Shown one piece after another: positions 1 through 32,000 of a stretch of DNA of 32,000 nucleotides. The stretch's first letter is position 1; every line of letters starts with the position of its first letter. The notes beneath the pieces were generated by a model. The model searched no databases. It was not told the origin of the DNA and was given only the letters and a program-made list of their open reading frames with translations. The position numbers were made by a program, and so were the translations under genes. Source of the DNA: an uncultured bacterium (GTDB lineage: Bacteria > Margulisbacteria > WOR-1 > CAVSGV01); contig OY969425.1 in assembly GCA_963699255.1 (NCBI GenBank), positions 90,001-122,000 of the forward strand. The letters are read 5' to 3'.

Positions 1-204
1 GGACGCGCCGTTGATGCTTTAAATAGCGTTTCAGATTCGGAAATAAACGCGAACAAACTTATCGACCAATATCTTGCAGGAAAGGTGGAACTCTCCGACG
101 TTATGGTCGCGACTTCGAAGATGACGATCGCTGTTCAGCTTGCGGTTACGACCATAACATCGGCGGTAAGTACTTTTAACCAGATAACCTCAATGGCTAT
201 TTAG
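1..204 (+). CDS. fliE: Flagellar hook-basal body complex protein FliE, C-terminal part (5' end outside window)
   Basis: Frame 1 is open from the window edge to TAG 202-204. The translation ...GKVELSDVMVATSKMTIAVQLAVTTITSAVSTFNQITSMAI resembles the conserved FliE C-terminal helix. It lies directly upstream of fliF, as in fliE-fliF-fliG operons. Confidence 0.7.
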   Translation, partial: GRAVDALNSVSDSEINANKLIDQYLAGKVELSDVMVATSKMTIAVQLAVTTITSAVSTFNQITSMAI

Positions 205-239
205 TGTAATGAAGTCGCATATATGAGAAGGATGGCACA

Positions 240-1673
240 ATGGCAGAAGATGTAACACCCGCTTCGGGGGGCAGGCAGGTAATAATAATCGCAACTGTAA
301 TAGCAGTTGTTTTTTTTACAATTTTTATTTTTGGGTTGAGATCCTGTTCAACATCGCCCGATCAAGGGGCCGGAAAACCCAAACTTCCCTCCCAGGTGGT
401 CATTTATTCAAACCTGGACCTGAAGGATTCAGCGCTGGTAATAACAAGGCTCAAGGAGCTGAAAATCCCCTATGAGATAAGGGATGAAGGCCATTCAATA
501 GCCGTTCCAAGAGGCCGGGCCGATGATGCGCGGCTCGGGCTTGCGGAAAAAAATCTTCCCGCAGGCGGGACCATTGGATGGGAGATATTTGACCAGGCCA
601 GACTTGGTGCGACCGACTTCGACAGGCGTATCCAGTTCATCCGCGCGATATCAGGAGAGCTTTCAAGGACAATAAACCGGATAAGCGCCGTTGAGGACGC
701 AAGGGTCCAGATCGTGATACCCGAGACCAGTATGTTCCAGGCTACAACATCCCCTGTCACCGGGTCCGTTCTTCTAAAGTTAAAACCTGGAGAGATATTG
801 ACCAAGGGGCAGGTTAACGCCATCGTGCATCTTGTCGCGGGGAGCGTTGAGAATTTAAAGCCTGAAAATATAACCATAATAGACACGAACGGAACTATAT
901 TAACCGGAGGCGGCGCGGCAAATGAAAACATTGCGGCGAATGAAAATGTCGCGGCGACTGAAAATGTAACAGAAAACGTTCCTGCCGCTCCGGCAGAAAC
1001 GGCGGCCACGCCAAAAGTTGAGGAAAATGCAGAAGTTGTTGTGGCAAAGGAAGAGGAAAAGGCAGCTCTGGGGATCCAGGCAAAGCTTGACCTTGAAAAT
1101 TCATTGACAAGCAAGGTTCAGTCCCTGCTCAATAAGATTTTTCCTCCAAATATCGCGATCGCCAGGGTCAATGTCGATTCGATAAAAACAAGAAAGACCA
1201 CGGTCCTTATCCTGGTAGATAAGTCCTTTAAAATGAACCCCTCCATAAAAAAATCCGCATTTGAGACCGTTTCAGCGGCGGTGGGTTATGACAGAGGCAG
1301 GGGTGACAAAATAATCATGAAGAGCGTTCCTTTTCGCGTGGGAGGGCCTGTACAGGCTCAAGCTCTGGGAGAGAAAAAGCTGGAATTATTTACTTTGGCT
1401 ACTCTTAAAACGATATACCGGAAGTATGGCAGGGAATCTGCGATCGCGATCACCGTGCTTTTTGTGCTGGTCCTGTTCTCAATGTTCAGATCATTAGGAA
1501 AGGGTAAAGGGGGGCGTACTGTTGAGGAGGCTCCCGAAGAAGCGCCCGCCATAGAAGAAGAGCAACAAGAGGAAGGGATCCCTATAGTTGATCAGATGAA
1601 AGAGCTGGCGTCGAGAAATCCGGAACTTGTGGCGCAACTAATTAAATCGTGGGTTGAGGAGGAGGGGGCTTAG
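240..1673 (+). CDS. fliF: Flagellar M-ring protein FliF (short form, 477 aa)
   Basis: N-terminal TM helix (VIIIATVIAVVFFTIFIFGL). YscJ/FliF ring-building region (IPYEIRDEGHSIAVP...ARVQIVIPE...GSVLLKLKPG). Second TM helix near the C-terminus (AIAITVLFVLVLFSMF). FliG-binding-type tail (NPELVAQLIKSWVEEE). GAAGGA Shine-Dalgarno sequence upstream of ATG 240. Confidence 0.9.
   Translation: MAEDVTPASGGRQVIIIATVIAVVFFTIFIFGLRSCSTSPDQGAGKPKLPSQVVIYSNLDLKDSALVITRLKELKIPYEIRDEGHSIAVPRGRADDARLGLAEKNLPAGGTIGWEIFDQARLGATDFDRRIQFIRAISGELSRTINRISAVEDARVQIVIPETSMFQATTSPVTGSVLLKLKPGEILTKGQVNAIVHLVAGSVENLKPENITIIDTNGTILTGGGAANENIAANENVAATENVTENVPAAPAETAATPKVEENAEVVVAKEEEKAALGIQAKLDLENSLTSKVQSLLNKIFPPNIAIARVNVDSIKTRKTTVLILVDKSFKMNPSIKKSAFETVSAAVGYDRGRGDKIIMKSVPFRVGGPVQAQALGEKKLELFTLATLKTIYRKYGRESAIAITVLFVLVLFSMFRSLGKGKGGRTVEEAPEEAPAIEEEQQEEGIPIVDQMKELASRNPELVAQLIKSWVEEEGA
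915..980. repeat. In-frame 18-bp tandem repeat (about 3.7 units) inside fliF
   Basis: GCGGCAAATGAAAACATT / GCGGCGAATGAAAATGTC / GCGGCGACTGAAAATGTA / ACAGAAAACGTT encodes AANENI-AANENV-AATENV-TENV. It sits in the low-complexity periplasmic linker of FliF. Confidence 0.85.
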
Positions 1674-2186
1674 TGTTAAAAGGGCGCGAAAGAGCTGCTG
1701 CTGTCCTGTCGCTTCTGGGAGATGAACTTTCTCAGAAGATTCTTAAGTTATCTTCCCGAAAATGACGCTGTCGCAATAATATCCGCCTCCGAACAGTTAA
1801 AGACCCCTACAAAGCAAGTGTTGCTGGATGTCGTTTCTGAATTTAATGATTACATGGTGAATGCCCAGAAAGCGCCTGTCGAGGCGGTTAAAGAAGAAGG
1901 AATAAGCGAGGCACAGCCTGTCCCCTCTGCTCAACAGGGGACCCCGCTTGATATCATTTCCAGAGCTTCTGCTCAATCTTTGGCTAAAGCGCTTGAACCT
2001 GAGAGGCCGGAGATATCCGCATATGTCCTTTCACATCTTCCGGCCGAGAAGATCTATGAGATATTGAACCTTCTTAAAGAGAATAAAGATCTGGTTGAAT
2101 CAAGGTTGCTGTCAATGAAGGATGTGCCTATTGCGAAAGAGATCGAAGATCAGGTATTGAAGAGCATATCCGAAAGGCTTACTTAA
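1673..2186 (+). CDS. fliG: FliG-like rotor protein, N-terminal and middle domains only, interrupted by a +1 frameshift (possible pseudogene or recoded gene)
   Basis: GGAGGAGG SD plus GTG 1673, overlapping the fliF stop (TAGTG), opens frame 2: VLKGRERAAAVLSLLGDELSQKILK... This is a FliG N-domain signature and it stops at TGA 1763-1765. Frame 3 (ORF-track ORF 1722..2186) continues ...LSYLPENDAVAIISASEQLKTP...ERPEISAYVLSHLPAEKIYEILNLLKENKDLVESRL, which looks like FliG N/middle ARM repeats. ATG 1722 has no properly spaced SD. The gene occupies the fliG slot between fliF and fliH. Confidence 0.7.
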
Positions 2187-2899
2187 TGGGCCTGATAAAA
2201 AAAGGGCACTTGATAGAAGCAGGCGTTCTTTATCTTACAGAACAGGCTCCTCAAGCTGAAGTTGAAGTTGAAGCAGCTCCTCCGCCGTCCACCGAAACTG
2301 AAATCCTGGAAACAATAGAAGCAAAAGAAGGCGAACTGAAAGGCGAGGAGCTGGTTGATTACGCTAAAGGCGAAGCGGAACAGATCTTAAAGAAGGCGAT
2401 GCAGGAAGCGGAGGCAATAAAGGAGGATGCAAAGCGGTCGGGACTTGAAGGCGCGCAAAGGATCGCGGAAGAAACGGCGTCAGAAAAAGTAAAAGAAGCC
2501 CTGGAAACATTGAATCAGGCGGCGATAGAAAGAAAAAAGATCATAAAGGACGCGGAAAGCGAGATACTTCGTCTCGCCTTAAAGGTGGCTGAACAGATCA
2601 TAAAATCAGAAGTGTCCCTTCACAGGGATGTGTCGTTGAATATCGTATCTGATGCGATAAGCAGGGTAAGCGACAGGGAACAGGTCATAATAAGGGTCAA
2701 CAAGGATGATGTCGAAAACATTAAAAAAAACAAAGACCGGATCAGCAGCATCGTCGATGGGATAAAAAGTCTTTCCATCGTGGAGGACGCCGGGGTGGAG
2801 CCGGGAGGATGCGTGATCGAGACGAATCTTGGTTATGTCGACGCAAGAATATCCACAAAGATAGCCGCAATAGAAGAAGCCTTCCGAAAGGTAAAGTAA
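2186..2899 (+). CDS. fliH: Flagellar assembly protein FliH (export ATPase regulator)
   Basis: 237 aa. Charged coiled-coil region (EAEQILKKAMQEAEAIKEDAKRSG) and a FliH/YscL-type C-terminus (VEPGGCVIETNLGYVDARISTKIAAIEEAF). The TAATG junction with fliG and its position before fliI support the call. Confidence 0.85.
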   Translation: MGLIKKGHLIEAGVLYLTEQAPQAEVEVEAAPPPSTETEILETIEAKEGELKGEELVDYAKGEAEQILKKAMQEAEAIKEDAKRSGLEGAQRIAEETASEKVKEALETLNQAAIERKKIIKDAESEILRLALKVAEQIIKSEVSLHRDVSLNIVSDAISRVSDREQVIIRVNKDDVENIKKNKDRISSIVDGIKSLSIVEDAGVEPGGCVIETNLGYVDARISTKIAAIEEAFRKVK

Positions 2900-4213
2900 A
2901 TGATCGACATGGATTTTGAAAAATACCACAGAGCAGTAGAGCGTGCAGACCTTGTCAAAGTCATTGGTAAGGTCGTTCAGGTCGTGGGTCTTATCATTGA
3001 AGCGCAGGTGCAGGGGGTATCCGTAGGGGACCTTTGCACGCTAAGAATCGGCAAAGGCGATGTCGAATCACATGCCGAGGTGGTCGGCTTCAGGGAGGGA
3101 AGGGTCCTGCTAATGCCTCTGGGCACAACTGCAGGGATCTCTCCCGGAAGCATGGTGATCGCGGCCGGTCATCCGCTCAAGGTCAAGGTAGGTCCCAAGC
3201 TTCTGGGCAGGGTCCTTGGCGGGCTGGGAGAACCGATAGATGATAAAGGGCCGGTCGAATATGAAACAGAGAATGCCCTTGATGCCGATCCCCCTGATCC
3301 CGTAAAAAGGCCCCGGGTGACCGAGGTTTTAAGGGTCGGCATACGGGCGATAGACGGGCTTCTTACCTGCGGAAGGGGGCAGCGTATAGGTATATTTGCG
3401 GGGTCTGGAGTAGGGAAAAGCACGCTTATGGGTATGATAGCCAGGAATGCCGAAGCGGATGTTAACGTGATATCACTTATAGGCGAACGCGGAAGAGAAG
3501 TAAGGGATTTCATCGAGGAATCTCTGGGGGATGAAGGATTAAAAAAATCCGTAGTGATCGTTGCCACATCCGACCAGCCGCCGCTCATCAGGCTGAAAGG
3601 CGCTTTCGTCGGGACGGCCATTGCCGAATATTTCCGCAACAAGGGCCTTAAGGTCATTTTGATGATGGATTCCGTGACAAGATTTGCCATGGCACAGAGG
3701 GAGATCGGCCTTGCCACGGGAGAGCCGCCGACCACAAGGGGATATACGCCGTCGGTATTTGCGCTTCTGCCGAGGCTTATGGAGAGGTCCGGCACGGCCG
3801 AGGTCGGATCGATAACGGCTTTCTACACGATATTGGTCGAGGGCGATGATTTTAATGAGCCCATTGCGGATCAATCGAGGTCGATCCTGGACGGACACAT
3901 AATACTTTCAAGGGATCTGGCCGCGAAGAACCATTATCCCGCCATTAACATCCCGCAGTCGGTGAGCAGGCTCATGACGAATCTGGTCTCCGACGAACAC
4001 AAGGAAGCGGCGGCGAAGCTGAGGGAGGTCCTTGCGAGACATGCGGAAGCGGAGGATCTGATAAATATAGGCGCTTACGTGAAGGGGAGCAACCCCAAGA
4101 TCGATTATGCGATAAGTAAGATCGACGAGGTAAATGAATTCCTGAAACAGGGGACATTTGAGCAGGTCGACTATGAGGAAACGGTCGAGAGGCTGCTCAG
4201 TATATTTTATTGA
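2900..4213 (+). CDS. fliI: Flagellum-specific ATPase FliI
   Basis: 437 aa. Walker A (GIFAGSGVGKSTLMGMI), Walker B region (VILMMDSVTRFAMAQREI) and FliI/T3SS-ATPase-type sequence throughout. ATG follows immediately after the fliH stop. Confidence 0.97.
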   Translation: MIDMDFEKYHRAVERADLVKVIGKVVQVVGLIIEAQVQGVSVGDLCTLRIGKGDVESHAEVVGFREGRVLLMPLGTTAGISPGSMVIAAGHPLKVKVGPKLLGRVLGGLGEPIDDKGPVEYETENALDADPPDPVKRPRVTEVLRVGIRAIDGLLTCGRGQRIGIFAGSGVGKSTLMGMIARNAEADVNVISLIGERGREVRDFIEESLGDEGLKKSVVIVATSDQPPLIRLKGAFVGTAIAEYFRNKGLKVILMMDSVTRFAMAQREIGLATGEPPTTRGYTPSVFALLPRLMERSGTAEVGSITAFYTILVEGDDFNEPIADQSRSILDGHIILSRDLAAKNHYPAINIPQSVSRLMTNLVSDEHKEAAAKLREVLARHAEAEDLINIGAYVKGSNPKIDYAISKIDEVNEFLKQGTFEQVDYEETVERLLSIFY

Positions 4214-4227
4214 TCAAGGAGTAGTTT

Positions 4228-4695
4228 ATGCCGCGCGAGCAAAAACCCGGAAAATTCAAATATTCTCTTGAGACCGTTCTTAAGGTAAGAGGAATAAGGG
4301 AACGCAAGGAAAAAGAGAGGTTCGCCGAAAAAGAAAGAGAATATAACACAGAAAAACTGAAGGAAGAACAGCTTGAGGAAGAAAAAACGGAAAAAGAGGG
4401 CGAACTGAAGCATATCATCAAGAAGGGGCCGATATCGGAATTCGAAAAAGTGCTCAGGCGGCACGCTCATCTCGGGGTCTTGAGGAAGGATATCGACGAA
4501 CAGATAGAAAAAGTGATAGATGCTTCTAAGCGTCTCGAGACGCAGAGGGCAAAGCTAGTTGAGTCGATGAAGGAAAGGAAGATCATGGAAAAGGACAAGG
4601 AGCATAAGCTGAGTGATTATGATATTATGATGAAAGACCTGGAGATCAAGTTCCTTGATGAAATAGCTACTGAGCGTTTTAAACGGGGGCTTTAG
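4228..4695 (+). CDS. fliJ: Flagellar export chaperone-like protein FliJ
   Basis: 155 aa and highly charged coiled coil. The N-terminus KFKYSLETVLKVRGIRERKEKERFAE fits the FliJ family pattern. AAGGAG SD lies 8 nt upstream. It sits after fliI. Confidence 0.7.
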   Translation: MPREQKPGKFKYSLETVLKVRGIRERKEKERFAEKEREYNTEKLKEEQLEEEKTEKEGELKHIIKKGPISEFEKVLRRHAHLGVLRKDIDEQIEKVIDASKRLETQRAKLVESMKERKIMEKDKEHKLSDYDIMMKDLEIKFLDEIATERFKRGL

Positions 4696-4870
4696 CTACC
4701 CGGCCCGCCTTCAGGCACTTGGTGCAGACATATTTTTTCATTATTTTATTGCCGACCAGAATTCGGACATGCTGCAGATTCGGCCGCCACAGCCTTTTTG
4801 ACTTTCTGTTCGAATGGCTTACTTTGTTGCCGACACTTGGCTTTTTCTTGCAAACAAAACAAATTCTCAT
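4679..4870 (-). CDS. rpmB: 50S ribosomal protein L28 (four-Cys, zinc-ribbon type)
   Basis: MRICFVCKKKPSVGNKVSHSNRKSKRLWRPNLQHVRILVGNKIMKKYVCTKCLKAGRV matches the L28 pattern (GN.xSHsn.ktKR.w.PNLq.vRi). The ATG at 4870 gives the canonical length of 63 aa. The 75-aa ORF in the track begins at an upstream TTG. Confidence 0.9.
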   Translation of the reverse strand: MRICFVCKKKPSVGNKVSHSNRKSKRLWRPNLQHVRILVGNKIMKKYVCTKCLKAGRVAKAPV

Positions 4871-4906
4871 GGGGCACAGTCTACCATAAGAGCCATAATA
4901 TTTCAA

Positions 4907-5037
4907 CTAGCTATGAACATGAGAGATTATACCCCATAATAAATTATGGGGAATGATGTTGGCCAATAGTTTCCCTATTCCCCACATTTGAATGTGGGGT
5001 GTTTTACGTTAGTTATATGATAAAATTGAGGTCCCTT
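4907..5037. promoter_or_regulatory. Divergent rpmB/recG intergenic control region with three overlapping palindromes
   Basis: It separates divergently oriented genes. Hairpins: CCCCATAA-taaa-TTATGGGG (4932-4951) and CCCCACAT-ttga-ATGTGGGG (4980-4999). A competing pairing is GGGGAAT(4948-4954)/ATTCCCC(4977-4983). TATAAT on the minus strand (4926-4931) is a possible rpmB -10 box. TTCAAC-17 nt-GATTAT (4902-4930) is a weak plus-strand candidate promoter. Confidence 0.4.
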
Positions 5038-7050
5038 ATGCAAAACATCCTTGTTAGGTACCTCAAAGGCGTGGGGCCGAAACTGGCCGAAATGCTGTCA
5101 AATATCGGCGTTGAGACGGTGGATGACCTGATATATTACTTTCCCCGCGAATACGAGGACAGAAGCAACCCCGTACCCATCGCGAAACTTGTGCCCGGCA
5201 GGGAAGCTATAATAAAAGTCGAGATAGTCAAAGTGTCCGGCTCGCGCACAAAAAGGAATTTCTCGATAATAAAAAGCGTCGTCAAGGATGCTTCCGGCAG
5301 CATCAAGGTCATCTGGTTCAACCAGCCGTATCTGGTGAGGATCCTTAAACCCGGAGTTTCCCTGTTCATATCGGGGAAACTTGATAGGGACCAATATTCA
5401 AGTGAGATGCTGTTCGTCCCCCGGAACTTTGATGTGATCGGCGAACTCAACAAGAACGACCTCATAGTCCCTATATACAGCCTTACCGAAGGTATAACCC
5501 AGAAGTTCTTGAGGCGTATCATAAAGGGCGCCCTTGAGCAGCGGCTGAATGAGATCGTTGATCCCTTGCCTGACTTCATCATAAAAAAATTCAAGCTGCC
5601 TCCTCTTCACGGATCTATTTCCGCGCTCCATTTCCCTTCGGATATGGGCAAGGTTTCCGTTTCAAGGCGCCGTATCGCATTCGATGAGCTTCTTATTTTC
5701 CAGCTCGGCCTTCTTTACAGTAGAAAGCAAATTGACGGGATCGCTGGTATGTCTTTTGACCCGGAGGGTGGGATGGTAGATAAGTTCAAGAAGATCTTGC
5801 CGTTCTCATTTACAAAAGCCCAGCAAAGGGTCCTTGAGGACATTGTGTCCGACATGAGATCCAAAAAAGTAATGAACAGGCTCCTTCAGGGGGATGTGGG
5901 TTGCGGCAAGACGGTGGTCGCGCTCTATGCGATGGTCATTGCTGTTCAGAGCGGATATCAGGCAGCTATCATGGGCCCGACCGAAATACTCGCGAACCAG
6001 CATTTCAATAAGATCAAAGATCTAGTCAATGATATCGGTATCGAAGTGTTTTTGTTGACCGGGACCAAGCATGGCTTAAGGAAGGAAATGTTCGAAAAAC
6101 TCGATAAGGGAGAACCGCTGATAATCGTAGGTACTCATGCTTTGATCGAAGACCCCGTGAGGTTCGGCAAGCTGGGCCTGGTCGTGATAGATGAACAGCA
6201 CCGGTTCGGGGTTGAACAGAGAGCTAAACTGCGTCAAAAAGGGGAGAACATCGATCTGCTCGTCATGACCGCGACCCCCATCCCAAGAACGCTCGCGCTT
6301 ACATTATATGGCGACCTTGACAGGTCGGTCATCGATGAAATGCCGCCCGGAAGGACAAAGATCGTTACGAGATACGTTCGAGACAAAGAAAGGCCCAGGC
6401 TCTATGAGTTTTTAAGGGGACAGATCGCGGCCGGACGCCAGTCTTATGTCGTATGTCCCCTGGTGGAAGAATCGGAGAAGATCGATCTCAAGGCCGCGAC
6501 GGAAGAGGCGGAGGTCCTGAAAAAGACATTTCCCGGATACAGGATCGGACTTATTCACGGACGAATGAAAGGGGAGCAGAAGGACAAGGTAATGAAGGAT
6601 TTTCTTAGCGGAAAGATAAATGTCCTTGTCTCAACTACCGTGATAGAAGTGGGGATAGACGTCCCTAATTCAACCATCATGATCATCGAACACAGCGAAC
6701 GTTTCGGGCTGTCCCAGCTTCACCAGCTTCGCGGCAGGATAGGAAGAGGAACAGAGCAATCGTACTGCTTCCTGACGGGATATCCGGCCAGCGATACGGC
6801 AAAAGCGAGGATAGACGCAATGCTTCGCACGACGGACGGCTTCAAGATAGCCGAGGAGGACCTAAAACTCAGAGGCCCCGGCGAGTTTTTGGGCGTTCGC
6901 CAGTCGGGTTTGCCAAATTTCCGCGTAGCTGATATAATCAAAGATGAGGAGATCATAAGAGAAGCCAGAGAAGCGGCTTTAATGCTGATACAGCAGGGCT
7001 TTTCTCCTCAGAGTTTCAACATAAAAGTTTGGGGCAATAAGCTAGAGTGA
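5038..7050 (+). CDS. recG: ATP-dependent DNA helicase RecG
   Basis: N-terminus LKGVGPKLAEMLSNIGVETVDDLIYYFPREYEDRS. Helicase motifs GDVGCGKT and VIDEQHRFGV, plus QLRGRIGRG. Start placed at ATG 5038 (GAGG SD 8 nt upstream). The ORF is also open from GTG 4999 and ATG 5017. Confidence 0.95.
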   Translation: MQNILVRYLKGVGPKLAEMLSNIGVETVDDLIYYFPREYEDRSNPVPIAKLVPGREAIIKVEIVKVSGSRTKRNFSIIKSVVKDASGSIKVIWFNQPYLVRILKPGVSLFISGKLDRDQYSSEMLFVPRNFDVIGELNKNDLIVPIYSLTEGITQKFLRRIIKGALEQRLNEIVDPLPDFIIKKFKLPPLHGSISALHFPSDMGKVSVSRRRIAFDELLIFQLGLLYSRKQIDGIAGMSFDPEGGMVDKFKKILPFSFTKAQQRVLEDIVSDMRSKKVMNRLLQGDVGCGKTVVALYAMVIAVQSGYQAAIMGPTEILANQHFNKIKDLVNDIGIEVFLLTGTKHGLRKEMFEKLDKGEPLIIVGTHALIEDPVRFGKLGLVVIDEQHRFGVEQRAKLRQKGENIDLLVMTATPIPRTLALTLYGDLDRSVIDEMPPGRTKIVTRYVRDKERPRLYEFLRGQIAAGRQSYVVCPLVEESEKIDLKAATEEAEVLKKTFPGYRIGLIHGRMKGEQKDKVMKDFLSGKINVLVSTTVIEVGIDVPNSTIMIIEHSERFGLSQLHQLRGRIGRGTEQSYCFLTGYPASDTAKARIDAMLRTTDGFKIAEEDLKLRGPGEFLGVRQSGLPNFRVADIIKDEEIIREAREAALMLIQQGFSPQSFNIKVWGNKLE

Positions 7051-7622
7051 GAGTAATAGCCGGACTCGCAAAAGGTAAAAAGCTGCGTTATCCAAAGCTT
7101 TCGAAGGACAAGAGGCTGCGTCCGTTGACGGGAAGGGCAAAAGGGGCCCTTTTTAATATTCTTGTCAGCAAAAATCCGGACGCCAGGTTCCTTGATCTGT
7201 TCGCGGGGACGGGATCCGTCGGGATCGAGGCTCTGTCCCGCGGAGCCGGTCTTGCTATCTTTGTGGAGTTTGACCTGAAAACGGTCCAGATATTGAGAGA
7301 AAATCTCGACCTAACGGGTTTTACGGACAGGGCAGAAGTATATTGCCTTGATGTCATTAAGGCAATAAAGATAATTGATAAGGCCAAAGGCAAATTTGAC
7401 ATAATATTCATCGGGGCTCCGTACGGAAGCCCGATGCTTGAAGAAACACTTAAGGCTCTGGCGGCAGCGGATATAGCGGACAGCAAAGCTGTCGTGGTGG
7501 CCGAACACAGTGCGAGGGACAAGGTTTCGGATGAATACGGAAAGCTGGTAAAGTTCAGGGATTCCAGATACGGGGACACGGTTCTATCGTTTTATAGCCT
7601 CACCCCTAACCCCTCTCCATGA
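7047..7622 (+). CDS. rsmD: 16S rRNA (guanine966-N2)-methyltransferase RsmD family, with atypical motif IV
   Basis: MRVIAGLAKGKKL...RPLTGRAKGALFNIL. SAM motif LDLFAGTGSVGIEALSRGA. GTGA overlap with the recG stop. Conserved rsmD-coaD pairing. The last 8 codons and the stop lie inside the 97-nt repeat. Confidence 0.85.
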   Translation: MRVIAGLAKGKKLRYPKLSKDKRLRPLTGRAKGALFNILVSKNPDARFLDLFAGTGSVGIEALSRGAGLAIFVEFDLKTVQILRENLDLTGFTDRAEVYCLDVIKAIKIIDKAKGKFDIIFIGAPYGSPMLEETLKALAAADIADSKAVVVAEHSARDKVSDEYGKLVKFRDSRYGDTVLSFYSLTPNPSP

Positions 7623-7694
7623 AATGGAGAGGGGAAAAATAGGCTGAAGTTATGTTTCCCTTCTCCACAAAGTGGAGAAGGGATAGGGATGAGG
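7598..7694 (+). repeat. 97-nt structured repeat, copy 1 (terminal inverted repeat plus two internal hairpins; MITE-like or structured-RNA-like)
   Basis: CCTCACCCCTAA | CCCCTCTCCAT-gaa-ATGGAGAGGGG | 23-nt linker | CCCTTCTCCAC-aaa-GTGGAGAAGGG | ATAGGGATGAGG. It has the same length and architecture as the copy at 29694-29790. Confidence 0.85.
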
Positions 7695-7707
7695 TAGGAA
7701 GGCATAG

Positions 7708-8208
7708 ATGAAGATAGCAGTTTATCCGGGCAGTTTTGACCCGGTAACAAATGGGCATGTTGATATAGTCGAGAGAGCCGCCAAGATATTCGATCTCGTC
7801 TATGTGGCTATCATAGCCAACCCCGAGAAAACCCCTTACTTTGACATTGATGAAAGAAAAGAAATGTTGAGAGCCGCTGTCCGCCATATAAAAAAAGCAA
7901 AGGTTGACAGTTTCAATGGCCTTCTTGTTGATTATGCCGCATCAAAAAGGGCATGCTCGATAGTAAGAGGCCTCAGGGCGGTATCTGATTTTGACTATGA
8001 ATTCCAGATGGCCCTTACGAACCTGAGGATGTGTCCCGAAATAGAGACGATCTTCATCATGACCGACTATAAATACTCGTATCTCAGTTCAAGTCTGGTG
8101 AAACAGATCGCTTCCCTCGGGGGAAATGTTTCAGGGCTTGTTCCAAAGACTGTATTAAATAAGCTGAAAAAAACTCCGGCGCTATACCGGGGCTTGTCCC
8201 GACCGTAG
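7708..8208 (+). CDS. coaD: Phosphopantetheine adenylyltransferase
   Basis: MKIAVYPGSFDPVTNGHVDIVERA (T/HxGH nucleotidyltransferase motif), 166 aa. An SD-like GAGGTAGGAAGG lies upstream. Confidence 0.95.
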   Translation: MKIAVYPGSFDPVTNGHVDIVERAAKIFDLVYVAIIANPEKTPYFDIDERKEMLRAAVRHIKKAKVDSFNGLLVDYAASKRACSIVRGLRAVSDFDYEFQMALTNLRMCPEIETIFIMTDYKYSYLSSSLVKQIASLGGNVSGLVPKTVLNKLKKTPALYRGLSRP

Positions 8209-8233
8209 TGTCGGGGAAGGGGAGGGATATAAT

Positions 8234-8704
8234 ATGGAAATACTGGGCCTTCTTGATACCCTTGAATCCATGATACTGGAGGGATTTAGGATACCTCTCA
8301 CAAGGAAAACGATAATAGACGAGGAAAAGGTCCTTCAGGTGGCGGATAAGATAAGGTTGGTCGCGCAGGGCGGAGGGGAGCTTGTAAAGAAAGCGATAGA
8401 TAAGAGGACCGTGCCGCCAAAGCAGGAAACAATTGAATTTGTCGAAGCTCGAAAAGAAATGGAAAAGGTGAAAGAAGGGCTTCCTGTCACGGCTGACAGC
8501 GAAGATAAAGCGACCGAGATCATTGAAAACGCATATAAGATCGCGAAAGAAGTGCGTATGGGAGCGGACAAATATGCCGATGAGGTCCTCTCTAACCTGG
8601 AAGTGACTTCCAGCAGGATCTTGAGGTCCGTGAAAGCGGGAAGGTCAAGGCTCGGGAGGTTCGTAACAGGCACATCAACACAGGAAACAAAGCGGGAAGA
8701 ATAG
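8234..8704 (+). CDS. Conserved hypothetical coiled-coil protein (function unknown)
   Basis: 156-aa ORF with a GGGGAGGG SD. The N-terminus MEILGLLDTLESMILEGFRIPLTRKTIIDEEKVL and the C-terminal AKEVRMGADKYADEVLSNLE resemble a widespread uncharacterised family, recalled from memory and not verified. Confidence 0.55.
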   Translation: MEILGLLDTLESMILEGFRIPLTRKTIIDEEKVLQVADKIRLVAQGGGELVKKAIDKRTVPPKQETIEFVEARKEMEKVKEGLPVTADSEDKATEIIENAYKIAKEVRMGADKYADEVLSNLEVTSSRILRSVKAGRSRLGRFVTGTSTQETKREE

Positions 8705-8729
8705 CGGATAAGGGGTGACGAATAAGGTG

Positions 8730-9449
8730 ATGAATCGTTTGGACGGCCGCCGTCCCGATGAACTGAGGAAAATAACGATAACGAGGAACTATCTGAAATA
8801 TCCGGATGGCTCTGTGCTTATCGAATGTGGGGATACAAAGGTCATCTGTACGGCTATTGTTGAAGAAAGCGTTCCGAACCATCGCAAGGGTTCAGGTGGC
8901 GGCTGGATATCCGCGGAATATGCAATGATCCCCGGCTCCACCGCTGAAAGAGTTCCCAGAGATACTCATTTTGGTAAGGTGAAGGGCAGGTCGCTTGAAA
9001 TACAGCGGCTTGTAGGGAGGGCATTAAGAGCTGTTGTTGACCTTGAAGCTATCGGGGAGATATCCTTTTTGATCGATGCGGATGTTATCCAGGCGGACGG
9101 AGGAACAAGGACGGCTTCGATAACAGGTTCTTTTGTCGCGCTATATGATGCCGTTAGCAAAGCTCTGGCAAAAGGACAGATCAAGAAGAACCCGATCAAG
9201 GAATTTCTGGCGGCTACATCCATTGGAGTGGTGGGAGGGAGCAGATATCTCGACCTGAATTATGAAGAGGATTCCCGTGCGGATGTGGATATGAACCTGG
9301 CAATGACCGAATCAGGGAAATTCGTTGAAGTCCAGGGAACGGCCGAGCAGATCCCTTTTGCCAGAAAAGCGCTTGATGAGATTTTGGACCTTGGGGCGGA
9401 AGGAATTAAGCACCTCATATCTATTCAACATAAGGTTTTGGGGGTATAA
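8730..9449 (+). CDS. rph: Ribonuclease PH
   Basis: [15 protein letters not shown]...[16 protein letters not shown]...[14 protein letters not shown]...[20 protein letters not shown]...[18 protein letters not shown]. The start is ATG 8730, or GTG 8715 as in the ORF track. Confidence 0.93.
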
Positions 9450-9452
9450 ACT

Positions 9453-10763
9453 ATGAAAATATGCGTTATCGGTACCGGATATGTAGGGCTTGTTACCGGA
9501 GCTTGCCTGGCAGGCCTTGGGAATGAAGTTATCTGCGTCGACAAGGACAAAACAAGAGTTACCAGCCTGCAAAGGTCCATTATTCCTTTTTATGAACCGG
9601 GATTGAAGGAGCTGGTTTTAAAAAATCAAAGAGCAAAGCGCATCATGTTCACAACGAACATAAAGGACGGAGTCGGGAAGTCAGAGATCGTTTTTATCGC
9701 TGTCGGGACTCCGCCCAGAGAAAGCGGCGAAGCGGACGTATCCGCCGTTATCAATGTGGCTGGCCAGATCGCGTCAACCTTCAAGTCTGATGGAAAGATG
9801 GGCAGGAAATTCAAGGTGATCGTGAACAAGAGCACCGTTCCGGTCGGCATGGGGGACATCGTCACGAAGATATTGATCAAGAAAGGCGTATCGGATAAGA
9901 ATTTTGCTGTTGTATCGAACCCCGAATTTTTGAGAGAAGGGACAGCTGTATCCGATTTTATGTCGCCGGACAGGATAGTGATCGGCGCGCCGAACAGCAG
10001 GGCTTTCAATGTCATTACGGAGCTTTACCGTCCGCTGAACGCGCACATGATCTTTACCACCGTGAAGAGCGCAGAGCTCATAAAGTACGCTTCAAATTCA
10101 TTCCTTGCGACAAAGATCTCTTTCATCAATGAAATAGCGAATATCTGCGAAGAGGTCGGCTCGGATGTTGTTGAGGTCGCTTACGGCATGGGACTGGATA
10201 AGCGCATAGGCAGGGAATTTCTGAATGCCGGCATCGGCTACGGAGGTTCTTGTCTGCCAAAGGATGTTTCTGCGCTGATCCATCTCGCAAAAGCGAACGG
10301 ATACGATCCCCAGATATTGGTCGCCGTGAACAGGACGAACGAGGAACAGAGAAAGAAGATCGTTGAAAAAATGGAAGGTGTTTTGAAATCGCTGAAAGGC
10401 AAGACCATCGGAGTGCTCGGGCTTTCATTCAAGCCCGAAACCGACGATCTCCGTGACGCGCCGTCGATCGAGATCATACAGGAACTTCGAAGCAGGGGAG
10501 CAAAAGTAATGGCATACGATCCGGTAGCCGCGGTCAAAGCAAAGAAGTTCCTGGATGGCGTTGTTTTTTGCGATACCGCATATGACGCCGTTAGGAAAGC
10601 GGATGCGGCCATTGTCACGGCCGAATGGGGGGAGTTCAGGGAACTGGACATGGACAAGATCAAGTCATCGATGAGATCCCCGGTGATCTTTGACGGCAGA
10701 AATATTTATAACCCGAAGAGAATGAAAGAACTCGGCTTTAAATATTACGGGGTAGGGAGATAA
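9453..10763 (+). CDS. ugd: UDP-glucose 6-dehydrogenase
   Basis: MKICVIGTGYVGLVTGACLA (Rossmann fold). Catalytic-Cys motif GIGYGGSCLPKDV. C-terminal UDP-binding region LGLSFKPETDDLRDAP. 436 aa. Confidence 0.95.
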   Translation: MKICVIGTGYVGLVTGACLAGLGNEVICVDKDKTRVTSLQRSIIPFYEPGLKELVLKNQRAKRIMFTTNIKDGVGKSEIVFIAVGTPPRESGEADVSAVINVAGQIASTFKSDGKMGRKFKVIVNKSTVPVGMGDIVTKILIKKGVSDKNFAVVSNPEFLREGTAVSDFMSPDRIVIGAPNSRAFNVITELYRPLNAHMIFTTVKSAELIKYASNSFLATKISFINEIANICEEVGSDVVEVAYGMGLDKRIGREFLNAGIGYGGSCLPKDVSALIHLAKANGYDPQILVAVNRTNEEQRKKIVEKMEGVLKSLKGKTIGVLGLSFKPETDDLRDAPSIEIIQELRSRGAKVMAYDPVAAVKAKKFLDGVVFCDTAYDAVRKADAAIVTAEWGEFRELDMDKIKSSMRSPVIFDGRNIYNPKRMKELGFKYYGVGR

Positions 10764-11687
10764 TTGAAAATACTCGTTACCGGCGGAGCCGGGTTTATCG
10801 GCTCCCACTTGTGCGACTTTCTCCTTGAAAAAGGCCACTTTGTCATATGCGTGGATAATCTTCTTACGGGCAATATAAAGAACATAAGGCATAATCTCCA
10901 GAACAAAAGATTTGAATTCTTGAAACACGATATCATCAAGCCATTAAAATTCCCCGGCAGGCTCGATCATATCCTTCACTTTGCCTCTCCCGCCAGCCCG
11001 GTCGATTACATGAATTATCCACTGGAAACTCTCGATGTCGGCTCGTTCGGCACAAAGAACATGCTTGAGCTTGCGAGAAAGAAGAAAGCCAGGCTCATAC
11101 TGGCTTCAACCTCCGAAGTTTACGGTGATCCGAAAGTATCTCCTCAGGAGGAGGGGTATTTTGGGAACGTTAATTCGGTCGGGCCAAGGTCAGTATATGA
11201 TGAGGCAAAACGTTTTGCCGAAGCATTGACTTCGGCATACACCAGGGAAAAGCTCGTTGAGGGAAAGATCGTCAGGATATTCAACACATACGGGCCCAGA
11301 ATGGGACTTGATGACGGACGCGTTGTCCCAAACTTCATCAAGCAGGCCTTGACAGGACAGGCTTTGACCATATACGGGGACGGAAGCCAGACGAGGAGCT
11401 TTTGCTATGTGTCAGACCTGGTCTCGGGAATATATAAGCTGATGTATGCAAAGATAAGCGGGCCTGTAAATCTGGGGAACCCTAAAGAACTGAAGATCAT
11501 CGATTTCGCGGACGTCATCGTCAAGTTGACCGGGAGCAAAAGCAAGATCGTTTTTAAGCCTCTTCCGCAGGATGATCCAAAGCAGAGGCGCCCGGACATT
11601 TCAAAGGCAAAAAAAGAGCTGTCGTGGAGTCCGGAAGTAAGCCTCGAAGAAGGACTTAAAAAGACCATAGAGTGGTTCTCAAAATAG
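10764..11687 (+). CDS. uxs: UDP-glucuronate decarboxylase (UDP-xylose synthase)
   Basis: [16 protein letters not shown]...[10 protein letters not shown]...[40 protein letters not shown]...[10 protein letters not shown]...[13 protein letters not shown]...[16 protein letters not shown]. This is the classic UXS signature. TTG start directly after the ugd stop. Confidence 0.9.
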
Positions 11688-11734
11688 CAACTTGATTTTC
11701 CGCGGAATGGAATTGCCAGAGGGGATGGGTTGAT

Positions 11735-12685
11735 ATGGCAAAGAAGGCGTTCATAACGGGCGGTGCGGGGTTTATCGGCAGCCACCTGGTCGATAGACTG
11801 GCGAAAAAGGGATGGCATGTCACCGTATATGATAATTTGTCTTCCGGAAAAGAAAGCTTCATCAGGCATCACTTAGGCAGGAAATATTTTAAATTCATCA
11901 GGGCTGATCTTCTTGACCTCAAAAAGCTGAAAAAGAGCGTTCGGGGACATGATGTTGTTTTTCATCTGGCGGCAAATCCCGATATACGGTACGGGATAAA
12001 ATTTACCGATGTGGACCTTAAGCAAAATACGATAGCGACCTATAATGTGCTTGAATCAATGCGTCTCGCGGGCATAAAAGAGATCATCTTTGCTTCCACT
12101 TCAACGATATATGGTGAGCCCGCGATCATGCCTACGCCCGAGGATTATGGGCCTCTCTATCCAATTTCGCTTTATGGGGCAAGCAAGCTGGCTTGCGAGG
12201 CGCTTTGCACTTCTTTCTCCCACACTTTCAAAATGAAATGCTGGATATTCCGGTTCGCAAACATCGTTGGAGGAAGAGGTACCCACGGACTTATCTACGA
12301 CTTTATCGCAAAACTCAGGAAAGACCCCCAAAAACTCGAGATACTCGGGGATGGCAGACAGACCAAATCCTATCTTTTGGTCGATGACTGTGTGGACGCG
12401 ATGCTGTATGTTCATGAACGAAGCAGGGAACAGTTCAATGTTTTCAATCTCGGAAGCAGGGATCGGGTAAATATTAAAACCATCGCCGGGATCCTCACCG
12501 GTAAAATGGGACTGAGAGATGCGAAGTTCTCGTTTACGGGAGGAAAGCGCGGGTGGCCGGGAGATGTCCCCCGGATGTTCCTTGCCGTCGGCAAACTCTC
12601 AAGGCTCGGGTTTAAGGCCGGGCACAATTCAAGAGAAGCCGTGGAAATAGCCATAGAAAGGATGCTCGGGGAGTGCAGGCGGTAA
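11735..12685 (+). CDS. NAD-dependent sugar epimerase/dehydratase (extended SDR, GalE-like; substrate unknown)
   Basis: [27 protein letters not shown] and a YxxxK catalytic motif (YGASKLACE). 316 aa. Confidence 0.85.
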   Translation: MAKKAFITGGAGFIGSHLVDRLAKKGWHVTVYDNLSSGKESFIRHHLGRKYFKFIRADLLDLKKLKKSVRGHDVVFHLAANPDIRYGIKFTDVDLKQNTIATYNVLESMRLAGIKEIIFASTSTIYGEPAIMPTPEDYGPLYPISLYGASKLACEALCTSFSHTFKMKCWIFRFANIVGGRGTHGLIYDFIAKLRKDPQKLEILGDGRQTKSYLLVDDCVDAMLYVHERSREQFNVFNLGSRDRVNIKTIAGILTGKMGLRDAKFSFTGGKRGWPGDVPRMFLAVGKLSRLGFKAGHNSREAVEIAIERMLGECRR

Positions 12686-13404
12686 TTTTAGCCGGCGGTG
12701 CGGGCACCAGGCTCAGGCCTTTGACACTGGCTGTCCCGAAGCCGATGATAAAGATAAACGGGAAGCCGTTTTTGCAATATATTCTCGAAGAACTTAAAAA
12801 ATACGGGGTCAGGGATATTATCCTTTGCGTCGGATATTTAGCGGATAAGTTCAAGGAATATTTTGGCGACGGCTCAAAATTGGGTATCAATCTGTCATAT
12901 TCGGTTGAGCGTGAGTTCCTCGGCACAGCGGGGGCTGTAAAACTTGCCGAGAAATATCTGGAGGATGATTTTGTATTGATGAACGGGGACACTTATTTGC
13001 CGATCGATTATGCGGAAATATATGGTGAGTTCAAGAAGTCGGGAAAAATGGGACTGATGGTCGTTTATGACAACAGGGAAAAAGTCGCCCTGGAGAATGT
13101 TTCGGTTGACGACCAGGGGCTGGTGGATGCTTACGAGAAGAAGGAGCCCTTAAAAAAAGGCGATCAGCTGGTTGAGGTCAAGACAGGCCCGTCAAAAGAT
13201 TATAAATATGTGGATGCGGGCGTATATGTTTTTAACAGGGATATTCTTAAGCTCATCGAGAGGGGCAGGTTCGTTTCTCTTGAGGGTGATGTCTATCCCG
13301 AGCTTATTAAAAGCCGGCAGCTTAAGGCACACATAACCTCTAAAAGATATTATGACCTGGGAACGCCGGAGAGAATGGAGCTAATAAAGGGGCTGCTTAA
13401 ATGA
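12673..13404 (+). CDS. hddC: Sugar-1-phosphate nucleotidyltransferase, probable D-glycero-alpha-D-manno-heptose-1-phosphate guanylyltransferase
   Basis: QAVILAGGAGTRLRPLTLAVPKPMIKINGKPFL signature. Operon context with a GHMP heptose kinase, GmhA and GmhB. GTG start overlaps the upstream gene by 13 nt. Confidence 0.75.
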   Translation: MQAVILAGGAGTRLRPLTLAVPKPMIKINGKPFLQYILEELKKYGVRDIILCVGYLADKFKEYFGDGSKLGINLSYSVEREFLGTAGAVKLAEKYLEDDFVLMNGDTYLPIDYAEIYGEFKKSGKMGLMVVYDNREKVALENVSVDDQGLVDAYEKKEPLKKGDQLVEVKTGPSKDYKYVDAGVYVFNRDILKLIERGRFVSLEGDVYPELIKSRQLKAHITSKRYYDLGTPERMELIKGLLK

Positions 13405-14381
13405 TAATCTCAAGGACGCCGTTAAGGATAAGCTTTTTTGGCGGAGGGACCGACCTTAAGGAATTCTATGGGCTTGAGGGAGGGGCGGTGCTTTCAACGG
13501 CGATCGACAAGTATATCTTTGCGACCGTGAACAAGAAATTCGATGAACACATAAGGGTTTCTTATTCTGAGACCGAGATCGTTGAGCGTGTTGATCAGAT
13601 CCGCCATGATCTTGTCAGGGAAGCGATGAAACTCGCGGGGGTGCTGAAAGGGATCGAGATGACCACGATCGCGGACATCCCGTCCCAGGGGACAGGGCTT
13701 GGTTCATCCAGCACTTTTACCGTCGGGATACTTAATGCGCTTCACGCCTATAAAGGCGAATATGTTTCCGCCGAAACTCTGGCGAACGAAGCGTGCAAAA
13801 TAGAAATAGATATCGTAGGAGAGCCGATCGGTAAACAGGACCAGTACATCGCCTCTTACGGCGGATTTCAATTCATACAATTCAACAAGGACGGCTCGGT
13901 CTTCGTTGATCCGATCGTCTGCAGCGGAGAACTGAAAGAGGAGCTTTGCGGCAATCTTATGCTTTTCTATACGGGCGTTACCCGCAGGGCGAACACGATA
14001 CTTGCCGAACAGAAAAAAAAGGCATCGAACGACAAGATAAAAGAGCTCAAAGCGCTAAAGGACCTGGCTGTTATTTCCCGCAGATCATTGGAAGTGGATC
14101 AGTCTATCGATCAATTTGGGAGATTGCTTGATGAAGGTTGGAAGTTAAAGAAATCCCTGGCGAGCGGAATATCGAACGCCGAGATCGACGCGATGTATGA
14201 AAAAGCAAAAAAGGCGGGGGCGCTGGGGGGAAAGATAACCGGGGCGGGCGGCGGAGGGTTCCTCCTGCTGTATGTCCCCGGGAACAGGCAGGAGCATGTG
14301 AGGAGCGCGCTGCATCCGCTCAGGCAGATCGATTTCAAATTTGAGCCGCAGGGAAGCAAGATAATTTACGTCACGGATTAG
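13401..14381 (+). CDS. hddA: GHMP-family sugar kinase, probable D-glycero-alpha-D-manno-heptose-7-phosphate kinase
   Basis: MIISRTPLRISFFGGGTDL N-terminus. GHMP motif PSQGTGLGSSSTF. C-terminal GKITGAGGGGFLLLY. ATGA overlap with hddC. Confidence 0.8.
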   Translation: MIISRTPLRISFFGGGTDLKEFYGLEGGAVLSTAIDKYIFATVNKKFDEHIRVSYSETEIVERVDQIRHDLVREAMKLAGVLKGIEMTTIADIPSQGTGLGSSSTFTVGILNALHAYKGEYVSAETLANEACKIEIDIVGEPIGKQDQYIASYGGFQFIQFNKDGSVFVDPIVCSGELKEELCGNLMLFYTGVTRRANTILAEQKKKASNDKIKELKALKDLAVISRRSLEVDQSIDQFGRLLDEGWKLKKSLASGISNAEIDAMYEKAKKAGALGGKITGAGGGGFLLLYVPGNRQEHVRSALHPLRQIDFKFEPQGSKIIYVTD

Positions 14382-14393
14382 GAGGGGATAACA

Positions 14394-14972
14394 ATGCCGG
14401 GAAAATTCGCGAAGCAATATCTATCCGAGCTTGTCGACAGCATAAACGATCTCCCTTTTGACGGGATCAGGGAAGTCGTGAGCGTATTGAAAGAGGCTTA
14501 CAGAAAAGGGAGACATGTCTTTATCATGGGGAACGGCGGAAGCGCGGCCACGGCGTCCCATTTTGTGTGCGACCTTTCCAAGGGAACACGGGTTTCCGGA
14601 AAAAAACATTTTAAGGCCATAGGGCTGATCGACAATGTGCCTCTTCTTACCGCGTGGAGCAACGACGTCACCTTTAAAGATGTATTTAAAGCGCAGCTCG
14701 AAAACCTTCTAAGCGCGGGGGACGTAGTCGTCGTTTTTACCGGCAGCGGTAATTCCCCGAACGTTCTGGAAGCGGCAAAATACGCCAAAAAAATTAAAGC
14801 CAAAACAATAGCTTTTACGGGGTTCAACGGGGGCAAGATCAAGAAACTGGCCGATGTTTGCCTGATTGTTCCTTCAAATAACATGGAGAGGATCGAAGAC
14901 CTCCATCTGATCCTGGAGCACCTTATCAAGCTTTACCTATGGGAGGAGATCCGTGAAGGTCGTCTTTCTTGA
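14394..14972 (+). CDS. gmhA: Phosphoheptose isomerase (SIS domain)
   Basis: IMGNGGSAATASHFVCDLSKG and FTGSGNSPNVLEA SIS motifs. 192 aa. AGGAGG SD. Confidence 0.9.
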   Translation: MPGKFAKQYLSELVDSINDLPFDGIREVVSVLKEAYRKGRHVFIMGNGGSAATASHFVCDLSKGTRVSGKKHFKAIGLIDNVPLLTAWSNDVTFKDVFKAQLENLLSAGDVVVVFTGSGNSPNVLEAAKYAKKIKAKTIAFTGFNGGKIKKLADVCLIVPSNNMERIEDLHLILEHLIKLYLWEEIREGRLS

Positions 14973-15444
14973 CAGGGACGGCGTAATAAACAAAAAGATC
15001 GAGAACGGCTACGTTCTTTACTGGAAGGACTTTGAATTCCTTCCGGACGTTGATAAGGCAATAAAGCTGCTTAACGAGAACAGGATCCCCGTCATCGTGA
15101 TAAGCAATCAAGCGTGTGTCGGAAAGGGGCTTATTACCAGGCGGAGGCTTGACGATATTAATGGAAGGATGATGGAGGAATTGAAGAAGAAAGGGGCGCA
15201 TATTGACGATATTTTCGTTTGCCCCCACAAAGCCGAGGATGACTGCGGCTGCAGGAAACCAAGAACGGGGTTGTTCAAGCAGGCTTCTGAAAAACATGAT
15301 ATTGATTTCAAGGGCTCGTTATTCATCGGGGACAGCCCGGAAGACGCGGGGGCCGGATGCGGCGCGGGATGCAATACTTATCTTTTAAAAAATGGGGAAA
15401 ACCTCATGTCCGTGGTTGAAAAGGCTTTAAAGCAGCTTAAATGA
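14953..15444 (+). CDS. gmhB: D-glycero-D-manno-heptose 1,7-bisphosphate phosphatase (HAD-IIIA)
   Basis: VFLDRDGVIN (DxDGT/V nucleophile motif). Zn-binding CPHKAEDDCGCRKPRTGL. FIGDSPED. GTG start overlaps gmhA by 20 nt. Confidence 0.85.
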   Translation: MKVVFLDRDGVINKKIENGYVLYWKDFEFLPDVDKAIKLLNENRIPVIVISNQACVGKGLITRRRLDDINGRMMEELKKKGAHIDDIFVCPHKAEDDCGCRKPRTGLFKQASEKHDIDFKGSLFIGDSPEDAGAGCGAGCNTYLLKNGENLMSVVEKALKQLK

Positions 15445-15468
15445 GAACAGGAGCATCCGTGATCAAGC

Positions 15469-16746
15469 ATGATCATGAATAATCACAGAAAGAAACTGAT
15501 CGAGAACTTCTTCAGTTTATCCGTTCTGCAGGGCGCGAATTATATCCTGCCTCTCCTGACCGTTCCTTATCTGGTGAGAGTTCTCGGGCCCGCAAAGTTC
15601 GGCCTCGTGGCCTTTGCCCAGGCTTTTGCCCAATATTTTGTCCTGTTCACGGATTACGGTTTCAACTTTTCGGCCACGCGTGAGGTGTCCATCCATCGGT
15701 TTGACCATAAGAGGCTGGAGGAGATATTTTCGTCCGTTGTCGCAGCCAAATTTCTGTTCACGCTCTTTTCTGTTCTCATATATGGCCTGATCATTGTTCT
15801 GTTCGCCAGGTTCCGCCAGGACTGGCTGCTTTATGCTTTTGCTTTCACCATAGTGCCCGGGAACATTTTTTTCTTTCAATGGTTCTTCCAGGGGATGGAG
15901 AAAATGAAGTACATAACCGTGTTGAACATCTTTGCGAAGTTGTTCTTTGTGGTATTGATATTCATTTTCGTCAGGACGGAACAGGACTATGCCCTGTCAG
16001 CCCTTTTTTATTCGCTGGGATTCGTTCTGGCCGGAGTGATCAGCTTATTCGTTGTTTATAAATATTTCAATATAAGATTGCACGTCCCGTCTTTTAACGC
16101 CATAGTTAAAGAGCTCAGGAGCGGATATTATGTTTTTATATCGCAGCTCGCCCCCAGTTTATACACGACGAGCAACGTTTTCATCCTGGGATTGCTGACC
16201 AATAATACGGTGGTGGGTTATTACAGCGCCGGAGAAAAGCTGATCAAAGCCGTTCAGTCGATGCTCAATCCTTTCTCTCAAACCATTTTCCCTCACATCA
16301 GCGCGCTGTCAAAGATCTCAAAGCAAGAGGCTTTAAAATTCGTGAGGAAGGCGATAATCATATCCGGGGTGTTCACTTTTGCGGCGTCATTATTCATGCT
16401 GATATTCGCCCCCCAGATCGTTCGGATAATATTCGGCGAAAATTATTCATCCAGTATCAATGTGATACGCATTTTATCATTTGTCCCCTTTATATCGAGC
16501 TTTGGCATCATTCTTGGAGCGCAGATTATGATCAACTTTGGGATGTCCCATATCTTTGCCTGGATCGTGACATCGGCGGGCTTGCTCAATATCGCGCTTG
16601 CTTGTTTGCTGATACCGATGTTCCGGCAGAACGGCATGGCTTTGGCGGTCGTTGTTACGGAAACCATTATTTCCTTAAGCATGTTTATTGCGCTTGAGAT
16701 GAAACAGCTGAGCCCGCGGAAAAAATGGGTCGAGAGGAACAAATGA
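15469..16746 (+). CDS. wzx: Polysaccharide flippase (Wzx/RfbX, MOP superfamily)
   Basis: 425 aa and polytopic. N-terminus LSVLQGANYILPLLTVPYLVRVLGPAKFGLVAFAQAF is typical of O-antigen flippases. Confidence 0.8.
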   Translation: MIMNNHRKKLIENFFSLSVLQGANYILPLLTVPYLVRVLGPAKFGLVAFAQAFAQYFVLFTDYGFNFSATREVSIHRFDHKRLEEIFSSVVAAKFLFTLFSVLIYGLIIVLFARFRQDWLLYAFAFTIVPGNIFFFQWFFQGMEKMKYITVLNIFAKLFFVVLIFIFVRTEQDYALSALFYSLGFVLAGVISLFVVYKYFNIRLHVPSFNAIVKELRSGYYVFISQLAPSLYTTSNVFILGLLTNNTVVGYYSAGEKLIKAVQSMLNPFSQTIFPHISALSKISKQEALKFVRKAIIISGVFTFAASLFMLIFAPQIVRIIFGENYSSSINVIRILSFVPFISSFGIILGAQIMINFGMSHIFAWIVTSAGLLNIALACLLIPMFRQNGMALAVVVTETIISLSMFIALEMKQLSPRKKWVERNK

Positions 16747-17828
16747 AGATCACTTTTGTTCTGCCGGATTACTGCCTGAAGCCCGTGGGGGGCGCCAAAG
16801 TAGTTTACCAATATGCAAACCAGCTGGTTTCACGGGGGCATGCGGTTTCTGTTATACACCCAAGATTCATGAGGAATGTCAAATATCCGAAAAAGAACTG
16901 GTTCATGTCGCAGGCATCAAAGGTCTACAGATCGATCTACAGGCCGAAAAAACGAAGCTGGCAGGCGATAGATGACAGGGTGAAAATGACGTATGTGCGC
17001 GAGCCTGTTCCCGGGAACATTCCTGACGCGGACTTCGTCATCGCGACCGCGTGGTCTACCGCGGAATATGTCAAGGACTATGCGGGATCGAAGGGCAGGA
17101 AATTATATCTGATCCAGCACTATGAAATATGGGATGGGCCGGCGGATAGAGTGGCTGACACCTGGCGGGCCCCTCTCAAAAAGATCGTTATAGCCAAGTG
17201 GCTTTATGAAAAAGGGCTGGAGCTAGGAGTGGATCGCAATGATATGGCTTACATCCCGAACGGCATCGACCATGGGATCTTCAGGGTCATAAACGGCATC
17301 GAAAACCGCCCTGGAAGGATAGCGATGATGTATCACACCGCCGAATGGAAAGGAAGCAGTGACGGGATAAGAGCCATAGAACTCGCACGCGAACAGGTCC
17401 CAAATGTGCAGGCCGTTCTGTTCGGCAGATTTAAGAGGCCGGTTTCCATCCCGGGCTGGATCGAATATAGATATTTCCCGGGAGAGACGGAACTTATCGA
17501 GGGGATATATAACAAGGCGGGTATTTTTATTTGTTCCAGCTGGACCGAAGGCGCGCCTGCGCCGCCGGCTGAAGCGATGGCCTGCGGGTGCGCACTGGTT
17601 TCGACCAGCTGCACAGGCATTGACGAATATGCGGAAGACGGGACAACCGCGCTTCTGTCTCCGCCAAAGGATCCTGAATCTATGGCAAAAAATTTGATCC
17701 GTTTGCTCAAGGACGATCGTCTCAGGGTAAGGATCGCGACGGCCGGGGTTGAACATATCAAGAGGTTTACGTGGAAAAGGGCCGCCGATCAGTTGGAAAA
17801 ATTGATGCAGGAAGAAGCCGGGAAATAG
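16743..17828 (+). CDS. Glycosyltransferase family 4
   Basis: MKITFVLPDY...GGAKVVYQYANQLVSRGHAV. C-terminal EX7E-type region SSWTEGAPAPPAEAMACGCALVST. Start placed at ATG 16743 (ATGA overlap with wzx, GAGAGGA SD) rather than the track start 16725. Confidence 0.85.
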   Translation: MKITFVLPDYCLKPVGGAKVVYQYANQLVSRGHAVSVIHPRFMRNVKYPKKNWFMSQASKVYRSIYRPKKRSWQAIDDRVKMTYVREPVPGNIPDADFVIATAWSTAEYVKDYAGSKGRKLYLIQHYEIWDGPADRVADTWRAPLKKIVIAKWLYEKGLELGVDRNDMAYIPNGIDHGIFRVINGIENRPGRIAMMYHTAEWKGSSDGIRAIELAREQVPNVQAVLFGRFKRPVSIPGWIEYRYFPGETELIEGIYNKAGIFICSSWTEGAPAPPAEAMACGCALVSTSCTGIDEYAEDGTTALLSPPKDPESMAKNLIRLLKDDRLRVRIATAGVEHIKRFTWKRAADQLEKLMQEEAGK

Positions 17829-17841
17829 AGGAGTTTATTAT

Positions 17842-18603
17842 ATGGAGCCCAGGGTCTTGATAATTATCCTGAACTGGAATGGCTACATTTACACAAAAGA
17901 CTGCCTCGGTTCATTGAGAAACCTCAATTATCCGAATTTTCAGGTCATAGTGGTTGATAACGGCTCGACCGATGGATCAGTTGAAAAGCTTAAAGCCGAA
18001 TTCCCGGATATTCTTTTGATCGGGAACAAAGAAAACCTGGGATTCACGGGCGGAAATAATGCCGGCATGAGGGAAGCCCTTAAGTCGGATCCGTCATATA
18101 TAATGCTTCTCAATAACGATACCGTGGTTGACCGGGATATGCTTTCGGAATTGGTTAGGGTCATTGGATCGGACCCCAAGATCGGCATGGTAGGCCCGAA
18201 GATATACTATTATGACAGGAAGGATGTGGTCTGGTCCGCGGGGACCTGGCACGACAGGCTCCTGCACAGGTTCAAGCTCATCGGGAGAGGGCAAAAAGAC
18301 AGGGGGCAATTTTCAAAGCAAAGAGATGTTGACGAGCTTACCGCCTGCGCGATGCTCATAAGGAGAGAAGTGATAGAAAAGATCGGATATTTAAATGACG
18401 ATTATTTCAGAACGTCGGAAGATTCGGAGTATTGCATTAGGGCGAAGCGCGCCGGGTATAGACTGGTGTTCGTCCCCACTTCGGTCATATGGCACAAGGT
18501 TTCATCGACCACGGGAGGGGAGGAGTCCGCTCAGAACGTTTTTTATTCAACCAGGAACACCCTCTATCTGGTCAAGAAATTTTATTCGGTTCCCTGCCCA
18601 TAA
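17842..18603 (+). CDS. Glycosyltransferase family 2 (rhamnosyltransferase-like), apparently truncated by a frameshift
   Basis: ILNWNGYIYTKDCLGSLRNLNYPNFQVIVVDNGSTDGS...LGFTGGNNAG...LLNNDTVV...EDSEYCIRAKRAGY. It ends ...TRNTLYLVKKFYSVPCP*. A GT2-type C-terminus continues in another frame. Confidence 0.85.
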   Translation: MEPRVLIIILNWNGYIYTKDCLGSLRNLNYPNFQVIVVDNGSTDGSVEKLKAEFPDILLIGNKENLGFTGGNNAGMREALKSDPSYIMLLNNDTVVDRDMLSELVRVIGSDPKIGMVGPKIYYYDRKDVVWSAGTWHDRLLHRFKLIGRGQKDRGQFSKQRDVDELTACAMLIRREVIEKIGYLNDDYFRTSEDSEYCIRAKRAGYRLVFVPTSVIWHKVSSTTGGEESAQNVFYSTRNTLYLVKKFYSVPCP

Positions 18604-18731
18604 TATTGTCGAAATATTACATCAAGTGCTTTTTGTTCTATTTGCTCGGCCGAAAGGTAAAGGCAAAGGCATTGATCGACGCGGTCCAGGATTTCCGGCA
18701 CGGCAAAAAAGGCAAATCGGAAAAATATTAA
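18573..18731 (+). pseudogene. Frame-shifted 3' continuation of the preceding GT2 gene
   Basis: Frame 3 reads ...FGSLPIILSKYYIKCFLFYLLGRKVKAKALIDAVQDFRHGKKGKSEKY*. It ends 8 nt before the next start codon and resembles the usual membrane-proximal tail of this GT2 subfamily. Confidence 0.55.
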
Positions 18732-18738
18732 CTTACTG

Positions 18739-20028
18739 ATGAAGAAAATTCCCGAATATTTGATATACCTTTTCGTTTTTTCCCTGATCGTAGATGCGTC
18801 AGGTTTCGGGTACATTTCAAGGGTCCCTGTTCTAATTCTGCCTTTTAAATATCTATTGCTCATAGCGATAACGGTATTCTCGTTATTCAGGATCATCAGG
18901 TTTTTCTTGACCGGGACGATCCCCGTGAACCATTATGCCACGTGGATACTGGGGATCCTTATGATACCTCTGGTTTTCGGCACGGTAGGCTTTTTCAGGG
19001 GCAATGACATCTGGCTCATATTCAAGGACACTTTCGGGATCTTGTTCTATTTATTCGCTCTAATGTTCGTGTTGTTCATTAACGAGAGAGAGCAGATAAA
19101 GAAGCTCTTGTTCACTTTTTTTCTTGCGACATTTGTTGTTAATTGCGCGGTAATAGTCCTTGAGATCCTGCTTGTTAAAAATGTGATCCCCCCCGACATT
19201 CTAAATATGTTCCTGGTGAACAACGAGCTTGGTTTCATATTTTATAACAGTCCCGGTTTTTACCGGATAATGCTGCGATCGGGCATTTTCACCCAGATCG
19301 GGATCATACTGGCAATGGCGCTGTTATTTTTAAAAGATCAGAACGTTCGAATAAAACTCTGTCTGTATTTATTCCTGGCCGTGTCCGTTGTATCTCTGAT
19401 CTGTCAGAACTCAAGGGGCTTTTGGGTGGCGACTTTAGTAGCTGCGCTATTAATGCTGGTTTTTCACAATAGATATCGATATAAGAGCGCCATGATATTG
19501 CTGATTTTTATTGTTGCCGGGATCTTGTTTGTTTTTTGGGGCCAGTTCGGGGTTTTTGACGAGATCCCGATATTGGGGAGGTTATATTCAACATTTGTCT
19601 TCGATGTTTCGGAGCCGTCAAATTATATGAGAGCGGTGCAGTTCGATTATTTGACGGCAAAAGTTGCCGAGCACCCCGTTATCGGCTCGGGGTATGGCGC
19701 AATGATATATGGGTTTTATGATAGCCCCGTTTTCGAGCTGGATTATCTGGCCCTGGTCATGAAGATCGGGATTCTCGGTTTTATTTACTGGTTCGGCCTT
19801 ATGTTCTATTTGATGAGGGATGCCTTCCGGAGCTATTTTTTATGCGGTGATAAATATCTTAAAACGGTTCAAATGGCGTTCATTTTCGCTTTGGTAAGCG
19901 TTTTTATCTTAAGCGCGACAGATCCATACCTATACGGAATACTTGGGAATTCCTGCGTTGTTTTGGCTATAATCGTGTTTAATATCGTTAAGGATTCGGG
20001 TGAAAGGAAGGTTCGTCAAAAGCTATGA
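18739..20028 (+). CDS. wzy: O-antigen polymerase/ligase family membrane protein (Wzy-like)
   Basis: 429 aa with about 10-12 TM helices. The central QNSRGFWVATLVAALLMLVF and the periplasmic-loop region IGSGYGAM...ELDYLALVMKIGILGF are typical of the Wzy_C domain. Confidence 0.7.
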   Translation: MKKIPEYLIYLFVFSLIVDASGFGYISRVPVLILPFKYLLLIAITVFSLFRIIRFFLTGTIPVNHYATWILGILMIPLVFGTVGFFRGNDIWLIFKDTFGILFYLFALMFVLFINEREQIKKLLFTFFLATFVVNCAVIVLEILLVKNVIPPDILNMFLVNNELGFIFYNSPGFYRIMLRSGIFTQIGIILAMALLFLKDQNVRIKLCLYLFLAVSVVSLICQNSRGFWVATLVAALLMLVFHNRYRYKSAMILLIFIVAGILFVFWGQFGVFDEIPILGRLYSTFVFDVSEPSNYMRAVQFDYLTAKVAEHPVIGSGYGAMIYGFYDSPVFELDYLALVMKIGILGFIYWFGLMFYLMRDAFRSYFLCGDKYLKTVQMAFIFALVSVFILSATDPYLYGILGNSCVVLAIIVFNIVKDSGERKVRQKL

Positions 20029-20993
20029 TGGACGTGTCCATTTCAATAATCGCTTCGGATGAAAAGGATGTTCTGAGAAAATGCATTTACAGCATCAGGA
20101 ATACCGTCGGGAAAAACCTCGCGTATGAATTGATCGTGATCGAGAACGCGTCGACTGACGGTACCTGGCAGATGCTCAGATCCGAGTTCCCCGAAGTGAC
20201 GGTAATAAGGAATGAGGCCAGAAAAAGCTTCTGCCAGAACCATAACATGGGAATAAAAAAAAGCGCGGGCAGGTACGTCCTGATACTCAATTCAGACGTC
20301 TTTTTTCTGGACGGTTTCCTTGAGGAGCTTGTCAGGACGATCGAGCGTGATAAAAAGATCGGCGCTGTTATGGGTAAGCTTTTGCAAGGATATCCCGAAG
20401 ATCACGGGAATATCATCGATTCGACCGGGGTTCGCATATTCAGGAATCGGCGTACCATTGATAGGGGGCAGGGGGAGAAGGATAAAGGGCAGTACGATAC
20501 CGTTGAACCCATATTCTCGCCGAGCGGAGCGGCCATGCTGTGCAGGCGCGAGATGCTCGAGGACATAAGAATGGACGGCCAGTACTTTGACGAAACTTTT
20601 TACGCGTATAAAGAGGAGCTTGATCTGTGCTGGAGGGCCCGGTTATTCGGCTGGGACATGATGTATACGCCAAAGGCCGTGGCTTATCATTTAAGGGGGT
20701 GGGGGAAAGCCACCAAACGCCGGAACATCCCGAGGTTCGTGAGGCGGCATTCCTTCAAGAACAGATACCTGATGATGATCAAGAACGATCATCTGGCCAA
20801 CGTTATACGCGATATTCTCCCGATACTCTGGCACGAAGCGCAGTCTTTTGTTTATATGGTGTTCAGAGAGCCGCATTTGTTCCTGGGATGGATCCGGATA
20901 TTTGTGTTATTGCCGCTTACCCTGCGCAAAAGATCCGAGATAATGAAGAAGGCAGTGGTCGGGTCGAAAGAAATGGGCAAATGGTTCGTTTGA
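20025..20993 (+). CDS. Glycosyltransferase family 2
   Basis: VSISIIASDEKDVLRKCIYSI...YELIVIENASTDGT...NHNMGIKKSAGRYVLILNSDVFF...YKEELDLCWRARLFGW. ATGA overlap with wzy. Confidence 0.85.
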   Translation: MMDVSISIIASDEKDVLRKCIYSIRNTVGKNLAYELIVIENASTDGTWQMLRSEFPEVTVIRNEARKSFCQNHNMGIKKSAGRYVLILNSDVFFLDGFLEELVRTIERDKKIGAVMGKLLQGYPEDHGNIIDSTGVRIFRNRRTIDRGQGEKDKGQYDTVEPIFSPSGAAMLCRREMLEDIRMDGQYFDETFYAYKEELDLCWRARLFGWDMMYTPKAVAYHLRGWGKATKRRNIPRFVRRHSFKNRYLMMIKNDHLANVIRDILPILWHEAQSFVYMVFREPHLFLGWIRIFVLLPLTLRKRSEIMKKAVVGSKEMGKWFV

Positions 20994-21011
20994 ATGGATG
21001 CGTTTGAATAA

Positions 21012-21989
21012 CTAATTGTTTAAATAATATTTTATTGCTTTTTCAATCCCGGTTTTAAATTTAATTTTGTATTCATATCCAAGCTGTTTTAATTTTGTGG
21101 GATCTCCTACCCGGGAAAAAACTCCGCTTGGTTTGTCAGAAGTTCCTCGTATTTCAGGCGCATATCCGCAAATACCTGCAGCTATTTTTGCAAAATCAAT
21201 AAAACTGGTATGAATACCTGTGCACAAATTAACAGCCTCAGCATTATCAATTTTATCTATTGTTATTAATATTGCATCGATGCAATCATCGATATGGATA
21301 AAATCACGCATTTGTTCGCCTGTCCCCCAAACAGTAACAATTGGTTTCCCTTGATTAGCGATGACCCGCTTACAAATACTTGGGAATGGATAGGTATCAT
21401 CTTGATCTACTCCATAACCCGAAAAAGGACGATAAATAATTGATCTTATGCCGTTTTTCTGATGTGCCAGTTTGGCGAGATACTCACATGTCAATTTTGC
21501 CCAACCATAGCTCATATCTGGCATCCCAATGTTATTTTCAAACGAGACCATATCCTCAGTTAATGATTTGTGATCCGTTTTTTGTTGATATTCAACAGGG
21601 TAAGCCGCACTTGAACTAAAACATGCTGTCTTGCGTGGCTTTGTTTTCGCCGCCCACTCCCAGTATTCAGCGTCTATTGAAAGATCATCTGCAACTGCAA
21701 GCGGGTTGTTTTCGATCATTGATCTGCCGCCAACCATAGCGGCTAAATGAAAACAATAATCAAAATCAGTATCAAGGTGTTTATTGAAGTATTCTCGGCA
21801 ATCCATTTGATAAAAATGAAAGCTCTTGTAATCCAAAGGTTTAAACAACGGCCATAACTTTGGCGTTATTCCGCCGGTAAATTCAGCTATTTTATCGACA
21901 CAGTGGACTTCATTTCCATTTTCGAGAAGACGTTTAATTAAATGTCTCCCGACAAAACCCGCACCGCCTGTGACAAGGACCTTACGCAT
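21012..21989 (-). CDS. NAD-dependent sugar epimerase/dehydratase (extended SDR; substrate unknown)
   Basis: [29 protein letters not shown] and YxxxK (SYGWAKLTCEY). Start placed at ATG 21989 (AGGAGG SD 8 nt upstream, 8-nt overlap with the upstream gene). Low-GC gene. Confidence 0.85.
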   Translation of the reverse strand: MRKVLVTGGAGFVGRHLIKRLLENGNEVHCVDKIAEFTGGITPKLWPLFKPLDYKSFHFYQMDCREYFNKHLDTDFDYCFHLAAMVGGRSMIENNPLAVADDLSIDAEYWEWAAKTKPRKTACFSSSAAYPVEYQQKTDHKSLTEDMVSFENNIGMPDMSYGWAKLTCEYLAKLAHQKNGIRSIIYRPFSGYGVDQDDTYPFPSICKRVIANQGKPIVTVWGTGEQMRDFIHIDDCIDAILITIDKIDNAEAVNLCTGIHTSFIDFAKIAAGICGYAPEIRGTSDKPSGVFSRVGDPTKLKQLGYEYKIKFKTGIEKAIKYYLNN

Positions 21990-22908
21990 TAAAATGCCTC
22001 CTATATAATTCAAAGGCCTTGATCGATTGCTCCGGCAAGTAATTTAATATTGCATTCGGATCTGAATAGATACTTGTAACAAGCTTTAGATTGTTTTCAT
22101 AACCGAGATATTCTCGCTTCATATCCACTACAAGGTCATGAATGTTCCTTTTTTGATAAACGGATGCTTTATTGAAGAATACTTTTGCACCAAGCGCTTG
22201 CACATAGTAAGCCGCCCATATGTCATCCATTCTGCCAATGTGCGGGAAAAGGAAATAATTACGCAATATTGATCGACTTAAGAATGTATTCTGCGAATTA
22301 AATGGAGCGATCTTGTTCGATGCTATCGGAAATACAGAAGGGTCAAAATTGCATTCAGGAGCGTATATCATCCTGCAAACCGCATCAATATCTGGATCGC
22401 CATTCCAGAAATCAGCTTGTATCTCAAATTTCATCTTCTTTTTAGATATATTATTATATGAACGTTTAGGAATAAGCTGTAAAGGGTATCCCCGATGCCA
22501 TAAGTTTTTCTCATTAGTTGCTCCAACGGGGTCAAACACCGGTAAGTCCGTCTCAAAATAGTTCACCTCGATCGTCTCTCCAACCAATACGTTTTTGCCC
22601 CAATCTTCATACGGGATATTGTCATCATCAATAACGGCGATAATGTCCGCTCCCATTTCATATGCCCAGAGAAGGCCAAAATTGCGTCGCTGAATGCATT
22701 TCCATCCTATTGCTTCGGATAAGGCGCTGTCTTTCTTCTCCTGCATTTCCGGGGAGACATAGATGCCCCTTTTCAGTTTATAGTCAACAGGGGTTTTTAA
22801 ATCCCCAACTACTATCAATGTCCACTCATTCATCGCATCAAACTTTTCTATGGCTTCTGTCGGGCCATTTATTGTTGTTGTCACAATTACATTTTTTGTT
22901 TTTTTCAT
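21982..22908 (-). CDS. GT75 (reversibly glycosylated polypeptide / UDP-arabinopyranose mutase)-STELLO(DUF288)-like protein
   Basis: 308 aa and soluble. The motifs VIVTTTINGPTEAI...WTLIVVGDLKTPVDY...RRNFGLLWAYEMGADIIAVIDDDNIP...LWHRGYPLQL...WNGDPDIDAVCRM...IGRMDDIWAAYYVQ...DMKREYLGYE parallel plant RGP motifs (DDDC, VRGYPFSL, IGRYDDMWAGWCVK, NLKKEYKG). They also parallel the STELLO N-terminal pattern. Assigned from memory of those families, with no search run. Confidence 0.6.
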   Translation of the reverse strand: MKKTKNVIVTTTINGPTEAIEKFDAMNEWTLIVVGDLKTPVDYKLKRGIYVSPEMQEKKDSALSEAIGWKCIQRRNFGLLWAYEMGADIIAVIDDDNIPYEDWGKNVLVGETIEVNYFETDLPVFDPVGATNEKNLWHRGYPLQLIPKRSYNNISKKKMKFEIQADFWNGDPDIDAVCRMIYAPECNFDPSVFPIASNKIAPFNSQNTFLSRSILRNYFLFPHIGRMDDIWAAYYVQALGAKVFFNKASVYQKRNIHDLVVDMKREYLGYENNLKLVTSIYSDPNAILNYLPEQSIKAFELYRRHFNA

Positions 22909-23666
22909 CTTATCCCTTTTCCGATCAAAAGCCTTTTATTCGAACAGAATAAAACCTTTAAACCTATCCCAAAATAAAGGAAATTTCTTAGAAATGTGTT
23001 CTTTGAACCCCCCTCAGTTCTCGCCTTCCATGCAACAGGGACCTCCACCACTTTTATGCCAAGTCGTAACGGTTTGATTATTGTTTCCAGCAAAAATGGA
23101 TGTTTCAGCTCTTCCCATCTTATTTGTTGGACAATATTTACGGGAAACAGCCTATAGCCGTAAGTCATATCGGTTAGATCCGTAAAATATAAGACAGAAA
23201 ACAATTTCTGAAACAAGAAGTTCAGGAAATATTTTAACTTACCGTAGCCGTAAAAGCCACCGCCTTTGATCCATCTTGAACCGGTGATGATCCGGTCAGG
23301 GTACTTTTTTGACTCAGATATAAAGTCTTTTACTTTATCTGGCGGAGTTTCCAGGTCGCTGGCCATCATCAATATGTGACTGCCGAGCGCATGCGAAAAT
23401 GCATCGCGCAAAGCTCCGCCAAGAAAGGGAAGGTTTTGCTTTAATATCTTTATTTTGTTGCCATATTTATTACGAAGCTTTTCGCATATTTCCAGGCTCG
23501 ACCGGCTTGTTTTTTCGCATACAACTATTATAAATTCAAGTACATCTGCACTGCAATCAGCCATTATTGTTTTTACAGTTATTTCTAAAGAGGTTGTTTC
23601 ATCTGTGACAGGTAAAATCACCGATAAAGATTCGAACCTTTTGTTCGCTGGCAGTAAGTTTTTCAT
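22905..23666 (-). CDS. GT2 polyprenyl-phosphate glycosyltransferase-like (Dpm1/GtrB/ArnC-like)
   Basis: LSVILPVTDET...LEFIIVVCEKTSRSS...GGALRDAFSHALGSHILMMASDLETPP...ITGSRW...DLTDMTYGYRLF...VVEVPVAWKARTEGGSKNTF follows the Dpm1-like GT2 layout. ATGA overlap with the downstream gene. Confidence 0.7.
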   Translation of the reverse strand: MKNLLPANKRFESLSVILPVTDETTSLEITVKTIMADCSADVLEFIIVVCEKTSRSSLEICEKLRNKYGNKIKILKQNLPFLGGALRDAFSHALGSHILMMASDLETPPDKVKDFISESKKYPDRIITGSRWIKGGGFYGYGKLKYFLNFLFQKLFSVLYFTDLTDMTYGYRLFPVNIVQQIRWEELKHPFLLETIIKPLRLGIKVVEVPVAWKARTEGGSKNTFLRNFLYFGIGLKVLFCSNKRLLIGKGIR

Positions 23667-23926
23667 TTAAGCAATAATCGCATGGTCAATTTGTTGATGC
23701 ATTATACTATATTAAAACGTTTAAATTAAGCAAAAGTCAAATCAATTAGTCGAATATTTATGATAGAATACAACCAATGTTATCAATACGCATGATCCTT
23801 TTGAGCGTCGGAACGATATGCTAAGCTGGCGTCTGAGAAAAAATCGAAACGAGAAAACCCTATAAGACCAACCAGCAGATGTTGCGTTGCAAGACTGGGG
23901 ATTCCCGTGCTTTTACGGAGGCAAAG
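23667..23926. promoter_or_regulatory. AT-rich divergent promoter region of the low-GC module
   Basis: A 260-bp gap between divergent operons, the largest non-coding stretch in the window. An extended -10-like TGATAGAAT lies at 23761-23769 on the plus strand. A GGAGG SD lies 5 nt before TTG 23927. Confidence 0.4.
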
Positions 23927-25426
23927 TTGAAAAAAACAATATTGATCGCATTGGCCGCGCTAATCCTTGCAAGCTTGATCTTTGTATTTTATTCTTCTGC
24001 ACTGAAGTTGAATTTCTTATACGGTGATGATTATAATATTATCAAAGCAAGTTACTTGAATCCCGCACAATATTATTTGGGGAACTGGACGGGCGGCCGC
24101 GGGGTGGGAGGCTTTTACCGGCCGGTAATTATTTCATCGGTCAAGTTGGGTGATTTTTTGTGGGGGATCGGGCCTTTCGGATATCGTCTGTCCAATTTGA
24201 TTCTCCATGTAGCGTGCACTTTTTTTGTGTTTTTGATCGCATACCATGTCCTGAATAGCTATTTATTTGCGTTGTCCTCCGGAGCCTTATTTGCCATATT
24301 GCCGCTGAATGCAGAGACAGTGAATTGGAGCAGGTGCGATCTGGTAGCGACAATGTTCTATCTGGCGGCTTTTTATTTTTATTTATTATATTCAAAAAAG
24401 AGGTATAAGTGGGGCCTTTTGCTCTCGCTCTTATCCTTTGTTCTTTCCCTGGGATCAAAGGAATCCGCATTGTCACTGCCTTTAATCATTTTTGTTTATG
24501 AGTATTTGAATAACGGCTTTAAGAATATAAGCAGAATCATCGGGGCTTACTTCCTTGTCCTTATTCCATACTTTATTCTAAGGTATTTTTCATTGGGAAC
24601 ATTTTTTGGCGGTTATAAGGTAGGCGTTTTCAGCGCGATCACACATGCGCTTTTTGGGTATTTAAGGACTTTCCAGCTGGTGGCTTTGCCTTTCATACAG
24701 GAGAGGATTTTATTGTATTTTATTCTTGCGCCCTTGATCATTCTGGCGGTTTTGATTTTTATGGTTCATTACGTTAAAAGATACGATCCTCCAAAAACCT
24801 TTTATTTTTTCTTGATATGGCCGCTAATAACCCTTTTACCGGCTGCCCACTTACTCCCCATAGGGTTTGATTTTCGTTGTTCAAGATTTTGGTATTTACC
24901 TTCCGCGGGCATATCATGGCTTATTGCTTATTTCGCTTTTGTTGAAGGATACGGAGCTCAAAAGAAAGTAATGGCGGCAAGCAAGGTCGCCTATCTGATA
25001 TTCTTTATTTACAGCTGTTTTTTCCTCGTTCAAATTAACAATGTCTGGATGAAGGCTTCGGATATGACCAGAATAATACGGCAAGAGGCGATAAAAATAG
25101 TAGAGCGCTACCCAAAAGGCTCCAGGATATGCTTCTGGAATATCACCGACAATTACAAAGGGTGTTATGTCGGCATGCCGTTCTTAGAGCCGCCGTTTTA
25201 TGAAAGCCGATGGATCATCATGGGGTATCAAAGTGATTATTTGTCTTATTCGGACATATCGAAAAAGATCGATGTCAATGAATACGATAATTATGTTTAT
25301 AACGCATCGGAAGGGCGGTTTAATAGGGTTGCTCCGTCGTATATTAAGCGAAACGATGTCCCAAGGGTTGTTGATGATTTCAATAACTTGAAAAGATTCA
25401 AGGCGTTCTTAAAGGGGATAAAATGA
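23927..25426 (+). CDS. GT-C fold membrane glycosyltransferase (PMT/TMTC/ArnT-like), paralog 1
   Basis: Polytopic. The acidic pair just after TM1 (LNFLYGDDYNIIK), followed by FYRPV...LWGIGPFGYRLSNLILHVACTFFVFL, matches the PMT_2/TMTC-type N-terminal pattern. It has a soluble C-terminal domain of about 130 aa. Start probably TTG 23927; the track ORF begins at ATG 23879. Confidence 0.7.
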   Translation: MKKTILIALAALILASLIFVFYSSALKLNFLYGDDYNIIKASYLNPAQYYLGNWTGGRGVGGFYRPVIISSVKLGDFLWGIGPFGYRLSNLILHVACTFFVFLIAYHVLNSYLFALSSGALFAILPLNAETVNWSRCDLVATMFYLAAFYFYLLYSKKRYKWGLLLSLLSFVLSLGSKESALSLPLIIFVYEYLNNGFKNISRIIGAYFLVLIPYFILRYFSLGTFFGGYKVGVFSAITHALFGYLRTFQLVALPFIQERILLYFILAPLIILAVLIFMVHYVKRYDPPKTFYFFLIWPLITLLPAAHLLPIGFDFRCSRFWYLPSAGISWLIAYFAFVEGYGAQKKVMAASKVAYLIFFIYSCFFLVQINNVWMKASDMTRIIRQEAIKIVERYPKGSRICFWNITDNYKGCYVGMPFLEPPFYESRWIIMGYQSDYLSYSDISKKIDVNEYDNYVYNASEGRFNRVAPSYIKRNDVPRVVDDFNNLKRFKAFLKGIK

Positions 25427-26829
25427 AAGGCCCATTTAAAACCATTCGCTTGTTCCTTTTATTGTTTTTCCTTAACTTGATCATATTTGTCCGGGTCTTT
25501 CCTTCATTCTTTTATGTGGACGAGTTCGAGCTGATCTATTCACAGAGGTTCGGAAGTATACAAGAACTTATTTTCAGGATATTTGCTTCCTCGACCAGTT
25601 ATTTATTCCGCCCCATGTATTATCTAATGTTCGGCCTTTATTATAAGATATGCCTTTTTAACATGGCGTATTGTTACGCTTTGCCTTTCCTTGCCCATTT
25701 CATTGCGGCTATTTCAGTGTATTACTTTTTGTTAAGGGATGAAAACGATTCATCTTTTGCGGCGATCGGGTCGATCTTGTTCATCATATACTGCGGCGTT
25801 TGGGAGGCCGTTGGCTCCATATCCGGGATACTCTATCCCATGACGGCCATATTTTTATTGAACGCTTTCATCTGCTATTTCAACAGGCGATACTGGTTTT
25901 CGTTCTTGCTGTTTGCGATGGGATTGTTGACGCATGAAGTGTCCATCATGTTCGTTCCTTTGGTGCTGTTATATGAAAGGATGGTAAACAATAAGAGGAT
26001 GAGCTTAAGTTCATTTAAAGGCCTATATGCCAGCTCGCTTTTAACCATAGCTTTTCTTTTCTTTTATTTCTTCAAGAAACTTTTTTTCCATGCGGCGCCC
26101 ATGTCGGATAAATATGTTATAGGGCCGCATTTTTTTTGGAATGAACTGAATTACATAGCGACCTTATTTATCCCGATCATAACGAGTTATAGGATGCAGT
26201 CGGTATTACCGGGAACGATAATTAAAGCGATCGATCTCGCTAAACTTGGGGTCGTTTGCCTGGTTCCATTCGGCATTTTGGCCGTGTTCTTATATGGGCC
26301 GGGAAAAGCAAAATTTTTCACCTGTTGGGGCTTATTGACCTTGCTGCCCTTCTCGTTTTTTATTACCCCCGCGGTATCCCGTTATTTATATATTGCTTCG
26401 ATCGGATATATCGCGGGAGTGGTGTTATTTATTGATCATTTGCTCAGAAGCGACAAGTATAAAAAGATCGGCATTATAATATTTACGCTCTTATTCGTTG
26501 GGAACATTGGCGGGATGTACGCCTATCAAAAACTTTTTTATAATAAAAAGGAGGTCAGAAGACAGATAATAAATGATGTCATTGCTCAAGCCCCCAAGAT
26601 CAAACTCAATTCCCGTATATGCTTCATAGATTTGCCGATCAGGGATGATGAGATAAAAAACATGATATATCTTTGGTATAAAAGCGACAGGTACAAAATA
26701 TATACTATCAATGCTGATAATGTGCCTTACAGGCGGGGCTATGATCCCAAAAGGAGATATTCGTACGATTATGTTTTTGTCTATAATTGTGCGGGCGGAA
26801 GAACAAAGCTTGTGAACGGTCGCAATTGA
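25423..26829 (+). CDS. GT-C fold membrane glycosyltransferase (PMT/TMTC/ArnT-like), paralog 2
   Basis: Same layout as paralog 1: FFYVDEFELIY after TM1, then LFRPMYYLMFGLY...LAHFIAAISVYYFL. Its C-terminal soluble domain shares the SRICF motif with paralog 1. ATGA overlap with paralog 1. Confidence 0.7.
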   Translation: MKGPFKTIRLFLLLFFLNLIIFVRVFPSFFYVDEFELIYSQRFGSIQELIFRIFASSTSYLFRPMYYLMFGLYYKICLFNMAYCYALPFLAHFIAAISVYYFLLRDENDSSFAAIGSILFIIYCGVWEAVGSISGILYPMTAIFLLNAFICYFNRRYWFSFLLFAMGLLTHEVSIMFVPLVLLYERMVNNKRMSLSSFKGLYASSLLTIAFLFFYFFKKLFFHAAPMSDKYVIGPHFFWNELNYIATLFIPIITSYRMQSVLPGTIIKAIDLAKLGVVCLVPFGILAVFLYGPGKAKFFTCWGLLTLLPFSFFITPAVSRYLYIASIGYIAGVVLFIDHLLRSDKYKKIGIIIFTLLFVGNIGGMYAYQKLFYNKKEVRRQIINDVIAQAPKIKLNSRICFIDLPIRDDEIKNMIYLWYKSDRYKIYTINADNVPYRRGYDPKRRYSYDYVFVYNCAGGRTKLVNGRN

Positions 26830-26889
26830 TTTTTGTCTCTATCAATAGTAAAATCAATTGGTTTTAATAAGCCTGACGGAGAAAATTGT

Positions 26890-27933
26890 ATGCATGATAA
26901 AAAACAGATTGTAATGGTGACCGGTGGGGCCGGATACATTGGGGCCGTTCTTGTGAGGGAGCTTTTAAGGCAGGGATATGGGGTCAGAGTATTTGATACG
27001 CTTTATTTCGGGAAAGAATCCCTTTCCGAAATAGAAGATAAGATCGAGATCGTCCGGGGCGATGTTAGGGAGTTCCCCAGCGGGGCATTAAGCGGCGTCT
27101 CCTCTGTTATTCATCTTGGTTCGCTTTCAAATGATCCCACCGCGGAATTCGACCCGAAATCAAACCATGAGATAAACTGCGAGGGGACAAAGCGCGTTGC
27201 CGAAGCCTGTAAGAAGGCCGGGGTAAAAAGAATGACCTTCGCTTCTTCCGCGGCCGTTTACGGTTTTCATGTCGGCAGCGTTGCCGATGAGGGATTCAGA
27301 ACTAATCCTCAATCGGAATACGCGCAGTCAAAGCTTGATGCCGAAAAAGCGCTGTTGGAATTGGCGGACGGCGGATTTTGCCCCGTTATTCTTCGCCAGG
27401 CGACGGTATTCGGCCTTTCAACCCGGATGAGATGGGACCTGGTCGTGAATACGATGACAAAGGATGCTTTTAGCAAGAAGAAGCTAACTGTTTTTTGCGA
27501 AGGAGAGAATTGGAGGCCGCTTGTTTCGGTGAATGATGTCGCGAGAGCGCACATACGATGCATGGTAGCTCCGGAATCAAAGGTCAGGGGCCAGATTTTC
27601 AATGTTGTACATGAGAACCTGATGATACTTGAACTCGCAGGTTTAATGAAAGGATATCTTGATAAAAAGCAGAGGATCGAAGTTGAGGTCCTTTCCGGAG
27701 CGAAAGAGTCAAGAAGTTACAGGGTATCCGGCGAGAATATCAAGAAAGTTCTGGGCTTTGAGACGAAGTTCGGCATCGAAGACGCGGTGAACGAAATATA
27801 TTCGGCGCTTCTGCTGGGCCTCTATACGGATTTTGAGAACCCGATCTATTATAATATCGAATGGATGAAACTGCTGGCGGAAAGATCGAAAAAATCAAGC
27901 CTGGCAGGATACGGCACAAAAGGAGCCGCATGA
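26890..27933 (+). CDS. NAD-dependent sugar epimerase/dehydratase (extended SDR; substrate unknown)
   Basis: IVMVTGGAGYIGAVLVRELL, ASSAAVYG and YxxxK (YAQSKLDAE). Start placed at ATG 26890 (GGAGA SD) rather than the TTG 26833 of the track. Confidence 0.85.
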   Translation: MHDKKQIVMVTGGAGYIGAVLVRELLRQGYGVRVFDTLYFGKESLSEIEDKIEIVRGDVREFPSGALSGVSSVIHLGSLSNDPTAEFDPKSNHEINCEGTKRVAEACKKAGVKRMTFASSAAVYGFHVGSVADEGFRTNPQSEYAQSKLDAEKALLELADGGFCPVILRQATVFGLSTRMRWDLVVNTMTKDAFSKKKLTVFCEGENWRPLVSVNDVARAHIRCMVAPESKVRGQIFNVVHENLMILELAGLMKGYLDKKQRIEVEVLSGAKESRSYRVSGENIKKVLGFETKFGIEDAVNEIYSALLLGLYTDFENPIYYNIEWMKLLAERSKKSSLAGYGTKGAA

Positions 27934-28796
27934 AAATCCTTCTGATAGGCGCGGACGGGCAGCTAGGCACGGACATTCAAAAAGTGATAGACAGATCAGA
28001 ACTTATCCCTCTTACTATTGCTGACATTGATGTTACAAAAAAAGAAAGCATTTCGTCGGTTATCGGCAGGCATAAACCGGATATCGTTATCAACACATCC
28101 GCGTACCACAGGGTGGATGATTGTGAGGACAATGATGAACTTGCTTTCGCGGTCAATGCCATTGGCGTGAAGAACCTCTGTCTGTCCTGCAGGGAAAATG
28201 ATGCCGCGCTGGTCCATATAAGCACGGATTATGTTTTTGACGGCAGGAAGGGCAAGCCGTATTTCGAAACGGATTGTCCGAATCCCGGCACCGTATACGG
28301 CATTTCAAAGCTCGCGGGCGAGCTTTATGTGAGATACATGGTGAAGAAATATTTTCTTATCAGGTCATGTGGACTGTTCGGAGTGGCAGGATGCCTCGGC
28401 AAAGGCGGAGGGAATTTTATCGAGTCCATGCTCAAGCTTGGAAAAGAAAAGCCCGTATTAAGGGTCGTCGCCGACCAGATAGTCGGACCTACATATACCC
28501 TGGACCTGGCGAGCAAGATCAATGACCTTATCAGGACAGAATACTATGGCCTTTATCATGTCACAAATAAAGGAAAGTGCAGCTGGTATGACTTCGCGAA
28601 AAAAATATTCGAGTTGACCGGCACAAGAGTGAAGATCGAAAAGGCGACCACGTCGGAGTTCAAAGCAAAAGCCACAAGGCCGGCATATTCGGTCCTTGAG
28701 CACGGGAGTTTGAAGAAGGTCGGCCTTGATGACATGCGCACCTGGGATAAGGCGCTGGAAGCGTATCTCGAAGAAAAGAAACGGATAAATGGTTGA
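27930..28796 (+). CDS. rfbD: dTDP-4-dehydrorhamnose reductase
   Basis: MKILLIGADGQLGTDI...PDIVINTSAYHRVDDCE...LVHISTDYVFDG...YGISKLAGE...VADQIVGPTYTLDLA...CSWYDFAKKIF...RPAYSVL. ATG 27930 forms an ATGA overlap with the upstream SDR gene. Confidence 0.9.
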   Translation: MKILLIGADGQLGTDIQKVIDRSELIPLTIADIDVTKKESISSVIGRHKPDIVINTSAYHRVDDCEDNDELAFAVNAIGVKNLCLSCRENDAALVHISTDYVFDGRKGKPYFETDCPNPGTVYGISKLAGELYVRYMVKKYFLIRSCGLFGVAGCLGKGGGNFIESMLKLGKEKPVLRVVADQIVGPTYTLDLASKINDLIRTEYYGLYHVTNKGKCSWYDFAKKIFELTGTRVKIEKATTSEFKAKATRPAYSVLEHGSLKKVGLDDMRTWDKALEAYLEEKKRING

Positions 28797-29679
28797 TGTC
28801 TCGATCTGTATCGTAAATTACAACGCTAAAGATTTCCTGGATAACTGCATAAGATCCATCTTCGGCTCCATAAAAGACCGTTCCTATGAGGTCATAGTTG
28901 TTGACAACGCCTCGACCGATGGATCGCGGGAGATAGCGAAGAAATATCCGAGCATAAGATACATCCAAAATCCTTCAAACCTTGGATTCATTAAGGCCAA
29001 CAATATCGGGATAAAGAGTTCCGGCGGCAGATATGTCCTTTCCTTGAATAACGATACTGTGATAAAGAATGGCGCGATAGAAAAGATGGTGGATTTCATG
29101 GACAAGACTTCTGACGCGGGCGCTGTCGGCCCCAAACTGTTGAACAGCGACGGATCCATACAGATGCAGTGCAGAAGAGGGTTCCCGACGCCTTCAAGTT
29201 CACTTTTCTATTTTTTGGGTTTGAGCCGGCTTTTTCCAAAAAGCAAAATTTTCGGGGCCTATCTTCTGACCTATCTTGACGACATCGCGACATCAGAGGT
29301 CGATAGCCTTTGCGGGGCGGCCATGATGGTCCGGCGTGAGGTAATCGACAGTGTCGGGCTTATGGATGAGAACTATTTTATGTACGGAGATGACATAGAC
29401 TGGTGCTACAGGATCAAGCGGGCGGAAATGAAGGTTTATTACCTGCCGGAAGCGGAAATGATCCATTACGGTGGAAGAGGGGGCAGCCGGCGGCAGAGTT
29501 ACCGCAACATATTCGAATTCCATCGCGCGATGGCGGTGTTTTACAGGAAGCACTATTCTAAAGGTTGCCTTTTCCTGATGAACTGGTTTGTTTATGCGGG
29601 AATTTGGCTGAAATGTGCTGTAGAATTGATCCGCAATATGTTCAGGAAAGAAAAGTATGTAGGGACGAAAAAGCCTTAA
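28789..29679 (+). CDS. Glycosyltransferase family 2 (rhamnosyltransferase-like)
   Basis: VSICIVNYNAKDFLDNCIRSI...YEVIVVDNASTDGS...LGFIKANNIG...SLNNDTVI...GDDIDWCYRIKRAEM. 8-nt overlap with rfbD. Confidence 0.85.
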   Translation: MVDVSICIVNYNAKDFLDNCIRSIFGSIKDRSYEVIVVDNASTDGSREIAKKYPSIRYIQNPSNLGFIKANNIGIKSSGGRYVLSLNNDTVIKNGAIEKMVDFMDKTSDAGAVGPKLLNSDGSIQMQCRRGFPTPSSSLFYFLGLSRLFPKSKIFGAYLLTYLDDIATSEVDSLCGAAMMVRREVIDSVGLMDENYFMYGDDIDWCYRIKRAEMKVYYLPEAEMIHYGGRGGSRRQSYRNIFEFHRAMAVFYRKHYSKGCLFLMNWFVYAGIWLKCAVELIRNMFRKEKYVGTKKP

Positions 29680-29693
29680 AAATGATATAATAA

Positions 29694-29790
29694 CCTCACT
29701 TCTAGCCTCTCTCCTATAAATAGGAGAGAGGAAATGTAACTATAGTTTTGCTTCCCTTCTCCTAATATAGGAGAAGGGCTAGGGATGAGG
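29694..29790 (+). repeat. 97-nt structured repeat, copy 2
   Basis: CCTCACTTCTAG | CCTCTCTCCTA-taaa-TAGGAGAGAGG | linker | CCCTTCTCCTA-ata-TAGGAGAAGGG | CTAGGGATGAGG. It has the same length, orientation and architecture as copy 1 and ends 11 nt before the rfbA ATG. Confidence 0.85.
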
Positions 29791-29801
29791 TGGGAGGAAC
29801 T

Positions 29802-30521
29802 ATGAAAGGCGTCATACTGGCTGGCGGGACGGGTTCAAGACTGTATCCTTTGACAAAAGTGACCAACAAACATCTTCTGCCTGTTGCCAGAAAGCCGATG
29901 ATATACCATCCGATCGAGAAACTGAAACAGGCCGGCATCGACGAGATCCTGATCGTGACGGGTGTAGAGCACATGGGGGATGTGGTGACGCTTCTGGGAA
30001 GCGGAAAGGAATTCGGCTGCAGGTTCACATATAAGGTGCAGGATGAAGCAGGAGGGATCGCACAGGCGCTGGGCATTGCGGAACATTTCTCTAACGGGGA
30101 AAAGATCCTGGTTATACTGGGAGATAATATTTTTGAGGAAGATCTATCGAAGATCGTATCTAAATTCGAGGGACAATCGTCCGGAGCAAAGCTGTTACTG
30201 AAAGAAGTAAAAGATCCGAACAGGTTCGGAGTCGCTGAGATCAAGGGGGATAAGATAGTCGGGATCGAGGAAAAGCCCAAAAAACCGAAAAGCAACCTGA
30301 TAGTGACAGGCATATACATGTACAACACCGACGTTTTCAAGATCATTAGAAAGCTAAGACCATCCACAAGGGGAGAACTGGAAATAACCGATGTGAACAA
30401 TGAATACATAAAACGCGGAGAAATAACGTATGAGATAATGCGGGGTTGGTGGACCGACGCGGGGACGTTTGAAACTCTTGAGCTGGCAAGCAGACTTGTT
30501 GAAGGGCGAGCGGCAAAGTGA
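29802..30521 (+). CDS. rfbA: Glucose-1-phosphate thymidylyltransferase (short form)
   Basis: MKGVILAGGTGSRLYPLTKVTNKHLLPVARKPMIYHPIEKL...QDEAGGIAQAL...LGDNIF...RFGVAE...EEKPKKPKSNL. Start at ATG 29802 (GGGAGG SD); the track ORF begins at GTG 29790 inside the repeat. Confidence 0.85.
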   Translation: MKGVILAGGTGSRLYPLTKVTNKHLLPVARKPMIYHPIEKLKQAGIDEILIVTGVEHMGDVVTLLGSGKEFGCRFTYKVQDEAGGIAQALGIAEHFSNGEKILVILGDNIFEEDLSKIVSKFEGQSSGAKLLLKEVKDPNRFGVAEIKGDKIVGIEEKPKKPKSNLIVTGIYMYNTDVFKIIRKLRPSTRGELEITDVNNEYIKRGEITYEIMRGWWTDAGTFETLELASRLVEGRAAK

Positions 30522-31543
30522 AAAGGATACTGGTCACAGGCGGCTGCGGATTCATCGGCAGCAATTTTATCAGACATGTAATCAATAAGGATTACTTCAT
30601 CTGCAACCTTGATGATCTGACCTACGCGGGCAATCTTGAGAATCTAAGTGACATTGCCGGCAAAAAGAACTACAGGTTCGTTAAGGGGGATATCGGCGAT
30701 CCGAAGATGGTCCGGAAGACGCTGACAGATTTTCACATTGACGCTATCATTAATTTTGCAGCTGAATCGCATGTTGACAGGAGCATATTAGGGCCCGAGA
30801 TATTCACAAGAACGAACGTTCTGGGCGCTCAGGTGCTTCTTGATGTTTCCCGGGAGCTGTGGTCAAAGAACTCCTTCAGCGGGAATAAGTTCATTCAAGT
30901 CTCCACAGATGAGGTTTACGGCTCTCTTGGCAGAACGGGCAAGTTCAGGGAAGACACGCCTCTCTCGGCGAACAGCCCTTATTCCGCGAGCAAAGCGGCT
31001 GCCGACCTTCTGGCCATGTCGTATCATAATACGTTCGGTTTTCCGGCGGTCATATCCAGGTGTTCAAATAACTACGGGCCTTATCAGTTTCCGGAGAAGT
31101 TCATACCTTTAATGATCATCAACGCGCTGTCAGGGCGTAGGCTTCCCGTATATGGGGACGGCTTGAACGTAAGGGACTGGCTGCATGTGGAGGACCATTG
31201 CAGCGCGATTGAAACCATACTTAAGAAAGGGAAGATCGGGGAGGTCTACAATATCGGCGGAAGCAACGAATGGAAGAACATCGATGTGGTCAAAGAAATA
31301 TTGAAGCTCCTCAACAAACCCGAATCGCTCATTGATTTTGTGACCGACAGGCTCGGGCACGATAGGCGGTACGCCATGGATGCGGGAAAGATCAGGAAAG
31401 AACTTGGATGGTGGCCAAAGCACAGGTTTGATGAGGGATTGAAGGAGACGATAGGGTGGTATCTGGAAAACAAAAGCTGGTGGAAGAAGATAATCAGCGG
31501 CGAATATAAGAGCTACTACAAGAAAATGTATAATGAAAGATGA
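30518..31543 (+). CDS. rfbB: dTDP-glucose 4,6-dehydratase
   Basis: ILVTGGCGFIGSNFIRHV...LTYAGNLENL...NFAAESHVDRSI...VSTDEVYGSL...SPYSASKAAADLL...RCSNNYGPYQFPEKFIPLMI...VYGDGLNVRDWLHVEDHC...DRLGHDRRYAMD. GTGA overlap with rfbA. Confidence 0.95.
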   Translation: MKRILVTGGCGFIGSNFIRHVINKDYFICNLDDLTYAGNLENLSDIAGKKNYRFVKGDIGDPKMVRKTLTDFHIDAIINFAAESHVDRSILGPEIFTRTNVLGAQVLLDVSRELWSKNSFSGNKFIQVSTDEVYGSLGRTGKFREDTPLSANSPYSASKAAADLLAMSYHNTFGFPAVISRCSNNYGPYQFPEKFIPLMIINALSGRRLPVYGDGLNVRDWLHVEDHCSAIETILKKGKIGEVYNIGGSNEWKNIDVVKEILKLLNKPESLIDFVTDRLGHDRRYAMDAGKIRKELGWWPKHRFDEGLKETIGWYLENKSWWKKIISGEYKSYYKKMYNER

Positions 31544-31544
31544 A

Positions 31545-31584
31545 GAGCCCGCGACTGAACGTCGCGGCTCCAATTAGTTTTCTG
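31545..31584 (+). terminator. Possible intrinsic terminator after rfbB
   Basis: GC-rich hairpin GAGCC(C)GCGAC-tgaac-GTCGCGGCTC at 31545-31570: 10 bp with a 1-nt bulge, 2 nt after the stop codon. It is followed by caattaGTTTTCT. The T-tract is short and displaced, so this is a weak call. Confidence 0.35.
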
Positions 31585-31660
31585 GGCGCGACTAGAATTG
31601 GCTGAACCGATTTAGTTAGTTGGAGCCGAGGCGTTTAGCCTCGGGGCTCAGAGATAAAAG

Positions 31661-32000
31661 ATGAAAACAGCTTTAGTTCATGATTATTTAAACCAGGCCG
31701 GCGGGGCTGAAAGAGTCGTAGAATGTCTCCACGAAGCCTTCCCGCAAGCCCCGATATTTACATCAATTTATGACAGGAAGAGAATGCCTGACATTTTCAA
31801 GACCATGGATATCAGGACGTCATTTATGCAGCACCTTCCTTTCGTGATGAAACACTTCAAAAAATATCTTCCGCTTTATCCTTTTGCGTTCGAGAGCTTC
31901 AACCTGTCAGGTTACGATCTGATACTTTCGAGCAGCAGCGCGTGGGGAAAAGGCATCAAAAAGGGTAAAGGTGCGTTGCATATATGCTATTGCCATTCTC
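31661..32000 (+). CDS. Glycosyltransferase family 4, N-terminal part (3' end outside window)
   Basis: ATG 31661 is open to the window edge. MKTALVHDYLNQAGGAERVVECLHEAFPQAPIFTSIYDRKRMP...FMQHLPF...KKYLPLYPFAFESFNLSGYDLILSSS is a common GT4 N-terminal pattern. Not listed in the ORF track because it is truncated. Confidence 0.75.
   Translation, partial: MKTALVHDYLNQAGGAERVVECLHEAFPQAPIFTSIYDRKRMPDIFKTMDIRTSFMQHLPFVMKHFKKYLPLYPFAFESFNLSGYDLILSSSSAWGKGIKKGKGALHICYCHS

Follow-up and report, generated by a model that had tools for sequence, protein, structure and literature searches.

The window analysed here is a stretch of 32,000 nt, in which the genes rsmD and coaD follow each other on the same strand, with a 97-nt repeat element (7598-7694) at their junction. 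A sequence-only reading of this DNA had given the coordinates and the base-level layout of the element, and all of them matched when the sequence was read again. The terminal blocks are CCTCACCCCTAA (7598-7609) and ATAGGGATGAGG (7683-7694), and they enclose two perfect hairpins of 11 bp each (7610-7634 and 7658-7682), with a linker of 23 nt between the hairpins.

The rsmD ORF reads into the element, as had been stated, and ends in ...SFYSLTPNPSP followed by TGA. The LTPNPSP tail is outside the family domain, since the Pfam RsmD model stops at residue 183 of 191; in the rsmD orthologs the C-terminus is SFY plus 3-6 residues. The ATG of coaD lies 13 nt past the element and is preceded by TAGGAAGG. 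A scan for promoters and terminators gave nothing within or beside this copy. The features of the window are collected in Table 1.

Table 1. Coordinates of the features at the rsmD-coaD junction and at the second copy of the repeat (positions of the window)
Feature	Position	Strand	Description or evidence
rsmD (PF03602)	7047..7622	+	Codons 7599-7619 (LTPNPSP) and stop 7620-7622 come from the element
Copy 1, two-hairpin Type A repeat, 97-bp insertion	7598..7694	.	Sequence; nhmmer E = 8e-23; missing from the junction in 18 relatives
Left triplex module	7598..7634	-	Minus strand CCCCTCTCC / loop / GGAGAGGGG / TTA / GGGGTGAGG; 9/9 Watson-Crick pairs, 9/9 purine-motif triads
Linker between modules, 23 nt	7635..7657	.	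Weakly conserved across copies; mean pairwise identity 0.58
Right triplex module	7658..7694	+	CCCTTCTCC / loop / GGAGAAGGG / ATA / GGGATGAGG; 9/9 pairs, 9/9 triads
Fossil of ancestral rsmD end (..agg aag gca tag)	7695..7707	+	Contains the coaD Shine-Dalgarno AGGAAGG; old stop TAG adjoins the coaD ATG
coaD (PF01467)	7708..8208	+	ORF and Pfam
rmlD-like stop / glycosyltransferase start overlap	28789..28796	+	Empty in the source genome; in G005 (locus L206) a 485-bp DUF559 cassette with triplex-module ends at the exact junction
Extended -10-like TGATATAAT	29683..29691	+	Directly upstream of copy 2; TG(G/A)TATAAT conserved in five sister genomes
Copy 2 of Type A	29694..29790	.	Modules 29694-29731 (minus) and 29754-29790 (plus); sequence, nhmmer, triplex-rule scan

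The rsmD-coaD junction in relatives

The junction is empty in 18 of the 18 relatives that keep both genes together, where the rsmD stop adjoins the coaD ATG, and the LTPNPSP tail is found in none of their rsmD genes. When the flanks of copy 1 are joined (tat agt agg aag gca tag), they give back an in-frame SFYSRKA* of ortholog length. The earlier proposal that an inserted repeat had replaced the native rsmD stop is thus backed both by the empty junctions and by the comparison of rsmD 3′ ends, in which relatives without the element have no natively encoded tail of this kind. By these sequence comparisons, the element is a lineage-specific insertion in the lineage of the source genome.

The insertion occurred within the final rsmD codons, between ..TATAG and TAGGAAGG.., with no clear target duplication. 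In the present gene, the four last rsmD codons and the stop are exchanged for seven element codons and TGA; the coaD ribosome-binding site is untouched, and the former rsmD stop is stranded beside the coaD ATG. Comparison of the flanks with ortholog lengths revealed no clear target duplication at copy 1, the joined stretch being 15 nt as in L002-L004, which is a length match with three relatives, all from other genera. The three-base TAG that flanks copy 1 on both sides was considered as a target duplication, but chance is the better explanation, given that the ortholog length is reproduced by a model with no duplication. The effect on the host is probably near-neutral: the stop/start coupling of rsmD and coaD was lost and the operon mRNA would have gained a stable stem-loop.

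Family copies, fold and repeat class

A genome-wide search with nhmmer recovered the further copies that the sequence-only reading had anticipated. The family comprises about 22 copies in the 1.77-Mb genome, in two subtypes, namely 8 two-hairpin repeats (Type A) and 14 one-hairpin repeats (Type B). The second copy in the window, which that reading had also pointed out, has the orientation of copy 1 and lies 11 nt ahead of an rmlA-like ATG (29802). It presents compensatory changes in both hairpins relative to copy 1, and its modules have 9/9 pairs and 8-9/9 triads. The -10-like sequence upstream of it is a putative promoter, in which case copy 2 would sit in the rmlA 5′ leader.

All 22 copies are located between genes or at gene ends. 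Their orientation relative to genes (about 13 sense and 7 antisense) is not significant, and no target duplication is common to their flanks. The similarity among Type A copies is about 70-80%, and recent activity in the source genome is therefore not indicated. With the origin at about 1.44 Mb and the terminus at about 0.51 Mb, as judged from GC skew, a tally made by hand showed no replication-strand bias: between the two templates, the single modules of family 1 divide 6 to 9 and those of family 2 divide 3 to 8.

Sister genera carry full-length copies at other sites. The triplex module was found in 18 of 31 related genomes and the reversed control pattern in none of the 31; exact matches to the module are present in at least 120 stretches of DNA, spread over many phyla. 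When the junctions at 853001, 1470215, rmlA and 1389593 were also compared with those of relatives, they proved to have been occupied repeatedly and independently. These junctions are too diverged between the genomes for exact insertion points to be read.

The two end modules stand in inverted order around the short linker. Each consists of a 9-11-bp polypyrimidine/polypurine hairpin, about 3 nt, and a third block of 9 nt, the mirror image of the purine arm, which obeys the rules of the purine-motif triplex. With this mirror symmetry, an intrastrand triplex of the purine motif could form at each 3′ end from the G-rich strand, once this is single-stranded. Formation of the triplex in vitro has been shown for the E. 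coli version, and no triplex was detected in double-stranded DNA or in vivo (Holder et al., PMC4666352). A scan by the triplex rule detected 37 loci in the genome and none in five genomes simulated by a Markov-2 model, and perfect mirror third blocks numbered 25 against 2 for a direct-repeat control.

Across the copies, loops and linkers drift and stems and third blocks are conserved, with mean pairwise identities of 0.87-0.93 for the third blocks. In the right module of copy 1, the stem has a G-to-A change, and the third block has the matching one. Of its 9 positions, the third block agrees on average with its own hairpin at 8.8 and with the hairpin of the opposite end at 6.0, in a comparison that includes cassettes with unrelated ends. 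This covariation argues that the triplex rule itself is selected; since the block follows its own hairpin and not the opposite terminal repeat, it points to a DNA-level fold rather than to an RNA regulator or a plain MITE with terminal inverted repeats.

Catalogues of BoxC, PIT or triplex-motif (TM) repeats go back to the 1990s and cover E. coli and hundreds of other genomes. Such repeats were reportedly described in E. coli and other bacteria by Bergler in 1992 and by Hoyne and Maher in 2000 and 2002, and we know of no origin, enzyme or function for them. The sequence-only reading had considered the repeat uncharacterised. This has to be corrected, since its architecture is that of the intrastrand-triplex repeat already described under these names (Holder 2015, PMC4666352).

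The likeness concerns several features. The element shares with BoxC/PIT/TM-ECO repeats three 9-nt blocks (a C-rich arm, its G-rich complement, and another G-rich block that mirrors this complement), a second loop of 3 nt, which in the left module is the TTA of E. coli type A, and two A-triads in T-then-A order. Like those repeats, it is also present in many copies, none of them inside a gene, which take either orientation and at times form inverted pairs, and it has no known function. Both modules of copy 1 fit the G/C-rich class II intrastrand triplex motif of Holder 2015, and the 22 copies agree with the class in being dispersed, outside coding regions and without strand bias. The class has a first loop of 3-6 nt (ITxF permits 1-6) and a second loop of 3 nt (Holder 2015, PMC4666352); in the present family, the second loop has 3 nt (TTA, ATA or CTA) and the first has 7 nt with 9-bp stems, or 3 nt with the 11 bp that actually pair.

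The differences are of three kinds. First, the register of the element is offset by one G (GGAGAGGGG/GGGGTGAGG against GGGAGAGGG/GGGTGAGGG), and the strict TM-ECO pattern CCCTCNCCC N3-6 GGGNGAGGG N3 GGGNGAGGG therefore has no match in the genome. When one mismatch per block is allowed, its sole match is a module adjoining the DUF559 gene of this genome, at 1005896-1005928. Second, the third blocks point outward in the element and act as its terminal repeats, whereas they point inward in E. coli pairs, as follows from the positions and strands listed in Table 1 of Holder (PMC4666352). Third, for copy 1 there is a dated insertion, with relatives that have the site empty, and a link to DUF559 cassettes; the searchable literature contains neither point. 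Taken together, the element is a real and foldable selfish DNA repeat of the BoxC or triplex-motif kind, and we consider it probable that a non-autonomous, gene-less repeat of this class was inserted in the last codons of rsmD.

DUF559 cassettes between similar ends

In a sister genus, a DUF559 nuclease gene lies between a Type A-like pair of ends (L189 of genome G004). The first 21 nt of the left end are identical to the left end of copy 1, and the right end is of the module type of copy 2, except for a short loop between hairpin and third block. A second cassette, in G005, occupies the overlap of the rmlD-like and glycosyltransferase genes, which gives rmlD an LTP* tail and involves no target duplication. 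The cassettes therefore match the element in their end-module types (L189) and in their mode of insertion at gene junctions (G005).

The association extends beyond these two cases. At 30 DUF559 loci of relatives, 28 modules were found in 94 kb, compared with 0 in 64 kb of control loci, and 8 of the 30 are exactly bracketed by modules. In the opposite direction, 8 of 120 loci picked solely by the module pattern contain a DUF559 ORF, always beside or between modules. DUF559 genes are bracketed by the same kind of module across phyla, and, in different host families, DUF559 clades go with module type. In E. coli, the stop of the DUF559 gene ycjD is spanned by a BoxC-like hairpin. The searchable literature contains no paper that ties DUF559 to these repeats.

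The source genome has a single DUF559 gene, which reads into a module; its ends are of the E. coli type, and by synteny it has long been resident there. Among the genomes examined, G004 alone was found to have the cognate cassette for Type A ends. At the genome level, DUF559 and strict modules showed no association among the 31 relatives (a 13/5/8/5 table), which counts against a strict dependence of modules on DUF559: G010 and G021 have 15 and 7 modules without a DUF559 match, and eight genomes have DUF559 without a strict module.

The bracketing of the sister-genus gene by Type A ends, together with that of DUF559 genes by like modules across phyla, suggests that the 97-nt element is the gene-less form of such a cassette. 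It would be an internally deleted derivative, or else an uninvaded form, of a cassette with a DUF559 (Vsr-like PD-(D/E)xK) nuclease. A cognate nuclease that recognises the folded single-stranded ends might perhaps move or maintain it. More broadly, we put forward, as a tentative proposal, that DUF559 cassettes between triplex-forming ends may be an undescribed class of mobile element whose ends would be recognised as single-stranded DNA, folded into a hairpin with a third strand. The 97-nt element and the other orphan BoxC/PIT/TM repeats, in E. coli, cyanobacteria and many other phyla, would then be non-autonomous derivatives.

The doublets may also arise and spread by another route, through host replication or repair or an unknown enzyme, with DUF559 as a passenger or a homing-type invader of the linker and the 97-nt element as its empty target. 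Such a route is possible without being probable. It would account for the richness in modules of G010 and G021, for the common solo modules and one-sided associations, for the lack of a cognate cassette in the source genome, and for the absence of mobility genes around the E. coli copies (Holder et al., PMC4666352). It accords less well with the co-inheritance of gene and ends as units across host families, with the occurrence of whole cassettes as discrete insertions at junctions empty elsewhere, and with the very strong DUF559 enrichment in the module-only sample. These three observations do not separate DUF559 as driver from DUF559 as invader.

Regulatory RNA, other known repeats and significance

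The other suggestion of the sequence-only reading had been that the element is a three-way-junction RNA which affects how coaD is translated or how stable its message is. In its general form, this explanation holds that a structured cis-acting RNA (three-way junction or long hairpin) is selected for control of the translation or stability of the downstream gene, for example as a ribosome standby or decoy. The fold is indeed very stable, at -58.9 kcal/mol against -32.5 +/- 3.8 for shuffled sequences (z = -6.9). As RNA, its minimum (-59.0) is a single long hairpin and not the proposed three-way junction, which is just 4.7 kcal/mol less stable; with DNA parameters a junction-like fold is the minimum. 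The hairpin arms are Shine-Dalgarno-like and anti-Shine-Dalgarno-like, about half of the copies end at most 20 nt from a start codon, directly 5′ of the Shine-Dalgarno sequence, and in some copies (853001 and 1239300 of the source genome, and the glycosyltransferase of G005) the terminal GGTGAGG is the sole Shine-Dalgarno-like sequence.

A regulatory RNA is nevertheless very unlikely. The element is missing at rsmD-coaD in all 18 relatives, therefore coaD does not need it. Copies occur in both orientations and in unrelated contexts, some at convergent gene ends or behind terminators, and unrelated repeats occupy the same junctions in other genera. The coaD Shine-Dalgarno sequence is unpaired in the predicted folds, and Rfam at permissive thresholds gave no match, only sub-threshold look-alikes of microRNA hairpins. 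The position ahead of start codons is also that expected in a 93%-coding genome, in which tolerated insertions are confined between stop codon and Shine-Dalgarno sequence. In addition, the conserved constraint is the mirror third block, which is relevant to a purine-motif DNA triplex; in RNA, a third strand of this motif reportedly does not form (PMC4666352). A dedicated role of the element in coaD translation is not supported.

Still less likely is a doublet of the REP/REPIN type, mobilised by the single IS200-like Y1 transposase of the genome (RAYT-like; PF01797, 1290815-1291165). REP, BIME and REPIN repeats resemble the element as short palindromic units, single or in inverted doublets that can form one long hairpin, located between genes, inserted without target duplication and thought to act as single-stranded DNA. 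On the other hand, the element has no conserved GTAG-type head and REPs have no third mirror block. The Y1 gene has no flanking modules, with the nearest family copy more than 30 kb off, and bulged hairpins of a different family are present at other junctions. The gene found between modules in relatives and in other phyla is DUF559, not Y1.

IS200/IS605 elements and their gene-less PATE derivatives are also alike in that their ends are set by subterminal hairpins and not by duplex inverted repeats, they make no target duplication, and a small autonomous form is outnumbered by gene-less derivatives. They differ in their HUH Y1 transposase and in having hairpins on one strand only, whereas the cassette gene encodes a PD-(D/E)xK nuclease and a G-rich module stands at the 3′ end of each strand.

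Correia (Neisseria), ERIC (enterobacteria) and RPE (Rickettsia palindromic elements) are MITEs found in operons and at gene ends. Like the present element, they are foldable repeats of about 100-150 bp, co-transcribed with their neighbours, that can supply stops, Shine-Dalgarno sequences and protein tails (RPEs are read in frame), with host effects that are side effects. They differ in having true terminal inverted repeats (with a TA duplication in Correia) and no triplex-rule third block, and they have no sequence relation to the element. A classical MITE, that is, an internally deleted insertion sequence with duplex terminal inverted repeats recognised by a DDE transposase, is the least probable reading: the discrete insertion, small size, many copies, 12-nt imperfect terminal inverted repeats and right flanks beginning with T in 15 of 22 copies (TA in 8 of 22) justify the earlier label "MITE-like" to that extent, but no consistent target duplication is seen at rsmD, in the flanks of the 22 copies or at the G005 cassette, terminal blocks match their own hairpin where the hairpins differ, with loss of complementarity to the opposite end, the two ends of a cassette can be unrelated, no pair of modules in the source genome is spaced widely enough for a transposase gene, and the gene carried between such ends in relatives encodes a DUF559 nuclease.

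A selfish BoxC/PIT/TM repeat remains the preferred reading, and the locus is an unusually clean case of it, with a dated insertion and empty sites in many relatives. For annotation, such repeats rewrite gene ends by adding tails (LTPNPSP, LTP), stops and Shine-Dalgarno-like sequences, and they break the stop/start coupling of compact operons. The DUF559 nuclease gene between the same ends in a sister genus offers a testable candidate for the mover of BoxC-type repeats, and, together with the dated insertion and the covarying third blocks, it makes the old descriptive puzzle of BoxC and PIT repeats open to experiment. If true, a mobile class of DUF559 cassettes would explain a repeat family that has been without known origin since 1992.

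Insertion of the element at the end of rsmD

The element between rsmD and coaD (copy 1) occurs in the window exactly as the sequence-only reading had described it, from its terminal blocks, two perfect 11-bp hairpins and 23-nt linker to the rsmD tail and stop and the coaD spacing. The PF03602 model stops at residue 183 of the 191 of RsmD; the residues LTPNPSP and the TGA (7620-7622) are encoded by copy 1.

Genes for rsmD were located in 30 related genomes, ranging from the same family to the same class. The distance from the rsmD end to the coaD start is 3-45 nt in all 18 relative loci holding both genes, and in the three closest relatives with a readable junction the stop lies immediately before the coaD ATG (e.g. 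..SFYSLGG* ttagATG and ..SFYLIGG* taaATG). Copy 1 and its LTPNPSP tail were absent from all the relative junctions compared. Joined to each other, the window flanks read tat agt agg aag gca tag ATG (SFYSRKA*), with 15 nt after the conserved TAT codon, the same length as in loci L002-L004 of relatives. Since the relatives are empty and the flanks rejoin to an end of ortholog length, copy 1 entered between ..TATAG and TAGGAAGG.., and the proposal that an inserted repeat replaced the native rsmD stop was right. The junction sequences indicate that the insertion most likely made no target duplication. What remains of the former rsmD end is a 13-nt fossil (7695-7707), in which the Shine-Dalgarno sequence of coaD survives, as does the original stop beside the ATG.

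RsmD motif IV is GAPY instead of DPPY (window 7413-7424; loci L002-L020 compared). Translated RsmD tails of relatives also have GAPY (FIGAPYG or close), which marks it as a class-wide trait, not a local defect.

Coordinates of the elements and genes discussed (window positions unless a genome or locus is named)
Feature	Position	Description
Copy 1	7598-7694	97 nt; terminal blocks CCTCACCCCTAA and ATAGGGATGAGG; direct sequence reading
rsmD	7047-7622	PF03602 match; runs into copy 1
coaD	start 7708	PF01467; 13 nt past copy 1 end, preceded by TAGGAAGG
Copy 2	29694-29790	orientation as copy 1; 11 nt 5' of the rmlA-like ATG
DUF559 gene	genome 1005586-1005900	single one in the genome; tail runs into a 72-nt element of the same kind
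DUF559 cassette of sister genome G005	L206 1443-1927	485 bp; triplex-module ends; exactly at the rmlD-like/glycosyltransferase overlap
Second triplex family	genome 67499, 69813, 181069, 225193, 549491, 553253, 599807, 604824, 621312, 732796, 1623176	copies outside the window

The repeat family in the genome and in sister genera

The window (90001-122000) belongs to one 1.77-Mb contig, and nhmmer profiles defined two subtypes in this genome. There are eight copies of Type A, with two hairpins in about 97 nt, and 14 of Type B plus one fragment, with one module (a hairpin, a loop of about 3 nt and a third 9-nt block mirroring the purine arm), a conserved arm with AGTAGATTATGA and a terminal GGGGTGAGG. 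Type B is exemplified at genome positions 249161-249249 and 1554676-1554765, with the internal motif AGTAGATTATGA and terminal AAACTTTGGGGTGAGG.

About 93% of the genome is coding, and every copy lies between ORFs or overlies an ORF end. Several provide the stop of the upstream gene (rsmD, the genes left of 1389593 and 777027, and the DUF559 gene). About half finish less than 20 nt from a start codon, directly against the Shine-Dalgarno sequence; a few have no Shine-Dalgarno-like sequence other than their terminal GGTGAGG. Compact operons tolerate landing only in the few bases between stop and Shine-Dalgarno sequence, and this is sufficient to account for the position of the element directly against the ribosome-binding site. 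Relative to genes, about 13 copies are sense and 7 antisense, the modules have no replication-strand bias in the genome, and the first base of the right flank is T in 15 of 22 copies.

Type A copies are mutually about 70-80% alike and have perfect stems in four of the eight; identity is 87-93% in the terminal blocks against 38-58% in the loops and linker. Copies 1 and 2 differ by compensatory changes in both hairpins. Sister genera carry full-length Type A and Type B at other sites, and the same junctions were filled independently across genera. At the 1470215 and rmlA junctions, G004 has a Type A copy in opposite orientation and G002 and G003 are empty, as is G005 at 1470215; at 1389593, G001 has a one-hairpin version. 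Further junctions compared were filled by unrelated repeats.

An extended -10-like TG(G/A)TATAAT is conserved 5' of rmlA in six genomes (window 29683-29691; L220-L224). From there to the rmlA Shine-Dalgarno sequence, nearly every genus has a repeat of its own, be it Type A in one or the other orientation, bulged hairpins or a low-complexity word palindrome; in the rest the stretch is empty.

Triplex rule and relation to known repeats

The sequence-only reading also offered a three-way-junction RNA acting on the downstream cistron. The copy 1 region folds as RNA at -58.9 kcal/mol (z = -6.9 against shuffles), but the minimum is a single long hairpin, with the three-way junction 4.7 kcal/mol above; with DNA parameters a junction-like fold is the minimum. 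An Rfam search with copy 1 matched no family.

On the G-rich strand, the left end reads CCCCTCTCC-loop-GGAGAGGGG-TTA-GGGGTGAGG and the right end CCCTTCTCC-loop-GGAGAAGGG-ATA-GGGATGAGG, and each scores 9/9 when the triads allowed are G*G-C, A*A-T and T*A-T. When scanned with this rule, the genome yielded 37 loci and five simulated genomes yielded none, and a perfect mirror third block occurred in 25 of 122 purine/pyrimidine hairpins, against 2 for a direct-repeat control. Where paired hairpins differ, the terminal block matches its own hairpin and mismatches the other terminal block (fit 8.8/9 in cis, 6.0/9 in trans), and certain cassettes have wholly unrelated modules at their two ends. The "terminal inverted repeats" are thus third strands, and what is conserved is the triplex rule. 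Purine-motif triplexes do not form in RNA, on evidence cited by Holder et al. (PMC4666352), so the constraint points to single-stranded DNA and leaves the regulatory RNA unsupported.

Some copies have an expanded loop ahead of the third block, and the added sequence forms a small hairpin itself, which would hold the third block beside its stem. These hairpins are G/C-rich, e.g. GGCCGAAGGCC (genome 665725-665845; L157 and L223 in G004; L229 in G001). A second, unrelated triplex-rule family, TCTCCCCCT-TAGTA-AGGGGGAGA-TAC-AGAGGGGGT, has 11 copies in this genome, nearly all with 9/9 triads; its module type adjoins DUF559 genes in relatives (L197, L212, L217).

The repeat had been considered uncharacterised; its kind is already known as BoxC / PIT / TM-ECO, though still unexplained. 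The E. coli version pairs a C-rich with a complementary G-rich arm, has another G-rich block beyond a 3-nt loop (TTA or CCG), and forms a purine-motif intrastrand triplex in vitro; K-12 has 23 copies, all intergenic, some as inverted pairs, with no function or mobility gene known (PMC4666352). The register of the modules in our genome is one G off, which is why the strict TM-ECO pattern has zero matches there. The third blocks point outward in the copy 1 pair and inward in the E. coli pairs, according to the Table 1 coordinates of Holder (PMC4666352); of 20 close pairs sampled across phyla, 12 are outward, which makes this the commoner arrangement. The exact module was found in 18 of 31 relatives, with 0 matches for a reversed control pattern, and in at least 120 stretches from many phyla, including Planctomycetota, Chloroflexota, Bacteroidota, Cyanobacteria, Xanthomonas, Acidobacteriota, candidate phyla and others.

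DUF559 cassettes

The 72-nt element at the DUF559 gene (a Vsr-like nuclease family) has its module in the E. coli register. Around 30 DUF559 loci of relatives, 28 modules were found in 94 kb, against 0 in 64 kb of control loci, and eight DUF559 genes are exactly bracketed by modules in cassettes of 414-507 bp. In G004, the first 21 nt of the cassette (L189) are identical to the left end of copy 1, and its right end is the same module as in copy 2, except for the short loop before the third block. The G005 cassette changes the rmlD end to ..KKQLTP*, and its terminal GGGGTGAG lies 8 nt before the next ATG; the corresponding overlap in the window (28789-28796) is empty. The Type B arm had no match to the cassettes examined.

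Among 120 loci picked by module pattern alone, a DUF559 ORF is present in eight; it invariably adjoins a module or lies between two, and is often in frame with, and continuous through, a large host gene. In L029, L038, L056, L098 and L109, from other phyla, module-ended DUF559 domains lie within stop-free frames of 530-1190 residues, and large host genes appear to continue in frame through these cassettes. In the DUF559 tree, genes with one flanking module type form a well-supported clade spanning host families. The E. coli K-12 gene ycjD carries a DUF559 annotation and has a BoxC-like hairpin over its stop, and Holder's TM number 9 is 170 nt from it. Our literature search found no paper linking DUF559 to BoxC / PIT / TM repeats.

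At the genome level, the presence of DUF559 and of strict modules is not correlated among relatives, and DUF559 is missing from two nearly complete genomes with 7 and 15 modules. The DUF559 gene of this genome is old, syntenic and of a module type other than Type A, whose copies here are probably orphans. DUF559 is a candidate driver, passenger or homing-type invader of the modules, roles that the data do not separate. An IS200-like gene as mobiliser was rejected, since it is not associated with this family in the genome. The single IS200-like Y1 transposase gene (1290815-1291165; L021) has a GAACCGCGAC..GTCGCAGGTTC hairpin downstream, and similar hairpins fill junctions in G001 and G005.

Within the BoxC / PIT / TM kind, copy 1 is best classed as a variant from an uncultivated lineage: a doublet that carries no gene and has its third strands pointing outward. 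It is valuable mainly as clean evidence that the triplex rule is under selection and that there is a link to DUF559 cassettes.

Follow-up and report, generated by a model that had tools for sequence, protein, structure and literature searches.

A foreign three-gene operon probably supplies a lipid-carried five-membered-ring sugar for attachment outside the cell

We analysed a 32,000-nucleotide stretch of DNA, hereafter the window, from an uncultured bacterium of the WOR-1 lineage of the Margulisbacteria, and focused on a low-G+C region at positions 20994–26889 within a polysaccharide locus. The region carries a foreign three-gene operon, here called the trio, whose products probably build a sugar with a five-membered ring on a lipid carrier, from which membrane enzymes would attach it outside the cell. 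The trio, composed of a GT2 glycosyltransferase, a GT75-like protein and a short-chain dehydrogenase/reductase (SDR), is a conserved operon without a name. The low-G+C region is not one cassette and is a composite of three parts: the trio, the glycosyltransferase GT-C1 with its slot, and GT-C2. The best explanation of the whole, which we favour with modest confidence, combines an exchanged donor-sugar trio, a lipid-linked furanose that serves GT-C1, and a GT-C2 that belongs to the backbone of the locus. The surrounding locus contains wzx, wzy, heptose and rhamnose genes and several further GT2 genes.

Table 1. Genes and features of the low-G+C region and its flanks, in positions of the window
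Feature	Position	Strand	Description
Left flank, polysaccharide-locus GT2	20025..20993	+	84% identical to L085 gene
Exchanged block: trio and AT-rich divergent spacer	20999..23915	.	blastn breakpoints against L085
SDR, extended, third gene of trio	21012..21989	-	325 aa from ATG 21989; Pfam Epimerase
GT75-like putative NDP-sugar pyranose-furanose mutase	21982..22908	-	308 aa; MtdL similarity
DPMS/ArnC-like GT2, putative polyprenyl-phosphate glycosyltransferase, first in trio	22905..23666	-	253 aa; Pfam Glycos_transf_2
GT-C1, predicted GT-C fold glycosyltransferase	23879..25426	+	515 aa (499 aa from TTG 23927)
GT-C2, predicted GT-C fold membrane protein of locus backbone	25423..26829	+	468 aa
Right flank, SDR	26890..27933	+	66-67% identical to L085 and L086 genes
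RmlD, after right-flank SDR	27930-28796

The G+C content of 20994–26889 is 39.45%, against 48.08% for the remaining window, and among all 5.9-kb sliding windows of the stretch the one with the lowest G+C starts at 21001. The low G+C claimed in the initial annotation is thereby borne out, and all eight of its hand counts of G+C (13, 20, 22, 16 and 24 inside, 30, 36 and 31 outside) are exact. Codon usage sets the minus-strand trio apart (GC3 of 0.31–0.41 against 0.563 ± 0.046): its three genes have GC3 values of 0.313, 0.411 and 0.413, while the other 27 genes of the window have a mean of 0.563, a standard deviation of 0.046 and a minimum of 0.458. The GC3 values of GT-C1 and GT-C2 are 0.479 and 0.510. 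The low G+C of these two genes lies mostly at the first codon positions (0.39 and 0.36, respectively) because of the hydrophobic amino-acid composition of their products. Amino-acid bias accounts for part, not all, of the regional drop in G+C.

The strand switch described earlier is also real: from position 4999 to the end of the window, the three genes of the trio are the only genuine genes on the minus strand. A minus-strand ORF at 29762–30577, which overlaps rmlA, is spurious. The sequence shows the 8-nt overlap (ATGCGTAA) and both ATGA overlaps as reported. The 260-bp divergent gap holds if GT-C1 starts at TTG 23927, the point from which its L085 homologue aligns; with a start at ATG 23879 the gap is 212 bp.

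In blastn comparison with the relative L085, homology extends over 18739–20998 and resumes from 23916, placing the breakpoints at 20998/20999 and 23915/23916; further along, DNA homology picks up at 26912, in the right-flank SDR. The same slot of L085 holds an NDP-sugar dehydrogenase, an SDR and a GT2, the last of which is PgfS/ArnC/PpgS-like and, as part of this alternative trio, lies beside GT-C1. Three allelic states are found in the relatives: the alternative trio with GT-C1 (L085 and L086), an empty slot (L087) and other modification genes (L088). The exchanged block has a G+C content of 38.8% and the spacer at 23667–23878 one of 34%; no repeats mark the edges of 20999–23915. In 31 other genomes, the G+C of the trio follows that of the host (r = 0.985, mean difference -0.015 ± 0.024), and the corresponding trio-minus-host difference is here about -0.09. 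The closest homologues, among the matches listed, come from low-GC Margulisbacteria at 73–76% identity. The trio is probably a donor-sugar operon that was brought in by recombination from a lower-GC relative and displaced a different donor operon, that of the NDP-sugar dehydrogenase, SDR and GT2.

The initial annotation had regarded all five genes, 20994–26889, as a single horizontally acquired cassette. Foreign origin stands for the trio, on the evidence of GC3 and host G+C, but not for all five genes, as synteny with L085, L086 and L087 confines the exchange to 20999–23915. In keeping with a single cassette, overall G+C is low in all five genes (0.39–0.41), GT-C1 and GT-C2 are less similar to L085 (71% and 44%) than the flanking genes (77–91%), and the GC3 of the two GT-C genes (0.48 and 0.51) lies at the low end of the window. 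However, relatives with a different donor trio keep GT-C1 and GT-C2 at the same positions, and the low G+C of the GT-C genes is mainly a matter of first codon positions. L087 has GT-C2 in place despite its empty slot, and its DNA homology there is continuous over 25463–29447. These data fit a mosaic of recombination events better than one insertion, and we consider the single cassette quite improbable.

The order GT2-mutase-SDR is conserved in over 12 phyla and occurs, for example, in Prochlorococcus, Pelagibacteraceae, Acidimicrobiia and Planctomycetes, with the GT2 directly upstream of the mutase in 62/73 loci and the SDR directly downstream of it in 46/70. The trio is usually bordered by GT-C or MprF-type flippase-like genes: the density of large polytopic membrane proteins is 0.35 per kb within the first kb next to the trio, compared with 0.03–0.07 per kb at 2–5 kb, and PMT_2 (11) and the MprF-type flippase-like LPG_synthase_TM (9) lead the Pfam families of 95 immediate neighbours. 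The window itself contains no LPG_synthase_TM gene and lacks flippase genes of both the GtrA type, as had been pointed out, and the MprF type.

GT75 is represented in Pfam by an RGP model. Searches of Pfam and NCBIfam with the GT75-like protein gave no match even at E = 10, none of 120 listed homologues has a precomputed Pfam domain, and its homologues, 5,407 in number, are all named 'hypothetical' among the matches listed. The proposed relationship to GT75 is nonetheless well founded: in a phmmer search of the PDB the single protein matches MtdL at E = 9e-17, and the family profile matches it at E = 1.7e-31 over profile positions 27–293 of 305, MtdL being the sole solved relative. Of the 16 key residues of MtdL that align, 13 are identical and do not vary across 73 homologues. 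R139, D173, D229 and R226 (MtdL R159, D195, D260 and R257) are invariant in 73/73; the DDD-N motif, Ser228-Gln229 and Arg289 of MtdL are invariant in the family, His292 is kept in 71/73, and the conserved D96 corresponds to MtdL D111, which is the third DXD Asp. In MtdL, Arg159 acts as the nucleophile and Asp260 as the base (PMC9937993). These sequence features point to a putative metal-dependent NDP-pyranose/furanose mutase. A GT75 protein would imply a furanose donor, a point absent from the initial annotation.

MtdL and Hyg20, from the A201A and hygromycin A pathways, are bacterial NDP-pyranose mutases of family GT75 (PMC9937993). The GT75-like protein resembles them in sequence, in the GT-A type DDD-N motif, in the nucleophile Arg and base Asp, and in the diphosphate-binding Arg, Arg and His. 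With 308 aa it is smaller than they are (about 376 aa), and it is predicted to work in cell-envelope glycosylation, alongside a GT2 and GT-C enzymes, whereas their setting is antibiotic biosynthesis. It also differs from MtdL family-wide: the Mn2+-ligand His287 is replaced by an invariant Gln (Q252), which might nevertheless coordinate the metal, and Asp87 by an invariant Ile, while Ser86 is Cys and Asn42 is Lys nearly throughout the family. MtdL activity is lost in D87N and D87S, and GT75 enzymes also autoglycosylate on the conserved Arg that corresponds to the MtdL nucleophile (PMC9937993). The latter activity, the replacement of His287 and Asp87 and the absence of any Pfam match would all suit an arginine (auto)glycosyltransferase or another NDP-sugar enzyme, in which case the trio would make a lipid-linked pyranose. 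We find this unlikely, given that all the ring-opening and ring-contraction residues of MtdL are invariant in the family, that plant mutases also lack Asp at the position of Asp87 and have Ser there (PMC9937993), and that a strict operon of three genes, one of them encoding a sugar-loading GT2, looks like a donor-making pathway.

The GT2 of the trio matches Pfam Glycos_transf_2 at 1.4e-14. Its best solved relatives are the Pyrococcus dolichyl-phosphate mannose synthase (DPMS; 3.1e-11), with which it aligns over the whole catalytic domain (residues 11–224 to 20–232 of 5mlz), and ArnC, in agreement with the Dpm1/ArnC type assigned to it earlier. It carries the polyprenyl-phosphate GT2 motifs MASDLETPP, GSRWIKGG and RTEGGSKN, where DxD-L-Q/E-x-P-P, GSR..GG and R..G.SK are expected for the DPMS/GtrB/ArnC type; the first Asp of the DxD is Ala. 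The best NCBIfam matches, AglJ, dolichyl-phosphate hexose transferase, ArnC and PgfS, all stay below the curated cut-offs (AglJ 38 vs 325 bits, ArnC 31 vs 529, PgfS 25.6 vs 500). A C-terminal transmembrane anchor is present in GtrB, ArnC and archaeal DPMS and missing from DPM1-type enzymes; none was found in the trio GT2, which stops at residue 253, soon after the catalytic domain, with only a short hydrophobic tail. The protein looks like a putative polyprenyl-phosphate glycosyltransferase.

Alternatively, this GT2 could be an ordinary cytoplasmic glycosyltransferase that adds the (furanose) sugar to the undecaprenyl-diphosphate-linked repeat unit, with the GT-C genes as neighbours of unrelated function. 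The sub-threshold matches to polyprenyl-phosphate synthases, the lack of the C-terminal transmembrane domain seen in the DPMS of 5mlz and the presence of several more GT2 genes in the locus are consistent with such a role. We judge it very unlikely, since the best matches are all polyprenyl-phosphate sugar synthases and span the whole DPMS catalytic domain, the alternative trio beside GT-C1 also has a PgfS/ArnC/PpgS-like GT2, and GT-C and flippase-like genes are strongly enriched beside the trio in many phyla, including in housekeeping contexts that have no polysaccharide locus.

The SDR of the trio matches Pfam Epimerase at 1.5e-34, and its best NCBIfam match is GDP-L-fucose synthase (1.2e-29), far under the curated cut-off. 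Its PDB relatives, at 1e-20 to 1e-14, include GalE, UDP-GlcA 4-epimerase, UXS, GDP-fucose synthase (GFS) and GDP-mannose 3,5-epimerase (GME), none of which stands out. The catalytic Ser and YxxxK motifs are retained in the family; the Cys and His typical of GFS are missing from it, as are the Cys and Lys typical of GME.

Both large membrane proteins are predicted from AF2 models to adopt the GT-C fold, as had been proposed. The GT-C1 model (pLDDT 83.7, pTM 0.87) has 13 PDB matches at E <= 1e-3, all of them GT-C (STT3, ArnT, PglB); against Pfam PMT_2 the protein scores E = 0.0097 and 16.6 bits, under the gathering cut-off of 26.1. The GT-C2 model (pLDDT 71.3, pTM 0.76) also has GT-C proteins as its best nine PDB matches (ALG12 at 7e-4, STT3, ArnT, PglB, Pmt4, AftA and DPY19), which are weak, with TM-scores of about 0.4, and GT-C2 has no match in Pfam. 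Acidic residues lie just past TM1 in both proteins, GT-C1 having an invariant D50 and a nearly invariant D51 and GT-C2 an invariant D33; their placement in the first extracytoplasmic loop is read off the models. The two genes had been described as duplicated. They are not a recent duplication, identity being 24% and limited to the C-terminal part.

GT-C1 is the resident transferase of the variable slot and accompanies either donor trio. Its homologue P0128 is coupled to lpxB and closes a lipid A operon. The GT-C that adjoins the trio in WOR-1 gave no match to GT-C1 and is not its orthologue. Despite the different donor trio, GT-C1 still shares 71% identity with its L085 counterpart, located after the alternative trio. 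Both points count against the explanation favoured here. GT-C2 belongs to the conserved locus backbone, outside the exchanged cassette: its homologues lie directly upstream of the SDR-RmlD pair in L087 (69%) and L088 (51%), which have neither the trio nor GT-C1.

In the pathway that we propose, the SDR would tailor a common nucleotide sugar, the metal-dependent GT75-type mutase would contract the resulting NDP-pyranose to an NDP-furanose, and the DPMS/ArnC-like GT2 would load the furanose onto polyprenyl phosphate, a step that could draw the unfavourable mutase equilibrium forward. A flippase would carry the lipid-linked sugar across the membrane, and GT-C1 would then pass it to LPS or to the polysaccharide of this locus; these acceptors are suggested because the locus has wzx, wzy, heptose and rhamnose genes and a GT-C1 homologue closes a lipid A operon. 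GT-C2 would act as a GT-C enzyme of the conserved backbone. By analogy, the scheme is of the Arn/Gtr/Pgf type with a new way to the donor. More tentatively, the GT2, GT75-like mutase and SDR may form a widespread bacterial pathway that turns nucleotide sugars into polyprenyl-phosphate furanose donors for lineage-specific GT-C enzymes after MprF-type flippase-like export. If so, it would be a second, independent lipid-linked furanose route besides mycobacterial decaprenyl-phosphate arabinofuranose (DPA), and GT75 mutases would extend from two antibiotic pathways to general cell-envelope biology.

The Gtr systems share with the module a GtrB-like GT2, a polytopic transferase and serotype-like polysaccharide variation; they differ in that the present genes include no GtrA, are not phage-borne and encode extra sugar-tailoring enzymes. 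In the Arn pathway, likewise, a nucleotide sugar is tailored, a GT2 loads undecaprenyl phosphate and a GT-C transfers the sugar to LPS at the periplasmic face, and the best solved relatives found here include ArnC and ArnT. The module has a putative ring-contracting mutase in place of the formyltransferase/decarboxylase, aminotransferase, deformylase and ArnE/F flippase: no ArnA, ArnB, ArnD, ArnE or ArnF is present in it, and the only ArnA-like match, an SDR at 10764, lies elsewhere in the window. The Rgt system of Rhizobium follows a logic similar to that of the Arn pathway.

The initial annotation knew of no described system with this gene combination. An SDR, a GT2 and two GT-C enzymes without GtrA in fact make up the Pgf protein O-glycosylation operon of Streptococcus mutans (PgfS, PgfE, PgfM1 and PgfM2), in which the GT2 is of the GT-A type and the SDR an epimerase (PMC5856776, PMC12041528). 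What is new here is the GT75-type mutase. PgfS is, moreover, among the NCBIfam matches of the trio GT2, as given above with its score. The Pgf system has no mutase, its GT-C proteins are of the YfhO type, and its acceptors are Ser/Thr-rich proteins of a Gram-positive organism. Mycobacterial DPA is made on the lipid itself, where a UbiA-type transferase uses PRPP and the product is epimerised afterwards by DprE1 and DprE2, whereas here the furanose would arise at the level of the nucleotide sugar, through the GT75 mutase, and be transferred by the GT2. The proposed route and the DPA/Emb/Aft system would have in common a lipid-phosphate furanose donor for GT-C transferases outside the membrane, and AftA, AftD and Emb are among the fold matches of the GT-C models.

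The region 20994-26889, which the initial annotation had singled out as a five-gene low-GC cassette, has a G+C content of 39.45%, compared with 48.08% for the rest of the window, and the 5.9-kb sliding window of lowest G+C in the whole window starts at 21001. All eight hand counts of G+C proved exact on recount. The region encodes an SDR, a GT75-like putative mutase and a GT2, here called the trio, followed by two membrane proteins of GT-C fold, GT-C1 and GT-C2. The trio genes are the only real minus-strand genes from position 4999 to the window end, as had been noticed, and the sequence bears out both the 8-nt overlap and the two ATGA overlaps. The divergent spacer measures 260 bp, as first described, when GT-C1 starts at TTG 23927, the point where the alignment with its homologue in the related locus L085 begins, and 212 bp when ATG 23879 is used. 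Promoter and terminator scans were uninformative.

Genes of the low-GC region and the matches of their products
Feature	Coordinates	Strand	Evidence
SDR	21012-21989	-	Extended SDR; Pfam Epimerase, 1.5e-34
GT75-like	21982-22908	-	Without Pfam or NCBIfam match even at E = 10; PDB match, MtdL
GT2	22905-23666	-	Whole catalytic domain aligns with Pyrococcus DPMS (3e-11), ArnC next
GT-C1	23879-25426	+	AF2 model, pLDDT 83.7; 13 PDB matches at E ≤ 1e-3, all GT-C
GT-C2	25423-26829	+	AF2 model, pLDDT 71.3; top nine matches all GT-C, weak

The slot of the trio has a different content in the relatives of the window locus. In L085 and L086, whose flanking genes share 77-91% and 56-71% amino-acid identity with those of the window, respectively, it is occupied by genes for an NDP-sugar dehydrogenase, an SDR and a PgfS/ArnC/PpgS-like GT2. 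GT-C1 (71% and 47% identity) and GT-C2 (44% and 38%) come next, and all these genes are plus-strand. The DNA homology with L085 ends at 20998 and restarts at 23916; therefore, the trio replaced an alternative donor operon, which in L085 is of similar length. L087 lacks both the trio and GT-C1: GT-C2 (69% identity) comes directly after the left-flank GT2, and the DNA homology with the window extends without a break from 25463 to 29447. The SDR-RmlD pair is again preceded by GT-C2 in L088, where other modification genes lie upstream of GT-C2. Acquisition of the five genes as one cassette is not supported, as the slot holds a different trio in L085 and GT-C2 is present in L087 without any trio: the observations of the initial annotation stand, its interpretation only in part. 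According to these gene orders, the accessory module comprises the donor trio and GT-C1, while GT-C2 belongs to the locus backbone. The position upstream of GT-C2 seems to be a hot spot at which glycan-modification genes are exchanged. In L088 (1944-8953, same in L089), the genes found there encode a PMT_2 GT-C, a radical SAM enzyme, a methyltransferase/SDR fusion of 806 aa, a GT2 and a methyltransferase.

The codon-position composition agrees with a composite region: GC3 is 0.31-0.41 in the trio and 0.48 and 0.51 in the GT-C genes, compared with 0.563 ± 0.046 in 27 other genes. The first-codon-position G+C of the two GT-C genes (0.39 and 0.36) reflects amino-acid composition, and amino-acid bias accounts for much of their low G+C; as the sole cause of the low G+C of the trio, it is rejected by the codon-position values. 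In 31 other genomes, the G+C content of the trio tracks that of the host (r = 0.985, mean difference -0.015 ± 0.024), compared with a difference of about -0.09 in the window. The nearest homologues (73-76% identity) belong to low-GC Margulisbacteria. No boundary repeats or mobile-element remnants were found flanking the trio in the window, and its exchange likely proceeded via recombination in the conserved flanks. The L085 DNA homology extends over GT-C1 and ~400 bp into GT-C2; it is then lost and regained at 26912 (window 25816-26912). Together with the L087 homology, which is continuous from 25463, this suggests that GT-C2 is a recombinant or mosaic allele, 44% identical to that of L085 and 69% to that of L087. 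As the locus shows, donor-synthesis operons can be swapped as modules beside a resident GT-C, a simple route to surface-glycan diversity.

The second minus-strand protein had been proposed to be GT75-related, which its match to MtdL and its conserved core residues bear out. MtdL is the first solved GT75 NDP-pyranose mutase (PMC9937993), and its matched PDB chains carry the label "Transglycosylse". A profile of 29 family members matched it at E = 1.7e-31, as the sole solved relative. A mapping of the MtdL residues, with roles taken from PMC9937993, covered the window protein together with 72 homologues. R90, D109-D110-D111-N112, R159, D195, S228-Q229, R257, D260 and R289 (MtdL numbering) are invariant in the 73 proteins, R159 and D260 being the proposed nucleophile and base of MtdL (PMC9937993), and H292 is retained in 71 of the 73. 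Nearly throughout the family, four residues differ from MtdL: Cys replaces S86, Ile replaces D87, Lys replaces N42 and Gln replaces H287, a Mn ligand in MtdL (PMC9937993). Judged from these alignments, the GT75-like proteins are a distinct, tightly conserved subfamily with a catalytic core predicted to be intact and a sugar and nucleotide pocket predicted to differ from that of MtdL. Replacement of the metal-site His by Gln is a main weakness of the putative mutase reading. The subfamily is large: 5,407 homologues were detected at E ≤ 1e-3 in a 90%-identity clustered set, and 192 clusters at E ≤ 1e-30 and 2,486 at E ≤ 1e-3 in a 50%-identity representative set. Every homologue among the matches listed is named "hypothetical", and no database name was found for the subfamily. 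Its thousands of unnamed members, with 58-76% identity in most of the genomes sampled from different phyla, contrast with the only two characterized bacterial GT75 enzymes, both antibiotic-pathway mutases (PMC9937993, 2023), and would widen the scope of GT75 in bacteria.

In the trio SDR, the Ser and YxxxK motifs are present and what we take to be the acid/base residues of the 3,5-epimerases are absent, by comparison with GDP-fucose synthase (GFS) and GDP-mannose 3,5-epimerase (GME). A specific reaction was rejected because its motifs and PDB neighbors place it about equally close to 4-epimerases, UDP-GlcA decarboxylase, GFS and GME. The GT2 is soluble-looking, and its NCBIfam matches (AglJ, dolichyl-phosphate hexose transferase, ArnC and PgfS) are all below cut-off. 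Predicted-fold matches in the PDB support a GT-C fold for both large membrane proteins, weakly for GT-C2, and an acidic residue directly after TM1 is conserved in both. PDB sequence searches with the two proteins gave no match, nor did Pfam and NCBIfam searches with GT-C2. They had been taken for duplicates, but share 24% identity over the C-terminal part only and are not a recent duplicate pair. A GT-C1 homologue, P0128 (45% identity), lies in L091 (335-9189), translationally coupled to or overlapping the end of lpxB, in the order lpxD, a GT4 gene, lpxC, fabZ/lpxA, lpxB and P0128. This position in a lipid A operon suggests lipid A or the LPS core as the target of the GT-C1 family.

The GT75-like gene was located in 80 genome loci, which span more than 12 phyla and include Margulisbacteria, Lentisphaerae, Verrucomicrobia, Kiritimatiellae, Planctomycetes, Bacteroidetes and Chlorobi, along with Acidobacteria, Actinobacteria, Alpha-, Gamma- and Deltaproteobacteria, Prochlorococcus, Pelagibacteraceae and Peribacteria. 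The identity to the window protein is 44-75%, and 58-75% in most loci. A GT2 lies directly upstream in 62 of 73 testable loci, and in 46 of 70 the gene immediately downstream, in the same orientation, codes for an SDR. In L072, L079, L081, L034, L037 and L073, the GT75-like gene (44-66% identity) has no adjacent GT2 or SDR; the trio is therefore not universal for the family. Cultured carriers are Ferrimicrobium acidiphilum and Nitratireductor sp. XY-223 (GT75-like gene without adjacent trio partners). In L019, L024, L038, L080 and L083, the mutase or SDR region was matched as several adjacent tblastn pieces, which could be pseudogenes or long-read indel errors.

The first kb beside the trio is rich in large polytopic membrane proteins, with 0.35 per kb versus 0.03-0.07 at 2-5 kb, and one of them immediately adjoins the trio in 18 of 31 complete loci. 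Their sequences are highly diverse: Pfam matches among 83 such neighbors are PMT_2 (23), GT87 (5), PMT (3) and DUF2142 (2). In WOR-1, PMT_2, GT2, mutase and SDR form four genes amid housekeeping genes; this GT-C was rejected as a GT-C1 orthologue, no match being found in the comparison. Among 95 immediate neighbors, the two commonest families are PMT_2 (11) and LPG_synthase_TM (9), the MprF flippase-like domain. A gene of ~338 aa for the latter abuts the trio in 11 of ~80 loci, and the window has no such gene. Examples are L035:6194-7210, L044:6186-7202, L051:6139-7194, L021:6182-7168, L080:6955-7968, L029:349-1365 and L039:9912-10916, the hosts being Alphaproteobacteria, Planctomycetes, one Deltaproteobacterium and Prochlorococcus. 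Its product may act as a flippase or anchor the trio GT2 to the membrane. UbiA-family prenyltransferases occur among the multi-TM neighbors at two loci (alignment A1); the mycobacterial lipid-linked arabinofuranose pathway begins with a UbiA-type enzyme.

[quoted passage not shown] The scheme is alike to those of Arn, Gtr, Rgt and the Pgf operon. The gene combination had been called unfamiliar; given these systems, SDR, GT2 and two GT-C are not new together (Pgf operon), and the new element is the GT75-type mutase within such a donor operon. The furanose to be linked to the lipid would then be formed while still a nucleotide sugar, unlike in the mycobacterial decaprenyl-phosphate arabinofuranose route. 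In literature outside subscription journals, searched for the cassette and for a bacterial GT75 with polyprenyl or GT-C partners, no description of the cassette was found. The GT75-like family shares a fixed operon with a lipid-carrier glycosyltransferase, and if lipid-linked furanoses are made, every step is testable. To our knowledge, furanoses are absent from mammals, which makes the enzymes and their products potential targets and antigens.

The acceptor in the window organism is probably LPS or the polysaccharide that the locus makes; the window carries ugd, a UXS-like SDR, wzx, wzy, several glycosyltransferases, rmlA, rmlB and rmlD. No sugar-supply gene was found to recur beside the trio in other loci, and a common nucleotide sugar is probably its starting point. 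At 9453-12685 in the window, a UDP-glucose 6-dehydrogenase (TuaD-like, 5.6e-169) abuts a UXS/ArnA-like SDR, followed by a GalE-like SDR. These genes could be a source of UDP-xylose or UDP-L-arabinose, fitting a putative arabinofuranose donor. Given ugd and the UXS-like gene at 9453-11687, the route would run from UDP-xylose through UDP-L-arabinopyranose to UDP-L-arabinofuranose; it stays speculative because of the lack of a recurrent supply gene elsewhere. An HddC-like nucleotidyltransferase (hddC), an HddA-like kinase (hddA), gmhA and gmhB are clustered at 12673-15444 and are a GDP-D-glycero-alpha-D-manno-heptose gene set within the polysaccharide locus. The left end of the window (240-4695) encodes flagellar export and basal-body components: fliF, fliH, fliI, fliJ and a short fliG-like ORF (154 aa). 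These genes lie upstream of recG, rsmD, coaD and rph, and the genome that carries them looks like that of Margulisbacteria.

Follow-up and report, generated by a model that had tools for sequence, protein, structure and literature searches.

A bacterial GT75-fold protein from a conserved glycosyltransferase–SDR cassette is a candidate NDP-sugar pyranose–furanose mutase

In this study, we analysed a 32,000-nt stretch of DNA (the window) from an uncultured bacterium and found that one of its genes, here called X, encodes a clear but distant bacterial homologue of the metal-dependent enzymes that act on nucleotide-sugars in pyranose-to-furanose conversion. X most likely represents a distinct bacterial GT75-fold subfamily, placed between MtdL/RGP and STELLO. 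We infer, with somewhat more confidence than doubt and mainly by analogy with MtdL, that X is a cytoplasmic, divalent-metal-dependent, flavin-independent NDP-sugar pyranose–furanose mutase feeding a polyprenyl-phosphate furanose donor, and the gene cassette to which it belongs probably makes a lipid-linked furanose for cell-envelope decoration. The original prediction for this locus had combined a GT75-like identity, a resemblance to STELLO, a link to GT2 and GT-C enzymes and a route from UDP-Xyl to UDP-L-Araf; the first three are supported, whereas the route as formulated is not. The genes at the centre of the analysis are as follows.

21012..21989, minus strand: extended SDR, GDP-fucose-synthase-like, 325 aa from the ATG at 21989 (Pfam Epimerase, 1.6e-34)
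21982..22908, minus strand: X, GT75-fold protein and candidate metal-dependent NDP-sugar pyranose/furanose mutase, 308 aa, soluble
22905..23666, minus strand: Dpm1/ArnC/AglJ-like GT2, 253 aa, candidate polyprenyl-phosphate glycosyltransferase loading sugar on a lipid carrier (Pfam GT2, 1.4e-14)
23879..25426, plus strand: GT-C-like membrane protein 1, polytopic, 515 aa, divergently transcribed (weak PMT_2, E 0.0097)
25423..26829, plus strand: GT-C-like membrane protein 2, polytopic, 468 aa (4-nt overlap with protein 1)

According to the ORF listing, X starts with ATG and is 308 aa long (21982–22908, minus strand). Its translation contains AVIDDDNIP, LWHRGYPLQL, WNGDPDIDA, IGRMDDIWAAYYVQ and DMKREYLGYE as well as the N-terminal VTTTINGPT...LIVVGDLKTP, and no hydrophobic or TM segment was found along the sequence, confirming the soluble 308-aa ORF and every motif first quoted for it. 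The search for relatives returned 5407 homologues with no more than 76% identity, and X loci, distributed over more than a dozen phyla, number at least 374 in a collection of about 185,600 species-representative genomes. When X was searched against Pfam and NCBIfam up to E 10, there were zero matches; Pfam offers no model for the family, whose members carry a hypothetical annotation everywhere. No bacterial member already described was found in the literature on bacterial GT75, DUF288 and arabinopyranose/heptofuranose mutases.

MtdL was the sole PDB family matched by X in the sequence search (phmmer E 9e-17), and the X family profile matched MtdL at E 2.7e-40 with 268 of 307 profile positions covered, so X has the significant similarity to a characterised member on which CAZy GT75 is based. 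MtdL is a bacterial GT75 Mn-dependent GDP-L-galactose/fucose pyranose–furanose mutase, and it and Hyg20, both of which use GDP-sugars, are the nearest characterised relatives of X (PMC9937993). The AlphaFold (AF2) model of X (pLDDT 97, pTM 0.94) has the GT-A-derived, GT75-specific core with C-terminal helices. In Foldseek it matched MtdL best (E ~1e-21, TMq 0.77–0.83) and rice UAM2 (OsUAM2) second best (E 5e-11, TM 0.63), with generic GT-A folds reaching a TM of merely ~0.4. Sequence profile and fold, including the structure search that the original prediction had proposed as a check (TM ~0.8 to MtdL, then 0.63 to rice UAM2), therefore uphold the assignment of X as a GT75 (RGP/UAM)-like protein.

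The Pfam models gave a divided answer. X itself scored nothing against RGP (PF03214) even at E 10 and had no match to STELLO/DUF288 (PF03385), remaining below the threshold of both. Among 42 X relatives, one matched RGP (E 0.15) and eight matched STELLO (best E 2.7e-12), making STELLO matches the commoner; a 1162-aa relative with two tandem X-like domains matches STELLO as well (the tandem duplication P0263, 83.5 bits against PF03385). The resemblance to STELLO first noticed at the N-terminus is thus seen at the family level, and the HMM comparison proposed with it gave no match of X to either model but succeeded for its relatives against STELLO and for its profile against MtdL. That X matches neither model and that its relatives favour STELLO are observations that weigh against the mutase reading.

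Residue conservation was counted in the 42 relatives (30–73% identity), with alignment A2 comprising close relatives. The positions corresponding to the MtdL active site are the following, all on the minus strand.

22618..22629: DDDN, D94–N97, equivalent to D109-D110-D111-N112 of MtdL (DxD/Mn-diphosphate motif; MtdL alignment)
22489..22494: R139-G140, equivalent to Arg159 of MtdL, the autoglycosylated arginine and proposed GT75 nucleophile (MtdL alignment; role from PMC9937993)
22390..22392: D173, equivalent to Asp195 of MtdL, which orients the arginine (MtdL alignment)
22222..22233: R226-M-D-D229, equivalent to Arg257 (beta-phosphate/sugar binding) and Asp260 (proposed general base) of MtdL (alignment)
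22138..22155: Q252-K-R254-N-I-H257, equivalent to the loop region His287/Arg289/His292 of MtdL (gapless alignment VVEHPRNEHDL / SVYQKRNIHDL)

R139 (42/42) and D173 are invariant across the relatives, and D94–D96, Q206 (equivalent to Gln229 of MtdL), R226 and D229 are each at least 90% conserved. Mutation of D109, R159, D195, Q229, R257 or D260 abolishes the activity of MtdL (PMC9937993), and all six positions are kept in X, which thus has the DxD and Arg159 of an MtdL-type enzyme together with Asp260, Asp195, Gln229 and Arg257; R254 and H257 align with Arg289 and His292, which bind the diphosphate in MtdL. X departs from the MtdL type at two positions. The Mn2+-coordinating His287 is replaced by Gln252, at least 90% conserved among the close relatives of alignment A2, and Asp87, which in MtdL contacts O4/O6 of the sugar and is essential, is replaced by Ile72, invariant in the same alignment; the plant UAM counterpart is Ser. 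The amide oxygen of Gln252 could still bind metal. Both replacements, and the 68 aa by which X is shorter than MtdL, also weigh against the mutase reading.

The loss of the Mn-binding His has a parallel in plant RGPs lacking mutase activity, such as AtRGP5, which is also without Arg257. By this parallel, X might be a non-catalytic partner or scaffold in the style of class-2 plant RGPs. We consider this highly improbable, given that Arg257 is kept in X as R226, that its catalytic residues do not vary between phyla and that no catalytic paralogue lies beside X in a survey of 80 loci.

A true STELLO-type glycosyltransferase, or a self- or arginine-glycosylating protein, with for example a lipid-linked intermediate or a protein as acceptor, would likewise accommodate the replaced His, and it would agree with the GT-A fold and DxD of X, with the STELLO matches of eight of the 42 relatives and of the 1162-aa tandem-domain protein, with the autoglycosylation of an arginine by GT75 enzymes and with the occurrence of some X genes among ordinary GT4 genes. 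Nevertheless, X keeps the whole MtdL ring-contraction residue set, several members of which are invariant, and an enzyme that supplies a donor would be expected to pair tightly, 1:1, with a polyprenyl-P GT2, as X does. In addition, X is soluble and hence has nothing to anchor it to the membrane for work on a lipid acceptor, and for STELLO, which contains a GT75-related region, transferase activity has never been demonstrated (PMC4906169). Taking these points together, we regard a transferase as rather unlikely and prefer the mutase.

Modelled on MtdL, the chemistry of such a mutase would start with attack by Arg139 on C1 of an NDP-pyranose. This substrate would be bound through DDD94–96, Gln252 and the metal as well as through Arg226, Arg254 and His257. 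Asp229, aided by Asp173, would shuttle protons as the ring opens and recloses via O4, whereupon X would release the NDP-furanose. The coupled Dpm1/ArnC-like GT2 would then pull the unfavourable equilibrium by transferring the furanose to polyprenyl phosphate and, after flipping, the neighbouring GT-C enzymes would place it on a glycan or protein of the envelope.

The gene arrangement is consistent with this scheme. The stop codon of the GT2 gene overlaps the start codon of X as ATGA (4 nt), and the end of X and the beginning of the SDR gene (ATG at 21989, preceded by GGAGG) overlap over 8 nt, which supports the translational coupling of the SDR to X that had been claimed. A scan for internal promoters or terminators on the operon strand gave no signal above shuffled expectation. 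The GT2 matches AglJ, Dol-P-hexose transferase and ArnC in NCBIfam, and its PDB matches are PfDPMS (3e-11, the best, which uses GDP-Man) and ArnC (4e-6). GT-C-like protein 1 has at least six hydrophobic segments, its more distant homologues have PF13231 PMT_2 plus TPR, and it is a candidate extracytoplasmic transferase using a lipid-linked donor; protein 2 is a weak paralogue of it (24% identity, 203 aa, E 3e-5) with at least eight hydrophobic segments and no Pfam match. A Dpm1/GtrB/ArnC-type GT2 is thus encoded together with GT-C-like proteins, as in polyprenyl-P-sugar systems, but the dedicated flippase of such systems (GtrA/SMR/MATE) is absent from this module and from the conserved neighbours of the 80 surveyed loci.

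Those 80 X loci came from more than 12 phyla and share 63–74% identity. The GT2 gene lies upstream of X in 60 of 76 loci and the SDR gene downstream in 50 of 77, and in 50 of 80 a gene for a large membrane protein of seven or more TM segments lies within 5 kb; this conserved gene order is consistent with the earlier proposal that the product of X feeds the adjacent Dpm1-like GT2 and GT-C enzymes. In a WOR-1 cassette, four genes (PMT_2-GT2-X-SDR, with that of the PMT_2 protein first) stand alone amid housekeeping genes. All-against-all clustering of 898 ORFs from the 80 loci found no conserved neighbour (flippase, nucleotidyltransferase or dehydratase) besides the GT2 and the SDR. The SDR is missing from a third of the loci, in genomes that are also without an SDR orthologue elsewhere, and some loci have GT4 genes alongside X and no GT2; together with the lack of a conserved flippase, these features speak against the proposed scheme. 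Three fusions were considered as Rosetta stones and rejected as uninformative on the substrate: P0258 arose from a mis-call that reads through the cassette, P0263 is a tandem duplication, and P0161 carries an extra domain without annotation. We tentatively suggest, at slightly less than even confidence, that GT2-X-SDR, with GT-C, may constitute an undescribed, horizontally spread pathway in which a GT75-type NDP-furanose passes to polyprenyl phosphate and is transferred extracytoplasmically.

The best NCBIfam match of the SDR is Fcl (1.2e-29, under the Fcl cut-off) and its substrate-binding C-terminal half is closest to GDP-fucose synthase, while its best full-length PDB matches are UDP-hexose 4-epimerases, UDP-GlcA 4-epimerases and UXS, with GDP-mannose 3,5-epimerase also among the PDB matches. 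The epimerase acid/base pair is lacking (SSSAAYP, Cys109->Ala; DDTYPFP, His179->Tyr) and the Ser-Tyr-Lys triad alone is kept. Roles as a dehydratase, decarboxylase or 3,5-epimerase were rejected, the motif residues being missing. The SDR is most likely a candidate supplier of a galacto-type NDP-pyranose (as 4-epimerase or 4-reductase) or an epimerase of the lipid-loaded sugar.

Of the three positions reported to discriminate GDP from UDP users, X has K38 and C71 at two where plant enzymes have Asp. T11 may be the third such position (Thr13 in MtdL); a sequence alignment of X residues 1–60 with MtdL, intended to read the base-recognition loop, aligned just residues 61–102. On the nucleotide of X we lean towards GDP. 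X could then do the same as MtdL and Hyg20, taking GDP-L-galactose or GDP-L-fucose to the furanose, with the SDR as GDP-mannose 3,5-epimerase or GDP-fucose synthase. That MtdL is the closest characterised protein to X, that the SDR has GDP-fucose synthase as best NCBIfam match and GDP-mannose 3,5-epimerase among its PDB matches, and that the best PDB match of the GT2 uses GDP-Man would all fit. However, both epimerisation residues of GDP-fucose synthase are lost from the SDR, Asp87, essential in MtdL, is Ile in X, and no Gmd was found in the genome of the window (one contig, 95% complete; best match 87 bits, cut-off 415), so that GDP-fucose-type substrates are unavailable there. Gmd is also missing from two of five other carriers, one of them an isolate genome, which leaves it present in three of six overall. 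We consider an activity identical to that of MtdL distinctly improbable.

The window also contains two genes for UDP-sugar synthesis, as the original prediction had stated.

9453-10763: Ugd
10764-11687: UDP-xylose synthase (UXS), genuine (E 5e-109 to human UXS1)

This genome lacks Gmd and carries Ugd and UXS in one locus, and a UDP-Xyl to UDP-L-Araf route is possible in it: the SDR would be a UDP-xylose 4-epimerase, X a UDP-L-arabinopyranose mutase, and the product polyprenyl-P-L-arabinofuranose. Besides the genuine UXS and Ugd 10 kb upstream and the unavailability of GDP-fucose-type substrates, the full-length matches of the SDR to UDP-sugar 4-epimerases and UXS, with its Ser-Tyr-Lys triad only, are in line with this route. 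L-Ara is galacto-configured, like all known GT75 mutase substrates (PMC9937993), and the change of Asp87 to Ile in X, with Ser in plant UAMs, would fit a sugar lacking the C6 hydroxyl. On the other hand, X is far nearer to the GDP-using MtdL (TM 0.8) than to rice UAM2 (0.63), it departs from the plant enzymes in having K38 and C71 rather than Asp (the third position, T11, being tentative), and the SDR resembles GDP-fucose synthase in its C-terminal half and best NCBIfam match. The cassette is, moreover, found alone amid housekeeping genes. An orthologue of UXS was found in 20 of the 26 cassette genomes, in keeping with the route, but not in the other six, one of which is a complete chromosome, and co-occurrence of UXS with the cassette is uninformative because 185 of 201 sampled Verrucomicrobiota (92%) have UXS as background. 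We therefore judge the L-Araf route unlikely. As stated in the original prediction, and as a general rule, it is not supported, in view of the GDP-sugar use of MtdL and Hyg20, the GDP-fucose-synthase-like half of the SDR, the cassettes that stand alone, the six carriers without UXS and the high UXS background.

Other precursor genes were equally unhelpful. RmlB is present in 10 of 11 carriers (missing in a Mesorhizobium isolate) against 10 of 14 control genomes, and GalE gave no pattern between SDR-bearing and SDR-less loci, so that none of UXS, Gmd, RmlB and GalE tracks the cassette or discriminates its precursor. A phylum-wide 2x2 table was dropped because the cassette SDR occurs in merely one of 401 sampled Planctomycetota genomes, namely the seed genome itself.

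To our knowledge, GT75 mutases are known solely from plants and two actinomycete antibiotic pathways. If the mutase reading is true, a GT75-type mutase with a lipid-carrier GT2 and GT-C would add a new way to envelope furanosides, an extracytoplasmic furanosylation route beside the PRPP-based one (e.g., mycobacterial decaprenyl-P-arabinofuranose), through which a sugar new in lipid-linked form might enter, such as a hexofuranose (Galf/Fucf), L-Araf or a GDP-Man-derived furanose. The STELLO branch of GT75 would thereby gain an initial functional foothold as well, and the function of the X family could clarify the role of the related plant STELLO proteins. Because furanosides are absent from mammals, furanoside glycans are immunologically and ecologically distinctive. 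One assay would annotate thousands of genes, because the family is without a Pfam model and hypothetical everywhere.

Among known systems, X is closest to MtdL from Marinactinospora thermotolerans (A201A pathway; PDB 7XPR/7XPS/7XPT/7XPU/7YUA/8HL8) and to Hyg20. X shares with them a GT-A-derived fold (TM ~0.8), solubility, independence of flavin and a gene adjoining sugar-tailoring SDR-type genes, and with MtdL the DxD, nucleophile Arg, general-base Asp, Asp195, Ser-Gln, beta-phosphate Arg and the Arg and His of loop A. It differs from MtdL in its ~22% identity over the structural alignment, in a C-terminal helical region shortened by 68 aa and in the changes of Mn-His287 to Gln and Asp87 to Ile; unlike MtdL and Hyg20, it lies outside antibiotic clusters, is coupled to a polyprenyl-P GT2 and GT-C enzymes, and belongs to a family distributed over more than 12 phyla. 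With plant RGP/UAM (GT75, PF03214; rice UAM2 structure 8CID), X shares the fold family (Foldseek E 5e-11), the DDD and R-G-(Y/F)-P motifs and the proposed arginine-adduct chemistry, but it has no PF03214 match, reaches a TM of 0.63, lacks Asp at two of three nucleotide-discriminating positions, and is bacterial and within an operon. STELLO/DUF288 (PF03385) proteins are Golgi proteins regulating cellulose synthase assembly that have the N-terminal TTT...GDxKTP and DDD layout in common with X, although they are membrane-anchored, face the Golgi lumen, are far longer and are not known to have any activity.

In the literature consulted, the pyranose–furanose mutases of bacterial surface glycans are Glf-type flavoenzymes (PMC12369002). 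Such FAD-dependent UDP-galactopyranose mutases (Glf, Fcf2, C. jejuni HS41.17) catalyse the net reaction proposed for X with an unrelated fold and cofactor, and X has no flavin-binding motif. The Gtr (GtrA/GtrB/GtrC), Arn (ArnC/ArnT) and Rgt systems likewise pair a GT2 polyprenyl-P sugar synthase with a GT-C transferase; however, their donors are pyranoses and they include no mutase, and the cassette GT2 has CEK instead of the usual DDD and ASD-L-E instead of DAD-L-Q. UndP-pentofuranose donors used by GT-C transferases with an auxiliary SDR epimerase have a precedent in Citrobacter youngae O1/O2 pentofuranosylation, which employs PPPRS, a MATE flippase, the GT136 GT-C and the SDR epimerase ORF13 (PMC11127046). 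As in that system and in mycobacterial decaprenyl-P-arabinofuranose/Emb-Aft, a cytoplasmic polyprenyl-phosphate-furanose donor would be used externally by GT-C enzymes and, as in C. youngae, an auxiliary SDR would determine the identity of the sugar (PMC11127046). Those donors come from PRPP via a UbiA-like synthase, whereas the X cassette, in which no flippase gene is conserved, would make its donor from an NDP-sugar by means of a GT75 mutase and a GtrB/Dpm1-type GT2.

The original prediction described the 308-aa product of the minus-strand ORF X as a GT75-like protein with a STELLO-like N-terminus. X contains no hydrophobic segment, as expected of a soluble protein, and each motif quoted in that prediction is present in its translation. 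Searches of Pfam and NCBIfam with X gave no match, even at E 10. Among the sequences of solved structures, X matched only one family, that of MtdL, the GT75 mutase of Marinactinospora thermotolerans (single-sequence E 9e-17), and a 42-member X-family profile matched MtdL at E 2.7e-40, covering 268 of 307 positions. The AlphaFold2 model computed from the 42-member family alignment was very confident (pLDDT 97, pTM 0.94). In a Foldseek search with this model, the top six entries were all MtdL (E 1e-19 to 3e-21, TM 0.77-0.83 on query), followed by rice UAM2 (8CID; E 5e-11, TM 0.63) and then by ordinary GT-A enzymes (TM ~0.4); the suggested resemblance to the plant mutases was thus recovered, behind MtdL. 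The query itself matched neither Pfam RGP nor Pfam STELLO; among 42 relatives, 8 reached STELLO, at E 2.7e-12 for the best of them, and one touched RGP (E 0.15). STELLO proteins contain a GT75-related region (PMC4906169). The matches among relatives, taken together with the homology to MtdL and the fold, indicate that the predicted identity was correct. The X family lies between the described branches, with no family model of its own, and its sequence and fold place it as a distant GT75 member forming a new subfamily, with mutase activity as a prediction. Two metagenomic relatives have composite architectures: in P0263 (1162 aa; Pfam STELLO 83.5 bits), X-like domains at 175-489 and 561-855 lie in tandem, and P0161 (615 aa) joins X to an unannotated domain of ~320 aa.

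MtdL belongs to the A201A pathway, where it acts as the Mn2+-dependent pyranose-furanose mutase for GDP-L-galactose/GDP-L-fucose. In this enzyme, Asp109/Asp111 form the DxD motif, Arg159 is the autoglycosylated arginine and proposed nucleophile, Asp195 orients this arginine, Ser228/Gln229 bind sugar and phosphate, Arg257 contacts the beta-phosphate and sugar, Asp260 is the proposed general base, His287 is a Mn2+ ligand, Arg289/His292 serve the diphosphate and Asp87 the sugar O4/O6; activity is abolished by D87N/S, D109N, R159K, D195N, Q229A, R257K and D260N (PMC9937993). Alignments to MtdL revealed that X keeps the equivalents D94/D96, R139, D173, S205/Q206, R226, D229, R254 and H257. In a set of 42 sequences sharing only 30-73% identity with X, R139 and D173 are invariant, and conservation at the remaining kept positions is 90% or higher. 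At two positions the whole family departs from the characterised mutases, with Gln252 replacing His287 and Ile72 replacing Asp87. The mutase-inactive AtRGP5 lacks the equivalents of both His287 and Arg257 (PMC9937993); unlike AtRGP5, the X family retains that of Arg257, and the amide oxygen of Gln could ligate Mn2+ or Mg2+ in place of His287.

The genes of the window considered here include the following.

240-4695: flagellar export block, within which lie FliF, a short FliG-like ORF, FliH, the FliI ATPase and FliJ
9453-10763: Ugd
10764-11687: genuine UDP-xylose synthase (E 5e-109 to human UXS1)
12673-15444: HddC-like nucleotidyltransferase, HddA-like GHMP kinase, GmhA-like SIS isomerase and GmhB-like phosphatase, all below NCBIfam equivalog cut-offs
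21982-22908, minus strand: X, 308-aa ORF with ATG start
27861-28796: RmlD (288.6 bits, above cut-off)
30518-31543: RmlB (480.7 bits, above cut-off)

The flagellar export genes are followed by recG, rsmD, coaD and rph, ahead of the glycan locus. Ugd and UDP-xylose synthase are encoded as claimed. Given that RmlD and RmlB both score above cut-off, the locus also makes dTDP-L-rhamnose-type sugars; a rhamnosyltransferase-like GT2 gene sits between them. The stop of the GT2 gene upstream of X overlaps the X start as ATGA, and the X stop overlaps the ATG of the SDR gene at 21989 by 8 nt, with GGAGG preceding that ATG, bearing out the proposed translational coupling of SDR and X. Starting there, the SDR is 325 aa, matching orthologue length. 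Between GT2, X and SDR, no promoter- or terminator-like signal on the operon strand exceeded shuffled expectation.

The X family comprises 5407 matches in a 90%-clustered collection (2486 representatives at the 50% level), and every source name seen among its members was 'hypothetical protein'. Scanning species-representative genomes gave 374 X loci, of which the best 80 (63-74% identity to the query) were used for context analysis; their record titles cover Margulisiibacteriota, Saganbacteria/WOR-1, Verrucomicrobiota, Lentisphaerota, Kiritimatiellota, Planctomycetota, Bacteroidota, Acidobacteriota, Alpha-, Gamma- and Deltaproteobacteria, Melainabacteria, Cyanobacteriota, Chlorobiota, Actinomycetota, Omnitrophota and Stahlbacteria. 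A GT2 orthologue lies immediately upstream of X in 60 of the 76 loci having room, an SDR orthologue immediately downstream in 50 of 77, and both together in 38 of 73. All-against-all clustering of the 898 ORFs of these 80 loci found no other conserved neighbour. In a WOR-1 genome, the only genes separating EF-P/biotin-carrier from recJ/purD are PMT_2 (GT-C), GT2, X and SDR, so the module is self-contained. In the X tree, Margulisiibacteriota and Saganbacteria form the group that takes in the window's protein (SH-aLRT 94). The tree requires 26 changes of phylum label (minimum 15, shuffled mean 53), and well-supported placements of Victivallales in Acidobacteriaceae, Chthoniobacterales in Bacteroidota and Prochlorococcus with Myxococcota and Verrucomicrobiota are consistent with repeated transfer. 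These placements and the low G+C of the five-gene module (window 21000-26800; 0.36-0.43 vs 0.47-0.54 in flanking polysaccharide genes) fit horizontal spread of the cassette.

Some loci depart from the usual arrangement. Three Melainabacteria cassettes (L032, L069, L086) lack the usual SDR and carry, on the opposite strand a few kb upstream, two other SDRs (32-33% identity), and a Phycisphaerales chromosome (L040; CP070806) has no SDR, no UXS and two Gmd genes. No SDR orthologue was found elsewhere in genomes with an SDR-less cassette, which makes the SDR an accessory and GT2-X the core. GT4-type glycosyltransferase genes flank X in L042, where GT2 is absent, and in L023, where it is present; L024 matches L023 in gene order (order alone compared). 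X therefore also serves within ordinary cytoplasmic glycan assembly loci.

The GT2 (22905-23666) matched Pyrococcus Dol-P-Man synthase (3e-11) and ArnC (4e-6) in the PDB, and AglJ, Dol-P-hexose transferase and ArnC in NCBIfam. It keeps the metal-binding Asp of DAD, with ASD-L-E replacing DAD-L-Q and CEK replacing DDD (IVVCEKTS vs VVVDDDSP and MASDLETPP vs MDADLQHPP in Dol-P-Man synthase); the L040 orthologue has AER and MASDLETDP. These alterations near the donor site are family-specific. The two GT-C-like proteins (515 and 468 aa; 23879-26829) are polytopic and encoded in tandem with a 4-nt overlap, divergently transcribed; they are weak paralogues, only 24% identical across the C-terminal 200 residues. 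The first has a weak PMT_2 match, and since its distant homologues are PMT_2 plus TPR proteins labelled protein O-mannosyltransferase, the acceptor could be protein. The SDR (21012-21989) has the NAD-binding glycine motif and YxxxK. Its best NCBIfam match is GDP-L-fucose synthase (1.2e-29, far below cut-off), with which family its C-terminal substrate domain aligns best; full-length PDB matches are UDP-hexose and UDP-GlcA 4-epimerases and UXS. At Cys109 and His179, the two epimerisation residues of GDP-fucose synthase, it has Ala (SSSAAYP) and Tyr (DDTYPFP). Lack of this acid/base pair also speaks against a GDP-mannose 3,5-epimerase. An acidic residue after the catalytic Ser/Thr marks dehydratases and decarboxylases; the SDR lacks it and was rejected as either. 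By exclusion, it would be a simple epimerase or reductase.

Which sugar X might use was approached from its residues and from precursor genes. MtdL discriminates nucleotides at Thr13, Asn42 and Ser86, which are Pro, Asp and Asp in UDP-using plant enzymes (PMC9937993). X aligns K38 and C71 with the latter two, and T11 probably occupies the Thr13 position, in an N-terminus not alignable by sequence; this non-plant-like set leans weakly to GDP. Three weak leanings towards a GDP-sugar are that X is nearest MtdL, the SDR substrate domain nearest GDP-fucose synthase and the GT2 nearest a GDP-Man enzyme. A sugar lacking a polar C6, namely a pentose or a 6-deoxyhexose, would fit Ile72 at the Asp87 position. 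The window's genome, a single contig of 1.77 Mb that is 95% complete, encodes UXS, GalE and RmlB, and no Gmd was found in it. Among cassette carriers, a UXS orthologue is present in 20 of 26 (vs 185 of 201 in the sampled Verrucomicrobiota background), Gmd in 3 of 6 and RmlB in 10 of 11, the exception being a Mesorhizobium isolate; GalE gave no contrast between SDR-bearing and SDR-less loci. None of these pathways discriminates; the cassette's autonomy speaks for a common precursor. The proposed L-Araf route from the locus's own UDP-Xyl stays a live option in this genome. Overall, the sequence observation behind the original prediction was confirmed, and its interpretation was supported in part. 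Just after ugd-uxs, the genes at 12673-15444, adjoined by an SDR (11735-12685), are of GDP-D-glycero-alpha-D-manno-heptose type, making GDP-heptose a candidate substrate that is at hand locally.

Homology, fold, residue conservation, coupling and cassette conservation are observed; by analogy, we infer that X would convert an NDP-pyranose to the NDP-furanose through the arginine-adduct chemistry proposed for MtdL, that the co-translated GT2 would capture the minor furanose isomer onto polyprenyl phosphate, and that the GT-C enzymes would spend this lipid-linked donor outside the cytoplasm. The SDR may either supply a galacto-type pyranose substrate or alter the sugar after lipid loading; the undP-ribofuranose system of Citrobacter offers a precedent for the latter in its ORF13 (PMC11127046). 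A literature search found no description of the X family, which is of interest as widespread, unannotated and testable by a single enzyme assay. In the literature consulted, the pyranose-furanose mutases reported from surface-glycan pathways of bacteria use FAD (e.g., PMC12369002). The protein closest to X is MtdL/Hyg20, and the closest systems are the three-component polyprenyl-P-pentofuranose systems, mycobacterial DPA and the Gtr/Arn/Rgt lipid-linked modification systems.
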